Below are positions 1 through 64,000 of a stretch of 64,000 nucleotides of DNA, in pieces; within the stretch, counting starts at the first letter, position 1, and each line of letters begins with the position of its first letter. The translations under genes and the position numbers were made by a program. The notes beneath the pieces are model-generated. The model did not search any database. It was not told where the DNA came from and saw only the letters and a list, made by a program, of their open reading frames with translations. The stretch lies in the NCBI GenBank assembly GCA_021604765.1, contig BQJP01000003.1, positions 14,081 through 78,080 of the forward strand. The letters run 5' to 3'. This DNA comes from Thermodesulfobacteriota bacterium. GTDB taxonomy: Bacteria; Desulfobacterota_D; UBA1144; Nemesobacterales; UBA2774.

Positions 1-880
1 ATCCTCCTTCAAGCAGGAAAATGATGTTCCCGTTGCATATCCTGTCTGCCTGGTCCGTAAGATGTCTTGTTAGTTTTGCAAAACCCTCAGGGGTTACTTT
101 CATTCCGCCAAGCGGGTCATCAAAAAAGATATCAAACCCGGTTGAGACTAAAATAAATTGAGGTTTGTATTGATCAATAATTGGTTTTAATATTTCATCG
201 AAAATACTTATGAACTCGTTATCACCCATTTCAGGTGACATTGGAACATTTACTGTATAACCAGTACCTTCTGCAGTACCTACTTCTTCTGCGGCTCCGG
301 TTCCAGGATAAAATGGGAATTGGTGAGTCGAGAAATAAAGCACTTTTGAACTATCTTCAAAAATATGTTGAGTTCCATTACCGTGGTGCACGTCCCAGTC
401 AATAACCAGTACACGGTCTAAACCTTTTACTTCGGTTAAGTAAGCTGCCCCAACTGCGACATTATTAAAAAGGCAAAATCCCATTGGCCTATCCGCTTCC
501 GCATGATGTCCTGGAGGGCGCACAATAGGGAAAGCTCTATCAACTTCTCCGCTGAGCACGCTGTCAATTGCAGATATAGTTCCTCCCGCGGCACGCAGAG
601 CGGCATCAAAAGACACTGCGCATGTTTCGGTGTCAGCATCTAGGAATACTTTAGGCTTTCCTTTTGTAGAAGCAATTTTGTCATAATGCTCTGGTGTATG
701 GACAAGTGTAATTTCTTCTCTTGTTGCGTCTCTGGGTACAATCCTTACTACTTCATTCATCATATTTGTGTAATTCAGCATGTCCACTATCGCTAGAATT
801 CTTTCGTGGGTTTCCGGATGCCCCGGGCCGTTATCATGATCTACATATAATTTATCAAGAACTATTCCAACTTTAGCCAT
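1..880 (-). CDS. Histone deacetylase / acetoin-utilisation (AcuC)-like family protein; C-terminus runs off the window start
   Basis: Minus-strand frame open from position 2 to an ATG at 880, which is preceded by AGAAGGAGA. Translation begins MAKVGIVLDKLYVDHDNGPGHPETHERI and contains DWDVHHGNG and PEGFAKLT, typical of the HDAC/arginase-fold deacetylase family. Not in the ORF track because there is no in-window stop. Confidence 0.75.
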   Translation of the reverse strand, partial: MAKVGIVLDKLYVDHDNGPGHPETHERILAIVDMLNYTNMMNEVVRIVPRDATREEITLVHTPEHYDKIASTKGKPKVFLDADTETCAVSFDAALRAAGGTISAIDSVLSGEVDRAFPIVRPPGHHAEADRPMGFCLFNNVAVGAAYLTEVKGLDRVLVIDWDVHHGNGTQHIFEDSSKVLYFSTHQFPFYPGTGAAEEVGTAEGTGYTVNVPMSPEMGDNEFISIFDEILKPIIDQYKPQFILVSTGFDIFFDDPLGGMKVTPEGFAKLTRHLTDQADRICNGNIIFLLEGG

Positions 881-926
881 TAGTATTATCTCCTTCTCAT
901 TAATATATAACCTATTTGATTTGATG

Positions 927-2180
927 TTAAGGATTTTGTATTAGATTCTTAATTGCGCCAACTAGGTATAGAGAACCCGTGATACAAGAGGGACTATCTG
1001 AATCAATAAGTATCGAATAGGCGGTTTCATAATCCTCTATTACTGATACTTCATCTATCTGTTCTTGAGCCATTTTATAGAGTTCCTGTGTATCTGCTGT
1101 TCGCTCAGAAGGGACTTTCGTTATGATGAGCTTTTCAGCGATGGATGCGATTTCCTTTAAAAATTCTAAATGTCCCTTATCGTCAAGCATTCCGATTAGA
1201 AATGTGAACTTTGTATCCGGATAGGCTTCCAAAATTGATTCCCTCAAGGATTTAGCGGCTCCTGGATTGTGGGCGCTATCTAAAATTAGTGGTGGTTTGT
1301 CTCTTATAATCTCAAATCTGCCTTCCCAGTTTATAGCAGATAGACCGTTTCGAATAGACTCTTGTGTGATCGATATATGATTGTTTTTCTCTAATATTTC
1401 TATTGCCGCTATTGCAAGCCCCAAATTTTTTGTTTGGTAACTACCCCTTAAATTTGATTTAAAGTTTTTTATATCAGATGAAATTCCTCGATAATGAAAA
1501 CTGTATGCAGTGTCTGCATTAATGAGAAAATCTCTATCATAAAGGTAAAGAGGGGAATCTGATTCACTACTCTCTTGCTCAATAACATCAAATGCTTCAT
1601 CTTCGGCAGCTGTTATTATGGGAACTGAGGGTTTTATTATACAGGCTTTCTCAGCTGCAATTTCGGCGATTGTATTACCTAAATATTCTGTATGCTCAAG
1701 AGTAATATTTGTGATAATAGAGAGTAGTGGGGTGATTACATTAGTTGCATCCCATCTACCGCCAAGACCGACTTCTAGAATATTAAAATCCGCTTTTTCT
1801 CTTGCGAAGTATAAAAACGCCGCAGCAGTAATAATCTCAAAGTAGCTTGGTTCTATCTGAGCCTTTTCTGCTACTTCTTTTATTTCTAATAGAATTAAAG
1901 ATAATACTGATTCAGAGATTTGGACATTATTTGTTTTGATTCTTTCTGTAATGTTGATTAGGTGAGGGGAGGTGTAGAGGCCAACTTTATATCCCTGAGC
2001 TGATAGAATTGATGATATTGCAGCCGCAACGGAGCCCTTACCGTTAGTACCGGCAATAAGAATTCCAGGAACTTTATTCTGAGGATTTCCTAGAGCACCA
2101 AGTAAAGTCTTTATACGCTCTAGTCCGGGTTTTACCTTATGCAAACCCAAAGAATTAAGGTAATTGAGTCCATTTTCCAT
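927..2180 (-). CDS. folC: Bifunctional folylpolyglutamate synthase / dihydrofolate synthase (Mur-ligase family)
   Basis: 417 aa with the Mur-ligase P-loop IAGTNGKGS and a FolC-like N-terminus (LERIKTLLGALGNPQ). Confidence 0.85.
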   Translation of the reverse strand: MENGLNYLNSLGLHKVKPGLERIKTLLGALGNPQNKVPGILIAGTNGKGSVAAAISSILSAQGYKVGLYTSPHLINITERIKTNNVQISESVLSLILLEIKEVAEKAQIEPSYFEIITAAAFLYFAREKADFNILEVGLGGRWDATNVITPLLSIITNITLEHTEYLGNTIAEIAAEKACIIKPSVPIITAAEDEAFDVIEQESSESDSPLYLYDRDFLINADTAYSFHYRGISSDIKNFKSNLRGSYQTKNLGLAIAAIEILEKNNHISITQESIRNGLSAINWEGRFEIIRDKPPLILDSAHNPGAAKSLRESILEAYPDTKFTFLIGMLDDKGHLEFLKEIASIAEKLIITKVPSERTADTQELYKMAQEQIDEVSVIEDYETAYSILIDSDSPSCITGSLYLVGAIKNLIQNP

Positions 2181-2304
2181 GATTATTCCATAATAGAAGA
2201 TTCAAATTATATCACATTCCTAAAATTTAGAGACTTATTCTAGTGGTAATTATTTCCATTTAGTAATTTTCACCTATTGATATTCTTTCCACTTTAGTTT
2301 ATTA

Positions 2305-2321
2305 TTGATATTAAATATCAA
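2305..2321. promoter_or_regulatory. Near-perfect 8-1-8 palindrome TTGATATT-A-AATATCAA just upstream of fur; Fur/PerR-box-like autoregulatory operator
   Basis: The inverted repeat is read directly from the sequence. It resembles the 7-1-7 Fur box TGATAATnATTATCA with one symmetric mismatch per half-site. It lies about 20 bp upstream of the fur ATG. Confidence 0.4.
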
Positions 2322-2341
2322 AATCGTAAAGGGGCTTTAAT

Positions 2342-2800
2342 ATGACTCCTGTGGCTAAAAGAAAAATGGAAAGAAGAAAGACATTTAACGATTACATAGC
2401 TAAAAAACAGCTTAAATCCACTAAACAAAGAGATACTATCTTCAACGAGTTTTTTAACAATTATATGGGCAAACATGTAACAGTAGAGGAGCTTTACGAA
2501 GGTATTAAGCAAAATCACCCATCTATTGGATTTGCCACAGTTTATAGAACTCTAAAATTATTTAAAGAATCCGGTATTGCTTCAGAGAGAAATTTTGGTG
2601 ATGGTAAAGCTAGATATGAGCCTATAAGGTCTGAAACTGAACATCATCATCATATGATATGCACAGAATGCGGACAAATAATGGAGTTTGCGAACATGCA
2701 AATTGAATCGTGCCTACTTCAAGTTGCAAAACTGAACGAGTTTGATGTTTTAAATCATAAGCTTGAGATATATGGTAAGTGTTCCAATTGTAGTGACTGA
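2342..2800 (+). CDS. fur: Fur-family metalloregulator (Fur/Zur/PerR)
   Basis: 152 aa; ATVYRTL recognition helix, HHHHMICTECG and CSNC metal-binding motifs. The true start may be the second Met (MERRK) at 2366. Confidence 0.85.
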   Translation: MTPVAKRKMERRKTFNDYIAKKQLKSTKQRDTIFNEFFNNYMGKHVTVEELYEGIKQNHPSIGFATVYRTLKLFKESGIASERNFGDGKARYEPIRSETEHHHHMICTECGQIMEFANMQIESCLLQVAKLNEFDVLNHKLEIYGKCSNCSD

Positions 2801-2823
2801 TGACGGGAATGTCTAAGTTTACA

Positions 2824-3537
2824 TTAACTACATAATACAAGCATTTCGCTTACCGCTTCTTCAATTCCTACTATTACTGATCTTGAAATAATACTGTGTC
2901 CTATATTCAACTCTTCAATTTCTTCTATCCACGCAATAGGTTCAACATTCATGTAATCTAGTCCATGACCTGCGGCTAATCTGAGCTTACAGTCAAGTGC
3001 TATTCCTACAGAATTTTCAATCTTCTTAAGTTCCTTTTCTATCTTTCTTTCGTTTCTAGCCTCTGCATAAGATCCTGTGTGAATCTCTACCATATCAGCT
3101 CCGATTTCTTCTGACTTTTTAATCTGCTGCTCGTCAGGATCAATGAATAGGCTTACAAACAGCCCTTTAGCCTTGAGTTTATCGACTACTTTAGAAACAG
3201 TCTTGAGATTCCCTACAACGTCAAGACCGCCTTCGGTAGTAAGCTCTTCTCGTTTCTCTGGTACAAGTGTTATCATGTCGGGCAGGACGTCCGTTGCTAT
3301 ACGAACCATCTCATTTGTCGCCGCCATTTCCATATTTAGTTTGGTTTTTACTGTTTCTCTTAAAACATAGAGATCTCTGTCTTGCACGTGCCTTCTATCT
3401 TCCCGTAGATGAACCACAATTCCATGAGCTCCTGCAAGCTCAGCTAAATAAGCTGCGAATACAGGATCAGGTTCATTAGTTCCTCTTGCCTGTCTAACAG
3501 TTGCAACGTGGTCTATATTTACATTTAATTTGGGCAT
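2824..3537 (-). CDS. pdxJ: Pyridoxine 5'-phosphate synthase
   Basis: N-terminal [13 protein letters not shown] signature, 237 aa. The start ATG overlaps the glmM stop (TAATG). Confidence 0.9.
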
Positions 3538-4916
3538 TAACTATTAACTCCTAATTCTTTTTCTATTGTGTGAGCAAGCTCACTTGCTATCTCATTTATT
3601 AAAGTATAGTCCTCTCCCTCAACCATAACTCTGGAAATTAGCTCTGTGCCGGAGTATCTAATGTTTATACGTCCTTTTCCGTTTAGTCTTTTCTCGCCCA
3701 TTTCTATTTGCTTAGTGAGGTTTGGGATATTGTTTGTTTCTTCTTTCTTATTTACTCTAACATTTAATAAAACTTGCGGATAAAGATCAATAATCGTGGC
3801 AAGCTCAGAGAGGCTCTTCTCTTTTGTTTTCATTATTCCCAGAACTTGAAGTGCGGCTAGCGTTCCATCACCTGTTGTTGTATGGTCGAGAAAAATTATA
3901 TGACCTGATTGCTCCCCGCCCAGATTAGCTTTTCGGGCCCTCATTTCTTCTACTACGTATCTGTCACCAACCTGTGTTCTTACAAATTCAACACCTTGGT
4001 CCTGAATATATCTCTCAAGCGCCATATTACTCATTATAGTTGTAATAACTGCATTGCCTCTTAACGTTTCCTTCTCTATCATCTCTCTGGCGCAAATTGC
4101 TATAATCTTATCGCCGTCTATGATGTTTCCCTTTTCATCACAGAAGATAACCCTGTCTGCATCTCCATCAAGAGCTATCCCTAAATCAGCACCTATTTCC
4201 AAAACTTTTTCTCTAAGTAGAGCAGGGTTCAGGGATCCACAGTCAGTGTTAATGTTTTTCCCGTTTGGGTTTACCCCAATGGTTATAACCTCTGCTCCAA
4301 GCTCTTGTAGAATAAGTGGCGCAACTTTGTAGGCAGCGCCGTTTGCGCAGTCCAAAACAATTTTAATTCCTTGTAGTGTTAAATTATTTGGAAAGGAGTT
4401 CTTAGTAAATACGACATATCTTCCCGGTGCATCATCTATTCTAAAGGCCTTGCCAATTTCTTCCGGAGGTAAATTCATTAACTTTTTATCACCGTTCCAG
4501 ATTAAGTTTTCAATCTCAATTTCCTTCTCATCAGGGAGTTTGTAGCCGTATCTATCAAATATCTTAATCCCGTTGTCTTCGTATGGGTTGTGTGAAGCTG
4601 AAATAACTATGCCGGCATCTGCCCTCATGCTCACAGTAATAAAAGCAATAGCCGGTGTTGGAAGCGGTCCAACTAAAAAGACGTCAGCCCCCATTGATGC
4701 AATACCTGAAGAAAGAGCTTGTTCGAAAATATAACCAGACAATCTGGTGTCTTTTCCTATAACGATTGTTGGTTTCTTAGCAGAATTCTTGCCCTGCCTT
4801 AAAGTATATGTGAGAGCCTTTCCAAGCTTTAAGCTCATCTCAGGTGTCATCGGGTCATGGTTTGCTAAACCTCTGATGCCGTCTGTTCCAAAGAGACGTC
4901 TTCCTGTATTGTCCAC
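3537..4916 (-). CDS. glmM: Phosphoglucosamine mutase
   Basis: GTDGIRG N-terminal motif, active-site SASHNP, 459 aa. Conserved position downstream of cdaA-cdaR. Confidence 0.9.
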
Positions 4917-4930
4917 TTATCTTCTCCAGT

Positions 4931-5911
4931 TTAATTGAGTTTAATCTCAATAGTTTTGGGTGTTTGTTTAGTTAGTTTGAGTATGTCTTTATAAGGGTAG
5001 TTAACCCCAACTTTTAAGGTGTGTTTTTTATTTTGATTAGTCTTGTTTATATCGCTTCCATCAACATAAAGCTCTATGTCATTACTGTTAAGATTGTTTA
5101 TAATGCTAAACGGTCCTTCAAAAGCAAGTTCAGTTGCTATGTTCCCATTAGTTTCAAAATCGAATTCATCAAAATTAATATAGCTAATATTTAGGTCGTT
5201 GAATTCCTTCTCTAGGGTTTTTTCCTTGATATCAATTGTCACTTTTACGGTATTGTCTCCTAAAATATTTACGATAGAGTAGGGCGAGCGCAATGGAACT
5301 TCAATTGTAAATTTTGATTTCTCTCCCTTAACTGATACAGGATCGGTTGTAATACTATTTATTTTAGAAAGAAGGTTCTTTGGTCCTTCAATACTTGTGG
5401 TAGAAGGGCTCACTTCAGGTTTGCCTATAATTTCATATCCAACTTCAGGCGGACCAATACTAGGCTCTACCTTGACTTTCTTCTCAGCTAATTTATCTGC
5501 TTCAATTTTAATTTCAGCAGGGCTTATTCCTGTAACTTGTACATCCCTAGGTGGCGTAATTTGATCTGTGCCAATTTCAAATTTAGACATGCCGCCCGAA
5601 ATATTAGATAAATCTATTGTGAACAACATATTCTGAGCCGTAATGGAAGAGAGCTGACTTCGTGGTCCTCTTACCCTTAAATTTAGTTTCTCAGGAGGAG
5701 CATTTACTACTACAAGTCCGGGTGGCAGGTTGGCATAATTAACATCGATTGCAATATTTTTCTCTATGTCATGTTGAAGATTCGCTACCAGCCAAAGAGA
5801 TATAGCAATGACAATAGCAAGAACCTTCTTCCCAATATTGTTAAGAAGTGGGTTCTTTTGGTTCTCTTCGTTATGATCAGATTGAAATGGGTGTTTTAGC
5901 CAGTTTACCAT
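4931..5911 (-). CDS. cdaR: YbbR-domain protein (CdaR-like regulator of diadenylate cyclase)
   Basis: N-terminal TM helix followed by repeated YbbR-like beta-rich domains. Sits between cdaA and glmM as in the canonical cdaA-cdaR-glmM operon. Confidence 0.7.
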   Translation of the reverse strand: MVNWLKHPFQSDHNEENQKNPLLNNIGKKVLAIVIAISLWLVANLQHDIEKNIAIDVNYANLPPGLVVVNAPPEKLNLRVRGPRSQLSSITAQNMLFTIDLSNISGGMSKFEIGTDQITPPRDVQVTGISPAEIKIEADKLAEKKVKVEPSIGPPEVGYEIIGKPEVSPSTTSIEGPKNLLSKINSITTDPVSVKGEKSKFTIEVPLRSPYSIVNILGDNTVKVTIDIKEKTLEKEFNDLNISYINFDEFDFETNGNIATELAFEGPFSIINNLNSNDIELYVDGSDINKTNQNKKHTLKVGVNYPYKDILKLTKQTPKTIEIKLN

Positions 5912-5920
5912 GAAAGTTCT

Positions 5921-6742
5921 CTATGTATTAGGTTGTTTACTCTCCTCAGTTTTAATAGTTGGACTAGGCTCTGCTTTTTTAGATTTCTTCATACCTAGAG
6001 CATCTAAAAGAGCATTGTTTAGCGAAGTCGCATCTAGACTTCTTGATATCTCACCACCCATGGCCATAGAAATAGTTCCTGTTTCTTCTGATACCATAAC
6101 CACTACTGCATCACTTTCCGAAGAAAGCCCAATTGCGGCTCTATGCCTTGTTCCCAAATCTCTTTCTAGATCAGGATCTGTTGCTAAGGGGAAGAAAGAC
6201 CCCGCAGAGGCTATCCTGTCCCTTACAATAATGATTCCACCATCATGTAGTGGAGAGGATGGATTAAAAATACTTATTATTAATTCTCTAGATAATAGAG
6301 CATCTATCCTCATCCCAATTTCAATAAAATCTGCAAGACTGTTGTTTCTCTCTATAGCGATAAGCGCTCCTATCTGCCTATTGGCAAGATAACTGGATGC
6401 CTTAACTATTTCTTCAACATATGATTCTTGGGTTTTTCCAGGTGATATTCTTAAAAGGAAAGGCCGCCTTCCGATTGCCGCAAGTCCTCTTCTAATATCA
6501 TGTTGAAACAATATTACTACAATTAATATTATTGAACCCAGGAACTGTCCCAGTATCCAGTTTAAAGTAAATAAACCGCCTTGAGATAGATAAAACAGAA
6601 CAAAGAGCAATACTAAGCCGAACAAGATCTGAAGCGCCCTTGTGCCCTCTATCATGGTGAGTGCGTAATAGATAATAAACGCCACGAGCACTATGTCTAA
6701 AGTATCCCATACATATCTAAAATTCAGTATTGTATCAAACAT
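5921..6742 (-). CDS. cdaA: Diadenylate cyclase (c-di-AMP synthase), membrane-anchored CdaA type
   Basis: Three N-terminal TM helices plus a DisA_N domain (DGGIIIVRD, RHRAAIGLSSESDAVVVMVSEETGTIS). Confidence 0.85.
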   Translation of the reverse strand: MFDTILNFRYVWDTLDIVLVAFIIYYALTMIEGTRALQILFGLVLLFVLFYLSQGGLFTLNWILGQFLGSIILIVVILFQHDIRRGLAAIGRRPFLLRISPGKTQESYVEEIVKASSYLANRQIGALIAIERNNSLADFIEIGMRIDALLSRELIISIFNPSSPLHDGGIIIVRDRIASAGSFFPLATDPDLERDLGTRHRAAIGLSSESDAVVVMVSEETGTISMAMGGEISRSLDATSLNNALLDALGMKKSKKAEPSPTIKTEESKQPNT

Positions 6743-6772
6743 GGTTTCTATTTGAAGTATCCTCTTGCCATT

Positions 6773-7714
6773 TTAATTTACATTTAAAACTGCATCAACC
6801 ATCTTGCTTACCTTTTTCATATAGGTTATGTCATGAACCCTTACTATAGAAGCACCGTTTAGTATCCCGATTGCAACTGTTGCAGCTGTACCCTCTGTTC
6901 TTTCGTTTATCTCTGCATTTAGAGTTTTACCTATAAACGATTTATTGGAAGTTCCAATTAATACCGGCATTCCTAGCTCAGAAAATCTGCTTAAGTTCTT
7001 AAGGAGTATAAGATTTTGTTCTGATGTCTTTCCAAATCCAAATCCGGGATCTATTAATATGCTCCGGTTATCAATTCCCTTTTTTATTGCAGTGTTTACT
7101 GAATCCCTTAAAGCCTTTAATATGTCATCTACTAAAGAGTCGTAGTCTGTATGTTCCTGCATGTCTTGTGGATATGACGAAGTGTGAGTAAGTACTAAAG
7201 CGGCGTCAAATTCTTTTGCAACATCAGCAATCTTCTCATCAAATTTAAGACCGCTAATGTCATTGACGATTGAAGCGCCTTCTTTTAAAGCTTCGTAGGC
7301 GACCCTAGATTTTGTGGTGTCGATAGAAATAATTGTATCAAAACTTTTATTAATTTTATTTATTACCGGTATGACCCTTTCACATTCTTCTTCCAAGCTG
7401 ATAGATAGAGAACCAGGCCTAGTAGATTCTCCGCCAATATCAACGATGTCAGCGCCTTCATGTATCATTTGTTCTACTCTTTTTAGGGCTTTGTCTAAAG
7501 AGGTGTATTTCCCTCCGTCGTAAAATGAATCCGGTGTAAGGTTAAGAACACCCATGATATAGGTTTTTGTTCCTATTTCTAGTTCTTTATCTCTACATTT
7601 AAATATATATTTTTTTTGGTTTGCTTGTTGTGAGGTTATAGCTCTCACCTTATTGATTGGATTAATATTAGGAGTATTCTCTTTCTCCAGGAATATTTTG
7701 TCGCTGATATCCAT
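6773..7714 (-). CDS. folP: Dihydropteroate synthase
   Basis: MGVLNLTPDSFYDGG and DIGGESTRPG motifs; 313 aa with an approximately 40-aa N-terminal extension. Confidence 0.85.
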   Translation of the reverse strand: MDISDKIFLEKENTPNINPINKVRAITSQQANQKKYIFKCRDKELEIGTKTYIMGVLNLTPDSFYDGGKYTSLDKALKRVEQMIHEGADIVDIGGESTRPGSLSISLEEECERVIPVINKINKSFDTIISIDTTKSRVAYEALKEGASIVNDISGLKFDEKIADVAKEFDAALVLTHTSSYPQDMQEHTDYDSLVDDILKALRDSVNTAIKKGIDNRSILIDPGFGFGKTSEQNLILLKNLSRFSELGMPVLIGTSNKSFIGKTLNAEINERTEGTAATVAIGILNGASIVRVHDITYMKKVSKMVDAVLNVN

Positions 7715-7821
7715 TTTGTATCTTATTATGGCTTGTCTATATAAATACCGTAAAACTAAACTTATGTACTATCAAAAACTGCTTAATTTTCAGAATTAAT
7801 TATAAAAATGCCTTAATAAGA

Positions 7822-9711
7822 TTACGAGTCTTTTATATTGTTTTTTCTAAAAGCCATTGATCCCTCTGGACTAATTGGGTTTTGCAATGGGGACGGGAAT
7901 TGCTCAGATTTCTTATCTTTGACTAATTCGTCCAACTCCTTTCCGTCTATTACTTCTTTGTCTAAAAGGAGTTCCGCTAGTTTATGTAGAAGATCTATGT
8001 TGTCTTCTAGTAATTTCTTTGCTTTTTCGTAGTTGTTTTGAACTATCGATCTGATTTCACTATCGATCTCAATTGCTGTTTCCTCGCTATAATCTTTGTG
8101 TTTGGAAATCTCTTTGCCCAAAAAGACCTGTTCATCACCTTTACCTAAAGTTATAGGGCCCACTTTTTCGCTCATTCCCCACTCACATACCATTCTACGG
8201 GAAATTTCTGTGACTCTTTCGAGGTCATTCCCGGCTCCGCTGGTTCTTTCTCCAAATACAATCTCCTCAGCCGCTCTACCACCTAATAGCACCATTATTG
8301 TGGAATTCAAATTAGTTCTGGACAATGTATAACGGTCTTCTATGGGCAACTGTTGAGTTACACCAAGCGCCATTCCTCTTGGGATAATGGTTACCTTGTG
8401 TATAGGATCTGTTCCTGGTGTTAGCTTGGCAACCAAAGCATGACCAGCTTCATGATAAGCTGTAATTTTCTTTTCAGAATCACTAATGATAAGACTCTTT
8501 CTTTCTGCACCCATAATGACTTTGTCTTTTGCATATTCAAAGTCTTCCATTGTAATTTTCATTCTGCTGCATCTTGCGGCATGCAAAGCAGATTCATTTA
8601 CTAAATTTTCAAGATCCGCTCCCGAAAATCCTGGAGTGGACCGGGCTATTACAGATAATTGAACGTCCTGTTCTAAAGGCGTATTTCTGGAATGGACTTT
8701 TAAGATTTCTTCTCTACCCCTAACGTCAGGTCTTGGAACTACTACCTGTCTGTCGAATCTGCCGGGTCTAAGAAGGGCTGGGTCTAATACATCAGGGCGG
8801 TTAGTCGCCGCCATTAGAATTATTCCTTCGTTCGATTCAAATCCGTCCATCTCTACAAGAAGTTGATTTAAAGTTTGTTCTCTTTCATCATGGCCACCGC
8901 CAAGACCAGCTCCGCGGTGACGGCCTACAGCATCCAGCTCGTCAACAAAAATTATGCATGGAGCATGGCGCTTAGCTTGTACAAATAGGTCTCTTACTCT
9001 AGAAGCTCCTACACCTACAAACATCTCTACAAAATCACTTCCGCTAATTATGAAAAAAGGAACCCCGGCTTCACCAGCTATTGCTTTTGCCAGGAGTGTT
9101 TTACCGGTTCCGGGAGAACCCACAAGTAGTATTCCCTTTGGTATTCTTCCACCAAGTTTTGTAAACTTTTTAGGGCTTCTTAAGAAATCTACTATTTCTT
9201 GCACTTCTTCTTTAGCTTCATCAATTCCAGCTACATCTTTAAAAGTAGTCTTGTTCTGATTCTCGCCTAGCATACGGGCTTTGTTCTTTCCAAACGACAT
9301 AGCCTTGGTACCACCGGCCTGCAACTGTCTCATGAAGAAAACCATAATTACAACTAACAAGAGAAGGGGCGCCCAATTTAATAATATGCTGGTTAATGAA
9401 CCCTCTTTGCTGGAATCAAATTTAAAGGTGACACCTTTTTCTTCAAGAGTTTTTATAAGTTGGTCATTTGCTGGTCCAGTGGTTTTGAAGTTCTTTTCAA
9501 CGCCATCACTAGATCCTAAATATAGACCAGTTATTTCTTCGCCTTTAAATTCAATATCTTTTATGTCGCCACTTTCCAAATTAGCTAGAAACTCGCTGTA
9601 GGGGATTTCTTCAACCCCAGTTCTGGGTGTGTGCACTAATTGATACAGAGCAATAATCGCTACAAATATCACTAACCACAGTACTAAATTTTTAAATAAC
9701 TGGCTGTTCAC
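7822..9711 (-). CDS. ftsH: ATP-dependent zinc metalloprotease FtsH
   Basis: N-terminal TM, AAA+ Walker [23 protein letters not shown] zinc site; 629 aa. Confidence 0.95.
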
Positions 9712-9842
9712 TGTTTCCTCTTAGTTAAAATGAAATTAAACACTATTAAACCAATCAAAATAATAGCATAGTTAAAGTGGGTTTTCAACTTGGATTCCTT
9801 AATTATTAAGCATAATTAGGGGAATATCTTGTTAATATGAAC

Positions 9843-10811
9843 TCAATCGAAAAGCCCCGTGCTTAAGTATCTTTCCCCTGTGTCACAAAAAACCGTTACT
9901 ACGGTTTTCCCTTTTCCTAATTCTTTTGCGACTTTTGAGGCTGCAAAACCTGCAGCACCGGCAGAAATACCAACTAGTATGCCTTCTTTTAGCGCTATTT
10001 CCTTTGTAAAAAGCTGAGCTTCCTCAGTTGAAACTGTTATGATCTCATCATATATTCCCATACTAAGTATTTCTGGAATAAATCCGGGACCAATTCCCTG
10101 CATTTCATGCACATGAGCCTCTCCGCCTGAAAGAACAGCGCACTCTTTTGGTTCAACTGCGAACAACTTTATATCGGGATAATGCTCCTTCAATGCCTCA
10201 CCTGCGCCCGTGATTGTTCCACCAGTTCCAACACCAGCTACAAAAGCGTCTATTTCCCTCGGAATTTGCTCTATTATTTCTTCCCCTGTCGTAAGTCTGT
10301 GGGTCATTGTGTTCACTTTGTTGCTAAATTGGTTTACCATGAATGAATTGGGGGTAGACTCCGCAATCTCAAGCGCTTTGTTAATAGCCCCTTCCATTAG
10401 CTCCTCAGCCGGTGTTAGAACCACCTCTGCACCGTATGCCGCTAATAGCAGTCTTCTTTCCATGCTTTTGTCATCCGGCATGGTCAGGATTAATCTATAG
10501 CCTTTTATTGCACATACTAGAGCAAGGCCTATCCCTGTGTTTCCGCTTGTGGCATCAACTATTACACTTGATTTAGGATTGATAGACCCATTCTTCTCTG
10601 CAGCTTCAATCATGCCCAAGCATATTCTCTCTTTAATACTTCCCGCAGGATTTAAGTTCTCAAGTTTAGCCCATATTTCAGCTGAATCAGATGAAATTAG
10701 ATTGTTCAATTTGATGACAGGCGTATTTCCAATCAGGTTTAAAATGCTGTCAACTACATTACTTTGTGTATTTGCTAAATTCATATTGGTTTTTTGTTGC
10801 TCCAAATCCAT
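9843..10811 (-). CDS. cysK: Cysteine synthase A (PLP-dependent, O-acetylserine sulfhydrylase family)
   Basis: PLP-lysine motif NPAGSIKERI and glycine-rich loop GTGGTITG; 322 aa. Confidence 0.85.
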   Translation of the reverse strand: MDLEQQKTNMNLANTQSNVVDSILNLIGNTPVIKLNNLISSDSAEIWAKLENLNPAGSIKERICLGMIEAAEKNGSINPKSSVIVDATSGNTGIGLALVCAIKGYRLILTMPDDKSMERRLLLAAYGAEVVLTPAEELMEGAINKALEIAESTPNSFMVNQFSNKVNTMTHRLTTGEEIIEQIPREIDAFVAGVGTGGTITGAGEALKEHYPDIKLFAVEPKECAVLSGGEAHVHEMQGIGPGFIPEILSMGIYDEIITVSTEEAQLFTKEIALKEGILVGISAGAAGFAASKVAKELGKGKTVVTVFCDTGERYLSTGLFD

Positions 10812-10866
10812 CTAAAGATTCAATGTAATCCTTTGAGCCTCTTGATTCAATTTTTCTCCGAGTGGA

Positions 10867-11079
10867 CTATTCCGATTCTTTTATCAGCAGCGAAAAAATT
10901 TCTTTTAACATTATAGGGTCTTTGTTTTCCAAAGAAACCAAAATAATCTTAACAGATTCCCATGTTACGTCGGGTTTACGCATCTCATTTTTAAGTTTCA
11001 ACAGAATACCCTTAATTTCCTGGTTTTCTACGCTGCGAATATAGGTGTCCAGAGTTTCTATTTCTGTAATATCGTTCAT
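10867..11079 (-). CDS. Small hypothetical protein (70 aa)
   Basis: Only an intergenic ORF of unknown function between cysK and the divergent mrcA; no recognisable motif. Confidence 0.3.
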   Translation of the reverse strand: MNDITEIETLDTYIRSVENQEIKGILLKLKNEMRKPDVTWESVKIILVSLENKDPIMLKEIFSLLIKESE

Positions 11080-11190
11080 AATATTAATGATAGCCTATTT
11101 TTTTGTTTATTGAATAGCATTGTCTCAGGTATAATTATTCTTAAATTATAAGAACTAAACCATATTTATTAACGGATAATATTAAGTTTC

Positions 11191-13839
11191 ATGGCGAAAA
11201 AACCGAACAAAAAACTTAAAACAAAACCAAAAAAAAGCAAGTTCCTGGTCTATTTCGTACTATTTTGCCTGTTTTCTCTAGGTGCGGGTATTCTTGTTTT
11301 GTATGCCGGATATAAATACTATGCGAAAGACCTGCCTGATCTATCTGTAGTAACCGGATATAAACCAAAACTCGTGACAGAGGTTTACTCTGCAAACGGT
11401 ACGATGATAGGGGAATTTGCGTTTGAACGCCGTAAGATAGTCCGGTATGAAAATATTCCACCCCATATTCGTAATGCTTTTATTGCTATCGAAGATAAGC
11501 GTTTCTTTGAGCATGAGGGAGTAGATTTAAAGAGCATAATTGGAGCGATGACAGAGAACATTCAAGAGGGGAGCTGGGTTAGGGGAGCAAGTACAATAAC
11601 ACAGCAAGTCATAAAAAATGTAATATTAACGCCTGAAAGAACTCTATCCAGAAAAATCAAAGAGGCAATACTTGCCCATAAAATAGAGAACAACTTATCT
11701 AAAGAAGAAATACTATTTTTGTATCTCAATCATATCTATCTGGCTGACGGAACTTATGGTGTCGAAATGGCGAGCCAGAATTATTTTGGCAAATCTGCTA
11801 AGGATATAAACATTGCTGAAGCCGCTCTTTTGGCGGGTCTTCCAAAAAAACCTGAATATTTTTCTCCCAGAAAACATTTGAACCGGTCTTTAGAGAGACA
11901 AAAAGTTGTACTTAAGAAAATGGTTGAAAGTGGTTATATCACTGAAGATCAGAGAGAAGAGGCTATAGATTATGAAATACAAGTAGTTCCCAGAAAGAGA
12001 ATTAACTATCAGACCGCACCTTATTTTGTAGAGCATGTAAGAAAGTATCTGGAAGCTAAAGTTGGTACGGAAGCCTTTCTAAATGGTGGATATAAGGTTT
12101 TCACTACGCTTGATCTCAAACTTAATGATGAAGCTAACTGGGCTGTAAAAAGAGGAGTGTTGGATATTGAGTCCAGACACGGCCGTAAAGTGGTATCAAA
12201 AAATTTAAAGAATACTGATCAAATAAATAAATTCAGAGATACTCAGAAAGTACAAAGTGTGGAGCCGGGAACCATATACGACGCAGTGGTAACGAAAGTA
12301 ACGGAAATAGAAAAATCCAATGAAGAAGATGTCCAAATTTACACTGCTCAAATTGGGGTAGGGGATGCCAGCGGCACCATGAAATATGTTGTTACTACTC
12401 CATTCGGGAGAGGGATCGAAAAGTTAAGCGGCGAAGATCTAAAGGGCCTTAGTATCTCACCAATAAAATTAAAAGTTGGTGATGTAATTGGCGTCAAAGC
12501 AAATAGTAATAAAGGAGATAAGAAAACATTCTCCCTTTATATTAACCCTGTCGCTCAAGCTGCACTTGTTTCAATGGATACAAACGGTCACATACTTGCC
12601 ATGGCAGGTGGGTATGATTTTAAAACTTCCCAGTTCAATCGCGCTGCTCAGTCTATAAGGCAGCCAGGATCGGCTTTTAAGCCAATAGTCTATTCTGCCG
12701 CACTGGACAAAGGATACTCTGAAACCTCTATTCTGTATGACATGCCGGTAGTAATAAAAGATTGGGCACCTCAGAATTATGATGGAAACTATAAGGGAGC
12801 TATAGTGCTAAGGCAGGCTCTTGCTAAATCAAGAAATTTGGCTACCGTGAGAGTAATGCTGGATATAGGCCCTTCATATGTTGTGGATTATTCTAAGAAT
12901 TTTGGATTTACTTCTAAATTAAACCCATACCCTTCCTTAGCTTTGGGCGGCATCGATCTGAAGATGATGGAAATGGTCAGGGCTTATAATGTTTTTGCCT
13001 CCGGTGGAAAATTAGTTGAGCCTCAGTTTATTCTTAGGATTTATGATAGAAACGGTAGGATAATCGAGGATAATACTGGAGGGACTTTTGTTTCACAGGA
13101 AGAGAATCTCAAAGTTGAGCGTGAGAGAAAGAGGATTGATATTATCAAAGAGCTTGCCAAGGAACAGGGCAGAGAGGCCGGGTCTGACTTGGAGTCGCTT
13201 AAAGAGGATATTCTTATAGATACTAATGATTTCTTTGGGGATAGTGAGTACTCATTTTTAACTCCAAATGAATTTTTAGATCTGATTAGAGAAGGTCCGG
13301 TTGATTTCAGTTCTTCTGAGATGGCAAAACAAACTATAAACCCTGAGACTGCATTTATAATGACTGATTTGCTACAAGCGGTAGTAAAGGAAGGTACGGG
13401 GATGAAAGCTTTAAAGCTTACAAATTTAGCTCCTGTAGCGGGTAAAACCGGAACTACTAATGATTATACAGACGCCTGGTTTGTGGGTTTTAGCCCAAAA
13501 TTAACGACCGCTGTTTGGGTTGGTAGGGATGATCATAAGAGCCTTGGAAAGAAAGAAGCCGGCTCCCGTGCGGCACTCCCAATATGGATAGATTTTATGC
13601 AGGAGGCTCTTGCGAAATATCCAGGTGGATCATTTAGAAAACCCTCAAGCATCAAGATTGTTAGCACACCATATGGAAATATTCCCTATAGTGTGGATTC
13701 TCTCAGAAAGAACGTTCTTGATTCTCTCAGGCATAGTGTGATGATAGATGGAAGGGAGCAAGAAATGCCCTCAAATTATTTCCCCAACGAATCCGGTAAC
13801 GATTCAGAGACGGAAATAGATTTCATCCTTAACCGCTAA
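11191..13839 (+). CDS. mrcA: Penicillin-binding protein 1A (bifunctional glycosyltransferase/transpeptidase)
   Basis: N-terminal TM; GT51 motifs (EDKRFFEH, RGASTITQQ); transpeptidase SAFK and KTGT motifs; 882 aa. Confidence 0.9.
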   Translation: MAKKPNKKLKTKPKKSKFLVYFVLFCLFSLGAGILVLYAGYKYYAKDLPDLSVVTGYKPKLVTEVYSANGTMIGEFAFERRKIVRYENIPPHIRNAFIAIEDKRFFEHEGVDLKSIIGAMTENIQEGSWVRGASTITQQVIKNVILTPERTLSRKIKEAILAHKIENNLSKEEILFLYLNHIYLADGTYGVEMASQNYFGKSAKDINIAEAALLAGLPKKPEYFSPRKHLNRSLERQKVVLKKMVESGYITEDQREEAIDYEIQVVPRKRINYQTAPYFVEHVRKYLEAKVGTEAFLNGGYKVFTTLDLKLNDEANWAVKRGVLDIESRHGRKVVSKNLKNTDQINKFRDTQKVQSVEPGTIYDAVVTKVTEIEKSNEEDVQIYTAQIGVGDASGTMKYVVTTPFGRGIEKLSGEDLKGLSISPIKLKVGDVIGVKANSNKGDKKTFSLYINPVAQAALVSMDTNGHILAMAGGYDFKTSQFNRAAQSIRQPGSAFKPIVYSAALDKGYSETSILYDMPVVIKDWAPQNYDGNYKGAIVLRQALAKSRNLATVRVMLDIGPSYVVDYSKNFGFTSKLNPYPSLALGGIDLKMMEMVRAYNVFASGGKLVEPQFILRIYDRNGRIIEDNTGGTFVSQEENLKVERERKRIDIIKELAKEQGREAGSDLESLKEDILIDTNDFFGDSEYSFLTPNEFLDLIREGPVDFSSSEMAKQTINPETAFIMTDLLQAVVKEGTGMKALKLTNLAPVAGKTGTTNDYTDAWFVGFSPKLTTAVWVGRDDHKSLGKKEAGSRAALPIWIDFMQEALAKYPGGSFRKPSSIKIVSTPYGNIPYSVDSLRKNVLDSLRHSVMIDGREQEMPSNYFPNESGNDSETEIDFILNR

Positions 13840-14363
13840 TCAAGATTGCCAACTTGTTTTATAATAGCCAATTTTTTATTGCCTATACCTTCTACATTGT
13901 CTAGCTCATCAATACTTTGAAATTTCCCAACATTTGTTCTGTAATCTATAATGCGGGTTGCCAATTCTGGGCCAATTCCCAAAATTGCTGTTAAATCTTC
14001 AGTGCTCGCTGTGTTGATACCAATAGGAACTCCTAATGAAATTCTTTTTCGTGCGCTTATCTTAGTTACCAATACTCCGTTATTTCTGATTATAATTCTG
14101 TCGCCTGATTTGAGCTTATCTGATAAACCGTAATCAACTATTAGTTCGTTAATTTCGTTAAGATCACTATAACGCTTTACAGTTGAAATGCCGTCTTTAG
14201 AAATCTCAATAAATTGTACTTCATTCGTATTGATTAAGCTCCTGGAGTTGGTAGAAAAGGGTAGATAATTAGACGTGATAAGAAGGTATAGTAAGCAGAG
14301 TAGGGCGAGGTACAGTACAGAGTTGTTATTGTCTGAATTTGAGATTCTCTTTAAGATTCTCAT
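13836..14363 (-). CDS. comEA: ComEA-family DNA-binding protein (helix-hairpin-helix)
   Basis: C-terminal tandem HhH (ASTEDLTAILGIGPELATRII, IDELDNVEGIGNKKL) with an N-terminal TM. Stop overlaps the mrcA stop convergently. Confidence 0.75.
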   Translation of the reverse strand: MRILKRISNSDNNNSVLYLALLCLLYLLITSNYLPFSTNSRSLINTNEVQFIEISKDGISTVKRYSDLNEINELIVDYGLSDKLKSGDRIIIRNNGVLVTKISARKRISLGVPIGINTASTEDLTAILGIGPELATRIIDYRTNVGKFQSIDELDNVEGIGNKKLAIIKQVGNLD

Positions 14364-14391
14364 AGTCTTTTAACTTAACATATCATGAATA

Positions 14392-15183
14392 TTACATAAG
14401 TCCCTTAGCCAAACCACCGTCTACTAGAATTGTCGTTCCGGTAATATAACTTGCTCTCTCTGAGGAGAGAAAGACAGCTAAGTTGGCTAGCTCTTCAGGT
14501 TTTCCAATCCTGCCTACCGGGACGTCTGATCCCATATCGGTGATTACTTCATCAAAACTCTTGCCGAGTTTCTGAGCCCTGTCATTGGCGAGAAATGTAA
14601 TGCGGTCAGTAAATATTCTTCCCGGGCAAATGTTATTAACTAAAATATTGTAGGGACCAAACTCGTTTGATAAAGTCTTAGCCAGTCCTATAATCCCGGC
14701 TCTTACTGTGTTTGATAGCATCAGCCCATCAACCGGCTGTTTTACAGCATAGGATGTAATATTAACAATACGTCCCCAATTATTTTCTTTCATGTAGGGG
14801 ATTACTTCATTGCTGAAAGTTATAGTGCTGAACAGATTTAGCTCTATTGCTTTTTGCCAGTCTTCAAGTGAGAAATCTAAAAAATTTCCTGTTGGTGGAC
14901 CACCAGCATTATTAATAAGGATATCAACCTTATTATATTTGTTGATAGTTTCTTTGACTACATTGTTTATATTTTCGGTTTTGGATACATCGCATACTAC
15001 AGGAAGAACTTCTACGGACGTTTCAGAAATAATATTATCGGCTGTTTTAAAGAGAGTCTCCCTGTCTCTTGCGCATATGGTCAGTTTCACGCCTTCTTTT
15101 GCCAGACCAAGCGCAGTAGCTTTGCCAAGTCCTTTGCTAGATGCTGCTACAATTGCTACTCTGTCTTTTATTCCTAGGTCCAT
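14392..15183 (-). CDS. SDR-family oxidoreductase (3-oxoacyl-ACP reductase-like)
   Basis: Rossmann motif (VAASSKGLGKA), NNAG and catalytic Y-x3-K motif. Confidence 0.8.
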   Translation of the reverse strand: MDLGIKDRVAIVAASSKGLGKATALGLAKEGVKLTICARDRETLFKTADNIISETSVEVLPVVCDVSKTENINNVVKETINKYNKVDILINNAGGPPTGNFLDFSLEDWQKAIELNLFSTITFSNEVIPYMKENNWGRIVNITSYAVKQPVDGLMLSNTVRAGIIGLAKTLSNEFGPYNILVNNICPGRIFTDRITFLANDRAQKLGKSFDEVITDMGSDVPVGRIGKPEELANLAVFLSSERASYITGTTILVDGGLAKGLM

Positions 15184-15254
15184 AATTAATATCGTAAAGA
15201 AAGTTTAAATAAATATTGAAATACTAAAAGAGTAGGGCTCTAGTTTGAAAGATC

Positions 15255-15647
15255 TTATTTCTTTTTCTTAGATTTAGCTTTTTTGGTCTCTTTTTCAATT
15301 GATTTGAATGTGTCAGTGGCTGATGAAGGGCCGCTTTCGGCAACAGTTGCTGTAGCGTCACTTGAGGCGGTACTATCACTATCGGTTTTAGTATCTACAG
15401 CTGGATTTTCCTGCTCTTGTACCTGAGAAGGTATGCCGGGTCCCTTAGCGTAATCAGTAGCATACCAGCCGCTACCGGTCAGCTGGAAAGATGAAAGGGA
15501 TATTAACTTCTCAAGTTTATTCTTTTTACAATGTGGACATTTTTTAAGCGGGGGGTCTGAAAAGCTCTGAAGCTCCTCATGAGTCATACCGCAGTTTTTA
15601 CATTCGTATTCATATATTGGCATATGCTCTAACCTCAAATCCTGCAA
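15255..15647 (-). CDS. FmdB-family zinc-ribbon protein with a low-complexity Ser/Thr/Asp-rich, Lys-terminated tail
   Basis: MPIYEYECKNCG...CPHCKK zinc ribbon. The likely true start is MPIYEY at 15623. C-terminal STASSDATAT...KKAKSKKKK. Confidence 0.7.
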   Translation of the reverse strand: MQDLRLEHMPIYEYECKNCGMTHEELQSFSDPPLKKCPHCKKNKLEKLISLSSFQLTGSGWYATDYAKGPGIPSQVQEQENPAVDTKTDSDSTASSDATATVAESGPSSATDTFKSIEKETKKAKSKKKK

Positions 15648-15834
15648 CCGTTTCTAAAAATTACATTTAATATAATGATTTAAGCATATTTTTCAAGTCT
15701 GCAATAAGTAAATATACAATGATTGTGGAGCCTTATTTATTGCTATAAGTATATGATAAGATTAAGTAGTAGAATCAAAAGCATAAGGCTTTCAATTACT
15801 ATATGGGCTAGTAAGTAAGGTAAACCGAAAAATT

Positions 15835-16605
15835 ATGGATAATAAAAACGTTGTTGGCCGTTTTGTATGGCACGACCTCATGACTAATGATGTTCTCAGA
15901 GCCATGGATTTCTATTCAGAGCTTCTCGGCTGGGAATATCAAATTGAGCACTCCTCTGATTTTGTGTGGAAACCAGGGGAAGGTGATTATCCATTGATTA
16001 TTGCAAACAGTGAGGCTCATGGAGGTTTTATTGAAATTGATGATGATATAGCATCACACTGGGTTGCCTATGTAGAGGTTAAAGATGTTGACTCAGTTAC
16101 AGACAATGCGGTAAAGCTTGGTGCAACTATTGATCGAGTGCCCTTTGATGTTCCGGGCGTGGGCCAAAGCGCTGTTATTCGTGATCCTCAGGGCGCAGTC
16201 ATCTGTCCATTTGTGCCTTCACACAAGTTGCCTGCTCCAAGTGGTACGTTTCTTTGGGATGAGCTCATAACTGACAATGCTGAGTCTGCTAAGATTTTCT
16301 ACAGCGAATTATTTGGCTGGTTAGCTAAAGAGGGCAACTTGCATCAGCTAAATGATTACACTGTTTTTAAATCCACAGATGATACTCAAGCAGTTGGTGG
16401 GGCAATGAATCATTCTTTTCGTCAGGGAAGGGCCGCGGCATGGGTTCCGTACCTAGCGACAGATGATGTAGATGAAACTGTAGCTAGGGCTAAAACCTTG
16501 GGTGCCCAAGCACAGCTAGAAGTGATTGAAGTACCAGATGAGGGATGCTTTGCTATTCTGAAAGATCCAACTGGCGCTGAGTTTGCTCTCTTCAAACCAA
16601 TATAA
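15835..16605 (+). CDS. VOC-family protein (tandem glyoxalase / bleomycin-resistance / dioxygenase-fold domains)
   Basis: Two repeated about 120-aa halves, each with a VOC-like beta-alpha-beta fold pattern (GGFIEIDDD, VIRDPQG / AILKDPTG). Confidence 0.65.
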   Translation: MDNKNVVGRFVWHDLMTNDVLRAMDFYSELLGWEYQIEHSSDFVWKPGEGDYPLIIANSEAHGGFIEIDDDIASHWVAYVEVKDVDSVTDNAVKLGATIDRVPFDVPGVGQSAVIRDPQGAVICPFVPSHKLPAPSGTFLWDELITDNAESAKIFYSELFGWLAKEGNLHQLNDYTVFKSTDDTQAVGGAMNHSFRQGRAAAWVPYLATDDVDETVARAKTLGAQAQLEVIEVPDEGCFAILKDPTGAEFALFKPI

Positions 16606-16624
16606 TCTATGTGATACAAAAAGA

Positions 16625-17758
16625 TTAAACTAAAACATCTTCAACAGGTCTCCTAAGTGACATAGGCAGGGCAGGGGCGTATCCGAATCTTGCGACCAGA
16701 TCAACTCTTTTGTCTCCTGCACCAAGCCATTTGGTAAAATCCGGGCGTATTTCTGCTACCTCAACAGGCTGGTTTATAAAAGAGTGGCGCATGCCAAGCG
16801 CGGTTGCCTGTAAAGCAAAACGCTGATAACTTCTCCCAGCATTCACCCAGTGTTCTTTGTCGTTTTTGTCTGATACAAAAACTGCTATTCCGGCAGAAGA
16901 CCTTATTTGTTTAGCATAGCCATCGTTCGAGGAATCTTTGGTAAATACAAATCGGAAAATTAAATTGCCGACCCATGTAGGCATAGTCGGTTTTCCCGAG
17001 CATCCGCTGAATAAACCATCTCGGGTTTCTAGTGCTTGAGAAGGGTTGAACCTTATCCATTCCTTAAGCTCTTTAACGAAAGCAGGATCGTCAATTTGCG
17101 ATGAGTTGGCTGCAATGACATAATCCAAAACTTTTTCCATCGGCTCTTTTTCTGTAATTAAAACTAGACTTATTCCTTTAACTTGTGCAGTTTTTTCTAA
17201 AAGTTTCAAGTCTGATACGCTAACTTTCTTGCCATCATATTCAGACCGCGTGCATTGACGATAGGGGATGGCTTTGAAAAACTCGCTTTCATTGGTCTTT
17301 CCATTTCCAAGGTCGATTAATATTTCTCCATGATCTTGAGTATTAAATATAATTTCAGCTGGTCTGCCGCGAGCTTCAGCTGTAAATGCGAAATTCTCAC
17401 TCGCACATCCAAGGCTTGCAAAGAGATGATGATCATCCGGGTCGACTATGGGAGTTTTTCGGCTAAAGTCGGGCAATATTGTTGCAGTTGATTTATTAAT
17501 GCGAAATTTCCAGGGTTGAGTATTATGTCCGTTTGCCGCGAGAGTTGCGTAACGGACCATATCTCTTAAGTCGGCGTTTTTATCTATTACTGCCCGTGTT
17601 TTTTCAGCCGCTTCATTATAAAGCATCATCTCATTTTCCCCGGAACATCCCGAAACAGCGACAGCTCCTAAAGCTAAGGCCGAGTTCTTAATAAAACCAC
17701 GCCTATTAATTCTGGACATAGTTCTGATCATAAACCATAGGAAAATCAGATGCAACAA
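16625..17758 (-). CDS. Nitroreductase-family protein with a twin-arginine (Tat) signal peptide
   Basis: SRINRRGFIKNSALALGAVAVSGCSG Tat signal. The likely start is MSRIN at 17716. Nitroreductase-fold motifs (NTQPW). Confidence 0.65.
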   Translation of the reverse strand: MLHLIFLWFMIRTMSRINRRGFIKNSALALGAVAVSGCSGENEMMLYNEAAEKTRAVIDKNADLRDMVRYATLAANGHNTQPWKFRINKSTATILPDFSRKTPIVDPDDHHLFASLGCASENFAFTAEARGRPAEIIFNTQDHGEILIDLGNGKTNESEFFKAIPYRQCTRSEYDGKKVSVSDLKLLEKTAQVKGISLVLITEKEPMEKVLDYVIAANSSQIDDPAFVKELKEWIRFNPSQALETRDGLFSGCSGKPTMPTWVGNLIFRFVFTKDSSNDGYAKQIRSSAGIAVFVSDKNDKEHWVNAGRSYQRFALQATALGMRHSFINQPVEVAEIRPDFTKWLGAGDKRVDLVARFGYAPALPMSLRRPVEDVLV

Positions 17759-17895
17759 ATAAACTTTAGTCTGGACAATCAGAGGTTTAAAGCTTCCCGT
17801 AAGGTATAATTTAACGATCTATACCAGTGTTCTAAAAATAGGAAGGTCAGAAACATAGTTTATGAAATACTAACTATTTTTCTTATTTAGATATA

Positions 17896-18081
17896 CTAGA
17901 TTTCCTCAATACTAAGAGCCCCAGATGGGCAAGCTGCCACAGCGGCTCTTAGGTCATCTTCTGTTCCGCCAGATTCATCAATGACAAATTGATCATTCTC
18001 AATTTTAAACACTTGAGGGAATCCTTTCACGCAATTACCGCTATGAATACATTTTGCTTCATCCCAATTAACCTTTAGCAT
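17896..18081 (-). CDS. Small divergent 4Fe-4S mono-cluster / ferredoxin-like protein (COG3592-like)
   Basis: 61 aa, C-x5-C ... CP pattern (CIHSGNC, ACPSGA). Confidence 0.5.
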   Translation of the reverse strand: MLKVNWDEAKCIHSGNCVKGFPQVFKIENDQFVIDESGGTEDDLRAAVAACPSGALSIEEI

Positions 18082-18152
18082 GTAATACCTCCTAATAACA
18101 AAATTTATTATTTGGTAATGCTTACTAATTTAAGGATACATAATAAAAATAT

Positions 18153-18566
18153 TTATACCCGTTCTTTTACATCTGAGGTGTAAATTTGAATTATGGGAAA
18201 GGCTGCAAATGCTATCTGACCGGCGAGCCCAAGAGAGCCATTAAGTTTTAAATAGTGATTAAAATGATCATTGATAGAGTTGTCAAAAAGTAAAATTGAC
18301 AAAAAGAGTTCTGCAACCATAAGTAGAACAAATGCTGCAATTCCCATGTTAAGACGAGACTGCCAAACTCGTGGTACTGAAAATCGGATAATTAACCAGC
18401 TACATATTATCCATGATGCCATTAAAATGATTGGCATTTCAATTAGTCCACTTGTTAATTCGCCGAATTGCGGAACCAGCACCAAGACTCTAATAGTTCC
18501 TAAAACAAAACCGACAGCAAATACAATCCCAAAATAAGCTGATCCGGCTTTAAGCTCTTGTTTCAT
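18153..18566 (-). CDS. Hypothetical integral membrane protein (4 predicted TM helices)
   Basis: Hydrophobic segment pattern only. Confidence 0.45.
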   Translation of the reverse strand: MKQELKAGSAYFGIVFAVGFVLGTIRVLVLVPQFGELTSGLIEMPIILMASWIICSWLIIRFSVPRVWQSRLNMGIAAFVLLMVAELFLSILLFDNSINDHFNHYLKLNGSLGLAGQIAFAAFPIIQIYTSDVKERV

Positions 18567-18623
18567 ATTTTAAATTTAACATAATACTAATACATCATTT
18601 ACTTTCTATGTTAGGGAGAAAAA

Positions 18624-18818
18624 ATGCCATATATCAATTTACAAATAACCAAAGGAGCCAGTCGTGAGCAGAAGAAAACTATTGTAGAGCAAATGACAAA
18701 TACTCTGGTCGACGTTCTTGGCAAGAAACCTGAGCACATACACATAGTCATAGATGAAGTTGATGAGGACAACTGGGGCTTTAATGGTATGCTGACGTCA
18801 GATTATAGAGGTGAATAA
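18624..18818 (+). CDS. 4-oxalocrotonate tautomerase-family protein
   Basis: 64 aa beginning MPYINLQITKG (catalytic Pro1 after Met removal); typical tautomerase length. Confidence 0.75.
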   Translation: MPYINLQITKGASREQKKTIVEQMTNTLVDVLGKKPEHIHIVIDEVDEDNWGFNGMLTSDYRGE

Positions 18819-18881
18819 AACCCCCGTCGTACTGAGTTTACAGAAGAAAGGTTATTGCAGGGGGCCGTTTCTACTCAATCC

Positions 18882-19316
18882 TTACTCATCCGGAAGACGC
18901 CTCATGGCTACGGACATCCGGTTCCACATGTTCATTACAGAAATTATAAGCGTTAGATCAACGATCTGCTGTTCTGTATAGTGCTTTTTTAGCTCCTCAA
19001 AAACAGAGTCAGGGGCGTGTGTGATGGACACATTCGTCAAAGCTTCAGCCCAGGAGAAGGCCGCGCGCTCTGCTTCGGTGAACAAATTTGACTCGTGCCA
19101 CACAGCTATTGAATCCAGCCGCTTTTGATCTTCTCCTTCTTCTCTGGCTTCTCCTAGATGAAGATGGACGCAATATACGCATCCGTTAATTTGAGAAACT
19201 CTAAGGTCAACTAACGCTTTAAGTTTTTTATCTATCGAAGATATATGCTTACTTGCGGCAGACAGCAGATTAACAGTTTTGGGGTTTACTTCCCGAAAAT
19301 CGATTCTCTGGTACAT
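18882..19316 (-). CDS. Carboxymuconolactone decarboxylase / AhpD-like family protein
   Basis: AhpD-like CxxC-H motif (QINGCVYCVHLH). Confidence 0.8.
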   Translation of the reverse strand: MYQRIDFREVNPKTVNLLSAASKHISSIDKKLKALVDLRVSQINGCVYCVHLHLGEAREEGEDQKRLDSIAVWHESNLFTEAERAAFSWAEALTNVSITHAPDSVFEELKKHYTEQQIVDLTLIISVMNMWNRMSVAMRRLPDE

Positions 19317-19484
19317 GGATTACCTCATTGAAAGAAATTTGTGAAAAAAAGTATACAGAACGGTCTTTTACAATAACAGGGGCATTTTGTCTGTTCCGCA
19401 AACAAATACGAAGGAGAGCTAGGATTGCTCCTCAAAATACCGCTATTTATTAGTTAACATAATATACCTTATCGGACATACGGT

Positions 19485-20429
19485 TTAGGCTGTGATCGGA
19501 GATATAAATCCCCGCGGTTTTATGCTCAATACCGAGCAATCTACTTTATATAAAATAGATTCCGCTGTGTTTCCTATAATAAATCCCGGTAGCCCAGTTC
19601 TGCAAACAGTACCCATGACAATAAGATCAATTTTTTCTTTCTTTGCAACTTCAGGTATTACTTCACCAGGATTTCCTTTGGGCAGATGTATTTTGTGTTT
19701 AATTTTGCTTAAGGAAAATTCTTTCAATAATTCTTCCGTCAATTTTCTATGGTGGTTTTCTGCATCTTTAATCAATTTATTAATCTCATTCTCTTTTTTC
19801 TTAAACCGGCTTCCTCTTAAAGCTTTTTCTCCAAATAGGCTCCATGCATGCACTACATGAAGTTCACTTTTCTCTAATTCGGCAATTGAGACCGCCAGTT
19901 GCATAATGTTGTTATTTAACTCATTACTGTTTTGATCGTTAGGCTCTGGATCCACTGCAGCCAGGATGCGAGAATATTTTGTAGATCCACTGGGTTTAAT
20001 CATCCACACAGGGCAAGGACACTTACGCATAATATTTATGTCAATGCTTCCAAATAGAGCCTCTTTCGTGTCACCCTTTCCTTCCGGGGTCTTCATCACC
20101 AAATCATGCTTGTTTCTTAGTACTTCTTTTATTATCTCTATATGAGGTTTCCCTACTAGGGTTTTAACCACAGGCTTAAAATCTTTGTTAGTTTCAATTG
20201 ATGAAATAAGAGTTTGTATTTCATCAGTTCTTTCCTGTGCGACTATTTCCTGAAGTTCTTCAGCCGATATAATCTCCAGATAGTCTTTTATTCTGTCAGG
20301 TAGTTCCTCAAGCACATCAACTATAGTTAATTTTGCGTTATTGCTCTTGGCCAGTCCAAAAGCTCTTCTGATAGCTTCTTCGTTTTTCTTCCCATGTAGC
20401 ACTAAAAGTATATTTTTAAATCTTATCAT
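19485..20429 (-). CDS. Tandem-domain universal stress protein (UspA/UspE-like)
   Basis: Two Usp domains, each ending in the G-x2-G-x9-G(S/T) ATP-binding-like motif (VMGTVCRTGLPGFIIGNTAES). Confidence 0.8.
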   Translation of the reverse strand: MIRFKNILLVLHGKKNEEAIRRAFGLAKSNNAKLTIVDVLEELPDRIKDYLEIISAEELQEIVAQERTDEIQTLISSIETNKDFKPVVKTLVGKPHIEIIKEVLRNKHDLVMKTPEGKGDTKEALFGSIDINIMRKCPCPVWMIKPSGSTKYSRILAAVDPEPNDQNSNELNNNIMQLAVSIAELEKSELHVVHAWSLFGEKALRGSRFKKKENEINKLIKDAENHHRKLTEELLKEFSLSKIKHKIHLPKGNPGEVIPEVAKKEKIDLIVMGTVCRTGLPGFIIGNTAESILYKVDCSVLSIKPRGFISPITA

Positions 20430-20621
20430 TAAATTTTATTCACACTCCTTTAGTTTATTTACGCTTTTTAGGGCGCCAATATAATATTGCAAGGAGTATG
20501 CCAGAGTTAGAACTCAGCATTACCAAAGCTTTTGCGTAGGAATATAATTGATACAGGTGTATGGTGTACGAATTTCTTACACACTCTAGGTTCTTAGTAC
20601 CAGAACCTATGATCTCTGGAT

Positions 20622-21698
20622 CTATGAACTTATAGGAACTCTTTTTCTAATTACATAGAGACTTATAATTCCAAAAAGTCCAATCACTAGTAGCATTGAC
20701 CATAGGTTTAATGTCGGAACAGCTGTAGTATTTATGATTTCTGCAGGTTCTATGAATGTTCCAAAAGCTATTGCACCGCCTCCATCAAGAGGCACTATAT
20801 CAAACAGACTATTATCTGAAGTTTGTATGACGGATACATTTGAAGATCCCGCATTTGCTGTATAAACAAACGCGCCGTCAGGGGTTACTGATATACCCTG
20901 CGGTCCTAAAGCTTCAACTGGCACCGTTTCTATAACCTGGTTAGTAGATGTATCTATCACAGAGACTGTGTTGTCCGTAAAGTTGGTAGCATAAAGCCTG
21001 CTGTCGTCCGGGCTCAATGCAAGGTCTTCTGTTCCTGCTCCAGTATTAATCGTATCAACAATAGAATTAGAGAAAGTGCTGATAACTGATATTGTCTCGC
21101 TTATGAAGTTTGCTACATAAACTGTCGTTCCATCCTTGCTAACGACTACCCCAAAAGGACCATCCTCTGTGTCTATTGTTTTGAACACTGTATTTGTAGT
21201 GGTGTTAACAAAGGACAAAGTAAAATCGTTTCTATTGGTCACATATAAAGTATTTCTATCAGGGCTAACAGCAACGCCAAATGGGAAATTTCCAACCTCT
21301 ATATTAGTTATAATTTCAAAAGTAGACGCATTTATTACAGAGACATTATTATCTCCAGTGTTGGCAACATAGATTAAGTTGCCATCTGGGCTCACTGCGA
21401 TCCCACGAGGCATATTGCCTATATCGATTGTAGCTACCACCTGGTTTGTCTCAGTTTTGATTACTGAAAGTGTTTCATCAAGAAAATTTGATATATATAC
21501 AAAATCGCCATTTGGGCTTATAGAAACTCCCAGTGGCCCTGCTCCTACAGTGATTGTATCCACTACGGTATTTGTAGCTGTATCTATAACATTAACCGTC
21601 CCGTTTGAGAAAGTTCCAACGTAAGCAAAGGGTTCAGCAGATACGGAATATGTGCATATAGTTATTGATATAAATAGAATAGTTCTGAGTAGTCTCAT
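20622..21698 (-). CDS. Secreted YVTN-family beta-propeller repeat protein with an IPTL-CTERM-like C-terminal sorting signal
   Basis: N-terminal signal peptide; about seven 42-aa repeats of the form xVYVANxxxNTVSVIDTxTNxVxxTI; C-terminus VPTLNLWSMLLVIGLFGIISLYVIRKR (motif, TM helix, basic cluster). Confidence 0.75.
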   Translation of the reverse strand: MRLLRTILFISITICTYSVSAEPFAYVGTFSNGTVNVIDTATNTVVDTITVGAGPLGVSISPNGDFVYISNFLDETLSVIKTETNQVVATIDIGNMPRGIAVSPDGNLIYVANTGDNNVSVINASTFEIITNIEVGNFPFGVAVSPDRNTLYVTNRNDFTLSFVNTTTNTVFKTIDTEDGPFGVVVSKDGTTVYVANFISETISVISTFSNSIVDTINTGAGTEDLALSPDDSRLYATNFTDNTVSVIDTSTNQVIETVPVEALGPQGISVTPDGAFVYTANAGSSNVSVIQTSDNSLFDIVPLDGGGAIAFGTFIEPAEIINTTAVPTLNLWSMLLVIGLFGIISLYVIRKRVPISS

Positions 21699-21832
21699 TC
21701 TCGTCCTCCTAAAATAATTGTTTATATGCTATCTAAATTGTTTTAAGAGTACAAACCATCTTAGGCTAGATGTTGGTTAAATTTGTACCCCAAAGTAAGT
21801 TCGTATATTATCAAAAGTGATATAAACGGGAG

Positions 21833-22546
21833 GTGGTTTCTATGATAAATAAAAGGTTTTGGATAATAACAATTGCAATAGTCTTCTTTTCCTTACCAGG
21901 ATATTCGGAGAATACGACTCAGAATAAATCTGCCATCGGCCACAAGATCGCCCAGGCTTACGGCATCGAGCACTTCGATGAGATCCTGGAGCTGGAATAT
22001 ACTTTCAATGCTAAAATCGGAGAAAAAACTATCAGCCGCACCTGGGTGTGGGCGCCAAAAGATAATAAAGTCACCTATATTGAAGATGACGGGACTACTG
22101 AGTTCCTAACTTATAATCGGGAAAATATTTCTGATCAATCAGATTCGATTAAGGAAGTAGACTCAAAGTTCATCAACGATCAATACTGGCTACTTTTCCC
22201 GTTTCACTTGGCTTGGGACGAAGGAATTAGAATAGAAGTTGAAGATGAGAAGATGGATTTGCCGATTGGTAGTGGTATGACTACTAAGGTCCGCGTCACA
22301 TACCCGGACACCGGAGGCTATACTCCGGGAGATGTTTACGAGCTTTATCTGGATGAAAATTATATGCTTCTCGAATGGATTTACCGCCAAGGGGGCTCTG
22401 AGACCCCTACCCGCATATCAACCTGGCAGGATAACACTCAGTTCGGCCCTATTACAATATCCTTAAATCATCTTGGTCCGGATGAAAATTTCAGAGTATG
22501 GTTCACCAATGTCGGGGTAAAACATATAAACACTAAGGAGCAGTAA
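21833..22546 (+). CDS. Secreted hypothetical protein; GC-richer than surrounding genes
   Basis: Signal peptide (MINKRFWIITIAIVFFSLPGYS; probable start at 21842). No recognisable domain. GC content clearly elevated after the signal-peptide codons. Confidence 0.5.
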   Translation: MVSMINKRFWIITIAIVFFSLPGYSENTTQNKSAIGHKIAQAYGIEHFDEILELEYTFNAKIGEKTISRTWVWAPKDNKVTYIEDDGTTEFLTYNRENISDQSDSIKEVDSKFINDQYWLLFPFHLAWDEGIRIEVEDEKMDLPIGSGMTTKVRVTYPDTGGYTPGDVYELYLDENYMLLEWIYRQGGSETPTRISTWQDNTQFGPITISLNHLGPDENFRVWFTNVGVKHINTKEQ

Positions 22547-22606
22547 CGATCTGAATCTCCCAGATGGAGTCGAGTTGCCCCTGTTTTACATTTAACGAGA
22601 TTAATA

Positions 22607-23233
22607 TTAAGATTGGTTTTGTGGCTCTTTTAAGGTTTTTCTTATTGTATCGGTTACATCCTTGACCTGAGAAAAATCACCTGTGGAGCGCTTGACCAGC
22701 AAAGCGCCTTGCAGTGCGCTGAAAAATACACGGGCTATATGTGGCGGTGTGTCGTTAAGATTAAATTCGCCATTTTCAGCGCCTTCACGCAGGATATCTT
22801 CAAGCCAGCGCTGATGGCTCTCGCTAAAACGCTTGACCTCTGCGCGCATTCCTTCGGGAAGTGTCATAATTTCACCCGTTAATGCGCCGAACAAACAAAC
22901 TTTTTCATCCGTTTCTGCAAATTCTAAATATGGTGAAAAATAAAACTCAAGTGCGTCCCAAACAGTTTTTTTAGGATCTGCCTTAATTGCTTCCATTTCG
23001 TCTGCGAAAAATAGTCGATATCGGTGCGCTATTGCCTCTCCCAACTTAGCCTTACTTGAAAAGTGGTGGATTATGCTTGGTTTTTTAATACCCACTCGAT
23101 CGGCTATATCCTGAAAGCTTACGGAGACGTACCCGCGTCTCTGTATCAAATCCTGAGCTGTGTCGAGTATCTGTGTTACCGTATTTGTTGTCATGATTCT
23201 TAATATACAGCTTATAGCGGAGAGTTTCCACAA
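22607..23233 (-). CDS. TetR/AcrR-family transcriptional regulator
   Basis: N-terminal HTH (GYVSVSFQDIADRVGIKKPSIIHHFSSK); the likely start is MTTNTV at about 23194. Confidence 0.85.
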   Translation of the reverse strand: MWKLSAISCILRIMTTNTVTQILDTAQDLIQRRGYVSVSFQDIADRVGIKKPSIIHHFSSKAKLGEAIAHRYRLFFADEMEAIKADPKKTVWDALEFYFSPYLEFAETDEKVCLFGALTGEIMTLPEGMRAEVKRFSESHQRWLEDILREGAENGEFNLNDTPPHIARVFFSALQGALLVKRSTGDFSQVKDVTDTIRKTLKEPQNQS

Positions 23234-23275
23234 TGCTAAGGTGTTTTAGAAAACTCTCCGCTTAAATTGAACTAG

Positions 23276-23947
23276 TTAGTTGCTTAACTGCTCTACAAAC
23301 TCCTGAGAGGTAAGGTTCTTGGAAAATAGTGGATAGCTTCCCTCTACTGTAGTTTTGTGTTTCTCAGAATCTAGCGCTGCGATTGCATCGCTCAGACTGT
23401 AGACTTCATAGCCGTTATCGTAGGCGCTTCTCATTGTGCACTCAACACATGCATCTGAAAGAAATCCTGCTAATACCAAAGTTTTAATACCGCGCTCCTT
23501 AAGTATTTCTCCAAACTCGGGATTAAGGAATGCGTTCATACCGTGCTTTTCTAGAACGACGTCGTTTTCCTTAACATCAAGCCCGTCTGCAGTCTGAGCG
23601 CCCCATGTGCCTTTGATAAAGCCTCCGGTTTCGCCTACTGCAGCAAAAATACCATAAGGGTTTTCTCCAGCCTCAGGATAACCTTCGCTAAATGTGACCA
23701 GTGTATTTATCACCGGAATCCCGCTTTCCCTCGCTGCAGCCACGATGCTGTTCAGTCTTTCCTCTATATTAGCGCCGGTTTCTGTGGATTTTACAGCTTC
23801 GTATAAAACTCCACCTTCCGATAAAAAGTCGTTCTGACCGTCAAGAATTACTAATGCGGTAGTTTTAGGGTCCATAATTTTTCTCCTTATAATTTTTATT
23901 TTAATACCAAACCTTCTAATAACGCACGTTATGTAAGAGCCTACCAT
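23276..23947 (-). CDS. Isochorismatase-family cysteine hydrolase
   Basis: ALVILDGQNDF (catalytic Asp), conserved Lys, GFLSDACV (Cys); likely start MDPKTT at about 23875. Confidence 0.8.
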   Translation of the reverse strand: MVGSYITCVIRRFGIKIKIIRRKIMDPKTTALVILDGQNDFLSEGGVLYEAVKSTETGANIEERLNSIVAAARESGIPVINTLVTFSEGYPEAGENPYGIFAAVGETGGFIKGTWGAQTADGLDVKENDVVLEKHGMNAFLNPEFGEILKERGIKTLVLAGFLSDACVECTMRSAYDNGYEVYSLSDAIAALDSEKHKTTVEGSYPLFSKNLTSQEFVEQLSN

Positions 23948-24096
23948 GCGTTAGGTAGGCTTGTCAATGATAAAATTCGGTTTTTTGTGGAAAAGTATAG
24001 ATAATACTTTGATTACAGCAAGTTATGTTTATATAATGTTGTTATTAGAAAGTCCTGGGTAAAATTTAGGCTGCTTACAATTCACTTAAATAATTA

Positions 24097-24130
24097 CCTT
24101 GTCCTGAACTTGTTTAAATTCAGGACAAGG
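24097..24130 (-). terminator. Perfect 12-bp-stem hairpin (CCTTGTCCTGAA-n10-TTCAGGACAAGG) immediately 3' of the MATE gene; probable intrinsic terminator
   Basis: The inverted repeat is read directly. It lies 8 bp past the MATE stop on the minus strand, followed by an A/T-rich tract (TAATTATTT). Confidence 0.5.
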
Positions 24131-24137
24131 AATCTTT

Positions 24138-25592
24138 CTATACTTTCCTCTGTTTCCAGCGGCCTCTTTTGAATATCACAATCGCGACTAGAGCAATTAG
24201 TGATTCAGCTAAAACTATCGCTATGAATACTCCTTTCTCATTAAATCCTAGAGAGAGAGCAAGTATATAGGCAAGCGGAATTTCAAACAGCCAGAAGCAG
24301 AAGAAATTTATAATTGTAGGGGTTGTTGTATCCCCTGCCCCGTTAAACGCCTGTATCATGACCATGCCGAATGCATAAAACAAGTATCCGTAACTAACAA
24401 ATCGGAGACACTTAGACCCAATAAATACAATTTCCGGATCGGTTGTAAACAGCATGATTAAAGACTCTGAGTAAGCGATAAAGATTACCGCGATAATACC
24501 GAGGAAAATCATGTTCACAGCTGCTGAAACCCAAACGGATTTCTCTGCCCTATCCGGTTTACCCGCTCCTAAGTTCTGTCCGACTAAAGTCGCAGCGGCA
24601 TTGCTCATTCCCCATGAAGGTAGTAGCGAGAAGAAGATAATGCGCACTGCTATTGTATATCCCGCGATAGCTTCACTTCCAAATACAGCCATTATCCTGA
24701 CCAGCCCTATCCAGCTTGAAGTCGCAATAATAAACTGTCCAATTCCTCCTAGTGAAAGCATAAAAACTTTCTTCATCACTTCAAAATCAAATTTGAGATG
24801 ACGTGCTCCAACCCTTATATGCCCGCATGAGTGACCAAGAGTATATAGTTGATAAATTACACCCAATCCTCGTCCAGTTGTTGTCGCTACGGCAGCTCCT
24901 GTTAGTCCAAGCTCCGGGAACGGCCCTAAGCCAAAGATGAGGCAGGGATCGAGAACAATATTGATTCCGTTGGCAAACACTAGAACTCTCATTGCCGTCG
25001 CAGCGTCTCCTGCGCCCCTGAAGACCGCGTTTATAATAAACAGCAGCATAATCACCGCATTCCCGCCGATCATAATTGCGGTGTACATCGATCCTGACTC
25101 GACAATCTCATTTGAGGCGCCCATAAGCCTAAGCAGATCAGGAGCAAAAAATATTCCTAATGCGCTTATTGGAAACGAAATCAATATGCCAAGTACGATC
25201 GATTGTACTCCTGCAATTGCAGCCCCTTCTCTGTTTTTCTCTCCGATACGACGAGCGACTATAGCGGTTGTCGCCATTGATATACCAATACCAAAGGCAT
25301 AAACAATCGTGATCAAAGACTCTGTTATTCCAACCGTTGCTATGGCGTCCGCGCCCAGTTTAGACACAAAAAAGATGTCTACTATGGCAAAAACGGACTC
25401 CATAATCATCTCTAGAACCATTGGAATTGAAAGGAGCAGTATTGCTCTCCCAATGCTTCCCTGTGTGAAGTCCCGGTTAGATCCCGCAAGAGACTCGCGG
25501 ATATCTTTTGCGAGACTTACTAACCAACCCATAATTCCACTTTCGCTTTTTACTGCATTATTTTTAAAATCATTTGTTGAAAATTCACTCAT
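24138..25592 (-). CDS. MATE-family multidrug/sodium efflux transporter
   Basis: 484 aa, 12 predicted TM helices, MATE-type repeats; NorM-like. Confidence 0.85.
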   Translation of the reverse strand: MSEFSTNDFKNNAVKSESGIMGWLVSLAKDIRESLAGSNRDFTQGSIGRAILLLSIPMVLEMIMESVFAIVDIFFVSKLGADAIATVGITESLITIVYAFGIGISMATTAIVARRIGEKNREGAAIAGVQSIVLGILISFPISALGIFFAPDLLRLMGASNEIVESGSMYTAIMIGGNAVIMLLFIINAVFRGAGDAATAMRVLVFANGINIVLDPCLIFGLGPFPELGLTGAAVATTTGRGLGVIYQLYTLGHSCGHIRVGARHLKFDFEVMKKVFMLSLGGIGQFIIATSSWIGLVRIMAVFGSEAIAGYTIAVRIIFFSLLPSWGMSNAAATLVGQNLGAGKPDRAEKSVWVSAAVNMIFLGIIAVIFIAYSESLIMLFTTDPEIVFIGSKCLRFVSYGYLFYAFGMVMIQAFNGAGDTTTPTIINFFCFWLFEIPLAYILALSLGFNEKGVFIAIVLAESLIALVAIVIFKRGRWKQRKV

Positions 25593-25978
25593 TTTTATAG
25601 GTTTCCTGGTGGTACATAAAAAGCTGTTGTCTGCTTTTTATACCACTAGCTTAAAGTTTTATATTAAATTTTGGTCGGGAAATTTTAGGGAGGTGGACTA
25701 ATTCAGGAGCCTTAAAGATTAAATATCTTAAAGGTACTTCTAATTCTGATGTTGATAAGGTTCATTTGGCAACATCTATCAAAACAGCAAACTAGTTCTG
25801 TCCCATTTCCAAGAAGAATCTAACAAAAGTGCTTTTCATATATAATCTCCATCTAATAAATTTTTATAAAGATTGGAATATACTAAAACAGTTTTAAAAA
25901 TATGCAACCTTATTTTTTAACTGTATAAAACCTAGTTTCCTGATCTACGGAAGGAACACCCTATCTGGATTAAATAGC

Positions 25979-26026
25979 TTATTCCCCAAGATCACTCAAA
26001 TACCTATGGACGCTGTTTATTGCCAT
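25979..26026 (-). other. 48-nt remnant, about 80% identical to the 3' end of the TrxR-like gene; encodes MAINSVHRYLSDLGE* from an ATG overlapping the SDR stop
   Basis: Direct comparison of 25979-26026 with 26909-26961. The peptide matches the TrxR-like C-terminus MAINSVHRYLSDLEER in 13 of 15 positions. An 11-nt indel (ATGTTTCTATA) separates the two alignments. Confidence 0.6.
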
Positions 26027-26778
26027 TATAGAAACATGCCGCCTGAAATCTCAATACGCTGACCGGTTATCCACATGCAATCGCCACATAGGATAGTAGC
26101 CACTGCACTGCCAATGTCATCTGGCAATCCAGCTCTACCCTTTGCAGTCTGTGAAGCAATAAATTTATTCATATCCTTGTTATCTCGTACAGCACCACCA
26201 CCAAAATCAGTCTCAATTGCCCCGGGAGCAATAATGTTTACTGAAATTTCCCTTGGCCCAAGCTCTTTAGCCATGTAACGAGTAAGCACTTCCATGCCCC
26301 CTTTCATGCTCGCATATGCAGCAAATCCAGGTAAGGAAAAACGCGCCAAGCCGGATGAAACATTCAATATATGCCCGCCATCTTTTATTAGTCCGATAAG
26401 TTTTTGGTTCAGGAAAAATGGGCCTTTTAAGTTTATGTTCATCACTTGGTCAAATTGCTCTTCACTGGTTTCCATGAAGTCGGCATGAATACCAATGCCT
26501 GCATTGTTAATTAGAAAATCAAAATTTTCTCGCCCCCATTTATTTTTAAGAAGATTGCTAATCTCCGTTGTGAAAGTATCAAAGGAGCCGTGCTGTGAGA
26601 TATCGAGATGTAGAGCAATAGCTTTTCTGCCACTTTTCTCAATTTCATTAACAACTTTTTCGGCTTCACCTTTATTGCTATTATAAGTCAAAATGATGTC
26701 TGTTCCTTTTTTTGCTAAATGAAGAGCCATACTCTTACCAAGGCCTCTGCTAGCTCCTGTTATTAAGGCTATTTTCAT
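26026..26778 (-). CDS. SDR-family oxidoreductase
   Basis: TGASRGLGKSMA Rossmann motif, NNAG, and Y-x3-K catalytic dyad (YASMK). Confidence 0.8.
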   Translation of the reverse strand: MKIALITGASRGLGKSMALHLAKKGTDIILTYNSNKGEAEKVVNEIEKSGRKAIALHLDISQHGSFDTFTTEISNLLKNKWGRENFDFLINNAGIGIHADFMETSEEQFDQVMNINLKGPFFLNQKLIGLIKDGGHILNVSSGLARFSLPGFAAYASMKGGMEVLTRYMAKELGPREISVNIIAPGAIETDFGGGAVRDNKDMNKFIASQTAKGRAGLPDDIGSAVATILCGDCMWITGQRIEISGGMFL

Positions 26779-26908
26779 TGTTATTCTCCCCTATTTATGA
26801 CTTATTATAAATTATACAAACACATGTGGTAGAAACTATAACTTATATAATTACTAGGATTAGATGAAGGTCTTCAATCAACTCTTACTCCATAAGCTGA
26901 ATGTCAGA

Positions 26909-28651
26909 TTATCTCTCTTCTAAGTCACTCAAGTATCTATGAACACTGTTTATCGCCATGCCGCCCTCTCCTACTGCTGAAGTAACTCTTTTTACAGAGT
27001 TGGCTCGTACATCTCCAACAGCAAATATGCCCGGCACGCTTGTTTCAAGCATCATTGGAGGCCTGGTTTCTAAAGGCCAGTTTTTATTATTTACAACATC
27101 ACTCCCTGTGCACACAAAGCCGTTCTCATCCATTCCAACTTCCGTTTCCTTAAGCCACCCGGTGTTTGGTACAGCGCCAATCATAAGAAACACATACTGC
27201 ACATCAAGCTCTCTGGTCTCTCCGCTCTCTCTGTTCTTCCAAACAACCTGTTTTAATCTGTTATCGCCCCTAAGCTCAATAATCTCTGTGCGGGTATGCA
27301 AAGTTATAAAACCAGAAGAATTTATCCTCTCTATCAAATAATCAGACATGCTCGCGGCCAGGCCTCCGCTTCTGACGAGTATGTGTACATGGCTTGCGTA
27401 TTTAGACAAAAACACTGCCGCTTGGCCCGCTGAATTGCCCCCGCCAACGATAATTACTTCCTCATCTTCACAGAGGCTCGCCTCCATTGCTGTGGCTGCA
27501 TAGTAAAGCCCCGCGTTCTCAAAATTCTTTTCTTCTTCAAGTCCGAGATTTCTATAACGAGCGCCCGACGCGATTACTACCGCTCTTGACGTTATCGTTT
27601 CTCCGCTTTCAATATCGAGGGTGAACTGATTGCTGTTTGATGTGATTTTTTCAACTGCTCTGGGCAAGGCTATTTTGGTGCCGAATTTTTGAGCCTGTAT
27701 TTGCGCTCTGCCCGCAAGTGCTTGTCCTGATATCCCTGTCGGAAAACCCAGGTAATTTTCAATTTTTGAGCTTGTGCCCGCCTGCCCGCCTGGGGCTTCT
27801 GTTTCGAGGACTATGGTTCTGAGCCCTTCAGAAGCCGCGTTTAGAGCTGCGGAGAGACCTCCTGGGCCTGCCCCAACCACAGCAACATCGTATGGATATT
27901 GTTGGTCAATCTCCTCAAACAATCCCAGATGCTCAGCGACTTCAAGTGTCGTTGGTTTTTTGAGTACTATTTTTTCGTTATACAATAGTACAGCTGGAAG
28001 GTCATCTCCAGCTACTGTGCAAGTGTTAAGAATTCTTTTGCATTCTTCGCTTTCAAGGTCACTAAGCAATATGACCGGATATCCGTTACGCCTTAAAAAG
28101 CGCTCAATCCTTATGGTTTCTCTCGAATCCCGTGACCCTATAAGAGTTACCGACCCCTGCTCGTGCGAGATTAACCCTACGCGGCGCAAGATAAATGCGC
28201 GCATCACTATTTCACCAATATCAGGCTCTGCTGTTATCAGTTTTCTGAAATTTATCCGGTTAACACGAACCACGTCTCCTTCTTCTCCCATCCTTCCTCC
28301 CACAAGGATCTTCCTGTCGTTGAAGAGATCTACTTCTCCCGTAAATTGTTTCTCTGAGTGAACTGTAAGTACTTTTATACCTTCCTGACGATGTTCATAA
28401 ATCTCAATATTGCCACTAAGAACCACAAAAAAATCTACGGTTTTCTCTCCCCTCTCAAACACTACCGTTCCTTGGTCGAGCTTCTCGGTCACTCCGAAGA
28501 ATTTAACCCGTTCAATTTGTTCATCGCTCAAAGTTGGAAAAGTCTGACTCAACCGGGCATACGGGTCACTTGGGTCAAGTGTATTGCTGTCTGGAATAAG
28601 GTCTTTTGTCACTAAACTGCTCCTTAATTTTATATAAAGAAAGTTTAGCAT
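26909..28651 (-). CDS. Cyclic-nucleotide-binding-domain protein fused to a thioredoxin-reductase-like FAD/NAD(P) flavoprotein that lacks the redox-active CxxC
   Basis: N-terminal cNMP-binding beta-roll (FFGVTEKLDQGTVVFERGEKTVDFFVVLSGNIEIY, FTGEVDLF). The C-terminal TrxR fold has two dinucleotide motifs (VAVVGAGPGG, VIIVGGGNSAG). The position aligned to TrxB's CATC reads AATAMEASLC, so both active-site Cys are absent. Confidence 0.8.
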   Translation of the reverse strand: MLNFLYIKLRSSLVTKDLIPDSNTLDPSDPYARLSQTFPTLSDEQIERVKFFGVTEKLDQGTVVFERGEKTVDFFVVLSGNIEIYEHRQEGIKVLTVHSEKQFTGEVDLFNDRKILVGGRMGEEGDVVRVNRINFRKLITAEPDIGEIVMRAFILRRVGLISHEQGSVTLIGSRDSRETIRIERFLRRNGYPVILLSDLESEECKRILNTCTVAGDDLPAVLLYNEKIVLKKPTTLEVAEHLGLFEEIDQQYPYDVAVVGAGPGGLSAALNAASEGLRTIVLETEAPGGQAGTSSKIENYLGFPTGISGQALAGRAQIQAQKFGTKIALPRAVEKITSNSNQFTLDIESGETITSRAVVIASGARYRNLGLEEEKNFENAGLYYAATAMEASLCEDEEVIIVGGGNSAGQAAVFLSKYASHVHILVRSGGLAASMSDYLIERINSSGFITLHTRTEIIELRGDNRLKQVVWKNRESGETRELDVQYVFLMIGAVPNTGWLKETEVGMDENGFVCTGSDVVNNKNWPLETRPPMMLETSVPGIFAVGDVRANSVKRVTSAVGEGGMAINSVHRYLSDLEER

Positions 28652-28809
28652 TCTTTTTGAGTTACGGTACTCAGAATTGCTAATAAATACATAACATATA
28701 ATGTTCCCGATCGTTTTTGTGTTTCCTATTATATTCCGGGGGTGTTTTGCCGGTTTTTTTATATGGGTGTAATATTTAAAAATACATATAGGACTGGAGG
28801 ATTAGATAG

Positions 28810-29520
28810 ATGAGCGATACCACTACAAAAGATATTAAGGATTACAACTACTGCAATTTCAAAGCAGAATACTACAATTTTTCTGAATTTCAGGGACCAA
28901 AGCCAGGAGAAAAAGCTCTTGATTTCGATGCATTCGGTCTGGATGGAGAGAAAGTAAAACTATCAGATTATTTTGGCACTTGGTTGGTTCTTGAAACAGG
29001 TAGTTTTTCGTGTCCGATGTATGTAGGGAATATCCAAAAGATGAATCAGGTAGCTAAGGAATTTCCGGATGTCCGGTTCCTGGTTCTATATATTAGAGAA
29101 GCTCATCCTGGCTCAAATGTTCCCCTAATCAAATCAATTGAGGAAAAATTACATCACGCGAATAGATTGCCTGGTGAAGAGAATGAGCAAAGAACAATTA
29201 TTGTAGATACGATTGACGGGAATGCGCATAAACTCTATGGTTCTTATCCGGACGCCGTTTATATTATAAACCCTGAAGGAACTGTTGTTTTCAGAAGCGA
29301 CTGGACAATAGCTTCCGAGGTTGAAAAAGTGCTTTCACAAGGCAGAGATGAAATACACAAGCGGGACCATTTCGAGCCGGGCGCGCCATCTATCCCATTG
29401 GCATTCAGGGTCTTAAAACGAGCGGGACTCAATTCGCTTTGGGATTTTGCCTTAGGCCTCCCGAAACTGATGACTATGCACAAGGATGCTAATAAAGCCT
29501 ACGGCAAGCAAGTCAAGTAG
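28810..29520 (+). CDS. Thioredoxin-fold (redoxin / deiodinase-like) protein
   Basis: The ETGSFSCPMY motif in a thioredoxin-fold context resembles the peroxiredoxin/deiodinase active-site region. Divergent from the TrxR-like gene. Confidence 0.5.
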   Translation: MSDTTTKDIKDYNYCNFKAEYYNFSEFQGPKPGEKALDFDAFGLDGEKVKLSDYFGTWLVLETGSFSCPMYVGNIQKMNQVAKEFPDVRFLVLYIREAHPGSNVPLIKSIEEKLHHANRLPGEENEQRTIIVDTIDGNAHKLYGSYPDAVYIINPEGTVVFRSDWTIASEVEKVLSQGRDEIHKRDHFEPGAPSIPLAFRVLKRAGLNSLWDFALGLPKLMTMHKDANKAYGKQVK

Positions 29521-29580
29521 TTCATAGATCAATAAAACATATATTGTATTAATAGTATATATTATTGCTCTTGTCATTTT

Positions 29581-29667
29581 GCCAACCTGGTGAACATTCC
29601 TAGCATGAATTGTGTTCTTTTAGTGAAAATAGACCCTGTAAAATGATGCCAGTCTGGTAAACTTCAC
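29581..29667. promoter_or_regulatory. Two copies of an about 20-bp imperfect direct repeat (GCCAaCCTGGTgAACaTTCC / GCCAgTCTGGTaAACtTCAC) upstream of the SDR gene at 29672
   Basis: Read directly; 14-15 of 20 positions identical, centres 67 bp apart, immediately 5' of the start codon. Confidence 0.35.
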
Positions 29668-29671
29668 ACTC

Positions 29672-30391
29672 ATGAAAAAACTTGACGGTAAAATAGCACT
29701 CATAACAGGCGGTAGTAAAGGAATCGGAAAAGGAATTGCTGAGGCTTATCTAAAGCAAGGTGCTGAAGTTATAATTTGCGGACGAGATGAAGCTGATCTT
29801 ATGGCTACCGGTGATGAGCTTAAAGAGTTTGGGCAAATTAATTATGTAGTGTGTGACATTGCCAAGTTGTCTGATGTAAATAACCTTGCCGATCAAATTG
29901 AGGCGGTAAAGATAAAATTGGATATTCTGGTTAATAACGCAAGTATTTTAGGAGTCAGATCTCCTATAATTGAATACCCTGAAGATGTTTGGCAAGAAGT
30001 AATTCATGTCAATCTAAATGCTCAGTTTTTTATTACTAAAGCCCTTTTGCCATTATTGCTTAAATCTGAAAATGCTTCAATAATTAATGTTAGCTCCAGC
30101 GTTGGAAGAAAAGGTAAAGGAAATTGGGGAGCATATGCTGCTTCCAAATTTGGTGTTGAGGCTTTAACTCAGGTTTTAGCAGATGAGCTGGAAGATACTA
30201 ACGTCAGAGTTAATTCCGTTAACCCCGGTGGCACACGCACTGATATGAGAGCTGGAGCTTATCCAGATGAAGACCCCAATACCCTCCCTACCCCGCTTGA
30301 TATCTCACCTGTATTTGTCTATCTAGCATCCGACGAATCCCTCGATACGAACGGTCAGGAGTTTACCGCCCGCGAGTGGATCGGTAAGTAG
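29672..30391 (+). CDS. SDR-family oxidoreductase
   Basis: ITGGSKGIGKGIA, NNAS, YAASK motifs. Confidence 0.8.
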   Translation: MKKLDGKIALITGGSKGIGKGIAEAYLKQGAEVIICGRDEADLMATGDELKEFGQINYVVCDIAKLSDVNNLADQIEAVKIKLDILVNNASILGVRSPIIEYPEDVWQEVIHVNLNAQFFITKALLPLLLKSENASIINVSSSVGRKGKGNWGAYAASKFGVEALTQVLADELEDTNVRVNSVNPGGTRTDMRAGAYPDEDPNTLPTPLDISPVFVYLASDESLDTNGQEFTAREWIGK

Positions 30392-30396
30392 GTTCG

Positions 30397-31071
30397 TCAT
30401 ATAATCACATACAACTCTTTCGGTCCATGAACCCCTAGAGTTAAATTCAGTTCGATGTCAGCAGTACGGCTTGGTCCTGTGATGAATGTCATACAGCTTG
30501 TTATGTCTTCCCCTTCTCCAAGTTTGCTTTTTAAAATTACAAAAAGATCACGAATATTTCTAATAAGATTTTCAGGCCGTACAATTGCCAGGTGAATTGG
30601 TGGCAACAATGAAACACTTCTTGGCTGGCTCTTGTTTGTTAGAAGCACTAAAGTCCCCGTATCTGCAATGGCATAATTAACTTCTGTGATTCCAATTTCA
30701 GAAGTTGCAATTCTGTTTTTATTTTTAGCTGTGATTAATTTCAATCCTGCATCTTTAAGTTCATTCTTAATATTTAATTCTTTTAAAAATTTAGACTCCC
30801 AAATCGAAAAAGATTTTAATTCTTTTTCTTTGATCAGATTAAAGAGGGAATCTTTTATATTTATTCCATTCTTGGCTTCTATTACAGTTGTGTTTACATT
30901 ATTAAGCTCAGTTATAAATTGAGTTTTCAAATCGCTCTGCAGTTCATTTATTAACTTTTCAATCTCCTGAGCTTCACTCACAAAGTTCCTCTCTTCTAAA
31001 GTTTCTTCTGAGCTTGCACCTTTTAGCCCTTTTCTTATTGTATGTAAAATTTCTTCTCTTGAGTTACTCAT
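30397..31071 (-). CDS. lutC: Lactate-utilisation protein C (LUD domain)
   Basis: LUD-domain protein immediately downstream of lutA-lutB; 224 aa. Confidence 0.75.
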   Translation of the reverse strand: MSNSREEILHTIRKGLKGASSEETLEERNFVSEAQEIEKLINELQSDLKTQFITELNNVNTTVIEAKNGINIKDSLFNLIKEKELKSFSIWESKFLKELNIKNELKDAGLKLITAKNKNRIATSEIGITEVNYAIADTGTLVLLTNKSQPRSVSLLPPIHLAIVRPENLIRNIRDLFVILKSKLGEGEDITSCMTFITGPSRTADIELNLTLGVHGPKELYVII

Positions 31072-31098
31072 TGTGTCCTCAAATTTGGGATAGGCACC

Positions 31099-32535
31099 CT
31101 ACCCCATTTGCCCTCTTCTTTCTTTCCATCTATCCCTAAATGTTCTCTTTGCTACAGATGGGAAATCTCTCTGATCGGTCCATCTTGAAAACGGGTATGG
31201 CAGTGATTTTAATTTTCCATTACTCTCTTTCCACGGCGTTTGTAAATAGTACAATAGCTTATTAGTAATTTTATAGATCGAATTATTCAGGACTGTGAAT
31301 CGCCAAAATTTGATTCCTAATTTTTCTATAATATCTTTCGTATTCTTTACGCTAAGCTTTCTTGATTTAACAATTCGTTTTCTGAGTGTTAGAAGCACCT
31401 TTGGGAAATCAATTTTCACTGGACACACATCGTGACAGGCTCCACAAAGTGATGAGGCGAACGGCAGCTCAGCAGCTTTATCTATGCCCATTAACTGTGG
31501 GGTTATTATTGCCCCAATTGGCCCGGAGTAAACCGAGCCATATGAATGGCCGCCAACATGCCTGTAAACCGGGCAATTATTTAGACAGGCGCCACATCTG
31601 ATGCAATAAAGAGATTCTCTTGTTTCCTCTGATGCCAAAACGCCAGAGCGTCCATTGTCCAAAAGCACCAAGTGGAATTCTTCGGGGCCTTCTATGTCAC
31701 TAGGCTTCTTTGGCCCTGTAATAAATGAAACATATGTAGAAGACTTCTGACCCGTTGCGCTCCTTGCAAGAATAGTTAAAAACATTGATAAGTCTTCATA
31801 TCTTGGAATAAGTTTCTCTATACCTACAAGTGCCACGTGTATTTTGGGGACAGTAGTTGTAAGACGTGCATTTCCTTCATTTTCAACGACTACTATTGTT
31901 CCTGTTTCCGCAACAGCAAAGTTTGCTCCTGAGACTCCCATATCAGCATTTAAGAACTCACTCCTTAATTTCTCTCTGGCTACTTTTGTGAGTTCCTCTG
32001 GATTTTCATAATGTGGTATACCTAATTTCTCTGAAAACAGTTTTGATATATCATCTTTAGTTTTATGAATAGCTGGAGCTATTATATGAGAAGGATGCTC
32101 ACCAGCTAATTGAATAATATATTCACCCAGATCAGTCTCAACTACTTTTATTCCTGCACTTTCGAAACTACTGTTAAGATCTATCTCTTCAGTAGCCATG
32201 GATTTACTTTTTACTACTGATTTAACGTTTCTTTCATTTGCAATGTTTACTATTATTTGAGAAGCTTCATCAGCGTCTTTTGCCCAATGAACCCTACCGC
32301 CAGATTTTATTACATTTTCCTCAAGCAGGGTGAGATATTTATCCAGATTTTCAATCGTATTCTTCTTTATTTCTCTAACATTGGATCTTAACTCTTCCCA
32401 ACCGGGTACTTCACTGCTGGCTTTATTTCTTGCTGAACGGAAACGATCGGTAACATTCACCAGTGCTTTTTGTAGTGGTTTGTTCTGAATTGCTTTGTCT
32501 GAGTCTTTTTCAAATCTAACTTCTTCAAATCCCAT
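31099..32535 (-). CDS. lutB: Lactate-utilisation protein B (iron-sulfur cluster-binding, DUF162/LUD plus 4Fe-4S)
   Basis: CIRCGACLNNCPVY...CGACHDVCPV ferredoxin-type cysteine motifs plus a LUD domain; 478 aa. Confidence 0.85.
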   Translation of the reverse strand: MGFEEVRFEKDSDKAIQNKPLQKALVNVTDRFRSARNKASSEVPGWEELRSNVREIKKNTIENLDKYLTLLEENVIKSGGRVHWAKDADEASQIIVNIANERNVKSVVKSKSMATEEIDLNSSFESAGIKVVETDLGEYIIQLAGEHPSHIIAPAIHKTKDDISKLFSEKLGIPHYENPEELTKVAREKLRSEFLNADMGVSGANFAVAETGTIVVVENEGNARLTTTVPKIHVALVGIEKLIPRYEDLSMFLTILARSATGQKSSTYVSFITGPKKPSDIEGPEEFHLVLLDNGRSGVLASEETRESLYCIRCGACLNNCPVYRHVGGHSYGSVYSGPIGAIITPQLMGIDKAAELPFASSLCGACHDVCPVKIDFPKVLLTLRKRIVKSRKLSVKNTKDIIEKLGIKFWRFTVLNNSIYKITNKLLYYLQTPWKESNGKLKSLPYPFSRWTDQRDFPSVAKRTFRDRWKERRGQMG

Positions 32536-32537
32536 TT

Positions 32538-33314
32538 TTATCCTCTACTTGCTAAAAGCTGAGCTAAATGTATTACCTTTATCGGAATATTTCTTCTGCT
32601 TAAAGCACCACCAATATTCATCAAACAGCCCATATCGGCAGATACAACCGTGTCAGCACCGCTATTAACAATGCAATCTATTTTCTCATCCAACATCGAG
32701 ACTGAAACATTTGGAAATTTAATTGAAAAAGTGCCGCCAAACCCGCAACATGCGTCATGGAGATCCATTTCTTTGAATTTGACCCCTTTTACAGAGTTTA
32801 TTAATTGCCTTGGAGCATCTTTAACTCTAAGTTCTCTGAGCAAATGACAGGAATCGTGATAAGTTATAACGCCATCATATTTTGCCCCAATATCTACAGT
32901 GTTGAGAACTTTTATTAAAAATTCAGAAAACTCATAAGTATTTTCCTTTATACGAGAGACTTTTTTTAATATTTCAGGGGAGTTTTTAAATAAATCTTCA
33001 TAAAACACTTTAACCATTGAAGTGCATGAACCAGATGGACAGATAATATATGTTTCAGTATTTGAATCGTGATTTAGTGTTTTTTCAAAAATGGAGATGA
33101 ACCTTTTAGCTACAACTCTAGCATCATCTTGGTAACCGCTATTAAATGCGGGTTGACCACAGCAAGTTTGTTCTTCGATAAAATCAACTTCAACACCAAG
33201 ATCATCGAGAACTTTTAACATGCTTTCCCCTACTTCAGGGAAAAAAGTGTCTACTAGGCAAGTTATGAATATATATACTTTAATTGGCCGTTTTGTAGCG
33301 TTTTTGTTATTCAT
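32538..33314 (-). CDS. lutA: Lactate-utilisation protein A ((Fe-S)-binding CCG-domain oxidoreductase subunit)
   Basis: Two CCG cysteine-rich domains (CLVDTFFPEV...CCGQP; CHLLRE...CCGFGG); 258 aa. Confidence 0.85.
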   Translation of the reverse strand: MNNKNATKRPIKVYIFITCLVDTFFPEVGESMLKVLDDLGVEVDFIEEQTCCGQPAFNSGYQDDARVVAKRFISIFEKTLNHDSNTETYIICPSGSCTSMVKVFYEDLFKNSPEILKKVSRIKENTYEFSEFLIKVLNTVDIGAKYDGVITYHDSCHLLRELRVKDAPRQLINSVKGVKFKEMDLHDACCGFGGTFSIKFPNVSVSMLDEKIDCIVNSGADTVVSADMGCLMNIGGALSRRNIPIKVIHLAQLLASRG

Positions 33315-33367
33315 ATTAATTCCTGTACAGAATTTAACTCAATTGATTATCACAACAAGCTACAACA

Positions 33368-34486
33368 ATGTCAATTTCAAAAATCTTGAAGAGAATCCAT
33401 ATCATTGTAGAATCAATAAACGAGATGAATAATATGGATAAAAATGAACTTCCAATTCCAGAGCATTTTAAACCTGACAAAGTTGGGGAAGTTTGGCGTG
33501 TAGATTATCAAAATATAGCAACACTGGCGTCAGATTGGGCCAATGAGCATAAATTGAGAGCGGCTGCGCAAGATCGCTTTAATGTCTGCCTTATCTTAGT
33601 AGATGTTCAGAATACATTTTGCATACCTGGATACGAGCTTTATGTTGGAGGACGAACAGGTACCGGAGCAGTTGATGATAATCAGAGACTGGCTCAATTT
33701 ATATATAAGAATATTCATAGGATTACTGAGATAGTTCCCACAATGGATACCCATCAGGCTATGCAGATTTTTCACAGCGTTTTTTTTGTGAATGAGGATG
33801 GACGGCATCCGAAACCATATACTCAAATAACATTAGAAGATATAAAAGAAGAAAGATGGAAATTTAATACTGAGATCAACCATAGTTTGTCTTATAGCTC
33901 TGAATATATAGAAAAACACTTGTTGCATTATACAGAAGAACTTAAAAGGTTGGGCAAATATGATCTTACCATTTGGCCGTATCACGCTATGCTTGGAGGA
34001 ATCGGGCACGCACTGGTCTCTAGTATAGAAGAGGCAATATTCTTTCATACCATAGCAAGATTTTCTGAACCTCATATTCATGTTAAAGGCGACCACCCTT
34101 TAACTGAGCACTATTCTGTATTGAAACCGGAAGTATCTACTGGACCTGATGGAAGTCTCTTGCCTCAAAGGGAGGAATCTCTATTTCAAAACCCTTCAAG
34201 TTCTAAAGTCATTTATCAAAAACTGTTTGATAATGACATAGTAATAATTGCAGGACAAGCAAAAAGTCACTGTGTGGCATGGACTATTGAAGATTTGCTT
34301 AAATTAACTAATAAAGACGAAAATCATCTTCTTAAGAAAATTTATTTGCTAGAAGACTGTACTTCGTCAGTTGTTGTCCCCGATGTAATTGATTATACAG
34401 ATCAGGCAGATCAGGCGTTTCAAGAATTTTCAGATGCTGGAATAAATGTGGTTAGATCGACAGATAATATTTCAGACTGGACATAA
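33368..34486 (+). CDS. Isochorismatase-like cysteine-hydrolase-family protein (long form, about 350 aa)
   Basis: CLILVDVQNTF (Asp) and AGQAKSHCVAWT (Cys) motifs. The true start is probably Met at 33425 or 33434, leaving room for a divergent promoter with lutA. Confidence 0.55.
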   Translation: MSISKILKRIHIIVESINEMNNMDKNELPIPEHFKPDKVGEVWRVDYQNIATLASDWANEHKLRAAAQDRFNVCLILVDVQNTFCIPGYELYVGGRTGTGAVDDNQRLAQFIYKNIHRITEIVPTMDTHQAMQIFHSVFFVNEDGRHPKPYTQITLEDIKEERWKFNTEINHSLSYSSEYIEKHLLHYTEELKRLGKYDLTIWPYHAMLGGIGHALVSSIEEAIFFHTIARFSEPHIHVKGDHPLTEHYSVLKPEVSTGPDGSLLPQREESLFQNPSSSKVIYQKLFDNDIVIIAGQAKSHCVAWTIEDLLKLTNKDENHLLKKIYLLEDCTSSVVVPDVIDYTDQADQAFQEFSDAGINVVRSTDNISDWT

Positions 34487-34527
34487 TAAATTTTCATTTT
34501 GTCTAGGACAGATATTTTATGTTATAG

Positions 34528-34899
<372 letters not shown>

Positions 34900-34912
34900 T
34901 GTTATTATTTAT

Positions 34913-37759
34913 CTAGCTTATTCCCAATGCTTCAGCGTCTCTATCTGAAAGAAATGCTCCATTGAAGCGTTCTTTAACTGTACCGTCTCTTTTCCAGGAG
35001 CGCTCACATCTAAGCTCATCTGATAAATCTTTAACAGAGATTTGAAAGGTTTCGCTTTGACTTAAACTAAATTTGCTAACTCCACACAGATCAGCTAGTT
35101 CAGATTCAAACGGCTTAAATGCTTCAAATGATTCAGAGTCTATATTTACAACTATTTCTGTATCTAATGGATTGCTAATGCCATCAGTTGCTTTCGCATC
35201 TTCAAGCGCTTTGAGAGCTTTTCCCCTCAACTCCATAATGTTGTCCCAGTTAGAGTCCGTCGCATAGTTTATATCTTGAGGCATTTCCAAAAGATGGACA
35301 CTATTTTCAGTGCCCTGCTCTTCGTTCTTTAGACTCCTATATGCCTCATCTGAAGTGTGAACAAGAATTGGAGATAGAAGTCTTATTAGGGCATCTGCAA
35401 TGTTGTACATGGCGGTTTGAGATCTCCTTCTTTTTCTGCTGTCACTTTTCTCACAATACAATCTGTCTTTTATTGCAGCTAGATATACAGCACTTAGAGT
35501 TTCATAGCAGAAATGGAATATGAGCTCATTTGCTTTTTTATAGTCCAGGTTCTGATATGCATTGTTAGTTTCGGTTATGAATTTAGATAGCTCAGACATT
35601 GCCCAACTATCAAGTGAATATTTGTCATCATCAGCAAATTCAACAGAGTCTTTAGCCGGGTCGAAGTCGTTTATGTTTCCAAGCAGGAACCTGATTGTAT
35701 TTCTTACTTTACGGTATTCATCCGCTGCTACTTTGAAGAACTCAAGATCAACTTTAATGTCGTTTGTATATTTAAGTGAGCTAACCCACCAGCGGCAAAT
35801 ATCCGCACCATTTGTTTTGAGTAGCTCTTCAACTTCAAGAGCATTCCCGCCCGACTTGCTCATTTTTCTGCCTTGAGCATCTACCATAAATCCATGAGTA
35901 AGAAGTGCTTTAAAAGGAGGTATTCCTGTTGCACCTAGTGCCGGTAATAGAGAAAGCTGAAACCATCCTCTGTGCTGATCAGATCCTTCAAGATATAGAT
36001 CGGCAGGATAGCCAATATCTCTTTGCTCCAATACTGAATGCCAGGACGATCCTGATTCAAACCAGACATCAAATATGTCCATTCCTAATTTTAAATTGTC
36101 CAGAGCTCCATCTTGCTTTGCCCACTTAGGTGCCTGATCGTCATTTTTTGGGTCATAACCCTCAATGATTTCTTCAGCTGTAGCTTTAAACCAGAAGTTT
36201 GCGCCATGTTCTCTAATCTTTTCTATCACAATTTTGACTGAAGCCGGGGTTAATAGAATTTCATCATTTTCGTTTACAAATGCAGGAATTGGAAGACCCC
36301 AAGCTCTTTGTCTACTGATGCACCAATCGGGTCTTGATTCAAGCATTCCTCTTAGGCGGTTTTTTCCCCACTCTGGGTAAAAAGCGACAATGTTTTCTGT
36401 TGCATTAAGTCCGAGTTCTCTAAGGCTTTTTTCAAATTCCGGAGTGGTTTTGTCTACCCCGACAAACCACTGCTCTGTGGCTCTGAAGATAGTTGGAGTT
36501 TTGCTTCTCCAATCGTGAGGGTAGCTATGTAAATATTCTTCATCATGGAAAAGATGGCCAGATTCTCTAAGATGATCCGAAATAATATTATTGCCCTTCC
36601 ATACATTTACACCTTGTATCCATTTTGGAACCGTATCATCAAAAGTCCCATCTCCTAAAACTGGACAGTAAATATCAAGTCCTTCCTTAAGCCCGGTTTG
36701 ATAGTCATCTACTCCATGACCCGGAGCTGTGTGCACTAAACCAGTGCCGTCTTCAAATGTTACATATTCGGCTGTTACTAGCTTGCTTATTCGATCTGCA
36801 AAAGGATGTTTATATGTAATTGCGGCGTCTGCTAAATCCTTGCCTTTGCATGTGCCAATTTTCTCAAAACTATCAGCACCTGCTTTGCCAAATACTTTTT
36901 CTGCAAGAGTTTCCACTAATATTGTATAATACTCCTCTCCGCCTTTAATTACTTTATATAACCCGTAATCACCATCTGAAGAAACGGCTACTGCAAGGTT
37001 GGCAGGCAGAGTCCAGGGGGTTGTTGTCCAGATTAGAAGCGAAGCTGAAACATTATCTGGCAAATTCATTTCTTTTGGAAGTGAATCCGCATTTTCTATT
37101 TCAAATAATACATAGATACTTCTATCCTTGCGGTCGTAGTATTCAAGCTCAGCATCTGCAAGAGCGGTTTGATTTTCTATTGACCAATGTACTGGTTTTA
37201 AATCTCTATAAATAAGTCCCCTTTCAACTAATTTTGAGAAGACTTCGAGAACACCCGCTTCATAATCAGGAGTCATGGTCAGGTAAGGATTTTCATAGTT
37301 GCCTATAGTGCCAAGCCTCTTCATTTGTTTGGACTGCATCTTTACATATTTCTCTGCATCTGCCTGGCATTTATATCTGATCTTAAGTTTATTTAAATCT
37401 TTGGCTTTGTCCCCAAGGTCTTTAAGGACTTTGTGCTCTATAGGAAGTCCATGGCAGTCCCAACCTGGTATAAAATCGACATTGTAACCAAGCATTGTTT
37501 TTGATCTTACTACAATATCTTTTAGGACTTTGTTTAGGAGATGCCCCAAGTGGATCGGACCGTTCGCATAGGGAGGGCCATCGTGAAAAATAAACTTGTC
37601 TTTTCCCTGAGAATTTTCTCTTATTCTCTCATAGAGATTTATTTTGTCCCACCTTTTTTGAATCTCAGGTTCTTTTTGGTTCAGATTAGCCTTCATCGGG
37701 AATGTTGTCCTAGGAAGGTTAAGGGTATCTTTGTAATTTACTTTGTTTGCCTCTGACAT
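34913..37759 (-). CDS. ileS: Isoleucine--tRNA ligase
   Basis: HLGH (PYANGPIHLGH) and KMSKS class-I motifs, CP1 editing domain, 948 aa; N-terminus typical of IleS. Confidence 0.95.
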   Translation of the reverse strand: MSEANKVNYKDTLNLPRTTFPMKANLNQKEPEIQKRWDKINLYERIRENSQGKDKFIFHDGPPYANGPIHLGHLLNKVLKDIVVRSKTMLGYNVDFIPGWDCHGLPIEHKVLKDLGDKAKDLNKLKIRYKCQADAEKYVKMQSKQMKRLGTIGNYENPYLTMTPDYEAGVLEVFSKLVERGLIYRDLKPVHWSIENQTALADAELEYYDRKDRSIYVLFEIENADSLPKEMNLPDNVSASLLIWTTTPWTLPANLAVAVSSDGDYGLYKVIKGGEEYYTILVETLAEKVFGKAGADSFEKIGTCKGKDLADAAITYKHPFADRISKLVTAEYVTFEDGTGLVHTAPGHGVDDYQTGLKEGLDIYCPVLGDGTFDDTVPKWIQGVNVWKGNNIISDHLRESGHLFHDEEYLHSYPHDWRSKTPTIFRATEQWFVGVDKTTPEFEKSLRELGLNATENIVAFYPEWGKNRLRGMLESRPDWCISRQRAWGLPIPAFVNENDEILLTPASVKIVIEKIREHGANFWFKATAEEIIEGYDPKNDDQAPKWAKQDGALDNLKLGMDIFDVWFESGSSWHSVLEQRDIGYPADLYLEGSDQHRGWFQLSLLPALGATGIPPFKALLTHGFMVDAQGRKMSKSGGNALEVEELLKTNGADICRWWVSSLKYTNDIKVDLEFFKVAADEYRKVRNTIRFLLGNINDFDPAKDSVEFADDDKYSLDSWAMSELSKFITETNNAYQNLDYKKANELIFHFCYETLSAVYLAAIKDRLYCEKSDSRKRRRSQTAMYNIADALIRLLSPILVHTSDEAYRSLKNEEQGTENSVHLLEMPQDINYATDSNWDNIMELRGKALKALEDAKATDGISNPLDTEIVVNIDSESFEAFKPFESELADLCGVSKFSLSQSETFQISVKDLSDELRCERSWKRDGTVKERFNGAFLSDRDAEALGIS

Positions 37760-37919
37760 ATAGCTCTAATTAATCTCCTAAATTATTGATAAAAATTATA
37801 CTATGCAGAACTTTATTCAATTAGATCAATGAGATAGAAAGTGAATATTTGTTTCTGAGTTGAGGGAAAATATTAGCTTAGATGGGATGAAATGCAAGTT
37901 GAATAAGTGACAAAATATT

Positions 37920-38264
37920 TCAGTCTTCTTCTCCAATGACCTGCTTTAGTTCATTTAAAAGGGTGCTTGCAATAACCACCCATTTATCCCATTCTTCGTT
38001 GTAATCTTTATTTTGGTCTACAGGCTTTAGCAATTTGAAGCCATAGTTCGTATTTTCTATTTTGAATCCATCGTCTTCACTGAGTTTGTTTTCTAAAATC
38101 TCAACATATCTTTGTAGTAGTTTTAACTTTTCTTTGTCACCTTCTCTATATTCTGCAACAAAAGTTTCTCCTGTTCGAGCTGTGGGCATCTGCATAAAAG
38201 AACTCTGCTCGAAATAAATACCTTTATTAATGAATTCAGCTCTCATTGAGATTAAAACTTCCAT
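37920..38264 (-). CDS. Hypothetical acidic protein (114 aa)
   Basis: ORF with a good RBS (GAGGATAAAATG). No recognisable domain. A tandem repeat sits immediately upstream. Confidence 0.45.
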   Translation of the reverse strand: MEVLISMRAEFINKGIYFEQSSFMQMPTARTGETFVAEYREGDKEKLKLLQRYVEILENKLSEDDGFKIENTNYGFKLLKPVDQNKDYNEEWDKWVVIASTLLNELKQVIGEED

Positions 38265-38280
38265 TTTATCCTCTATCCTT

Positions 38281-38324
38281 ATGAATAAGTTCTATTTTAA
38301 GAATGAATAAGTTCTATTTTAAGA
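38281..38324. repeat. Perfect tandem direct repeat, 2 x 22 bp (ATGAATAAGTTCTATTTTAAGA), in the divergent intergenic region
   Basis: Read directly. It lies 17-60 bp upstream of the 37920-38264 gene start. On the minus strand it reads TCTTAAAATAGAACTTATTCAT, containing a TAAAAT -10-like hexamer in each copy. Confidence 0.9.
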
Positions 38325-38387
38325 TGTTATAGGCTTTTATGTCAAGATAGTTTTTAATACAAGCAAAATATACCAAATTTAAGTATA

Positions 38388-39137
38388 ATGATAATTAATA
38401 GTTTGAATAGGCAGGAGGAAAGCAAAGTGCGTTTTAAAGATAGGGTTGCAGTAATAACTGGCGGAACGGGTGGCTTAGGCAAACAAGTAATCTCTGTATT
38501 CTTAAGTGAAGGAACTTCTGTATATACTACATATATAGACCGAAGCCAACTCGCAGTTTCCTTAGATCTTAAAGAAGAATATGGAGAGAAGCTACAGTTC
38601 AGAAAAGCAGATGTGACAAAAGCTAGTCATATGTCGAAAATTGTCGAAGGAGCTATCAATAAATTCGGGCGTGTAGATTTTTTAATTAACATAGTTGGTG
38701 GGTTTGCCATGGCTAAACTTGTTGATACTGAAGAAGCTTTATGGAATAAGATGATGAATATGAATCTAAATTCAGTTTTTGTTTCTTCCAAAGCTGTATT
38801 GCCACAAATGATGGAACAAAAGTACGGACGGATAATTAATATTGGTGCCCGACCGGCTTTGACTGGTGTTAAAAATATGTCAGCTTATGGAGCTTCAAAA
38901 GCAGGTGTAATTAATTTAACTCAATCCATGGCTGACGAACTGTCAGACTCAAATATCAATGTAAATGCAATTATTCCAGGAACAATGGACACACCAAGAA
39001 ATAGAAAAGATATGCCAAAGGCTGATTTTAAGAAATGGGTTAAACCTGAAGATATTGCAGAGGTCATAGCCTTCTTATGTTCTAATGAAGGTGATAAAAT
39101 CAGTGGGGCAATTTTGCCTGTTTATGGAAAGACGTAA
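38388..39137 (+). CDS. SDR-family oxidoreductase
   Basis: VITGGTGGLGK Rossmann motif, YGASK dyad. The likely real start is GTG at 38427, preceded by AGGAGG, with a TATAAT hexamer at about 38374. Confidence 0.8.
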   Translation: MIINSLNRQEESKVRFKDRVAVITGGTGGLGKQVISVFLSEGTSVYTTYIDRSQLAVSLDLKEEYGEKLQFRKADVTKASHMSKIVEGAINKFGRVDFLINIVGGFAMAKLVDTEEALWNKMMNMNLNSVFVSSKAVLPQMMEQKYGRIINIGARPALTGVKNMSAYGASKAGVINLTQSMADELSDSNINVNAIIPGTMDTPRNRKDMPKADFKKWVKPEDIAEVIAFLCSNEGDKISGAILPVYGKT

Positions 39138-39140
39138 CTA

Positions 39141-40649
39141 TTATCTATTAACATCAGACCAATCTTTAATTATTGTGTCCAATAAATGCTCTCCAAAATC
39201 CGATGCAGTTTTGATATCGTCTTTTGAGATTTCGACATTATTTAAGTACTGAAGCCTTAGAATATCTGAGTCTGAATACTCTGGAATTACATATCCATAG
39301 AAGAACCCTAGCTCTCTTAATTTAGAAGCTATGTATCCTGTCCCTTTATGATTTAGTGGTAGGTTTGCGTAAATACAATCTATTCTCTGAAGACAAAGCT
39401 GTTTTAAATGGAACCGAAATTCATCTAAAGTGTTATCTCCATATTTATCTATAGTGATAATCCCTTGATTGTGGTCTGACCTAATAGACACATTGAGATG
39501 TCCCTTCCCTTTTTCATTGTATTTTGAATCTTCGTTTTCTAAAATAAATTTTCTCTCATATCCTATTTTGTTATAGATGGTCTCAATTATTTCTTGATAT
39601 GCTTCAGGAAGATAAATTTTTGCATTTTTACTACTAAGTATTGGTGTAAACATAAGAGCTATGGATTGTCGTCTGGGTCTCTCGTTCTCAGATATATTTT
39701 GAAACGAAACAGTCCCCGGGCTATATCCTAAAAGAAACCCGGTTTCAGTAGAGCCTAGCTCAAGGCTTCCTTTTTGGCTATATGGATGAACGGTGACTGC
39801 TTCACCATAAACTCCAATTACTCCATTTGAGGAAGCGTGGTCAGTCATATAAGTTTTCATTTTTGGGAAAACATGATGACCACGATAGCGAGGATCAACG
39901 ACGGCTTCTCCCGATTCGCCAACTTTAGCGCCGGGTTTGCTATAAATTAAGGCTAGATGACCTATAAGCTCATCCTCACTATTATAAGCCCCACATGACG
40001 TCATTAAATCAGAGTGGAGACGGGCCTCAATCTGCTCGGGGTAGTACATAAATTCATTTGCATAACTGTATCCGTAGCATTTATAAACTAACCTTACAAG
40101 CTCATGAACCTTGCTATGATTGAAACTGTCTATTTTAATTTCTGCGTCTGATTGGGCTGCTTCTAGCTTTAGGTGTTCTTCGTGTTCAGAGATATCCATT
40201 TCATCTCTAATATCAGAAGCGGGCAAATTCTTAATTATTTCAGTTTTATTTCCTTGGGTTCCCAGGCAGTAAAAATTAACTTGATCTGCATATTCTTTAG
40301 ATAAGTATGATCTGAACCTTTTATCTTCACCTAGTTCTAGATTCTCATAATCAAAGGGGAGCCCTTTGTCTTCAAGTGATATTACAAAACTATGTAAACG
40401 TTTGAATATGGAAATATCAATTGATTTGCTGGCGTCATTCTGAAACCCATACTTCACTATATTCTTGAATATCTCTACTAATACTTTATCAAGGTTCTTG
40501 GTGTCTTTTTTGCCAATTCCATTGGCGTTAGCCAAATCGCTTACGACATCTATAATAGCGCTCAAGTACTTTTCTTCGGGCAAGATTGTAAGCTTCGCTA
40601 TTTGGACTTCATGAGAATTTTCCTGAAATTTTCCGGAGTTTTTGCTCAT
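39141..40649 (-). CDS. Two-domain protein: N-terminal anti-sigma-factor/serine-kinase-like (HATPase_c-type) domain plus C-terminal GNAT acetyltransferase domain; last gene of the pyruvate dehydrogenase operon
   Basis: The N-terminal roughly 130 aa resemble RsbW/SpoIIAB-type ATP-binding modules (LSAIIDVVSDLANANG...LVEIFKNIVKYGF). The C-terminal region has a GNAT acetyl-CoA-binding signature (VVDPRYRGHHVFPKMKTYM). The probable start is MSKNSG at 40649, 11 nt after the lpdA stop. Confidence 0.55.
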   Translation of the reverse strand: MSKNSGKFQENSHEVQIAKLTILPEEKYLSAIIDVVSDLANANGIGKKDTKNLDKVLVEIFKNIVKYGFQNDASKSIDISIFKRLHSFVISLEDKGLPFDYENLELGEDKRFRSYLSKEYADQVNFYCLGTQGNKTEIIKNLPASDIRDEMDISEHEEHLKLEAAQSDAEIKIDSFNHSKVHELVRLVYKCYGYSYANEFMYYPEQIEARLHSDLMTSCGAYNSEDELIGHLALIYSKPGAKVGESGEAVVDPRYRGHHVFPKMKTYMTDHASSNGVIGVYGEAVTVHPYSQKGSLELGSTETGFLLGYSPGTVSFQNISENERPRRQSIALMFTPILSSKNAKIYLPEAYQEIIETIYNKIGYERKFILENEDSKYNEKGKGHLNVSIRSDHNQGIITIDKYGDNTLDEFRFHLKQLCLQRIDCIYANLPLNHKGTGYIASKLRELGFFYGYVIPEYSDSDILRLQYLNNVEISKDDIKTASDFGEHLLDTIIKDWSDVNR

Positions 40650-40659
40650 ATGTGAAATT

Positions 40660-42090
40660 CTATCTATCTCTTTTGGGTTTGTACATATGGGTGCTGAGTC
40701 CATAGTAAACTTCAGCAGATTCCATTACTGTTTCAGATAATGTCGGATGGGCGTGTATTGTAAGCTCAAGATCAGAAGCCAGAGCTCCCATCTCTATTGC
40801 TAAAACCCCTTCTGCTATTAGCTCACCAGCCCCGGGGCCTACTATTCCCATACCCAGCACTCTATCAGTCTCAGGATCAATTATGAGCTTTGTGACTCCA
40901 TCATTCCTATCTAGAGTTGTAGCACGTCCGGATGCGCCCCATGGGAACCTAGCCACTTTGATATTTATCTTTTTCTCTTTCGCTTCTGTTTCGGTCAGTC
41001 CGCACCAAGCGATTTCAGGATCAGTGAACACTACAGCAGGAATAGCATTGGGTTCAAATGCTACATCTCTGCCCGCTATTACTTCTGCAACAGTTCTCCC
41101 CTCATGTGTGGCTTTGTGAGCTAGCATTGGTTCACCTGCAACGTCACCGATTGCAAAAATATTGCGGTCAGCTGTTCTTCTCTGTGCATCAATTGTTATA
41201 AAACCTTTAGAATCTATCTCTACTTTTGTGTTTTCCAGGCCGAGGTTTTCTGAGTTAGGTTTTCTTCCAACGGATACTAAGACCTTATCAAAATTCAACT
41301 CTTTTTCTTCTGCCCCTTCACCTTCGAAAGTAACCTTAATCCCTTTTTTCGTTTCTTCTATTTCTACAACTTTCGTGTCTAACAGAATTGCCTCATAAAT
41401 TGGTTCAGAGCTTTTTTGGAGAACTCTTACAAGGTCTCTATCGGCTCCTTGCATTAGACCTGAGGTCATTTCTACCACAGATACTTTTGTTCCTAAAGCG
41501 GCGTACACTGTGCCTAGTTCAAGCCCAATGTATCCCCCACCTACAACCAACATTGTTTTTGGGATTCCGGGTAAATCAAGTGCAGAGGTTGAATTTAGCA
41601 GGTGTGGAGAATCATTTGGGAAACCCGGTATCTGAGCCGGACGTGAACCTGTGGCGATTACTGCATGTTCAAATTTAAGTTCTATTACCTCACCGTCAGT
41701 CTTTTTTATCTCTAAAGTTTCAGAATCTACAAATTTAGCCCTACCCTGTATGTAGGTGATTTTTCTTTGCCTGGATAATATTCCGAGACCGCCTACCAGT
41801 TTTTCCACTACATTATTTTTCCAGTCGCGTAATTTGTCCAGGTCTATTTTCGGTTTGCTAAATGTGATTCCTAAATTCTTTAGATGTTCTGCTTCCGAAA
41901 TTACTTTCGCACTGTGGAGTAAAGCCTTTGACGGTATACAACCTCTGTATAGACATACGCCACCGGGATTATCTTCAGGGTCTATAATTGTGACTTCAAG
42001 TCCTAGGTCTGCCGCTAAAAATGCGGCTGGGTAACCACCTGGCCCTGCTCCGATAATTGCTACTTGTGTTTTAGTTTTTAAGTCACTCAT
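40660..42090 (-). CDS. lpdA: Dihydrolipoyl dehydrogenase (E3 of pyruvate dehydrogenase)
   Basis: GAGPGGY FAD motif, redox-active GGVCLYRGCIPSK, C-terminal HAHPTLSE dimerisation motif. Confidence 0.9.
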   Translation of the reverse strand: MSDLKTKTQVAIIGAGPGGYPAAFLAADLGLEVTIIDPEDNPGGVCLYRGCIPSKALLHSAKVISEAEHLKNLGITFSKPKIDLDKLRDWKNNVVEKLVGGLGILSRQRKITYIQGRAKFVDSETLEIKKTDGEVIELKFEHAVIATGSRPAQIPGFPNDSPHLLNSTSALDLPGIPKTMLVVGGGYIGLELGTVYAALGTKVSVVEMTSGLMQGADRDLVRVLQKSSEPIYEAILLDTKVVEIEETKKGIKVTFEGEGAEEKELNFDKVLVSVGRKPNSENLGLENTKVEIDSKGFITIDAQRRTADRNIFAIGDVAGEPMLAHKATHEGRTVAEVIAGRDVAFEPNAIPAVVFTDPEIAWCGLTETEAKEKKINIKVARFPWGASGRATTLDRNDGVTKLIIDPETDRVLGMGIVGPGAGELIAEGVLAIEMGALASDLELTIHAHPTLSETVMESAEVYYGLSTHMYKPKRDR

Positions 42091-42115
42091 TTTACTCTCT
42101 TAATATTTAATTGAC

Positions 42116-43522
42116 TTAGCCTTCTAGTGGTAGTTTGAAAGGTTCTTCGAGCGTTTCTATTATCCAGCGTAAAAATCTTATGGCATCAGCTCCATCTATT
42201 AGCCTGTGATCGTATGAAAGAGATAGAGGGAGCATAAGTCTTGGTAGAAATCCTCCATCTATATAGACGGGTTCAATTACTGAGCGAGAGATGCCAAGTA
42301 TAGCAACTTCAGGGGCGTTTAGCACTGGGGAGAAGTATGTGCCGCCAATTCCGCCTAAATTGCTAATGGTAAAAGTGCCTCCTTGCAACTCATCGACCGA
42401 GATTTTTTTGTTTCTGGCTTTTTCAGACAACTCACTCAACTCGACAGATAACTTTGTAATGTTTTTTTTGTTTGCATTTTTTATTACAGGTACTAGCAGG
42501 CCTCTGTCTGTATCTACGGCTACGCCAATGTTGTAATATTTCTTATATAAAATTTCTCCATTTTCCATATCCACGCTCGCATTGAATTGTGGAAAGACTT
42601 TAAGGGCAGATGCCACTACTTTTAATATGATTGAGGTCATAGTTAGTTTGCCTCCTGCATTGGCTACCTCGGGACCAAAATCTTTTCTGAGTTTCTCAAG
42701 CTCTGTAATGTCAGCTTTGTCATACTGTGTTACATGAGGAGCTTTCCATGCCTCGGTTAAGCGCTCTGCTGTAAGTCTTCGGACCTTGGACATGGGACTA
42801 CGGTTAATATCTCCCCATTTATCAGAGCTATCTTTTCCGCTAGGTTTTTGGGGTTTAATTACGGCGGGTTCTGGAGGTTGTTTTTTGGTCTTAGTTTTAG
42901 GTTTCTTACCGGGACTAAAGTTTCTAATGTCTTCTTCCGATATTCTTCCCCCAGGTCCTGTTCCTTCTACAAGGTTTATATCTACACCAATTTCTCTTGC
43001 TATTCTTCTTATAGTTGGTGAGGCTGGTACTGGGTTTTTGTCTGCGGGTTCAGGGGTATCTAAAACTTCTTTTTCCTCTGAACCTGTTGTTGAATTCTCT
43101 ATAGTTTCTAAATCTACTTCTGCTTCATCAAGTTCTTGATTTGTTGTGTCAGATTTTTCAGGTTCCGGCTCAGGATCTGCATCCATCTCTTCTTCAACTT
43201 CTTTTTCTGCAATTTCCTCTATTACTTCATCTTGTGTTTTAATTTTAGCAACTTTTTTGACTTGAGGGTTTTTACCATTTCCTTTCCCGTCATCTATTGT
43301 TACCAGCAGCTGGCCAACTTTTATAGTATCGCCTTCGCTTACATGCAGCTCTTTGATTACTCCTCCAGAAGGCGCTGGAATTTCAATTGCCGCTTTATCA
43401 GTCTCAATTTCCAGAAGCGCTTGATCTTCGGCTACCTTGTCTCCAACAGATACGAATACACCAATTACATCTCCTGTTTCAATGTCTTCTCCGAGATCGG
43501 GCAGTTTATATTCGATAGTCAT
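42116..43522 (-). CDS. aceF: Dihydrolipoyllysine-residue acetyltransferase (E2 of pyruvate dehydrogenase), single lipoyl domain
   Basis: Lipoyl-lysine motif (EIETDKAAIE); acidic/Pro-rich linkers; peripheral subunit-binding domain; catalytic DHRLIDGA. Confidence 0.9.
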   Translation of the reverse strand: MTIEYKLPDLGEDIETGDVIGVFVSVGDKVAEDQALLEIETDKAAIEIPAPSGGVIKELHVSEGDTIKVGQLLVTIDDGKGNGKNPQVKKVAKIKTQDEVIEEIAEKEVEEEMDADPEPEPEKSDTTNQELDEAEVDLETIENSTTGSEEKEVLDTPEPADKNPVPASPTIRRIAREIGVDINLVEGTGPGGRISEEDIRNFSPGKKPKTKTKKQPPEPAVIKPQKPSGKDSSDKWGDINRSPMSKVRRLTAERLTEAWKAPHVTQYDKADITELEKLRKDFGPEVANAGGKLTMTSIILKVVASALKVFPQFNASVDMENGEILYKKYYNIGVAVDTDRGLLVPVIKNANKKNITKLSVELSELSEKARNKKISVDELQGGTFTISNLGGIGGTYFSPVLNAPEVAILGISRSVIEPVYIDGGFLPRLMLPLSLSYDHRLIDGADAIRFLRWIIETLEEPFKLPLEG

Positions 43523-43603
43523 TTGGTTTTACCCCTTGAGTTTATCTACTACTAATTATAGCTAGTATACTGTGTAACTAAAATTAAATTAAAGTAATCA
43601 AAA

Positions 43604-46282
43604 TTACGAAATCAAAGGATTTACTTTGCTAGGATTTATATTCATGTCCAGTATAGCTTTTTCTACTATTGAAGGGTCGAGCTCTTTCTGCCAGGTTAAC
43701 GATGCAAGTACCGCTAGGGTTATGTATCTCCAGTCTACTTCAAAAAAGTCTCTAAGGGCTTTTCGACTAGCGCTTCTTCCAAAGCCGTCGGTTCCTAACG
43801 AAACAAGGGAGCGTGGGAGCCACTGAGAGATAGAATCGGGAAGGGCCATTACGTAATCTGAAGCGGCAACAAATACCCCTGGAGCATCCTTTACGCACTC
43901 AGTTATATATGGGATTCTTTTTATTTCTGAAGGGTGAAGCATGTTCCAGCGTTCTTTCTCAAGCCCATCTCTATATAGTTCTTTATAGCTAGTGACACTC
44001 CATACATCAGCAGCTATTCCATATTTCTCACCCAAAACTTCTTGCGCTTTTAGTACTTCATTTAGAATCGTGCCACTTCCGAAAAGCTGTGCGTGTAGTT
44101 TTGCTTTTTTATTCTCAGAATCTTTGAATTTATACATACCTTTTAATATCCCTTCTTTTACGCCTTCGGGCATTGGAGGTTGAAGGTAGGTTTCGTTCAT
44201 TACTGTTATGTAGTAGAAGATATCTTCCTGTTCTACATACATTCGGCGGATGCCGTCTTGTATAATTACAGCTATTTCATATGCGAATGCAGGATCATAT
44301 GCTTTAAGATTGGGAACAGGGTATGCAAGCAGGTGACTATGACCGTCTTGATGCTGTAGACCCTCGCCGGCTAATGTTGTTCTTCCCGAAGTTCCGCCAA
44401 CCATAAAACCTTTACACCTCATATCTCCAGCGGCCCAGACAAGATCACCAATTCTCTGAAATCCAAACATAGAATAGTATATAAAGAACGGTAGAGTGTT
44501 AATTCCATGGGTTGCGTAAGCCGTGCCAGCAGCAATAAATGACGACATAGAGCCCGCTTCTGTGATGCCTTCTTCCAGTATTTGGCCATCGACTGCTTCT
44601 TTGTAATAGAGAAGAGTTTCAGCATCTACAGGTTCATATAGTTGTCCTACATGGGAGTAAATTCCTACTTGTCTGAATAGAGCTTCCATTCCAAACGTGC
44701 GAGCTTCATCAGGCACTATCGGAACTATAAGCTTGCCGATATTTTTGTCCTTTAGCATCTTTGCAAGCATTCTAACAAATGCCATAGTTGTAGCGACTTC
44801 TCTTTCTCCCGACCCTTCGTAAAACTCTTCAAAGAGTTTCTCCGGAGGGGCTTTTATCGGATCGCATATCACCTCGCGCTTAGGAAGATAACCGCCGAGT
44901 TCTTTTCGTCTTTCTTTTATATACTTAATTTCCGGGCTGTCATCAGAAGGTTTATAAAAAGGAGCTCTTGATATATCTTCATCTGAAATTGGTATATCGA
45001 AACGTTTCTTAAATAACTTAAGCTCATCTTCGTTAAGTTTTTTCTGCTGGTGTGTAATATTTCTACCTTCCCCTGATTCACCAAGCCCATAGCCTTTTAT
45101 AGTTTTTGCTAGTATTACGGTTGGAGATCCAACGTTTTCAATAGCCGCTTTAAAGGCAGTAAAAATCTTTTCAGGGTCATGTCCCCCTCTTCTAAGTTTT
45201 TGAAGTTCAGTGTCTGATAGGCCTTTTACCATTTCTTGAAGACGTGGGTCTGTTCCAAAGAAATGATCTCTTATATATTCACCTGAAGCCACTGAGTATT
45301 TTTGATAGTCTCCATCCAATGCGTCGGTCATCCTTTTTACCAGGATGCCATCCTTATCTTTTGCAAGTAAGGGATCCCAGTTGCTACCCCATACTACTTT
45401 TATTACATTCCAACCAGCACCTCTGAAAATAGCTTCAAGTTCTTGTATTATCTTTCCGTTTCCTCTGACAGGACCGTCGAGTCTTTGAAGATTGCAGTTA
45501 ACTACAAAAATTAGGTTGTCCAGATGCTCTCTGGACGCAAGCGTTATAGCTCCTAAGGTTTCAGGCTCATCTGTCTCGCCGTCTCCTAAAAAAGCCCATA
45601 CTTTTGCATCAGAGGTTTTTTTTAGACCCCGGTCTTCCAAATACCGGTTAAACCTTGCTTGATAGATAGCCATTATAGGGCTAAGTCCCATAGAGACTGT
45701 AGGGAATTGCCAAAAATCAGGCATCAACCATGGATGAGGGTACGAAGTTAAGCCCCCTTCCGGTTGTAAATCACGTCTAAAGTTTTGTAGGTCTTCTATA
45801 CAAAGTCGTCCTTCGAGAAATGCCCTTGCGTATATTCCCGGAGCCGCATGACCTTGGAAATAAACTATGTCTCCCTCATGGTTCTCATTTCTCCCACGGA
45901 AGAAATGATTAAAAGCAACTTCATATAAAGCTGCAGCTGAAGCAAAGGTGGATATATGGCCACCTATGCCTTCCTCTAACCTGTTAGCTCGAACAACCAT
46001 TGCCATTGCGTTCCAGCGTATTAAGCTTCTAATCTTCCATTCAATTTCCGGGTCACCGGGATACTTGGGCTGTTTGTCGGTAGGTATTGTGTTTATATAC
46101 GGAGTGTTTGCTGTAAAAGGCAGCCTAACTCCTTTTTTCTGCGCATGAATTTGGAGTTTTTTAATTAATTTGGCTGCGCGCTGATCATCGCCATTCTCCA
46201 ATACATAGTCAAGCGATTCAATCCATTCTCTGGTTTCTAGTTCTTCTTCTTTTATATTCTTTTTCTTGGGATTTTTCTTCAT
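43604..46282 (-). CDS. aceE: Pyruvate dehydrogenase E1 component, homodimeric type
   Basis: 892 aa, a single chain of AceE-type length; TPP-binding GDGE...N motif region. Confidence 0.9.
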   Translation of the reverse strand: MKKNPKKKNIKEEELETREWIESLDYVLENGDDQRAAKLIKKLQIHAQKKGVRLPFTANTPYINTIPTDKQPKYPGDPEIEWKIRSLIRWNAMAMVVRANRLEEGIGGHISTFASAAALYEVAFNHFFRGRNENHEGDIVYFQGHAAPGIYARAFLEGRLCIEDLQNFRRDLQPEGGLTSYPHPWLMPDFWQFPTVSMGLSPIMAIYQARFNRYLEDRGLKKTSDAKVWAFLGDGETDEPETLGAITLASREHLDNLIFVVNCNLQRLDGPVRGNGKIIQELEAIFRGAGWNVIKVVWGSNWDPLLAKDKDGILVKRMTDALDGDYQKYSVASGEYIRDHFFGTDPRLQEMVKGLSDTELQKLRRGGHDPEKIFTAFKAAIENVGSPTVILAKTIKGYGLGESGEGRNITHQQKKLNEDELKLFKKRFDIPISDEDISRAPFYKPSDDSPEIKYIKERRKELGGYLPKREVICDPIKAPPEKLFEEFYEGSGEREVATTMAFVRMLAKMLKDKNIGKLIVPIVPDEARTFGMEALFRQVGIYSHVGQLYEPVDAETLLYYKEAVDGQILEEGITEAGSMSSFIAAGTAYATHGINTLPFFIYYSMFGFQRIGDLVWAAGDMRCKGFMVGGTSGRTTLAGEGLQHQDGHSHLLAYPVPNLKAYDPAFAYEIAVIIQDGIRRMYVEQEDIFYYITVMNETYLQPPMPEGVKEGILKGMYKFKDSENKKAKLHAQLFGSGTILNEVLKAQEVLGEKYGIAADVWSVTSYKELYRDGLEKERWNMLHPSEIKRIPYITECVKDAPGVFVAASDYVMALPDSISQWLPRSLVSLGTDGFGRSASRKALRDFFEVDWRYITLAVLASLTWQKELDPSIVEKAILDMNINPSKVNPLIS

Positions 46283-46470
46283 TGTATACCCAAATTTTAC
46301 AGCAGTTCAGGGTTTTTGGCTAACTTTTTTTAATATTATATATATTACCTTATTTTGATATTACTCTACAGAAATGGATTCTTAATAGTTGGGATAATTT
46401 CAGCAAAAACTAAATTTCAAGAGTTCCCAAGGATTGACCACTGTAGTATTGAATATATAATATCTGGACT

Positions 46471-47904
46471 ATGGAAAAATTTGACTTAACTGTAATTGGA
46501 TCCGGACCTGGGGGCTACGTTGGAGCAATAAGAGCTGCACAGCTTGGAATGAAGGTCGCTGTGATAGAGAGGGACAAACCCGGGGGTGTTTGTCTAAATT
46601 GGGGATGCATACCATCAAAGTCAATCTTAAAGTGCGCGGAAGTCTATCAATATTTCAATCATTCCGAAGAGTTTGGCATACAACATAAAGGCTTGTCTTA
46701 TGATTTTTCTAAAGTAATTGAGAAGAGCAGAAAGGCTTCTTCAACACTCAATAAAGGGGTTGAGTACTTATTAAAAAAGAACAAGATTACTCTTTTTAAT
46801 GGTGTCGGAACATTAATTACAAATAATAAAGTTGGAGTAACTAGTGAAAATGATCAAATTGAAATAGATACTGGGAAGATAATGATTGCTACAGGATCTG
46901 TTCCTGTAACACTTCCTGGTCTTGAGATAGATGGAAAGCTTGTAATGACAAGTGATGAAGCTATTTTTCATAGAGAGGTTCCGGATTCTGTTGTTGTTAT
47001 TGGAGGGGGGTATATAGGGGCTGAATTTGCTTATGTTTATAACTCTTTTGGAAGTAAAGTTACTATAGTAGAGATGATGGACAACATTATACCTGGCGCT
47101 GATAAAGAAGTGGCTGCAGAGCTCCAAAGGTTATTTAAGAAAAGTGGCATGACAATCCTGACAGGCACAAAATTCAAAGATATCAATAAGAAAAAGAAGA
47201 CAGTTGATGTAATACTTGAAAACGTTTCAAATCAGGCAGAGACCAAAATTACAGCTTCTATGGTGCTCGTAGCTGTTGGGAGAAGGCCTGTCGCCAATGA
47301 TGCGCCCACTTCTCTAAGCTTTTACAAGAAAGGCGGGGATATTGGGCTTAGCGATTTAAGAATAGAACTTGATGAAAGAGGCTTTATCAAGACAGATGAT
47401 GACTATATGACTACCTGCAGCAATGTTTATGCAATTGGGGATATAATTGGCCCCCCACTCTTAGCTCACAAAGCTTCGGAGGAAGGTGTTGCAGCAGTTG
47501 AGATTATGGCAGGTCAAACTAGTAAAGTTCACTATAATAATATTCCCGGATGTGTTTATTGTCAGCCCGAGGTAGCTACTATAGGGTTTACAGAAGAGCA
47601 GGTTCAGGATCATGGATATGACTACAATGTAGGCAAATTTCCTTTCCGAGCTGCTGGTAAAGCTGTTGGTACAGGTGAAACCGACGGATTTGTAAAGATT
47701 CTATCCGATAAAAGAACCGGTGAAATTCTGGGCACTCATATTATTGGCCACGGAGCAACTGAATTAATTGCAGAGTTGGCTGTTGCCAGAACTCTGGAAT
47801 CTACACCTCTTGAGATAGCTATTACTTCTCATGCACATCCTACTCTATCTGAAGCTGTTATGGAGGCTGCTCTAGCGGCAATGGGAAGATCTAGAAATTC
47901 CTGA
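46471..47904 (+). CDS. lpd: Dihydrolipoyl dehydrogenase paralogue (second Lpd)
   Basis: GSGPGGY, GGVCLNWGCIPSK, HAHPTLSE; 477 aa; divergent from aceE. Confidence 0.9.
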   Translation: MEKFDLTVIGSGPGGYVGAIRAAQLGMKVAVIERDKPGGVCLNWGCIPSKSILKCAEVYQYFNHSEEFGIQHKGLSYDFSKVIEKSRKASSTLNKGVEYLLKKNKITLFNGVGTLITNNKVGVTSENDQIEIDTGKIMIATGSVPVTLPGLEIDGKLVMTSDEAIFHREVPDSVVVIGGGYIGAEFAYVYNSFGSKVTIVEMMDNIIPGADKEVAAELQRLFKKSGMTILTGTKFKDINKKKKTVDVILENVSNQAETKITASMVLVAVGRRPVANDAPTSLSFYKKGGDIGLSDLRIELDERGFIKTDDDYMTTCSNVYAIGDIIGPPLLAHKASEEGVAAVEIMAGQTSKVHYNNIPGCVYCQPEVATIGFTEEQVQDHGYDYNVGKFPFRAAGKAVGTGETDGFVKILSDKRTGEILGTHIIGHGATELIAELAVARTLESTPLEIAITSHAHPTLSEAVMEAALAAMGRSRNS

Positions 47905-47931
47905 TGCGCTGATATCGTGGAAACCTGAACT

Positions 47932-48684
47932 ATGAATACACTCAATGTTTATAAAATTGGATTGGTACCCTATAGAGCTGTTCTTGATCTCCAGATGAGA
48001 CTTCTTGAGAAAAGAAAAAATGGTGAGATTAGTGATACACTTCTGTTGCTTGAACACCCCCCTACTTTTACTATAGGTCGAAAAGGAGATAAGGAGCATT
48101 TACTTATAAACGAGAAGTATTTGTCAGATCGTGGAATACATTTTGAAGAAATTAGTAGAGGTGGTGACATCACTTTTCACGGACCAGGTCAGCTGGTTGG
48201 CTATCCAATTATAGATCTAAACGCCAGGGGAAAGGATGTTCATAAATACTTGAGAGGCTTAGAGGAATTTATCGTCTCAGTCCTTGAAGGCTTTGATATT
48301 GAAGCTAACAGAATAGAGGGTTTAACAGGTGTTTGGGTGAACGGGCATAAAATTGCTTCAATAGGAGTTGGAGTAAAAAGATGGATCACATATCATGGTT
48401 TTGCTCTTAACGTTAATACTGATCTGTCCTATTTTGATATGATTGTTCCTTGCGGTATTCCTGATGTAACAATGACTTCTATTGGTGGATGGTTGGAAAG
48501 AAAGGATGAGCTGCCGATGGAAGAGATTGAGGAAGCTGTCATAAAAGAATTTATTAAAACTTTTGAATTTGATAATGCTAAAGTATTAACCACTTTTGAT
48601 AGTCGTATAGAGAATTTATTAGAAAATGATTTGCTCATGAATTTTGAATTAGATGTTGAGAAAGATAAGGATCTTCTCATATAA
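47932..48684 (+). CDS. lipB: Lipoyl(octanoyl) transferase with an about 40-aa C-terminal extension
   Basis: LipB motifs (LLLLEHPPTFTIGRKG, RGGDITFHGPGQLVGYP, catalytic C in PCG). Confidence 0.85.
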   Translation: MNTLNVYKIGLVPYRAVLDLQMRLLEKRKNGEISDTLLLLEHPPTFTIGRKGDKEHLLINEKYLSDRGIHFEEISRGGDITFHGPGQLVGYPIIDLNARGKDVHKYLRGLEEFIVSVLEGFDIEANRIEGLTGVWVNGHKIASIGVGVKRWITYHGFALNVNTDLSYFDMIVPCGIPDVTMTSIGGWLERKDELPMEEIEEAVIKEFIKTFEFDNAKVLTTFDSRIENLLENDLLMNFELDVEKDKDLLI

Positions 48685-48731
48685 AAATCTTAACAATATA
48701 AATTCTTACTTTTTCAAGCTAAACTATTCCT

Positions 48732-49823
48732 ATGTTTCCCCCCAAATTTTTACTAATCACTTTCCTTAGTCTTTTTCTTTTCACTTCTAAAACTATTATG
48801 GCTTCGGTCAATAATCTTACGGTTCCAGAAGGATTTCAAATAGATGAGTATGCAACAGAATTGGGAAGCCCAAGGTTTATGGCGCTTAGTCCTGACAATA
48901 TTCTTTTTGTTACTGTTATCGGGGACGGAACTGTTGTAGCCCTGCCTGATAGAAATATGGATGGTAAGTCAGAAGAAGCGATCACCTTTATTAAGGGGCT
49001 AAAACGTCCTCACGGGATAGCTTTTCATGATGGGTATATATATGTTGGGGAAACTAACCAGATAGTTAGATATAAGTATAATGGCTTTGAAAAGGAACAT
49101 GGAGAGAAAGAGATAATTGTTTCGGATCTTCCAACCAAGGGGCATTTTACAAGGACTGTATCCTTTGGACCTGATGGAAAGATGTACGTTTCAATCGGTT
49201 CTTCCTGTAATGTCTGTATTGAAAAAGATAAACGACGTGCAACTATTATGCGGTTTAATCCAGACGGTACAGGTGGTGAGATCTTTGCAACAGGGCTTAG
49301 AAACTCAGTAGGACTTACATGGAATTCCACAACTAAAGATTTATGGGCTACTGATAATGGTAGAGATTGGTTGGGAGATAATCTGCCTCCCGATGAAGTA
49401 AATATAATCAAAGAAAATAAAGATTATGGCTGGCCCTATTGTTATGGTGATAAAATCCCTGACCCCGAATTTGGTAACCTGGAGCGATGTAAAAATACTA
49501 TTGCCCCAATTGTAGAACTACAAGCCCACTCAGCCCCTTTAGGATTAACATTTTATGAGGGTAAAATGTTCCCTCCAGACTATCAGGATGATCTCTTTGT
49601 GGCTTTTCATGGTTCATGGAATCGCACAATACCAACCGGTTATAAAGTAGTTAGAGTTAAGATGAAAGATGGAGAACCTCAGGGGGTGGAAGATTTTGCT
49701 TCCGGATGGATGACTGTAACAAAGAAGTCTGGAAGGCCTGTTGATGTCTTGGTCGGCAAAAAAGGTGAGCTGTATATATCGGATGACTTAGGTGGAATAA
49801 TTTATAGAATTACATCCCAATAG
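48732..49823 (+). CDS. Secreted PQQ-dependent sugar/sorbosone dehydrogenase (sGDH beta-propeller family)
   Basis: Signal peptide; sGDH-family motifs (HGIAFHDGYIYVGE, GLRNSVGLTWN, DNGRDWLGDNLPPDE). Confidence 0.75.
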   Translation: MFPPKFLLITFLSLFLFTSKTIMASVNNLTVPEGFQIDEYATELGSPRFMALSPDNILFVTVIGDGTVVALPDRNMDGKSEEAITFIKGLKRPHGIAFHDGYIYVGETNQIVRYKYNGFEKEHGEKEIIVSDLPTKGHFTRTVSFGPDGKMYVSIGSSCNVCIEKDKRRATIMRFNPDGTGGEIFATGLRNSVGLTWNSTTKDLWATDNGRDWLGDNLPPDEVNIIKENKDYGWPYCYGDKIPDPEFGNLERCKNTIAPIVELQAHSAPLGLTFYEGKMFPPDYQDDLFVAFHGSWNRTIPTGYKVVRVKMKDGEPQGVEDFASGWMTVTKKSGRPVDVLVGKKGELYISDDLGGIIYRITSQ

Positions 49824-49989
49824 CTATATTTCTTAGTTCTTAGAAAAGCAAGTTTAATAAAATCAGGCAATTAATCGATATAGTTTAAGTAAAATATTGG
49901 ATATGTTATGACGTTTTGTTAAGTATTGTTTGTATCTGACTCTTTTTGTTGATTATATTTGCTGAATGATTGTAAGTGTGGAACTAGTT

Positions 49990-50535
49990 TTAAGCCTCGG
50001 GTATGCCTTTCTTTTTCTGATTAAAAAGATAATATAGAATCAACACAATTGTTATAGCAATTAAGATAAATTTTACCAGAGCAGCACTAGATGCCACGAA
50101 TATTAAAACAGCACTGAGGCTCTCGGTATTTTGTAGCTGAAATAGGAATAGGGTATTCTCGATAATATCAAGCACACCTGCAATAATAGGAATAGAAAAC
50201 AGGGTTAAAGCTCTATCGTGATCAATCCCTCTTAGTAATGAACCCAGTAAATTGCTTAGAAAGCCTATATAAGAGAATATGAAGAGGTAATCCACCCATA
50301 ACATAATCAAGTGTGAGCGTATTCCGTCCTCTCCGCATTGATTAATTATCTGATTCAAGCCCGATTTAGTAAATACAAGCTCAAGAGATATCATATCAGG
50401 GCAACTCGGTGGTCTTAACTGTGCGTCTAAAATCACCATAACCAAGGCATTAAGAACAAAAAACATACCAGTGAAGATTAAGTATTGTTTTACCGCCAGC
50501 AGTTGGAATAGAAAATCTATGATTTTTTTATACAT
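49990..50535 (-). CDS. Hypothetical integral membrane protein
   Basis: Five hydrophobic segments; no motif. Confidence 0.4.
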   Translation of the reverse strand: MYKKIIDFLFQLLAVKQYLIFTGMFFVLNALVMVILDAQLRPPSCPDMISLELVFTKSGLNQIINQCGEDGIRSHLIMLWVDYLFIFSYIGFLSNLLGSLLRGIDHDRALTLFSIPIIAGVLDIIENTLFLFQLQNTESLSAVLIFVASSAALVKFILIAITIVLILYYLFNQKKKGIPEA

Positions 50536-50689
50536 AAGAATCTATCTCAAGTTAAGTTCGCATATGAGTATGCAGGATAAATGTAAACAATCAATATTTA
50601 GCCTATAACTCAGTGAAATAATCTTGTTGCTCCTTTATGTTGTGCTAGAATTCTTATAATTAAAAAACTTATGGAGACAGTTTGGAAAA

Positions 50690-51007
50690 ATGACCAATTC
50701 AAGAATAGAGCAACTAAGAATACTTCTTAAAAAAGATCCCAACAACCCTCTGGGAAGATATGGTCTTGCAAATGAGCTCTTTAAATCTGAATTATACGAA
50801 GAAGCTATAGTTGAAATAGAAGAGTACCTAGAGCTTAAAGACGACGAAGGCGCAGTATATCGTATGTTGGCTGAGTGTCATATTAGAACAGGAAATATAG
50901 AAAATGCAAAAGAGGCTTATGCAAAGGGAATTGAAGCTGCGAACCGTCATGGGCACCCTAGTATGGCTGAGGAGTTTGAAGAAGCAATTGAGTTTCTTGA
51001 TGAATAA
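50690..51007 (+). CDS. Small TPR-like repeat protein
   Basis: Helical repeat pattern with the TPR-like consensus (LANELFKSELYEEAIVEIEEYL...AECHIRTGNIENAKEAYAKGI). Confidence 0.5.
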   Translation: MTNSRIEQLRILLKKDPNNPLGRYGLANELFKSELYEEAIVEIEEYLELKDDEGAVYRMLAECHIRTGNIENAKEAYAKGIEAANRHGHPSMAEEFEEAIEFLDE

Positions 51008-51039
51008 ATTTTATTGTTATTGTTAAAGGAGATACTAAG

Positions 51040-51348
51040 ATGGGGAATGTTTTCGAGGCCGCCAGAATTGATGAGTTAGATTCAGGGCAAGCAAAGTTGG
51101 TTGAAATTGAGGATAAGGAAATAGCACTTTTTAACTGTGATGGTACCTACTATGCAATAGACAATGAATGCTCTCATGTGGGAGGACCTCTTTGCGAAGG
51201 TGAAATTGATGGTAGCACAGTAATATGCCCCTGGCACGGGGCAGAATTTGATCTTAAATCTGGAGAGGCTCTGGCTCCGCCTGCCGAAGAAAATGTCAAC
51301 ACATACAAAGTGCATATTGATGGGGATTTAATAAAGATAGAGATCTAA
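51040..51348 (+). CDS. Rieske [2Fe-2S] domain protein (small ferredoxin type)
   Basis: CSHVGGPL ... CPWHGAEF Rieske boxes; 102 aa. Confidence 0.8.
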   Translation: MGNVFEAARIDELDSGQAKLVEIEDKEIALFNCDGTYYAIDNECSHVGGPLCEGEIDGSTVICPWHGAEFDLKSGEALAPPAEENVNTYKVHIDGDLIKIEI

Positions 51349-51352
51349 AAAG

Positions 51353-52621
51353 CTATAAATGAAGTCCTTCAAACAGATCACCTTCCGGTCTTTCCCTTGA
51401 AAGGTCTTCAGCACTTCTTAGCTCCTCTCTGATTTTTCCCTCCAGTATCAGATCGGCGAGAGCTACCCCTGCTCCATAAGAAATCATAAGCCCCCGTCCT
51501 GTGTGCGCGATGGATTCGTAAATGTTTTCCAAACCGGGGACTTTTCCTAAATACCCCGAACGATCAGGAGTTTCGGCATAAATCCCTGCCCAGCCTCTTA
51601 TAAATTTCACTTTCTCAAATTTGCTGATTCTTTTCCAGAGAGGGAGCCAAATATAATTTACAAAAAGACTCTCCTCATCCATACCCCCGAAGCTAAATTC
51701 AAGATTGTATCCGTAAGGCTCATCCATATTTGAGTAGCCGGCGAGTACGTTTCCGGACTCCTCATGAAAGTAAATATCGGAGGTGTCTATTATCATTCCA
51801 TAAGATGAGAGATCAACTTCAGGACATTTCATTACAACCATTTGTCGTCTTCTGGGTTTTACCATAGTGTCTTTAAACCCGCACATTTCAGATACTCTCG
51901 GGCCCCAGGCTCCTGCGGTATTAATCAACGTACCGCATTTAAAGGTAACCTCTTTGAAGTTGTGCCCGACTTCTCCTTCAGTCAATATGCTTTGGATGAT
52001 ACCATCCAAGTTCTTGCTTTCTGTATCTGAGCTTCTTAAATCATCAGCTATTACTTGTGACGCCTCTCCGTTTTGAACGAAAATCTCTTTTACGTATATA
52101 CGGTCGAAGAATTTCACACCCCTTTCGCGTGCATGCCTCCGGTAATGTTCCCTAAGGGAGTAATGATCTATAAGGCCTGCTTTTTTGGAAACGGAGAGTC
52201 CCGAGATCCCCTCAAGATTATTGACAAAGGAAAGAAATCGGGGGATATCGTCTGTGGAATAAAGCTCTACTGGGAGGTTATATTTTTTGTAGAGCGGGTA
52301 GTTCCTTTCTATCTCCTCCCAAGATCGCTCATCGTGCATCCAGTAGTAGCCTGATTTACGAAACTGAATTTCTTCTGATATGGTCTCATAAAAATCAATC
52401 GAGTATTTGCATAGTTCAATATTTGCTCTGTTTCTCCAGGTTGCTCTCACGCCTCCCGCATTCTTCAGTGTGGAGGAGTGTTCTCCTTCAAGGTCGAGAT
52501 CAATTACCCCAATACTAAGGTTCTGTTCTTTGCTGTCGAGCTCTTTTGAGAGCGCATAAGCGCTTGCCGAACCCATAATACCGGCGCCTATAAATAAAAC
52601 ATCGAAACTGTAATTACTCAT
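51353..52621 (-). CDS. FAD-dependent oxidoreductase (DAO family; glycine/D-amino-acid/sarcosine oxidase-like)
   Basis: N-terminal dinucleotide motif (VLFIGAGIMGSASAYAL); DAO-family length. Confidence 0.7.
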   Translation of the reverse strand: MSNYSFDVLFIGAGIMGSASAYALSKELDSKEQNLSIGVIDLDLEGEHSSTLKNAGGVRATWRNRANIELCKYSIDFYETISEEIQFRKSGYYWMHDERSWEEIERNYPLYKKYNLPVELYSTDDIPRFLSFVNNLEGISGLSVSKKAGLIDHYSLREHYRRHARERGVKFFDRIYVKEIFVQNGEASQVIADDLRSSDTESKNLDGIIQSILTEGEVGHNFKEVTFKCGTLINTAGAWGPRVSEMCGFKDTMVKPRRRQMVVMKCPEVDLSSYGMIIDTSDIYFHEESGNVLAGYSNMDEPYGYNLEFSFGGMDEESLFVNYIWLPLWKRISKFEKVKFIRGWAGIYAETPDRSGYLGKVPGLENIYESIAHTGRGLMISYGAGVALADLILEGKIREELRSAEDLSRERPEGDLFEGLHL

Positions 52622-52726
52622 GTAAATATTCTAGCATAAGGGGCCAGACAATATTCTTTATATTTAGGAGTTTTTGAACAAAAAAACCCCCTTAGTTCCC
52701 GGCATGAATGGTGTTATATTAAATAT

Positions 52727-53989
52727 ATGGAAAAAGGGAAGTTAGACTGTCTCTTTCTCGATATGAATTCCTATTTTGCATCTGTCGAGCAGCAGTTAAG
52801 GCCTAAATTAAGGGGCAAACCTACCGTTGTTGTTCCAGTGATGGCTGACAGCACTTGTTGTATAGCTGCAAGCTACGAGGCTAAGAAGTACGGTATAAGG
52901 ACTGGGACCAAAGTTGCAACAGCAAAGAAACTTTGTGGTACTTTAAACGTGGTTCAAGCAAGACCCACTCTATATATTGAGTGCCATAACAAGATTGTCT
53001 CAGCTGTAAGAGATGTTCTTCCAATAGATAAAATTCATTCAATTGATGAGATGTCGTGCAAGTTAAGTGGTAGAGACAGGAAATACGATAATGCTGTTGC
53101 TTTGGGTCATGAGGTAAAAGAATCTATTAAGAGGCATGCGGGCGAATCTCTTCGTTGCTCAGTTGGTCTTGCGCCTAATCGTTTTATTGCAAAAGTTGCA
53201 AGCGGCATGAAAAAACCAGATGGTTTTACCGTGATAACCAAAGAAGATTTACCCCATATTCTCTATCCCCTCTCGCTCAGGGACCTGCCTGGTATAGGTA
53301 GAAACATGCAAGCACGTCTTAAGAAGCATAATGTTCATAATGTAGAAGATCTTTACTCTTTGTCGGGGGATAGGTTTTTGGATATCTGGAACAACATTGA
53401 GGGCAAGCGTCTCAGCCAGCTCTTGGCTGGTGAGGACATGGTAGAGAAACAGAGCAAGAGGAGAAGCGTGAGCCATTCTCATGTGATGGCACCTGAGATG
53501 AGGACTGACGAGAGGACACGGGCTGTTCTTATCAGGTTAATACACAAAGCTGGTTTTAGACTTAGAAGGCTAAAATATCTGGCGGGGAATATAACTATTA
53601 AAGTAAAATATTTTAACGCTAAAAATAGCTGGAAAAGAAAGCTTAACATAGGAAAGCGCCATGATACGCAGAGTTTTATTAAAGCTTTTTCAGATATCTG
53701 GAAAGATAGACCCCGGGGGCTCACACCCCTTAGCGTAGCTGTAATTCTGTCCGAGCTAACACCAATTAATGAGACAAGTTATTGCCTTTTCTCAAATGAA
53801 TTTAAACAGGACAAATTGGCGAGCGCTCTTGATGAGATAAATGAAAAGTATGGAACCAATAGTATATATTTCGGCTCAATGCATGAGGCTTCAGAATCAG
53901 CGCCTCTTCGTATAGCTTTTACCTCAATTCCCGATGTGGTTGCTGAAGGTACAAAAGCAGAACGTGCTACTTTATCAGAGCAAAAGTAA
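52727..53989 (+). CDS. Y-family DNA polymerase (DinB/UmuC-like)
   Basis: N-terminal catalytic region (CLFLDMNSYFASVE, SIDEMS), then little-finger-like C-terminal region. The first acidic motif reads DMN rather than the canonical DMD. Confidence 0.7.
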   Translation: MEKGKLDCLFLDMNSYFASVEQQLRPKLRGKPTVVVPVMADSTCCIAASYEAKKYGIRTGTKVATAKKLCGTLNVVQARPTLYIECHNKIVSAVRDVLPIDKIHSIDEMSCKLSGRDRKYDNAVALGHEVKESIKRHAGESLRCSVGLAPNRFIAKVASGMKKPDGFTVITKEDLPHILYPLSLRDLPGIGRNMQARLKKHNVHNVEDLYSLSGDRFLDIWNNIEGKRLSQLLAGEDMVEKQSKRRSVSHSHVMAPEMRTDERTRAVLIRLIHKAGFRLRRLKYLAGNITIKVKYFNAKNSWKRKLNIGKRHDTQSFIKAFSDIWKDRPRGLTPLSVAVILSELTPINETSYCLFSNEFKQDKLASALDEINEKYGTNSIYFGSMHEASESAPLRIAFTSIPDVVAEGTKAERATLSEQK

Positions 53990-54045
53990 AAAGCCCATTT
54001 TAGATTTCATCATGAATTGTTCAATGGTATAAAGTGTTAAGGACT

Positions 54046-54531
54046 TTAGTCTTTTGGGAAAGAAAAAAGATATTGGTCTGTATTTTTAGAGACCTCGAAA
54101 TTTTTTGATGTGACTTTATTTACAAACCTTATGGACTTGCCGTCCGTTACTAAGTTCCAATTTTGCGGTGTTTGTAGAACATCAGGCATTTTTTCTTTTA
54201 TGAAATCAAGAATATCTCGGAAGCGGTTTACGTGTATGCCGTTTTTTTGGAGAGATATAAGCCATCTGAGAACAATAAAGTCTTCAGTGGAGTAAAGTTT
54301 AGGAACCCCCCTTCCCTGCGATTTTTTTAGGCTCGGAACTAAGAGCCCTGTATGCTCATAATAGTAGAGATGATCAAAGTCGAGTTTGATTCCCTCAAGG
54401 GCATCAATGAGATGAATTATATCTATACTCTTAAGCCCCATCTGGGCTTTCTTTATTGTAATCCCCTTAGTCTTAACTTCTTTTGTAATTTCTTTTGACC
54501 CAGAGGACCCTGAGATATAACCTGAATCCAT
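54046..54531 (-). CDS. MerR-like HTH-domain protein (tentative)
   Basis: The segment GLKSIDIIHLIDALEGIKLDFDHLYYYEHTGLLVPSLKKSQGRGVPKLYSTEDFIVLRWL resembles the MerR wing-helix (RTLRYYEKIGLL...R.Y..ED...L). Confidence 0.4.
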   Translation of the reverse strand: MDSGYISGSSGSKEITKEVKTKGITIKKAQMGLKSIDIIHLIDALEGIKLDFDHLYYYEHTGLLVPSLKKSQGRGVPKLYSTEDFIVLRWLISLQKNGIHVNRFRDILDFIKEKMPDVLQTPQNWNLVTDGKSIRFVNKVTSKNFEVSKNTDQYLFSFPKD

Positions 54532-54631
54532 AGTTTCAAAACTATCATAAAGAATCTATCAGTTCAATCATTCTTGACAGCGGGTAAAGTGCTATCTATT
54601 TTTCTAGTTACAGAATTAAGGAGATAAAGTT

Positions 54632-55504
54632 ATGACAAATGGTCAGAAACTAAGAAAAGTCTTATCAGATCCTGGGATTTTAGTACTACCGGGAGTGCAT
54701 GATTGTGTAAGTGTTAAAATTGCCGAAAAGATTGGTTTTGGGGTTGCATTTACAAGTGGATTTGGCATATCGGCAACAATGTTAGGCAGACCAGATTTTG
54801 GTTTTTTAACAGCGACAGAGATGCTTTGGAGCGTAAGTCGAATTGTAAACTCAGTGGACATACCAGTTGTCGTAGATATAGATACCGGATATGGAAATCC
54901 TTTAAATGTGATACAAACAGTAGAAGAAGTTGTGAGAATAGGAGCAGGCGGGATTATTCTAGAGGACCAGGAGTGGCCCAAGAAGTGTGGACATTTTGAG
55001 GGTAAGCGAGTTATTACTCCACTAGAGCATGTAGAGAAAATACGCGCTGCCGTGCAAGCACGTGGGGATAGTGAGTTGGTTATAATCGGACGCACTGATT
55101 CCAGGGCTTCTAATGGTCTTCAAGAAGCTATTAATAGAGGAAGAGCATACTTTGAAGCCGGAGCAGATATCGTTTTTATAGAGGCGCCTCAAAGTGTGGA
55201 GGAGCTTAAGCAAATTGCTGCTGCATTTGATGAGGGAGTCCCACTTTTTGCCAATATGGTTGAGGGAGGAAAAACCCCATTCTTAAGCGCCAATGAATTA
55301 GAGGAGTTGGGTTATAAAATAGTTGTTTACCCTCTTGCAGGTTTATTCTCAGCAACTAAAGCCATTGAATGCTGTTTCGCTCACCTGAAAGAGAATGGAA
55401 CTTCAGAAGGATTTGGAGACATACTCAAATTTAAAGATTTTGAAGAGGTAATTGAAACTGCAAAGTACAGGGATTTGGAATCTAAATTTAAAGCTAGTTC
55501 GTAA
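54632..55504 (+). CDS. Isocitrate lyase / PEP mutase-family enzyme (2-methylisocitrate-lyase or carboxy-PEP-mutase-like)
   Basis: Family motifs (DIDTGYGN, EDQEWPKKCGH). It lacks the EDKxxxxxNS motif diagnostic of true PEP mutases. Confidence 0.8.
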   Translation: MTNGQKLRKVLSDPGILVLPGVHDCVSVKIAEKIGFGVAFTSGFGISATMLGRPDFGFLTATEMLWSVSRIVNSVDIPVVVDIDTGYGNPLNVIQTVEEVVRIGAGGIILEDQEWPKKCGHFEGKRVITPLEHVEKIRAAVQARGDSELVIIGRTDSRASNGLQEAINRGRAYFEAGADIVFIEAPQSVEELKQIAAAFDEGVPLFANMVEGGKTPFLSANELEELGYKIVVYPLAGLFSATKAIECCFAHLKENGTSEGFGDILKFKDFEEVIETAKYRDLESKFKASS

Positions 55505-56921
55505 GATTTAATAATGAACTTAAATCTAAAGCATTACCGTTTAACTTTATCTGTCCCAAGCCATAAGTAGCCTCTATCTCATAATTGCCGTCTTTGATTA
55601 CAAGTATTTCTTGATCCAACATTTCTTTGATTTCAGACTCAGATCTAGCCTTTCCTAGAGTCTGAAGTTCTTTTTCTGAAGGAAGCTCTTCTTTATTACT
55701 ATTCTTTTCATCAGTAATCTCTTCGATTTTATAGTCTTTTAATAGATTATCCATAAGCGGTTTGGATACGGATAGTTTCAACTCGGCTGATATTGCTGCT
55801 AAGAGAAATATTGGATTTGCCGCCAACTCAGGGTTACCAAAGCTATCTCCGCTAACCGAAATTATCCCGTATCCATTTATCTCACCCTCTCCTGTTTTAA
55901 TAAATAGCTTCGTAAGCTCAATCTCAGGGGAGCTTTTAAATAGGCTTGGTAATGTCTTCATTAGCTCTGCCGTTAGTAGATCAGTTGTGGAAGATCCTTC
56001 TTGGTTTTCGCTTTGCTTTATTGCAGCTTGTATTTCCTCAAATGCTAATTTATCAATATTGCGCATTTGAAGCTCATATATGCCCGGACCATAGCTGTTG
56101 CCACCAACTGTTAGCGTTTCAAATCCTACGCTATGAGTATGATTTAGTAATTTGCCCTTCTGATTTGTAGAACCGGTAAATTCAAGATTTGTAAGTGTTA
56201 ATTGATTAAGCTCATCGCCGTCTTTTCCTTTAGAGCTAAATTTTTCAATTTTTAAGTCGATATTGCCAAGAGGGTTTTTATAGTTTGAAGCCGGATAATC
56301 CAGGTTGGATTCAATATTTATTCCACTTACTTCAACTCGAAAAGTATTATCCTCAATTTGCAGATCTCCCGAATTAACTATTGAGTAAACTGTGTAAAGC
56401 TCAGGTGTAAAATTAATGAGCCCATCTAATCCAGACCATTTTAGCGTCTTTCCATCTTTCATCTTCCGCTCAATACTAGGTATTGAGACTTCTGTTGTGC
56501 CATAACCATTTAAGGAAAGAGTTGTTTCAAGATCCATAGGAGGGAACGAATTCACAAGATCGGCATACTCTTCTTTTGAATTTGTATTGATTTGTGCCTC
56601 AGTTTCGATAATTGCCATTACTGGTTTTAGCATAAACTTTCCTTTAGATAACAATCCTATTGGTATTGGGCCATGATATATCGTATCTTTTTCAATAATA
56701 TTTACGGTACCTTCTTCTACATCTTTTATAGAGTAAGTGATTTTCGCCGAGGACTTGAGCCATCCTCTCTCATAATCCTTGCTAACTATCTCCAGATTTT
56801 CAAATTTAGATACGTTTTCTGTCAGATTGTTGTACTCTTCTTCAGCTTTCATTCCAAACCAATACGGCGGAACTAATATAGCTATCAGTAAGATACAAAT
56901 AATAATTACTAATGCTCTCAT
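55494..56921 (-). CDS. YdgA-like (DUF945-family) exported protein
   Basis: N-terminal TM/signal, a YERGWLKSS segment resembling the DUF945 ERGWFSS motif, 475 aa. Confidence 0.45.
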   Translation of the reverse strand: MRALVIIICILLIAILVPPYWFGMKAEEEYNNLTENVSKFENLEIVSKDYERGWLKSSAKITYSIKDVEEGTVNIIEKDTIYHGPIPIGLLSKGKFMLKPVMAIIETEAQINTNSKEEYADLVNSFPPMDLETTLSLNGYGTTEVSIPSIERKMKDGKTLKWSGLDGLINFTPELYTVYSIVNSGDLQIEDNTFRVEVSGINIESNLDYPASNYKNPLGNIDLKIEKFSSKGKDGDELNQLTLTNLEFTGSTNQKGKLLNHTHSVGFETLTVGGNSYGPGIYELQMRNIDKLAFEEIQAAIKQSENQEGSSTTDLLTAELMKTLPSLFKSSPEIELTKLFIKTGEGEINGYGIISVSGDSFGNPELAANPIFLLAAISAELKLSVSKPLMDNLLKDYKIEEITDEKNSNKEELPSEKELQTLGKARSESEIKEMLDQEILVIKDGNYEIEATYGLGQIKLNGNALDLSSLLNLTN

Positions 56922-56977
56922 GTTGCTTCTCTCTTTAGTTCTTAATTTGAGTTGTAAGTAGTTTGATTTTGCGAAGC

Positions 56978-57613
56978 CTAATTATCTTGTTTTAAATGAT
57001 AGCTTAAGTCTTTTAGGAATTCACCTAAAATATCTTCAAGTGCAAGATTCCAGCCGTTCATCAAGTTTTGTGGTGAGGCTGTTCCTATGGGTTGCTCGGA
57101 TGTGTAGGTTTTGCCAAGTAAGATTTCTGGATCATCAAGATCTTCCGGTGTTTTTATCAGGAAAAATTGAATACTTAATACAGCCTTAGCTGCAGCTAGA
57201 TTCCTGTAGTCCCCGTATAGTTCCATAATATTCCCTTCTATTGTATAATTGGCGATTGCCAAGCTAGCCGGTGTTAACACATCTTCAAAAAGCCCGGACT
57301 CATTTATCCATTGTCTTACACTTTCAGTCATAATAGTGTTTGGAGGCCTGAAAAACTGGTTATAGAAGTCTGATTTATACTCTAGATCGGTTGTTCTGTA
57401 AATAAACTCTCTACCGTCACTCCTCGGAGAAATACTGAATCTGTTGATATCAAGCGTTGCGCCCTGAATAGTTGTTATAGTTTGGGAATGACCGGGAACC
57501 TCAAAAAGGAAGAATGTTCTCTCCGGGTAAGGTTTATTTACGTTTGGACATCCAATAGCTAGAGCTATTAATAACAAAAAGGAACTGAAAATTAATTTGT
57601 TTGAAAGTCTCAT
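56978..57613 (-). CDS. ABC-type transport auxiliary lipoprotein (PqiC/DUF330-like) of the MCE system
   Basis: Lipobox LAIGC; about 200 aa; start overlaps the stop of the upstream MCE gene (ATGA). Confidence 0.6.
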   Translation of the reverse strand: MRLSNKLIFSSFLLLIALAIGCPNVNKPYPERTFFLFEVPGHSQTITTIQGATLDINRFSISPRSDGREFIYRTTDLEYKSDFYNQFFRPPNTIMTESVRQWINESGLFEDVLTPASLAIANYTIEGNIMELYGDYRNLAAAKAVLSIQFFLIKTPEDLDDPEILLGKTYTSEQPIGTASPQNLMNGWNLALEDILGEFLKDLSYHLKQDN

Positions 57614-58572
57614 TGGTTTTTATTCTCCTCTTTGTCCTTATGCCCGAAATGAGGCGGGGGCTCTCCAAAAATTACCCAGGAAGGATATCTTCTTACCGTA
57701 ACCATGAATTCGCTTAGATCTTCTGAAACACGTTCTACATTTTGAAGAATAGCTTCAATATTGTGTTCTCTATTCTGTATAAGACGATCAGTCCTTTTTA
57801 AAGTTCTTTTAAGCTCCTGTGTAGTTTCTGCAATATTGGCTAGTGTTTGCTTAGTGTCTTTACTATTAATTAGTTTATCTGTGTTTGTTATTGTTTTATC
57901 AAGAGTAACTAGTAGACTTTGAAGATCTTTGCTAACCTGAGGGATGTCAGCTTGTTGTACTGCAGTGTTTAGAGTCACTACGAGTTGTTCTACGTCATCT
58001 GAGATTTCTTTAAAATCTATGCTCTGAATAGTCTCTGTAAGCTTCTCAATTGTTTGAGTTATTTGTTGAATGGTTCCGGGAGCAGATGGTATGTAAGGAT
58101 ACTCAGGCTTCCAATCTATATTTAAAGCCGGGTAGCTCTCAGGTTCTAAATATACAGCGTTTAAAACAGCAAGACCCGTGACTCCCTGCGAGGCTAGCTG
58201 TAGCCTTAATCCTTTTTCAATCATATGTTTTAAACCACGCTCCCTGTCATTGTCGTCAATGAAAAGCTTCGGCTTACCTTTATTGCTCCCTTTGTTGGGA
58301 TATATCTGAGCCCTAATCAATACGTATTGGAAATCTGTATCATATTCTTGAAAGACGAACCCTATTTCACTTATATTCCCAACTTGCACTCCCTGAAAAG
58401 TAAGGGCTGCACCTACACTGAGTCCTTGAACAGATTGATTGAAGTAGGTTTCAACAACATATTTTTTCTCAAAAAACTTCCCAGCGCCAAAGAATATTAT
58501 GGCTGCTGCTAGGATCAATGTTCCCAGTATGACGAAAAGGCCAATTTTAAAGAAGTTAGGTTTATTGTTCAT
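57610..58572 (-). CDS. mlaD: MCE-family (MlaD-like) substrate-binding protein
   Basis: N-terminal TM plus MCE domain (VQGLSVGAALTFQGVQVGNISEIGF), C-terminal coiled-coil region. Confidence 0.85.
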   Translation of the reverse strand: MNNKPNFFKIGLFVILGTLILAAAIIFFGAGKFFEKKYVVETYFNQSVQGLSVGAALTFQGVQVGNISEIGFVFQEYDTDFQYVLIRAQIYPNKGSNKGKPKLFIDDNDRERGLKHMIEKGLRLQLASQGVTGLAVLNAVYLEPESYPALNIDWKPEYPYIPSAPGTIQQITQTIEKLTETIQSIDFKEISDDVEQLVVTLNTAVQQADIPQVSKDLQSLLVTLDKTITNTDKLINSKDTKQTLANIAETTQELKRTLKRTDRLIQNREHNIEAILQNVERVSEDLSEFMVTVRRYPSWVIFGEPPPHFGHKDKEENKNQ

Positions 58573-58595
58573 AATCTTATCTGTCTTAATATATC

Positions 58596-59360
58596 TTAAC
58601 TGTCGAGCTGTTCATCTGTCTGTCTCTTAAAAAACTTTTGCACTATAGGGATATCCGAATTGTCTCTTAAATATTTAGGATCCCCGCTCGCAATGATTCC
58701 CTTCGTATCCTTATCTAGCATAATAACTCTATCAGCGATATTGTAAATACTATTTAGCTCATGTGTAACAATTACAAAAGTTACTCCAAGGCTTTTGGCA
58801 AGCTGGTTTATTAGCTGATCAAGCTCAGCTGAAGTAATCGGGTCAAGACCCGCAGAGGGCTCATCAAGGAATAGGATGTCGGGATCGAGTGCCATAGCTC
58901 TAGCTAATGCAGCACGTTTAATCATGCCTCCGCTAAGCTCTGATGGGCTTTTCTCCTCAGACCCGGTGAGGCCAACTAGGCTAAGTTTCATTCGAGCAAT
59001 CAGATCTATCGCATCTTTCTTAAGGTCAGTATATTCCTCCAAAGGAAGCATCACATTCTCTAATACTGTCATTGATCCAAACAATGCCCCAAGTTGATAA
59101 GCGACCCCTATATTCTTTAATATTTCGATTCGATCCTGACCATATGCTTTTGCTATGTCATCTCCTTCTATTAAGATGCTTCCGTGTGCTGGACGATAAA
59201 GTCCTATCATGTGTTTCAATAATGTTGACTTTCCACAACCCGAGCCGCCGAGTATGACAAATTTTTCTCCTTTTATTACATCAAAAGAAATATTGTCTAT
59301 TATTACGTTATCGCCGTAAGCTGCTGTGAATTCTTTTACGTTAATTATCTTTTTGTCCAT
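58596..59360 (-). CDS. mlaF: ABC transporter ATP-binding protein (MlaF-like)
   Basis: Walker A GGSGCGKST, ABC signature LSGGM, Walker B ILFLDEP. Start taken at MDKKIINV (59360) rather than the upstream ATG, to avoid overlapping the permease. Confidence 0.9.
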   Translation of the reverse strand: MDKKIINVKEFTAAYGDNVIIDNISFDVIKGEKFVILGGSGCGKSTLLKHMIGLYRPAHGSILIEGDDIAKAYGQDRIEILKNIGVAYQLGALFGSMTVLENVMLPLEEYTDLKKDAIDLIARMKLSLVGLTGSEEKSPSELSGGMIKRAALARAMALDPDILFLDEPSAGLDPITSAELDQLINQLAKSLGVTFVIVTHELNSIYNIADRVIMLDKDTKGIIASGDPKYLRDNSDIPIVQKFFKRQTDEQLDS

Positions 59361-59361
59361 C

Positions 59362-60510
59362 TTATATTCCCAAAATGTAATAAATGACTCCAAATATGCC
59401 GTCTACTACTATCATAAGCACTATACCAACAACAACAGCTCTAGTTGCCGCGTCTCCTACTGCTGAAGGTCCTTTGGCGGCTCTCATACCAGCCAAGCAG
59501 CCGACACCCGCGATAATAACTGCGAAAAAGAGAGTTTTGAAAAGCCCTGAAATTAACATTCCATAAGTGGCTGCAATTGTAAGCTGGTTTAGATATGTCT
59601 CAAGGGTAAAACCAAGTGAGAACATAACTACTAATCCCCCTAGCAGTCCAAACAAATTGCCGAATACAGTTAACAACGGCAGCATTAATAATGAAGCTAT
59701 CACTTTAGGAACAACAAGAAAAGGTACCGGGTCAAGTCCCATGGTATCTAGGGCGTCCAATTCTTCGTTTACCTTCATCGTACCAAGCTCGGCCGCAAAC
59801 GCCGATCCGCTCCTGCCATTTACTACAAATGCTGTCATTAGTGGTCCAAGCTCTTTGAAATATGCTATTACCAAGAGATCAGCCACAAATATCTGAGCTC
59901 CATACTGTTTCATAGGCACTGCGGATTGAAAAGCGATTACGAGTCCTACCAAGAAATTAACCAGGGCAATAATAAATAGAGCGTTAGCTCCAAATTTTTC
60001 GCACGTAATAAATACGTCCTTCCATCTGATTTTGTCAGGACGAAGTATGGCTTTAATCAGAGCTACCGTAACGCGGCCCGTAAAGATGATGTTTACCTGT
60101 ATTTCTTCCCAAGCTTCATAGCCCCATCTTCCGGCGGCTTCTATCTTGTTCTCGGTATGAATCGAATCTGAGACATCTGGTTCTTTTAATTGCTCAGCGT
60201 CAAAGAGTTTGTATAATTTATTTATTTCATCAGATAGCCCTTCAACTTTAAAGTTGCCACCCAATTGTTCTTGGCGTATCTGGAGATTTGTAAAAAATGC
60301 AATTCCAGCGGTATCGCAGTAATCTATTTCAGATCCATCTACAACAAGTTGACTAGGTTTTGCGGTTTTTATAGCTGTGAGCGAATCAGTCCATATTTTT
60401 GAAGTAGTATAGGCGTTTAGAGCGCCTTTAATCTTCAATTTGAGTGTACTATTATCCTCAGTGATTGTTTGTAGCGAAGGCGGTGAAGTAGTTGAGTGAG
60501 GTTTTGTCAT
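59362..60510 (-). CDS. mlaE: MlaE-family ABC permease with a fused N-terminal STAS (anti-sigma-antagonist-like, MlaB-type) domain
   Basis: The N-terminal roughly 110 aa are a STAS-like fold (LKLKIKGALN...LVVDGSEIDYCDTAGIAF). The C-terminal roughly 260 aa are an MlaE permease (5 TM). Confidence 0.8.
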   Translation of the reverse strand: MTKPHSTTSPPSLQTITEDNSTLKLKIKGALNAYTTSKIWTDSLTAIKTAKPSQLVVDGSEIDYCDTAGIAFFTNLQIRQEQLGGNFKVEGLSDEINKLYKLFDAEQLKEPDVSDSIHTENKIEAAGRWGYEAWEEIQVNIIFTGRVTVALIKAILRPDKIRWKDVFITCEKFGANALFIIALVNFLVGLVIAFQSAVPMKQYGAQIFVADLLVIAYFKELGPLMTAFVVNGRSGSAFAAELGTMKVNEELDALDTMGLDPVPFLVVPKVIASLLMLPLLTVFGNLFGLLGGLVVMFSLGFTLETYLNQLTIAATYGMLISGLFKTLFFAVIIAGVGCLAGMRAAKGPSAVGDAATRAVVVGIVLMIVVDGIFGVIYYILGI

Positions 60511-60606
60511 TAGAAGCCATCTAAGTTACTAATTTCTCTTGAAAACAATTGCCCTCTTTATAGATTTAAATGTGAGGTTAACATAGAATAATAAACAGAG
60601 TCAATT

Positions 60607-61665
60607 ATGAAAAAAAATACACCATTTGTCAGAAACTTAGATGCGTTCTTCCATCTTGAGGTATTTATAGTTTGCGCTGTGGTCTCTATTCTTATAATCC
60701 GTCTTTTCTTGTACATGACTGGTTATCCTCAATTAGGCAATAGCACCCTTCACATAGCTCATATGCTATGGGGTGGTCTACTTATGCTTGTAGCGATAAT
60801 CATGCTCTTTTCCTTCATAGGAAAGCAAGTTGAGATTTGGGCTGCAATTCTAGGGGGAATAGGGTTTGGAATGTTTATTGATGAAGTGGGCAAGTTTGTA
60901 ACAAGTGATAACGACTACTTCTTTGAACCGTCAATTTCAATAATGTATATCGTATTTGTCCTGATAATACTCTCAACTCGCACGATAAGGACTGGGTGGA
61001 CATTTAGCCGAAAAGAATATCTAGTAAATGCCTTGAAGGGGCTAGAGGAAGTTGCGCTTCAGGATCTTGATCAGGACGAGAAAGACAGGGTCATTAAATA
61101 CTTAGAAAAGAGTGACCCGGATAATACCCTTGTTCAATCTGTTAGGGAGCTTGTAAGTAGTTCAAAACTAGTGCCTGACTCAGAAGGTTTGTATAGCAGA
61201 TTAAAAACGGGACTGAAAAACTTTTATTCAAAAGTTGTAAACTACAAATATTTTCGATCAGCTATAGTGATTTTCTTTGTTGGTCAATTACTTTTCACGT
61301 TAGCTTATATCATTGTCTTTACATTTTTTATAGGGCTTGGCTGGGATAGTATTTTAAATATTAGAATCTTAGATAAGATTGCGGAAAAAACTCTTAATCT
61401 GACTTTTATAGATAAAGCTCAGATCTTCTCTTCCCTACTTTCGGGGGTGTTTGTCTTTCTGGGAGTGTATTATCTCCGTAAATCCAGGCTTCTTTCGTAT
61501 CAGATGTTTGAGCGATCTGTTTTAGTCTCAATACTTCTCACTTACGTTTTTATTTTTTATAAAGAACAGTTTGCCGCTTTAGCAGGTCTTAGCGTAAACA
61601 TATTAATATTGATAGCTCTGAATCTAATGATTAAAAATGAAGAAACTAAACCAAGTTCAGCTTAA
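60607..61665 (+). CDS. Hypothetical polytopic membrane protein
   Basis: Multiple hydrophobic helices with a central soluble loop; no motif recognised. Confidence 0.4.
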   Translation: MKKNTPFVRNLDAFFHLEVFIVCAVVSILIIRLFLYMTGYPQLGNSTLHIAHMLWGGLLMLVAIIMLFSFIGKQVEIWAAILGGIGFGMFIDEVGKFVTSDNDYFFEPSISIMYIVFVLIILSTRTIRTGWTFSRKEYLVNALKGLEEVALQDLDQDEKDRVIKYLEKSDPDNTLVQSVRELVSSSKLVPDSEGLYSRLKTGLKNFYSKVVNYKYFRSAIVIFFVGQLLFTLAYIIVFTFFIGLGWDSILNIRILDKIAEKTLNLTFIDKAQIFSSLLSGVFVFLGVYYLRKSRLLSYQMFERSVLVSILLTYVFIFYKEQFAALAGLSVNILILIALNLMIKNEETKPSSA

Positions 61666-62570
61666 ATTGCGCCGTGAAGGCTGTAGTAAAGAATTATGAA
61701 ATAGTAAGAAACGGGGAATACAAAAATTAGACTGTCAAATCTGTCTAGCACTCCGCCATGTCCTGGCACAATATCACCGGAGTCTTTTATTCCAGCGCCG
61801 CGTTTAATTGAAGATTCAACTAGATCGCCCAAAATTGCAGCAATTGCAACTAACAGTGCAAATGCTATCGTCCAGTCTGAACTAAGTGGGTTTCCAAAAA
61901 GATAATTTACTATGAGGCCTGAGATTATGCATACGACTATGCCGCCAATAGTCCCCTCTATAGTCTTACCCGGGCTGATTTTAGGGGCGAGTTTATGTTT
62001 TCCAATTAACGTTCCGGTGTAATAAGCTCCAGTGTCATTCAAGAATGTGCACGCGACAGCAAATACTACGAGAAAAAATCCCAGGTCTGATATTCCCTGA
62101 TTGTTTAATGCATAGGTTTTAATATTCTCATACTGATCAATGTTTCTTAAAAGAATTGCATGACTCAGGAGCCAGCCTAAATATATTACGCCAAATAGCG
62201 TAGCACCAATATTTGTGACTGTTTGACTGAAATCACCTTTTCTTAAATCTAAAATAAGAATTACTAGTACAATTGCTGTGAAACAGAAAGTGAAATAGTA
62301 ATAGCCCAGATAAGCGGTAATTCCCATTAACAAGGACGATATGATGCCAAGTATCTTTTCATTAGGAAGATTTTTTGATTCAAGCAGTTTCTGATACTCT
62401 ACTTGCCCTACTACTATTAAAACTAGGAAAAACAGGAGGTATATTACCCCTCCTAGTAAAAATATTATGTACAGTATGGGGACCGCAATAATAGCAGTCA
62501 GAAGCCTTTTTAGTGGGTTGCTCATGGTATTATTGTAGATATAATTTCCCTGAACTGCTTCATATTGCAA
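61662..62570 (-). CDS. cdsA: Phosphatidate cytidylyltransferase
   Basis: CdsA signature (ISPGKTIEGTIGG ... DRFDS), 8 TM. Confidence 0.85.
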   Translation of the reverse strand: MQYEAVQGNYIYNNTMSNPLKRLLTAIIAVPILYIIFLLGGVIYLLFFLVLIVVGQVEYQKLLESKNLPNEKILGIISSLLMGITAYLGYYYFTFCFTAIVLVILILDLRKGDFSQTVTNIGATLFGVIYLGWLLSHAILLRNIDQYENIKTYALNNQGISDLGFFLVVFAVACTFLNDTGAYYTGTLIGKHKLAPKISPGKTIEGTIGGIVVCIISGLIVNYLFGNPLSSDWTIAFALLVAIAAILGDLVESSIKRGAGIKDSGDIVPGHGGVLDRFDSLIFVFPVSYYFIILYYSLHGAI

Positions 62571-62596
62571 ATGATTTCTATAGTATAGGAAAATTT

Positions 62597-63361
62597 ATGG
62601 ATAAATCTCAACTTAAACCTATTTATGTTCCAAATGATGAGCCTATGAGTGTAACCGTTTTTTTATCGGGTTCAGGCACTAATTTTATAGCAATTCATGA
62701 AGAACAAAAAAGACTTGAAAGAGTTGGTGAAAAAAACTACGGAAAGGTAGATTTAGTATTTACAAATGTTCCTAACTGTAAAGGGGCTCAGCTAGCACAA
62801 GAATATGATATTCCCGTTGTTAATCTTAGTTCTAAGAAATTTTTTGAAATAATAGAAAAGGACCCCGATGATAATGAAAGCAGAGATTCTTATGACGCTG
62901 CAGTTATTGCTACTATTGAAGAATATTGTGACACGGATCTCATTGTCCTAGCTGGTTATAGAAGAAGGCTGAGTAGTAAGTTTTTAAATCGATACCATAA
63001 TAGAATTATTAATTTATATCCGGGTGATATTACCAAAGATTACCTTGTCAAGGGTACAGAAGCTTGGATTCAAGCGCTTTCTGCTGGTGAAGATTCAATT
63101 AAGTGCAGCGTATATATGGAAAGAGATAATGAGCGGTTTGGCTCAGCCATTTTGCAGTCGCAGCCGATTTCGCTTTCTGGTTTTGCAGAAAAAGATACTA
63201 TTTTAGCTAACGAAAGGATCAGACAAGAAGGTGAATGGATAATTTTCCCATATGCAGTTCATAATTTAATTGCAAAAGGTTGTTTAGCTGTGGATCAAGA
63301 AGACAATATATATTTAGAGGGTGTTAAATTAAGCAAAGAAGGACTTCAGTTCGGTAGCTAA
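62597..63361 (+). CDS. Formyltransferase-family (PurN-like) protein with possible His-to-Tyr substitution in the N-x-H catalytic motif
   Basis: N-terminal VFLSGSGTNFIAI (compare PurN VLISGNGSNLQAI) and VLAGYRRRLSSKFLNRYHNRIINLYPGD (compare [30 protein letters not shown]). Start taken at MDKSQ (62597) to avoid overlap with cdsA. Confidence 0.6.
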   Translation: MDKSQLKPIYVPNDEPMSVTVFLSGSGTNFIAIHEEQKRLERVGEKNYGKVDLVFTNVPNCKGAQLAQEYDIPVVNLSSKKFFEIIEKDPDDNESRDSYDAAVIATIEEYCDTDLIVLAGYRRRLSSKFLNRYHNRIINLYPGDITKDYLVKGTEAWIQALSAGEDSIKCSVYMERDNERFGSAILQSQPISLSGFAEKDTILANERIRQEGEWIIFPYAVHNLIAKGCLAVDQEDNIYLEGVKLSKEGLQFGS

Positions 63362-63368
63362 TTAAATA

Positions 63369-64000
63369 TTATCTGCCTTTAACTTTAGCCCAGGCATCTC
63401 TTAGTGTTACAGTTCTATTGAAAACTTGCTCACCATTTTTATAACTCATAGAGTCAACAGTGAAATATCCAATTCTTTCAAACTGATAGTTCTCGCCAGG
63501 TTTTGCTTCTGCAAGACTAGGTTCTAGATAACAATTATCAAGAACTTTTAAAGATTCAGGATTTAATAATTCTATAAAATCTTTTCCTTCTTTGTTGTGT
63601 TCAGGATCTGGCTCTGTGAATAATCTATCGTATAATTTGACTTCTCTTTTTAGTGCATGTTTAGCTGAAACCCAGTGGATAGTTGCTTTAACTTTTCTTC
63701 CGTCAGGTGAGTTTCCGCCTTTTGTTTCAGGATCATATGTACAGTGAAGTTCTATAACATTGCCCTCTTCATCTTTAATCACTTCGTTACAAGTAATAAA
63801 ATATGCATATCTAAATCTCACTTCTCTGCCAGGTGAGAGTCGGTAGAATTTTTTTGGAGGGTCCTCCATAAAATCGTCCCGTTCAATATAAAGCTCTTTT
63901 GAAAACGGCACTTTTCTCTTTCCGGCGCTTTCATCTTCAGGATTATTTATAGCATCTAGTTCTTCAGAGGAGTCTTCAGGGTAATTTGTAATAACAATTT
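63369..64000 (-). CDS. glnS: Glutamine--tRNA ligase, C-terminal (anticodon-binding) part; N-terminus beyond the window end
   Basis: The frame is open to position 64000. The sequence ...[32 protein letters not shown]...VKATIHWVS...[10 protein letters not shown] aligns with E. coli GlnS beta-barrel domains. Confidence 0.85.

Follow-up and report, generated by a model that had tools for sequence, protein, structure and literature searches.

A YVTN beta-propeller protein with a diverged IPTL-CTERM-like C-terminal tail, encoded in a small flexible island of a marine Dadabacteria-related bacterium

The gene considered here lies in a 64-kb stretch of DNA, the whole of which we analysed and refer to as the window, from a marine, Dadabacteria-related bacterium (MAG DHS20C13) whose relatives bear the name Candidatus Dadabacteria. 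IleS, the USP, Lpd, the MATE transporter and other proteins encoded there match deposited entries GJM15210-GJM15248 of this MAG exactly. The host envelope is diderm, on the basis of the MlaE and MlaD/PqiB-like proteins encoded in the window. The gene specifies an exported YVTN beta-propeller protein with a tripartite C-terminal tail, and a tandem universal stress protein (USP) gene lies immediately downstream on the same strand. The features of the locus, in the order in which they would be transcribed, are as follows.

21705..21710, minus strand: perfect Shine-Dalgarno sequence AGGAGG, read from the sequence, 6 nt from the ATG at 21698
20622..21698, minus strand: YVTN beta-propeller gene, exported product with tripartite C-terminal tail; ORF of 358 aa plus stop codon
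21636..21698, minus strand: residues 1-21, a predicted Sec-type signal peptide made up of MRLLR, hydrophobic core and SVSA, with EP next in the chain
20751..21635, minus strand: seven-bladed YVTN beta-propeller, residues 22-316, from the AlphaFold2 (AF2) model and Foldseek
20724..20750, minus strand: short linker EPAEIINTT, residues 317-325, without structure in the AF2 model
20700..20723, minus strand: signature motif AVPTLNLW, residues 326-333, IPTLxxW-like and matching positions 1-12 of TIGR04174
20649..20699, minus strand: hydrophobic transmembrane (TM) segment SMLLVIGLFGIISLYVI, residues 334-350, inside AF2 helix 332-351
20625..20648, minus strand: basic cluster RKR, residues 351-353, then the terminal VPISS, from the sequence
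19485..20429, minus strand: tandem USP gene, immediately downstream of the YVTN gene (GJM15210.1; Pfam Usp, 142.6 bits in 2 stretches)

The signal peptide, assigned heuristically from sequence features, appears to be of type I: its hydrophobic core corresponds to helix 2-13 of the AF2 model, and orthologues retain the A-x-A-type cleavage site. That the protein might be a lipoprotein was considered and rejected: its sole cysteine, C15, is not set in a lipobox, with Ile at -1, and Phe in the orthologue L005. Beyond the signal peptide lies the propeller. With the YVTN repeat model TIGR02276, whose cutoff is 27.85 bits, the protein reaches 209.6 bits in 7 stretches and the orthologues 209.9 and 212.2 bits; Pfam reports the related propeller families Lactonase and YNCE. 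The AF2 model, built from 55 homologues (pLDDT 90.8, pTM 0.85), contains 27 long strands and short closing fragments, which we read as seven blades spanning residues 24-316, followed by the unstructured linker and a single terminal helix at 332-351. The top Foldseek match in the PDB, far ahead of the rest, is 1l0q_A (42% identity, rmsd 1.5 Å over 303 columns, E 6e-30). Two claims of a sequence-only reading of this DNA are thereby borne out: that the protein is a YVTN beta-propeller, and that a motif (326-333), a helix (332-351) and a basic cluster (RKR, 351-353) follow one another at its extreme C-terminus (residue 358).

The product terminates in AVPTLNLWSMLLVIGLFGIISLYVIRKRVPISS. Set against the IPTLxxWG signature this tail reads VPTLNLWS. 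It keeps P, T, L and W, none of which varies among the three orthologues; Val conservatively replaces Ile, and in place of the Gly after Trp the window copy has Ser and the set of three has Ser or Ala. From the residue frequencies of the window the probability of [IV]PTLxxW is about 3e-7 per position, giving 0.006 occurrences expected in the approximately 19,000 residues of window ORFs, and one was observed, at the exact start of the sole C-terminal helix of the YVTN protein. In approximately 190,000 residues of other retrieved proteins the motif occurred once, in the genuine IPTL-CTERM of the YVTN homologue P0076. Its placement in the YVTN protein by chance is unlikely. Eight attributes of tripartite sorting signals have been set out by Haft (10.1101/2023.06.07.544157); six of the eight apply to the YVTN protein, among them the C-terminal location, the TM segment, the basic cluster, the signal peptide and the existence of homologues elsewhere that lack the signal or have another one. 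The other two attributes concern how often a signal occurs in one genome and whether its carriers there are unrelated to each other. A second tail of IPTL type is absent from the window ORFs, and each related locus has one.

Orthologues were sought by several routes. Protein-level homology search with the YVTN protein returned repeat-driven matches only, at no more than 48% identity, and missed an orthologue of 91% identity; a GTDB genome scan gave relatives at 26-31% identity only; and a word-indexed search with the tail alone found no protein sharing three 5-mers with it. The single match of an exhaustive tail search (1.84 billion representatives), P0275, was rejected as a 53-residue tandem-repeat artefact of summed weak 'AQPTVTGW' matches. 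The 91% orthologue, L005, was reached by synteny, contigs of close relatives being retrieved via the MATE gene; it is also of 358 aa, occupies the same position and has the tail AVPTLNLWAMLVMIGLLGMISFYVIRKRVPIGS. A third copy, L007, came from a DNA-level metagenome scan; it is about 90% identical and has the tail AVPTLNTWAMLLMIGFLGIVSFYVIRKRVPINS.

The three sequences differ from each other unevenly along their length. In the three pairwise comparisons identity is 90-94% in the propeller, 88-100% in the motif, 62-75% in the TM core and 89% in the basic end; in the linker it is 60-90%. AVPTLNLW is unchanged in L005 and differs once in L007, from L to T at an 'x' position, with codons of the motif differing synonymously between orthologues; 0-1 motif changes are thus seen among the three orthologues where approximately 2-3 would be expected at the rate of the TM core. 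Substitutions in that core are hydrophobic in every case, and YVIRKRVPI is identical in all three copies. A fixed motif and basic end flanking a helix core that drifts is suggestive of a motif/TM/basic signal, and the conservation of the motif is suggestive rather than statistically strong because it comes from three sequences at about 90% identity. Both L005 and L007 have the motif/TM/basic pattern on which the sequence-only reading relied, so that reading survives the comparison.

How well the tail fits a defined class was assessed with profile models. The curated cutoff of TIGR04174, the IPTL-CTERM model, is 20.5 bits. The window tail alone scores 12.6-13.7 bits (E 0.057 at 13.7), aligning to model positions 1-12 only, and a whole-protein NCBIfam scan of the window protein did not list TIGR04174 among the matches. 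The orthologue tails do better, spanning the whole model (1-27/27) at 22.0 bits for L005 and 21.6 for L007 when taken alone, and falling to 16.0 and 15.7 bits in the whole proteins, such that all three orthologues fall outside the family when the curated cutoff is applied to whole proteins. The tails of two positive controls, P0076 and P0045, scored 52.6 and 33.1 bits; both are Leu/Ala/Arg-rich. The low scores here are likely due to the Ile/Phe/Met/Lys-rich composition of the tails and the loss of Gly after Trp. The earlier statement that the tail closely matches the IPTL-CTERM class therefore needs tempering: the class is the closest one, and 'closely' is too strong for 13.7 bits against 20.5 and for orthologues that pass only as isolated tails.

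The weakness of the window copy by itself, at the score and E value just given, is what speaks for chance resemblance, that is, for a functionless hydrophobic tail that happens to start with VPTLxxW. Against this are the expected motif count of 0.006 in the window proteome, the keeping of the tail in two orthologues despite synonymous codon changes, and the span of the orthologue tails over the full TIGR04174 model; we regard chance resemblance as highly improbable.

A different caution comes from decoys, the motif-less TM-plus-basic tails of other YVTN proteins. One of them attained a TIGR04174 score of 14.4 bits to which only its TM part contributed; because of this, the window's 13.7 bits are not decisive by themselves. 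Among 120 YVTN homologues most lack such a tail, two (P0076 and P0045) have tails of IPTL type, and the others end in an LPXTG-type tail (P0091, 26.1 bits), MYXO-like tails or unclassified TM-plus-basic anchors. These observations bring up the alternative of a plain bitopic anchor, in which, once the signal peptide is removed, the helix stays uncleaved and keeps the propeller attached to the inner membrane on its periplasmic side, VPTLxxW being a relic or an interfacial Pro/Trp cap. The sub-threshold whole-protein scores, the bits gained by a generic TM tail and the many homologues that end in TM-plus-basic tails with no recognised motif all favour it, and a linker of 9 residues would still permit a membrane-anchored propeller to function. 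Three observations tell against it. A five-residue signature at the exact position is very improbable by chance; the helix core has changed at 25-38% of its positions while motif and basic end are fixed; and a model specific to the motif tails separates them from the decoys. The last of these is NF033207, 'midcut-by-XrtH', whose signal segment (32-64) is matched by all five [IV]PTL tails, those of the three orthologues and the two positive controls, at 18.7-28.9 bits, and by none of ten decoys. The three orthologues score 19.4-25.3 bits on this segment only, below the 45-bit cutoff of the model. Weighing both sides, we take an uncleaved anchor to be the chief rival of a sorting signal, possible and doubtful.

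Among the sorting-signal models tried, TIGR04174 is the only one that aligns to the motif of the tail itself. PEP-CTERM, PGF-CTERM, GlyGly-CTERM, MYXO-CTERM, LPXTG, Loki-CTERM and VPXXXP-CTERM gave no class-specific motif match above cutoff: Loki-CTERM reached 12.7-17.3 bits against 19.9 and VPXXXP-CTERM 14-18 bits against 30, both in the TM region only, and the PGF and PEP models did not match the tail. A nominal LPXTG_anchor hit on the L007 tail (16.0 bits against 15.9) covers model positions 10-32 only, and that tail has no LPXTG motif. The motif-specific evidence points to the IPTL/XrtH class, and in design the protein behaves like a member although the curated rule does not admit it.

We looked for an enzyme that might process the tail. 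None of the TM-bearing ORFs of the 64-kb window matched the exosortase, archaeosortase, rhombosortase or CPBP families, in agreement with the earlier remark that no sorting enzyme is encoded there. The membrane ORFs identified are CdaA, CdsA, a MATE protein, FtsH, PBP1A, MlaE and the MlaD/PqiB-like protein; the small or medium-sized hypotheticals at 60607..61665, 49990..50535 and 18153..18566 had no family match at the thresholds used, nor did a 326-aa single-TM ORF at 4931..5911, which was compared with NCBIfam only. The product of 60607..61665, a membrane protein of 352 aa, was considered as a sortase and set aside: it has no family match, a single Cys, and an arrangement of three TM segments, a soluble domain and a further TM segment that is unlike that of exosortases. 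Among the called genes within 10 kb of the L005 orthologue there was likewise no sortase-type enzyme.

Exosortase-type systems usually comprise one enzyme for many substrates, and linkage is not required. A query with an IPTL tail brought up one annotated IPTL-CTERM gene, carried by an Acidovorax plasmid, and it too is without an exosortase within 20 kb; a tblastn search of plasmids with P0076 gave propeller matches only, with no annotated exosortase H as neighbour. The absence of an enzyme near the YVTN gene is therefore uninformative, both because one enzyme serves many substrates without linkage and because the Acidovorax gene is in the same situation. It is equally what would be seen if the helix were left uncleaved, the single tail per locus and the lack of a nearby enzyme being in keeping with a plain anchor. 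The pairing of IPTL-CTERM with exosortase H is computational, from curated resources; TIGR04177 is titled 'exosortase H, IPTLxxWG-CTERM-specific'. We know of no biochemical proof for any XrtH substrate. The sequence-only reading had called the enzyme of this class 'not established', which is right as regards experiment and less so as regards NCBIfam, where the midcut-by-XrtH segment aligns with IPTL-type tails. A literature search for Dadabacteria together with exosortase or sortase gave no link to any sortase type; one literature match for 'exosortase H' was a false one, the phrase being 'exosortase homologue'.

The tail could also be a genuine signal that is cut by an enzyme other than XrtH (another exosortase subfamily, a rhombosortase, a CPBP-type protease or one not yet recognised), and would then represent a lineage-specific class of IPTL lookalikes. 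Its divergence from TIGR04174 is in favour of this, since it has WS or WA where the model has WG, its helix is Ile/Phe/Lys-rich and it scores below threshold, as is the lack of close tail relatives in the three-5-mer search and among the 1.84 billion representatives. There are precedents too: Haft describes some signals without an exosortase or archaeosortase partner, and for the orphans MYXO-, JDVT-, Synerg- and CGP-CTERM the partners assigned later were intramembrane proteases of the glutamic type, related to Rce1 (10.1101/2023.06.07.544157). On the other side, the XrtH class is the simplest reading of the motif together with the midcut-by-XrtH match, the tail has neither the Cys nor the Gly-Gly feature of other classes, and a candidate enzyme of any kind is absent nearby. 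We think such an enzyme quite unlikely.

The surroundings of the gene bear on its role. In all three genomes that have the YVTN gene (those of the window, L005 and L007) it is accompanied by the USP gene, and a search of the minus strand between these genes showed nothing resembling a terminator. We compared the interval that runs from a secreted protein of 233-238 aa to a tautomerase in the window and in related loci, with the following contents.

Window: YVTN gene, tandem USP gene, CMD-family gene
L005: YVTN gene, USP gene, KefB-like Na/H exchanger gene
L007: YVTN gene, USP gene, on a short contig
L004: none of the YVTN, USP, CMD-family and exchanger genes
L006: an even larger stretch missing

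The YVTN and USP genes thus sit in a small flexible island and are absent from two close relatives (L004 and L006). The GC content of the YVTN gene is 0.388, that of the window 0.389. It is plausible that the island encodes a strain-variable component of the envelope. Its YVTN gene may have arrived without a cognate enzyme, which counts against cleavage of the tail and in favour of a plain anchor.

The explanation to which we incline, by a modest measure, is that the tail of the YVTN protein is a diverged, low-GC-flavoured IPTL-CTERM signal, cleaved by an XrtH-type exosortase encoded elsewhere, and that the propeller is displayed at the surface. Judging from features of the sequence and model, the protein would be exported by Sec and its signal peptide would be removed, whereupon the C-terminal helix would anchor transiently in the inner membrane, its RKR end facing the cytoplasm. 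An XrtH-type member of the exosortase family of cysteine endopeptidases, encoded elsewhere, would then cut at or near VPTL, removing the helix, and the propeller would be handed on to surface anchoring or display; these last two steps are proposed by analogy with ArtA/PGF-CTERM, with XrtA/PEP-CTERM and with the IPTL-CTERM-bearing S-layer protein of Methylomirabilis. Pairing of YVTN and USP genes in a flexible island fits a strain-variable surface component. A further reading, that the tail is a functional orphan signal with one substrate, in a streamlined lineage that lacks exosortase H, or exosortases altogether, and uses an unrecognised enzyme, strikes us as unlikely; were it true, the island-bearing genomes (window, L005 and L007) and the island-less ones (L004 and L006) would form a natural panel in which phylogenetic profiling might single out that enzyme.

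None of this opens up a new mechanism: sorting signals of this class, YVTN propellers and proteins that join the two are already known. If cleavage by an XrtH-type enzyme is the correct explanation, IPTL-type sorting extends to the poorly known, uncultured marine Thermodesulfobacteriota related to Dadabacteria, and a strain-variable surface protein is flagged in that lineage. TIGR04174 would then under-score low-GC versions of the signal, leaving substrates unnamed by automatic annotation; the sequences behind the model appear to be mostly proteobacterial, of high GC and so Leu/Ala/Arg-rich.

Among known systems the closest is the IPTL-CTERM class itself (TIGR04174 / PF18203), with whose members the YVTN protein has in common the position at the extreme C-terminus, the tripartite design, [IV]-P-T-L-x-x-W and a signal peptide; in P0076 and P0045 the IPTL-CTERM is likewise fused to a YVTN propeller. 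The differences are of composition and score: the helix here is Ile/Phe/Met-rich and followed by RKR, whereas that of the class is Leu/Ala-rich and followed by a run of Arg; Ser or Ala replaces Gly, and the protein lies below the whole-protein cutoff. The class was defined in Beta- and Gammaproteobacteria, and the host here is of a low-GC, marine, Dadabacteria-like lineage. In the 'midcut-by-XrtH' proteins (NF033207) the signal is found in mid-protein; here it is C-terminal, and the remainder of the protein is unrelated.

The PGF-CTERM/ArtA and PEP-CTERM/XrtA systems have the logic of the tripartite signal in common with the YVTN tail and differ in signature motif. Both have genetic or biochemical support, and we are aware of none for XrtH. 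In each a polytopic enzyme with Cys, Arg and His is presumed to remove the C-terminal helix, after which the protein is re-anchored (10.1101/2023.06.07.544157). Another parallel is mela_00855 of Methylomirabilis lanthanidiphila, which has a signal peptide and a predicted IPTL-CTERM domain and was localised to the S-layer by experiment (PMC8671808); its host, like ours, is a diderm outside the Proteobacteria, and its passenger domain is unrelated to the YVTN propeller. For the propeller the counterpart is the YVTN domain of the surface-layer protein of Methanosarcina mazei (1L0Q), also seven-bladed and also from a cell-surface protein; in M. mazei the propeller is followed by PKD domains, and in the protein described here by a short linker and a sorting-type tail instead.

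Comparison of the window with contigs of three close relatives reached through the MATE gene (L004, L005 and L006) shows that a small flexible island lies between the gene for a 233-238-aa secreted protein and the tautomerase gene, occupied or empty as follows:

Window 18850-21830: island with the CMD, tandem universal stress protein (USP) and YVTN genes
L005:11564-16712: island with the YVTN gene, a USP gene and a gene for a 661-aa Na/H exchanger
L004:13714-13865: empty site, a 150-bp spacer
L006:11455-12124: site with a missing stretch even larger than that in L004

The isochorismatase and TetR genes of L005 are found on the opposite side of the MATE gene, a placement that is a local rearrangement.

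The divergently transcribed neighbour of the YVTN gene was matched by neither Pfam nor NCBIfam:

21833-22546, + strand: protein of 237 aa that carries a signal-like segment at its N-terminus

It is kept in both L004 and L005, that is, whether the YVTN gene is present or not, and therefore has no functional tie to that gene.

YVTN orthologues were recovered by synteny and DNA-level scans. Neither the YVTN protein of the window (20622-21698) nor its 91% orthologue (L005:12413-13489) left a trace in any protein-level search or exact look-up; deposited proteins exist for the neighbours of the YVTN gene on the same contig (GJM15210, GJM15215). The Pfam record of the L005 gene is empty, though its product is an obvious YVTN propeller.

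The sole significant match to the tail of the YVTN protein, P0275, is a 1910-aa database 'protein' made of 53-residue tandem repeats (…AAATGTTIAQPTVTGWTRLLLLGLPLLNPRWQAGQGCCYWDYHCSTH…); it owes its significance to the adding up of numerous weak matches. Being probably the translation of a tandem repeat in DNA, it was rejected as a relative of the tail and is irrelevant to the tail finding.

Three conserved multi-pass membrane proteins are also encoded in the window, none of which was assigned to a family by NCBIfam or Pfam:

60607-61665, + strand: 352 aa, with a bundle of three TM segments at the N-terminus, a soluble domain (about 100 aa) and TM segments at the C-terminus
49990-50535, - strand: 181 aa
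18153-18566, - strand: 137 aa

Elsewhere, a protein of 363 aa whose N-terminus is signal-like (48732-49823, + strand) matched two families below threshold: the PVC-type haem-binding CxxCH N-terminal domain, at 77.5 bits vs 122.2, and the PQQ-dependent glucose/sorbosone dehydrogenases. This protein is possibly another propeller-like protein of the periplasm. Adjoining the MATE region is a 580-aa ORF (26909-28651, - strand), whose relatives in L004-L006 (568-569 aa) have recorded Pfam matches to cNMP-binding and pyridine-nucleotide disulfide oxidoreductase domains, a fusion that is conserved.

Follow-up and report, generated by a model that had tools for sequence, protein, structure and literature searches.

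Why does the operon for the pyruvate dehydrogenase (PDH) complex of a Thermodesulfobacteriota bacterium end with a gene whose product joins a domain akin to partner-switching kinases to an acetyltransferase fold? This question is raised by the 64,000-nt stretch of DNA that we analysed (GCA_021604765.1 BQJP01000003.1:14081-78080, one strand given 5' to 3'; referred to here as the window), for which a reading of the sequence alone had proposed a feedback regulator acting on the PDH complex or on a sigma-factor-like partner.

The terminal gene of the aceE-aceF-lpdA operon

The operon is encoded on the minus strand and starts with aceE (43604..46282), which specifies a pyruvate dehydrogenase E1 of the homodimeric type (TIGR00759, 1418 bits against a cut-off of 860; Pfam PDH_E1_M and Transketolase_N). 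It is followed by aceF (42116..43522), encoding an E2 dihydrolipoyl acetyltransferase with one lipoyl domain (Pfam 2-oxoacid_dh, E 2.9e-84; Biotin_lipoyl; E3_binding), and by lpdA (40660..42090), the gene for the E3 dihydrolipoyl dehydrogenase (TIGR01350, 510 bits against a cut-off of 409). Directly after lpdA and on the same strand lies the target gene (39141..40649), just where a gene for about 500 amino acids had been noted; its 502-residue product is deposited as GJM15229.1, 'hypothetical protein'. The gap between the two genes is indeed short, but it measures 10 nt (40650..40659, minus strand) rather than the 11 nt given previously, and extends from the lpdA stop codon TAG (40662-40660) to the ATG at 40649. 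The reading frame is open from 39141 to 40703, and an ATG at 40703 would yield a protein of 520 residues overlapping lpdA; the ATG at 40649 is the start of most homologues and of the GenBank entry. With respect to a promoter or terminator of the gene's own, a consensus scan of the stretch between lpdA and the target gene revealed nothing resembling a terminator, and promoter-like sites did not exceed those in shuffled sequence (25 versus 21.9 +/- 4.9), in keeping with the arrangement originally suggested. Collectively, these data confirm the target as the last gene of the aceE-aceF-lpdA operon.

Divergent from the operon are a second lpd gene (46471..47904, plus strand; TIGR01350, 536 bits) and a gene of the lipoate-protein ligase A/B type (47932..48684, plus strand; Pfam LplA-B_cat, E 4.5e-51). 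At the other end, a convergent short-chain dehydrogenase gene (38388..39137, plus strand; Pfam adh_short, E 8.8e-50) has its stop codon 3 nt from that of the target. This dehydrogenase gene still adjoins the target homologue in loci of CSP1-2 Dadabacteria that are without the PDH operon.

Domain architecture of the encoded protein

The protein had been described as a fusion of two domains. While the combination of a GHKL with a GNAT domain is real, the full-length structure model (pTM 0.85) predicts a compact unit of three domains, the third of which is a degenerate GNAT-like domain at the C-terminus.

The N-terminal domain (about residues 14-165; 40155..40610, minus strand) has the Bergerat ATP-binding fold, and its assignment to the RsbW/SpoIIAB type was borne out by an HMM search: HATPase_c_2 (PF13581) matches residues 25-109 with 31.0 bits (gathering cut-off 27.4) and reaches 65-78 bits in distant family members, and the family profile matches Bacillus subtilis RsbW (6m36) with an E-value of 2e-6. 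Together with weak matches to RsbW equivalogs, and with the name 'anti-sigma regulatory factor' that some sources give to homologues, this might suggest a classical anti-sigma factor whose GHKL domain sequesters a sigma factor in the manner of RsbW and SpoIIAB and to which the GNAT domain is an accessory. We consider this highly improbable, as the equivalog scores lie far under their cut-offs (NF003144, 18.9 bits against 145; TIGR01924, 15.3 against 155), gene calling turned up no sigma-factor gene either in the window or in any of the 13 loci for which gene tables and Pfam hits were available, and members of the family occur in Methanobacterium, which as an archaeon is not known to have sigma factors. 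The sigma-factor-like partner that had been envisaged is, for these genomic reasons, unlikely.

The kinase label attached to this domain fared less uniformly. The N-box residue N63 and the G1-box residues D94 and G96 are present in the target and are kept in 293, 335 and 359, respectively, of 361 full-length family members. In the ATP-lid segment (residues 100-114; 40308..40352, minus strand), which has a pLDDT below 50 in the model, the family alignment places R111-F-R113 at the position of the G2-box GxG. This motif, which kinase-competent ATP binding requires, is retained by 94 of the 361 members and is absent from all members of the Dadabacteria clade that were inspected (the target, P0001, P0045 and P0073). 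As judged from the loss of the true G2 motif, kinase activity of the target protein is doubtful, and signalling by phosphorylation is perhaps inoperative in it.

This bears directly on the possibility that the GHKL domain is the output, phosphorylating either a PDH subunit or a partner of the STAS type in the manner of mitochondrial PDH kinase (PDK), with the GNAT pair only sensing acetyl-CoA. Mitochondrial PDK is likewise a GHKL kinase and is stimulated by acetyl-CoA, and the comparison with the target concerns product (acetyl-CoA) feedback in both cases; PDK and BCKDK also share with the target a GHKL-superfamily ATP-binding domain associated with the pyruvate dehydrogenase complex, an association that for the target is genomic only. 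The conserved N-box Asn and G1-box Asp and Gly, as well as the STAS and PP2C genes next to some homologues, fit a kinase too. Nevertheless, we regard a kinase output as improbable. Apart from the degenerate G2 box, the target has no PDK-type N-terminal helical domain (no Pfam match even at E<=10), HATPase_c remains below threshold (16.1 bits against 26.4), and the best fold match of the GHKL domain is SpoIIAB and not PDK. Moreover, conservation is stricter for the GNAT than for the GHKL residues, as would be expected of a catalytic and not of a sensor domain, and natural forms of 330-365 residues cover the GNAT and GNAT-like regions only.

The central domain (about residues 172-340; 39630..40136, minus strand) displays the full beta1-alpha1-alpha2-beta2-4-alpha3-beta5-alpha4-beta6-7 topology of a catalytic-type GNAT in the model, which confirms its identity at the level of the fold. 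The acetyltransferase assigned earlier to the C-terminus thus stands as a fold, but its Pfam scores in the HMM search do not reach the cut-offs: Acetyltransf_1 attains 16.3 bits with the full protein and 17.2 with the fragment from residue 167 (cut-off 20.7), and Acetyltransf_9 16.1-16.9 (cut-off 25). Precomputed PF00583 matches are present in many homologues. Motif A, the loop binding the acetyl-CoA pyrophosphate (V250-V-D-P-R-Y-R-G-H-H-V-F261; 39867..39902, minus strand), reads R254-Y-R-G257-H-H259 when held against the consensus R/Q-x-x-G-x-G/A, so that its last position is His and not Gly or Ala; G257 is found in 323 of the 361 members and Gly at position 259 in 224. Both His259 and the sub-threshold Pfam scores count against the catalytic role that we favour below. 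Near-invariant among the same members are Y202 (361), Q292 (359), R327 (356), H288 (354), R256 of motif A (353) and E245 (335). Fold matches of the GNAT domain include protein acetyltransferases, although such matches are unable to tell protein from small-molecule substrates. The GNAT-like domain that follows (residues 343-502; 39144..39623, minus strand) carries the family motifs R-x-DHNQ, GDxLRLQYLNN and DIKTASDFG, and the order of a catalytic GNAT and a second GNAT-like domain resembles that of tandem-GNAT enzymes (class III KATs; Eis, MshD).

Family distribution and gene neighbourhoods

The target belongs to a large, uncharacterised family whose architecture is constant and spans about 500 residues, and which is common to bacteria and archaea; it comprises at least 498 clusters at 50% identity (E<=1e-30) from many bacterial phyla and Methanobacterium. 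In the shorter natural forms mentioned above, the alignment begins only at about residue 145-185, so that they are without the GHKL region, and one variant form carries two extra FHA domains. Both are what one would expect if signalling inputs can be exchanged around a common GNAT core.

Among 80 species-representative loci, 25 have the homologue in the same placement as the target, directly behind lpdA or, in the single locus that has lost lpdA (L011), directly behind aceF, with gaps of about 10-80 nt. The L011 arrangement indicates that the linkage to PDH survived a rearrangement. The synteny with PDH genes that had been anticipated for relatives is consequently real, but the family is not PDH-specific: the PDH-linked sequences form a single clade in the tree, and the linkage arose once and is confined to one clade of Dadabacteria. 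Since the whole 25-kb region of this clade, from GSDH to lutABC, is collinear, conservation of the linkage possibly reflects simple inheritance and not function.

The target might, in that case, be a general GNAT acyltransferase for proteins or small molecules, unrelated to PDH, which landed once behind lpdA in a Dadabacteria ancestor and was kept there by synteny. Within the flanks covered, no PDH genes lie near the homologues of the closest outgroups, the CSP1-2 Dadabacteria and the Nitrospirota, or of L023, a locus inside the clade itself. Furthermore, no acyl-CoA-related neighbours were found around many homologues, among them those of Sumerlaeota and Omnitrophota and those in L091 and L093. 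We nevertheless judge a chance passenger to be rather unlikely, because the spacing of 10-80 nt has been kept over a range of target identity from 42 to 91%, and the gene stayed attached to aceF where lpdA was lost. In addition, homologues in other phyla have come to lie beside acetyl-CoA or acyl-CoA enzymes in three more, independent cases, which would be an odd coincidence if the protein had nothing to do with these metabolites. In Rubrobacteraceae/Actinomycetota, an acetyl-CoA hydrolase/transferase gene (PF13336, E 1.8e-57) immediately precedes the homologue, on its strand, in seven loci and lies no more than 2.2 kb away in three further ones; a member of the same enzyme family is encoded directly downstream of the homologue in a Dehalococcoidales MAG; and in six loci of Cloacimonadota the gene directly downstream encodes an AMP-binding (AMP-forming) ligase (PF00501, E 2.5e-67). 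Bacterial GNAT protein acetyltransferases such as Pat and AcuA have AMP-forming acyl-CoA synthetases as their classical substrates.

Signalling genes are found next to other homologues. The order in Methanobacterium is homologue, STAS, 5TM-LYT/SpoIIE-type PP2C and stand-alone RsbW-like kinase, and in the Dehalococcoidales locus L079 it is STAS, TPP enzyme, PP2C, FAD oxidase, RsbW-like protein, homologue and acetyl-CoA hydrolase/transferase; the cassette proteins of the archaeon and the bacterium are 41-58% identical. Like the independent acyl-CoA-enzyme juxtapositions, these cassettes provide new, albeit indirect, support for the acetyl-CoA link.

A candidate regulator of the acetyl-CoA node

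By virtue of its position in the PDH operon and of the acetyl-CoA enzymes adjoined by its relatives in other phyla, the target is a good candidate for a regulator of the acetyl-CoA node. Our preferred, though still tentative, reading, to which we give somewhat less than even chances, is that of a signal-gated, acetyl-CoA-dependent GNAT acyltransferase tied to this node. The GNAT domain would be the catalytic output, transferring acyl groups probably onto proteins, and the GHKL domain the regulatory input, which would bind a nucleotide and/or a STAS-type partner and thereby hold or release the GNAT output, as a partner-switching kinase does. In one Dadabacteria clade, the aceE-aceF-lpdA operon would have acquired the gene at its 3' end, and the protein would be co-produced with the complex that makes its co-substrate. 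Such co-production would place it where it could sense the acetyl-CoA node or modify it, possibly by acting on PDH itself, in a feedback that depends on the product. PDH is a plausible direct target; in Escherichia coli, acetylation of AceE alters PDH activity (PMC12536357).

Type III bacterial protein acetyltransferases consist of an N-terminal effector-binding domain and a C-terminal GNAT, for instance the Pat enzymes regulated by cAMP, NADP or amino acids (PMC11254643). The target resembles them in the regulatory domain upstream of its GNAT, in its fold matches to protein acetyltransferases, and in the acyl-CoA ligases, a classical class of Pat substrates, next to its Cloacimonadota homologues. 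It differs in its second, degenerate GNAT-like domain, a feature of class III, and in that a GHKL/RsbW-type regulatory domain is not among the effector domains listed in PMC11254643. The likeness seen here to the Pat, PatZ and AcuA subfamilies is one of architecture, fold and neighbours, and no relation by sequence emerged. With the RsbW/SpoIIAB serine kinases, the target shares the fold and family of its N-terminal domain and, through its Methanobacterium and Dehalococcoidales homologues, the proximity to partner-switching genes; in the target, however, this domain is joined to a GNAT, whereas RsbW and SpoIIAB bind a sigma factor that is a separate protein. A point against our preferred reading is that free-standing genes for STAS, PP2C or deacetylase proteins are absent from the 64-kb window, its sole STAS domain being fused to MlaE. 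In full-text searches of the literature, we found no description of the GHKL-GNAT architecture, including its occurrence in Dadabacteria together with PDH, or of a similar PDH-linked regulator, in agreement with the novelty originally claimed for this locus.

A more far-reaching idea, which we consider possible but unlikely, is that the family constitutes an enzymatic output of partner switching. A STAS protein, under the control of a membrane-bound PP2C phosphatase and an RsbW-like kinase, would dock on the GHKL domain and thereby turn on or off a protein acetyltransferase whose substrates make or consume acetyl-CoA. These substrates would differ between lineages: PDH in Dadabacteria, the CoA-transferases of Rubrobacteraceae and Dehalococcoidales, and the acyl-CoA ligases of Cloacimonadota. 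If this were true, the family would couple phospho-signalling to acetylation in a manner common to Bacteria and Archaea, and would represent a prokaryotic counterpart of the PDK/PDP-style control of the step from pyruvate to acetyl-CoA.

Position and architecture of the gene behind lpdA

The gene under study (39141-40649, minus strand) encodes a protein of 502 amino acids from an ATG at 40649 and follows aceE (43604-46282; TIGR00759 at 1418 bits), aceF (42116-43522; 2-oxoacid_dh, Biotin_lipoyl and E3_binding domains) and lpdA (40660-42090; TIGR01350 at 510 bits) on the same strand. This layout, together with the strong TIGR and Pfam matches, bears out the sequence-only reading that it is the final gene of the aceE-aceF-lpdA operon. 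The spacer between the lpdA TAG codon (40662-40660) and the ATG measures 10 nt, and not the 11 nt given initially. A promoter or terminator belonging to the gene itself had been named as evidence against this view; our consensus scan between lpdA and the gene detected no terminator-like site, and promoter-like sites were not more frequent there than in shuffled sequence. A short-chain dehydrogenase (SDR) gene (38388-39137) converges on the gene, its stop lying 3 nt away. The identical GenBank protein GJM15229.1, from a Thermodesulfobacteriota MAG, is labelled "hypothetical protein". We discarded a 520-residue version starting at 40703 because this start overlaps lpdA and is absent from most homologues. 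Several database entries for close homologues (e.g., P0001, P0003 and P0004; 520 aa) begin at this upstream ATG overlapping the lpdA end (window 40650-40703), and their 18 additional residues probably represent a start-site mis-call, conserved only through the coding overlap with lpdA.

Modelled confidently by AlphaFold2 from 78 homologues (pLDDT 85.9, pTM 0.85), the protein divides into three domains. The N-terminal RsbW/SpoIIAB-type module had been recognized correctly: HATPase_c_2 matches residues 25-109 at 31.0 bits (Pfam cut-off 27.4), and a profile of 30 homologues matches Bacillus subtilis RsbW (6m36; E 2e-6). The GNAT acetyltransferase, thought to form the C-terminus, is present by its fold but is central, with a third domain behind it, and the Pfam GNAT models stay under their cut-offs, at 16-17 bits. 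This third, degenerate GNAT-like domain has no Pfam match even at E<=10 and no PDB sequence match below E=0.05; fold comparison alone was informative about its identity. A role of the protein in anti-phage defence was dropped, as PADLOC gave no match.

Residue conservation, counted over 361 full-length family members, is almost complete in the GNAT core (Y202 in 361, Q292 in 359, R327 in 356, H288 in 354, R256 in 353 and E245 in 335), whose motif A reads R254-Y-R-G257-H-H259, with a His where most members possess a Gly. Within the GHKL domain, N63 of the N-box is kept in 293/361 members, and D94 and G96 of the G1 box in 335/361 and 359/361, respectively. The invariant G130/G133 were considered as the G2 box and dropped, the alignment placing them in a later, G3-like Gly motif. 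Alignment with distant members and stand-alone RsbW-like kinases positions the true G2 box inside the low-confidence ATP lid of the model. Its GxG, as found in "SGLGVMLM", is retained in just 94 of the 361 members and is missing across the branch that comprises Dadabacteria, Nitrospirota and Rubrobacter; the Dadabacteria members inspected were the protein studied here, P0001, P0045 and P0073. The GHKL domain may plausibly bind nucleotides, while kinase activity of this particular member is doubtful from established knowledge of GHKL motifs and the loss of the G2 GxG; here, "kinase" may be a misnomer. A PDK-like protein acting primarily as a kinase is improbable to us, since R-F-R replaces the true G2 GxG.

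Linkage to pyruvate dehydrogenase genes in Dadabacteria

Our neighbourhood data cover flanks of up to 10 kb in about 95 loci, and 80 species-representative loci were searched by tblastn with the proteins of the window. The homologue immediately follows lpdA in 25/80 loci (aceF instead in L011), where its identity to the protein studied here is 42-91% and the gaps measure about 10-80 nt. These loci are fully collinear, in the order glucose/sorbosone dehydrogenase, lipB-like gene and lpd2; aceE-aceF-lpdA and the homologue; SDR, 114-aa ORF, ileS, HIT and lutABC. Their homologues form a single clade in a neighbour-joining tree, and the linkage to the pyruvate dehydrogenase (PDH) genes has therefore arisen once and could persist through inheritance alone. 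PDH genes were not found in the examined flanks of L023, a locus within the clade, of the CSP1-2 Dadabacteria or of the Nitrospirota, several of these contigs being short; of the PDH-block neighbours, the CSP1-2 Dadabacteria keep only the convergent SDR. The synteny with PDH is genuine but restricted to one clade and one collinear block. These features would fit a gene held near PDH by synteny while its product acts on an unrelated substrate, an explanation that we regard as rather unlikely yet as the most serious competitor. Against it stand the tight spacing throughout the PDH-linked clade and the arrangement in L011, where lpdA and the SDR gene are missing and the homologue stays directly behind aceF with a gap of 12 nt; both mildly favour selection.

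Several further genes of this region deserve mention. Divergent from aceE (window 46471-49823, plus strand) are a second lpd, a lipoate-protein ligase A/B-type gene and a glucose/sorbosone dehydrogenase gene, an arrangement kept across Dadabacteria loci; the second lpd shares no more than 33-39% identity with the lpdA of the operon (tblastn across loci). A lactate-utilisation operon of the lutABC type (30397-33314, minus strand) encodes CCG, LUD/Fer4_8/LutB_C and LUD domains. Some 6 kb separate it from the gene, and in Dadabacteria it keeps its synteny with the PDH block; the region therefore groups lactate-to-pyruvate with pyruvate-to-acetyl-CoA functions. The 114-aa ORF between SDR and ileS (37920-38264, minus strand) has no Pfam match and is kept in nearly all PDH-linked Dadabacteria loci (40-82% identity). 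Elsewhere in the window are a 580-aa fusion of a cyclic-nucleotide-binding domain with a pyridine nucleotide-disulphide oxidoreductase (26909-28651, minus strand) and an ORF matching iodothyronine deiodinase (28810-29520, plus strand; Pfam T4_deiodinase, E 2.4e-12), a family unusual in bacteria. Three consecutive genes (3537-6742, minus strand), for a DAC-domain diadenylate cyclase, a YbbR-like protein and a phosphoglucosamine-mutase-like product, represent the usual, ordinary cdaA-cdaR-glmM arrangement.

Relatives and their neighbourhoods in other lineages

An exhaustive search over 1.84 billion cluster representatives recovered 1864 matches at E<=1e-3, of which 498 reached E<=1e-30; nearly all are 480-510 aa long and align end to end. 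For variants of 330-365 aa, the alignment begins only at about residue 145-185, so that they lack the GHKL region, and one variant of 1046 aa bears two N-terminal FHA domains. On contig_17617 (L005/L032), the homologue is divided between two overlapping ORFs, one of 166 aa with HATPase_c_2 and one of 352 aa with the GNAT (about 7556-9059 in L005), reflecting either an assembly frameshift error or a genuine two-gene form. The family is represented in Dadabacteria, Nitrospirota, Rubrobacteraceae, Cloacimonadota, Chloroflexota, Sumerlaeota, Omnitrophota, Planctomycetota, Rhodopseudomonas and, among archaea, the genus Methanobacterium, whose protein aligns with the one studied here over 483 residues at 30% identity (E 8e-95). 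Databases name them generically ("ATP-binding protein", "GNAT family N-acetyltransferase", "anti-sigma regulatory factor"), and our literature search for the GHKL-GNAT architecture, including its occurrence in Dadabacteria and with PDH, found no description.

Flanking ORFs were clustered and cluster representatives run on Pfam; adjacency counts were redone by tblastn because naive ORF calling in high-GC loci gave spurious antisense ORFs (clusters c35, c86 and c297 are examples). Homologues adjoin acetyl-CoA-node enzymes in four lineages. In Rubrobacteraceae/Actinomycetota, an acetyl-CoA hydrolase/transferase gene immediately precedes the homologue on the same strand in 7 loci and is at most 2.2 kb away in 3 more. 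An AMP-binding acyl-CoA ligase gene directly follows the homologue in 6 Cloacimonadota loci; another gene does so in three further loci where this neighbour was readable. The Dehalococcoidales MAG contig CAZXAJ010000018.1 (L079, 4582-12819) carries a same-strand cluster with a complete partner-switching set: STAS, TPP-dependent enzyme, 5TM-LYT/SpoIIE PP2C, FAD-linked oxidase, stand-alone RsbW-like kinase, homologue and acetyl-CoA hydrolase/transferase, on which a cNMP-binding PP2C gene (13985-15172) converges. Two Methanobacterium genomes carry, behind the homologue, genes for STAS, 5TM-LYT/SpoIIE PP2C and an RsbW-like kinase (L094:7734-9923; L086:7568-9801); the L086 PP2C gene was called as three pieces and may contain a frameshift or be a pseudogene. 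Between Dehalococcoidales and Methanobacterium, STAS, PP2C and kinase are 58%, 55% and 41% identical, values suggesting that the cassette moved between domains; the fused GHKL-GNAT proteins are 38% identical.

A tblastn search of all 95 loci and the window with these STAS, PP2C and RsbW-like proteins located STAS and PP2C in no loci other than L079, L086 and L094, to which L087/L088 add a STAS fusion, a count that short divergent STAS genes may escape. The Sumerlaeota, Omnitrophota, L091 and L093 neighbourhoods offered nothing telling, except for a STAS-containing protein two genes off in Sumerlaeota. Within the window, Pfam analysis covering practically every ORF from 110 aa upwards detected no free STAS, PP2C, sigma or deacetylase gene. 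The sole STAS there is the N-terminal domain of an MlaE permease (59362-60510, minus strand), a transporter and not a free RsbV-type protein, which adjoins an ABC ATPase, the two together covering 58596-60510.

A sigma-factor-like partner, one of the options initially proposed, is unlikely, and a true anti-sigma factor is highly improbable: the family has archaeal members, gene calling gave no sigma factor either in the window or across the 13 loci having gene tables and Pfam hits, and the RsbW equivalog model scores 18.9 against a cut-off of 145.

A possible signal-gated acyltransferase

What recurs across these neighbourhoods is a GNAT core joined to an input domain of the partner-switching type, beside enzymes making or using acetyl-CoA. 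Tentatively, we propose as the best-supported model that the family consists of signal-gated acetyl-CoA-dependent acyltransferases, whose substrates are probably proteins. The GNAT core would provide the output and the GHKL domain the input, passing on nucleotide status, STAS-partner status or both; our data establish the folds, the operon position and the neighbourhoods, and from these we infer catalysis, gating and the identity of the target. In Dadabacteria, presumed co-expression with PDH hints that the step from pyruvate to acetyl-CoA is modified or sensed in a product-dependent manner. Of the feedback regulator envisaged at the outset, a link between this uncharacterised protein and acetyl-CoA is reasonable in view of the acetyl-CoA/acyl-CoA enzyme neighbours, with PDH as no more than a candidate for its specific target. 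Known bacterial protein acetyltransferases employ a handful of effector domains, and Pat/AcuA classically act on AMP-forming acyl-CoA synthetases. This substrate class, together with the altered PDH activity upon AceE acetylation in Escherichia coli (PMC12536357), is a precedent that renders our model reasonable. Compared with known regulated GNATs (classification in PMC11254643), the family would be a GNAT whose regulatory domain is of a new kind; compared with known partner switching, it would equally be a partner-switching module with an enzymatic output.

The GHKL-GNAT family is large, unstudied and present in both prokaryotic domains, and its cultured carriers, Methanobacterium ferruginis (WP_286244188) and Rhodopseudomonas palustris (Q07JQ4), make the hypothesis directly testable. 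To our knowledge, bacterial PDH complexes are regarded as having no dedicated covalent regulator, beyond allostery, transcriptional control and non-enzymatic acetylation. If the GNAT acetylates the adjoining acetyl-CoA-node enzymes, the family would constitute a new class of regulated acetyltransferase, provide a non-sigma output for partner switching that accounts for such modules in archaea, and exert dedicated feedback on acetyl-CoA production.
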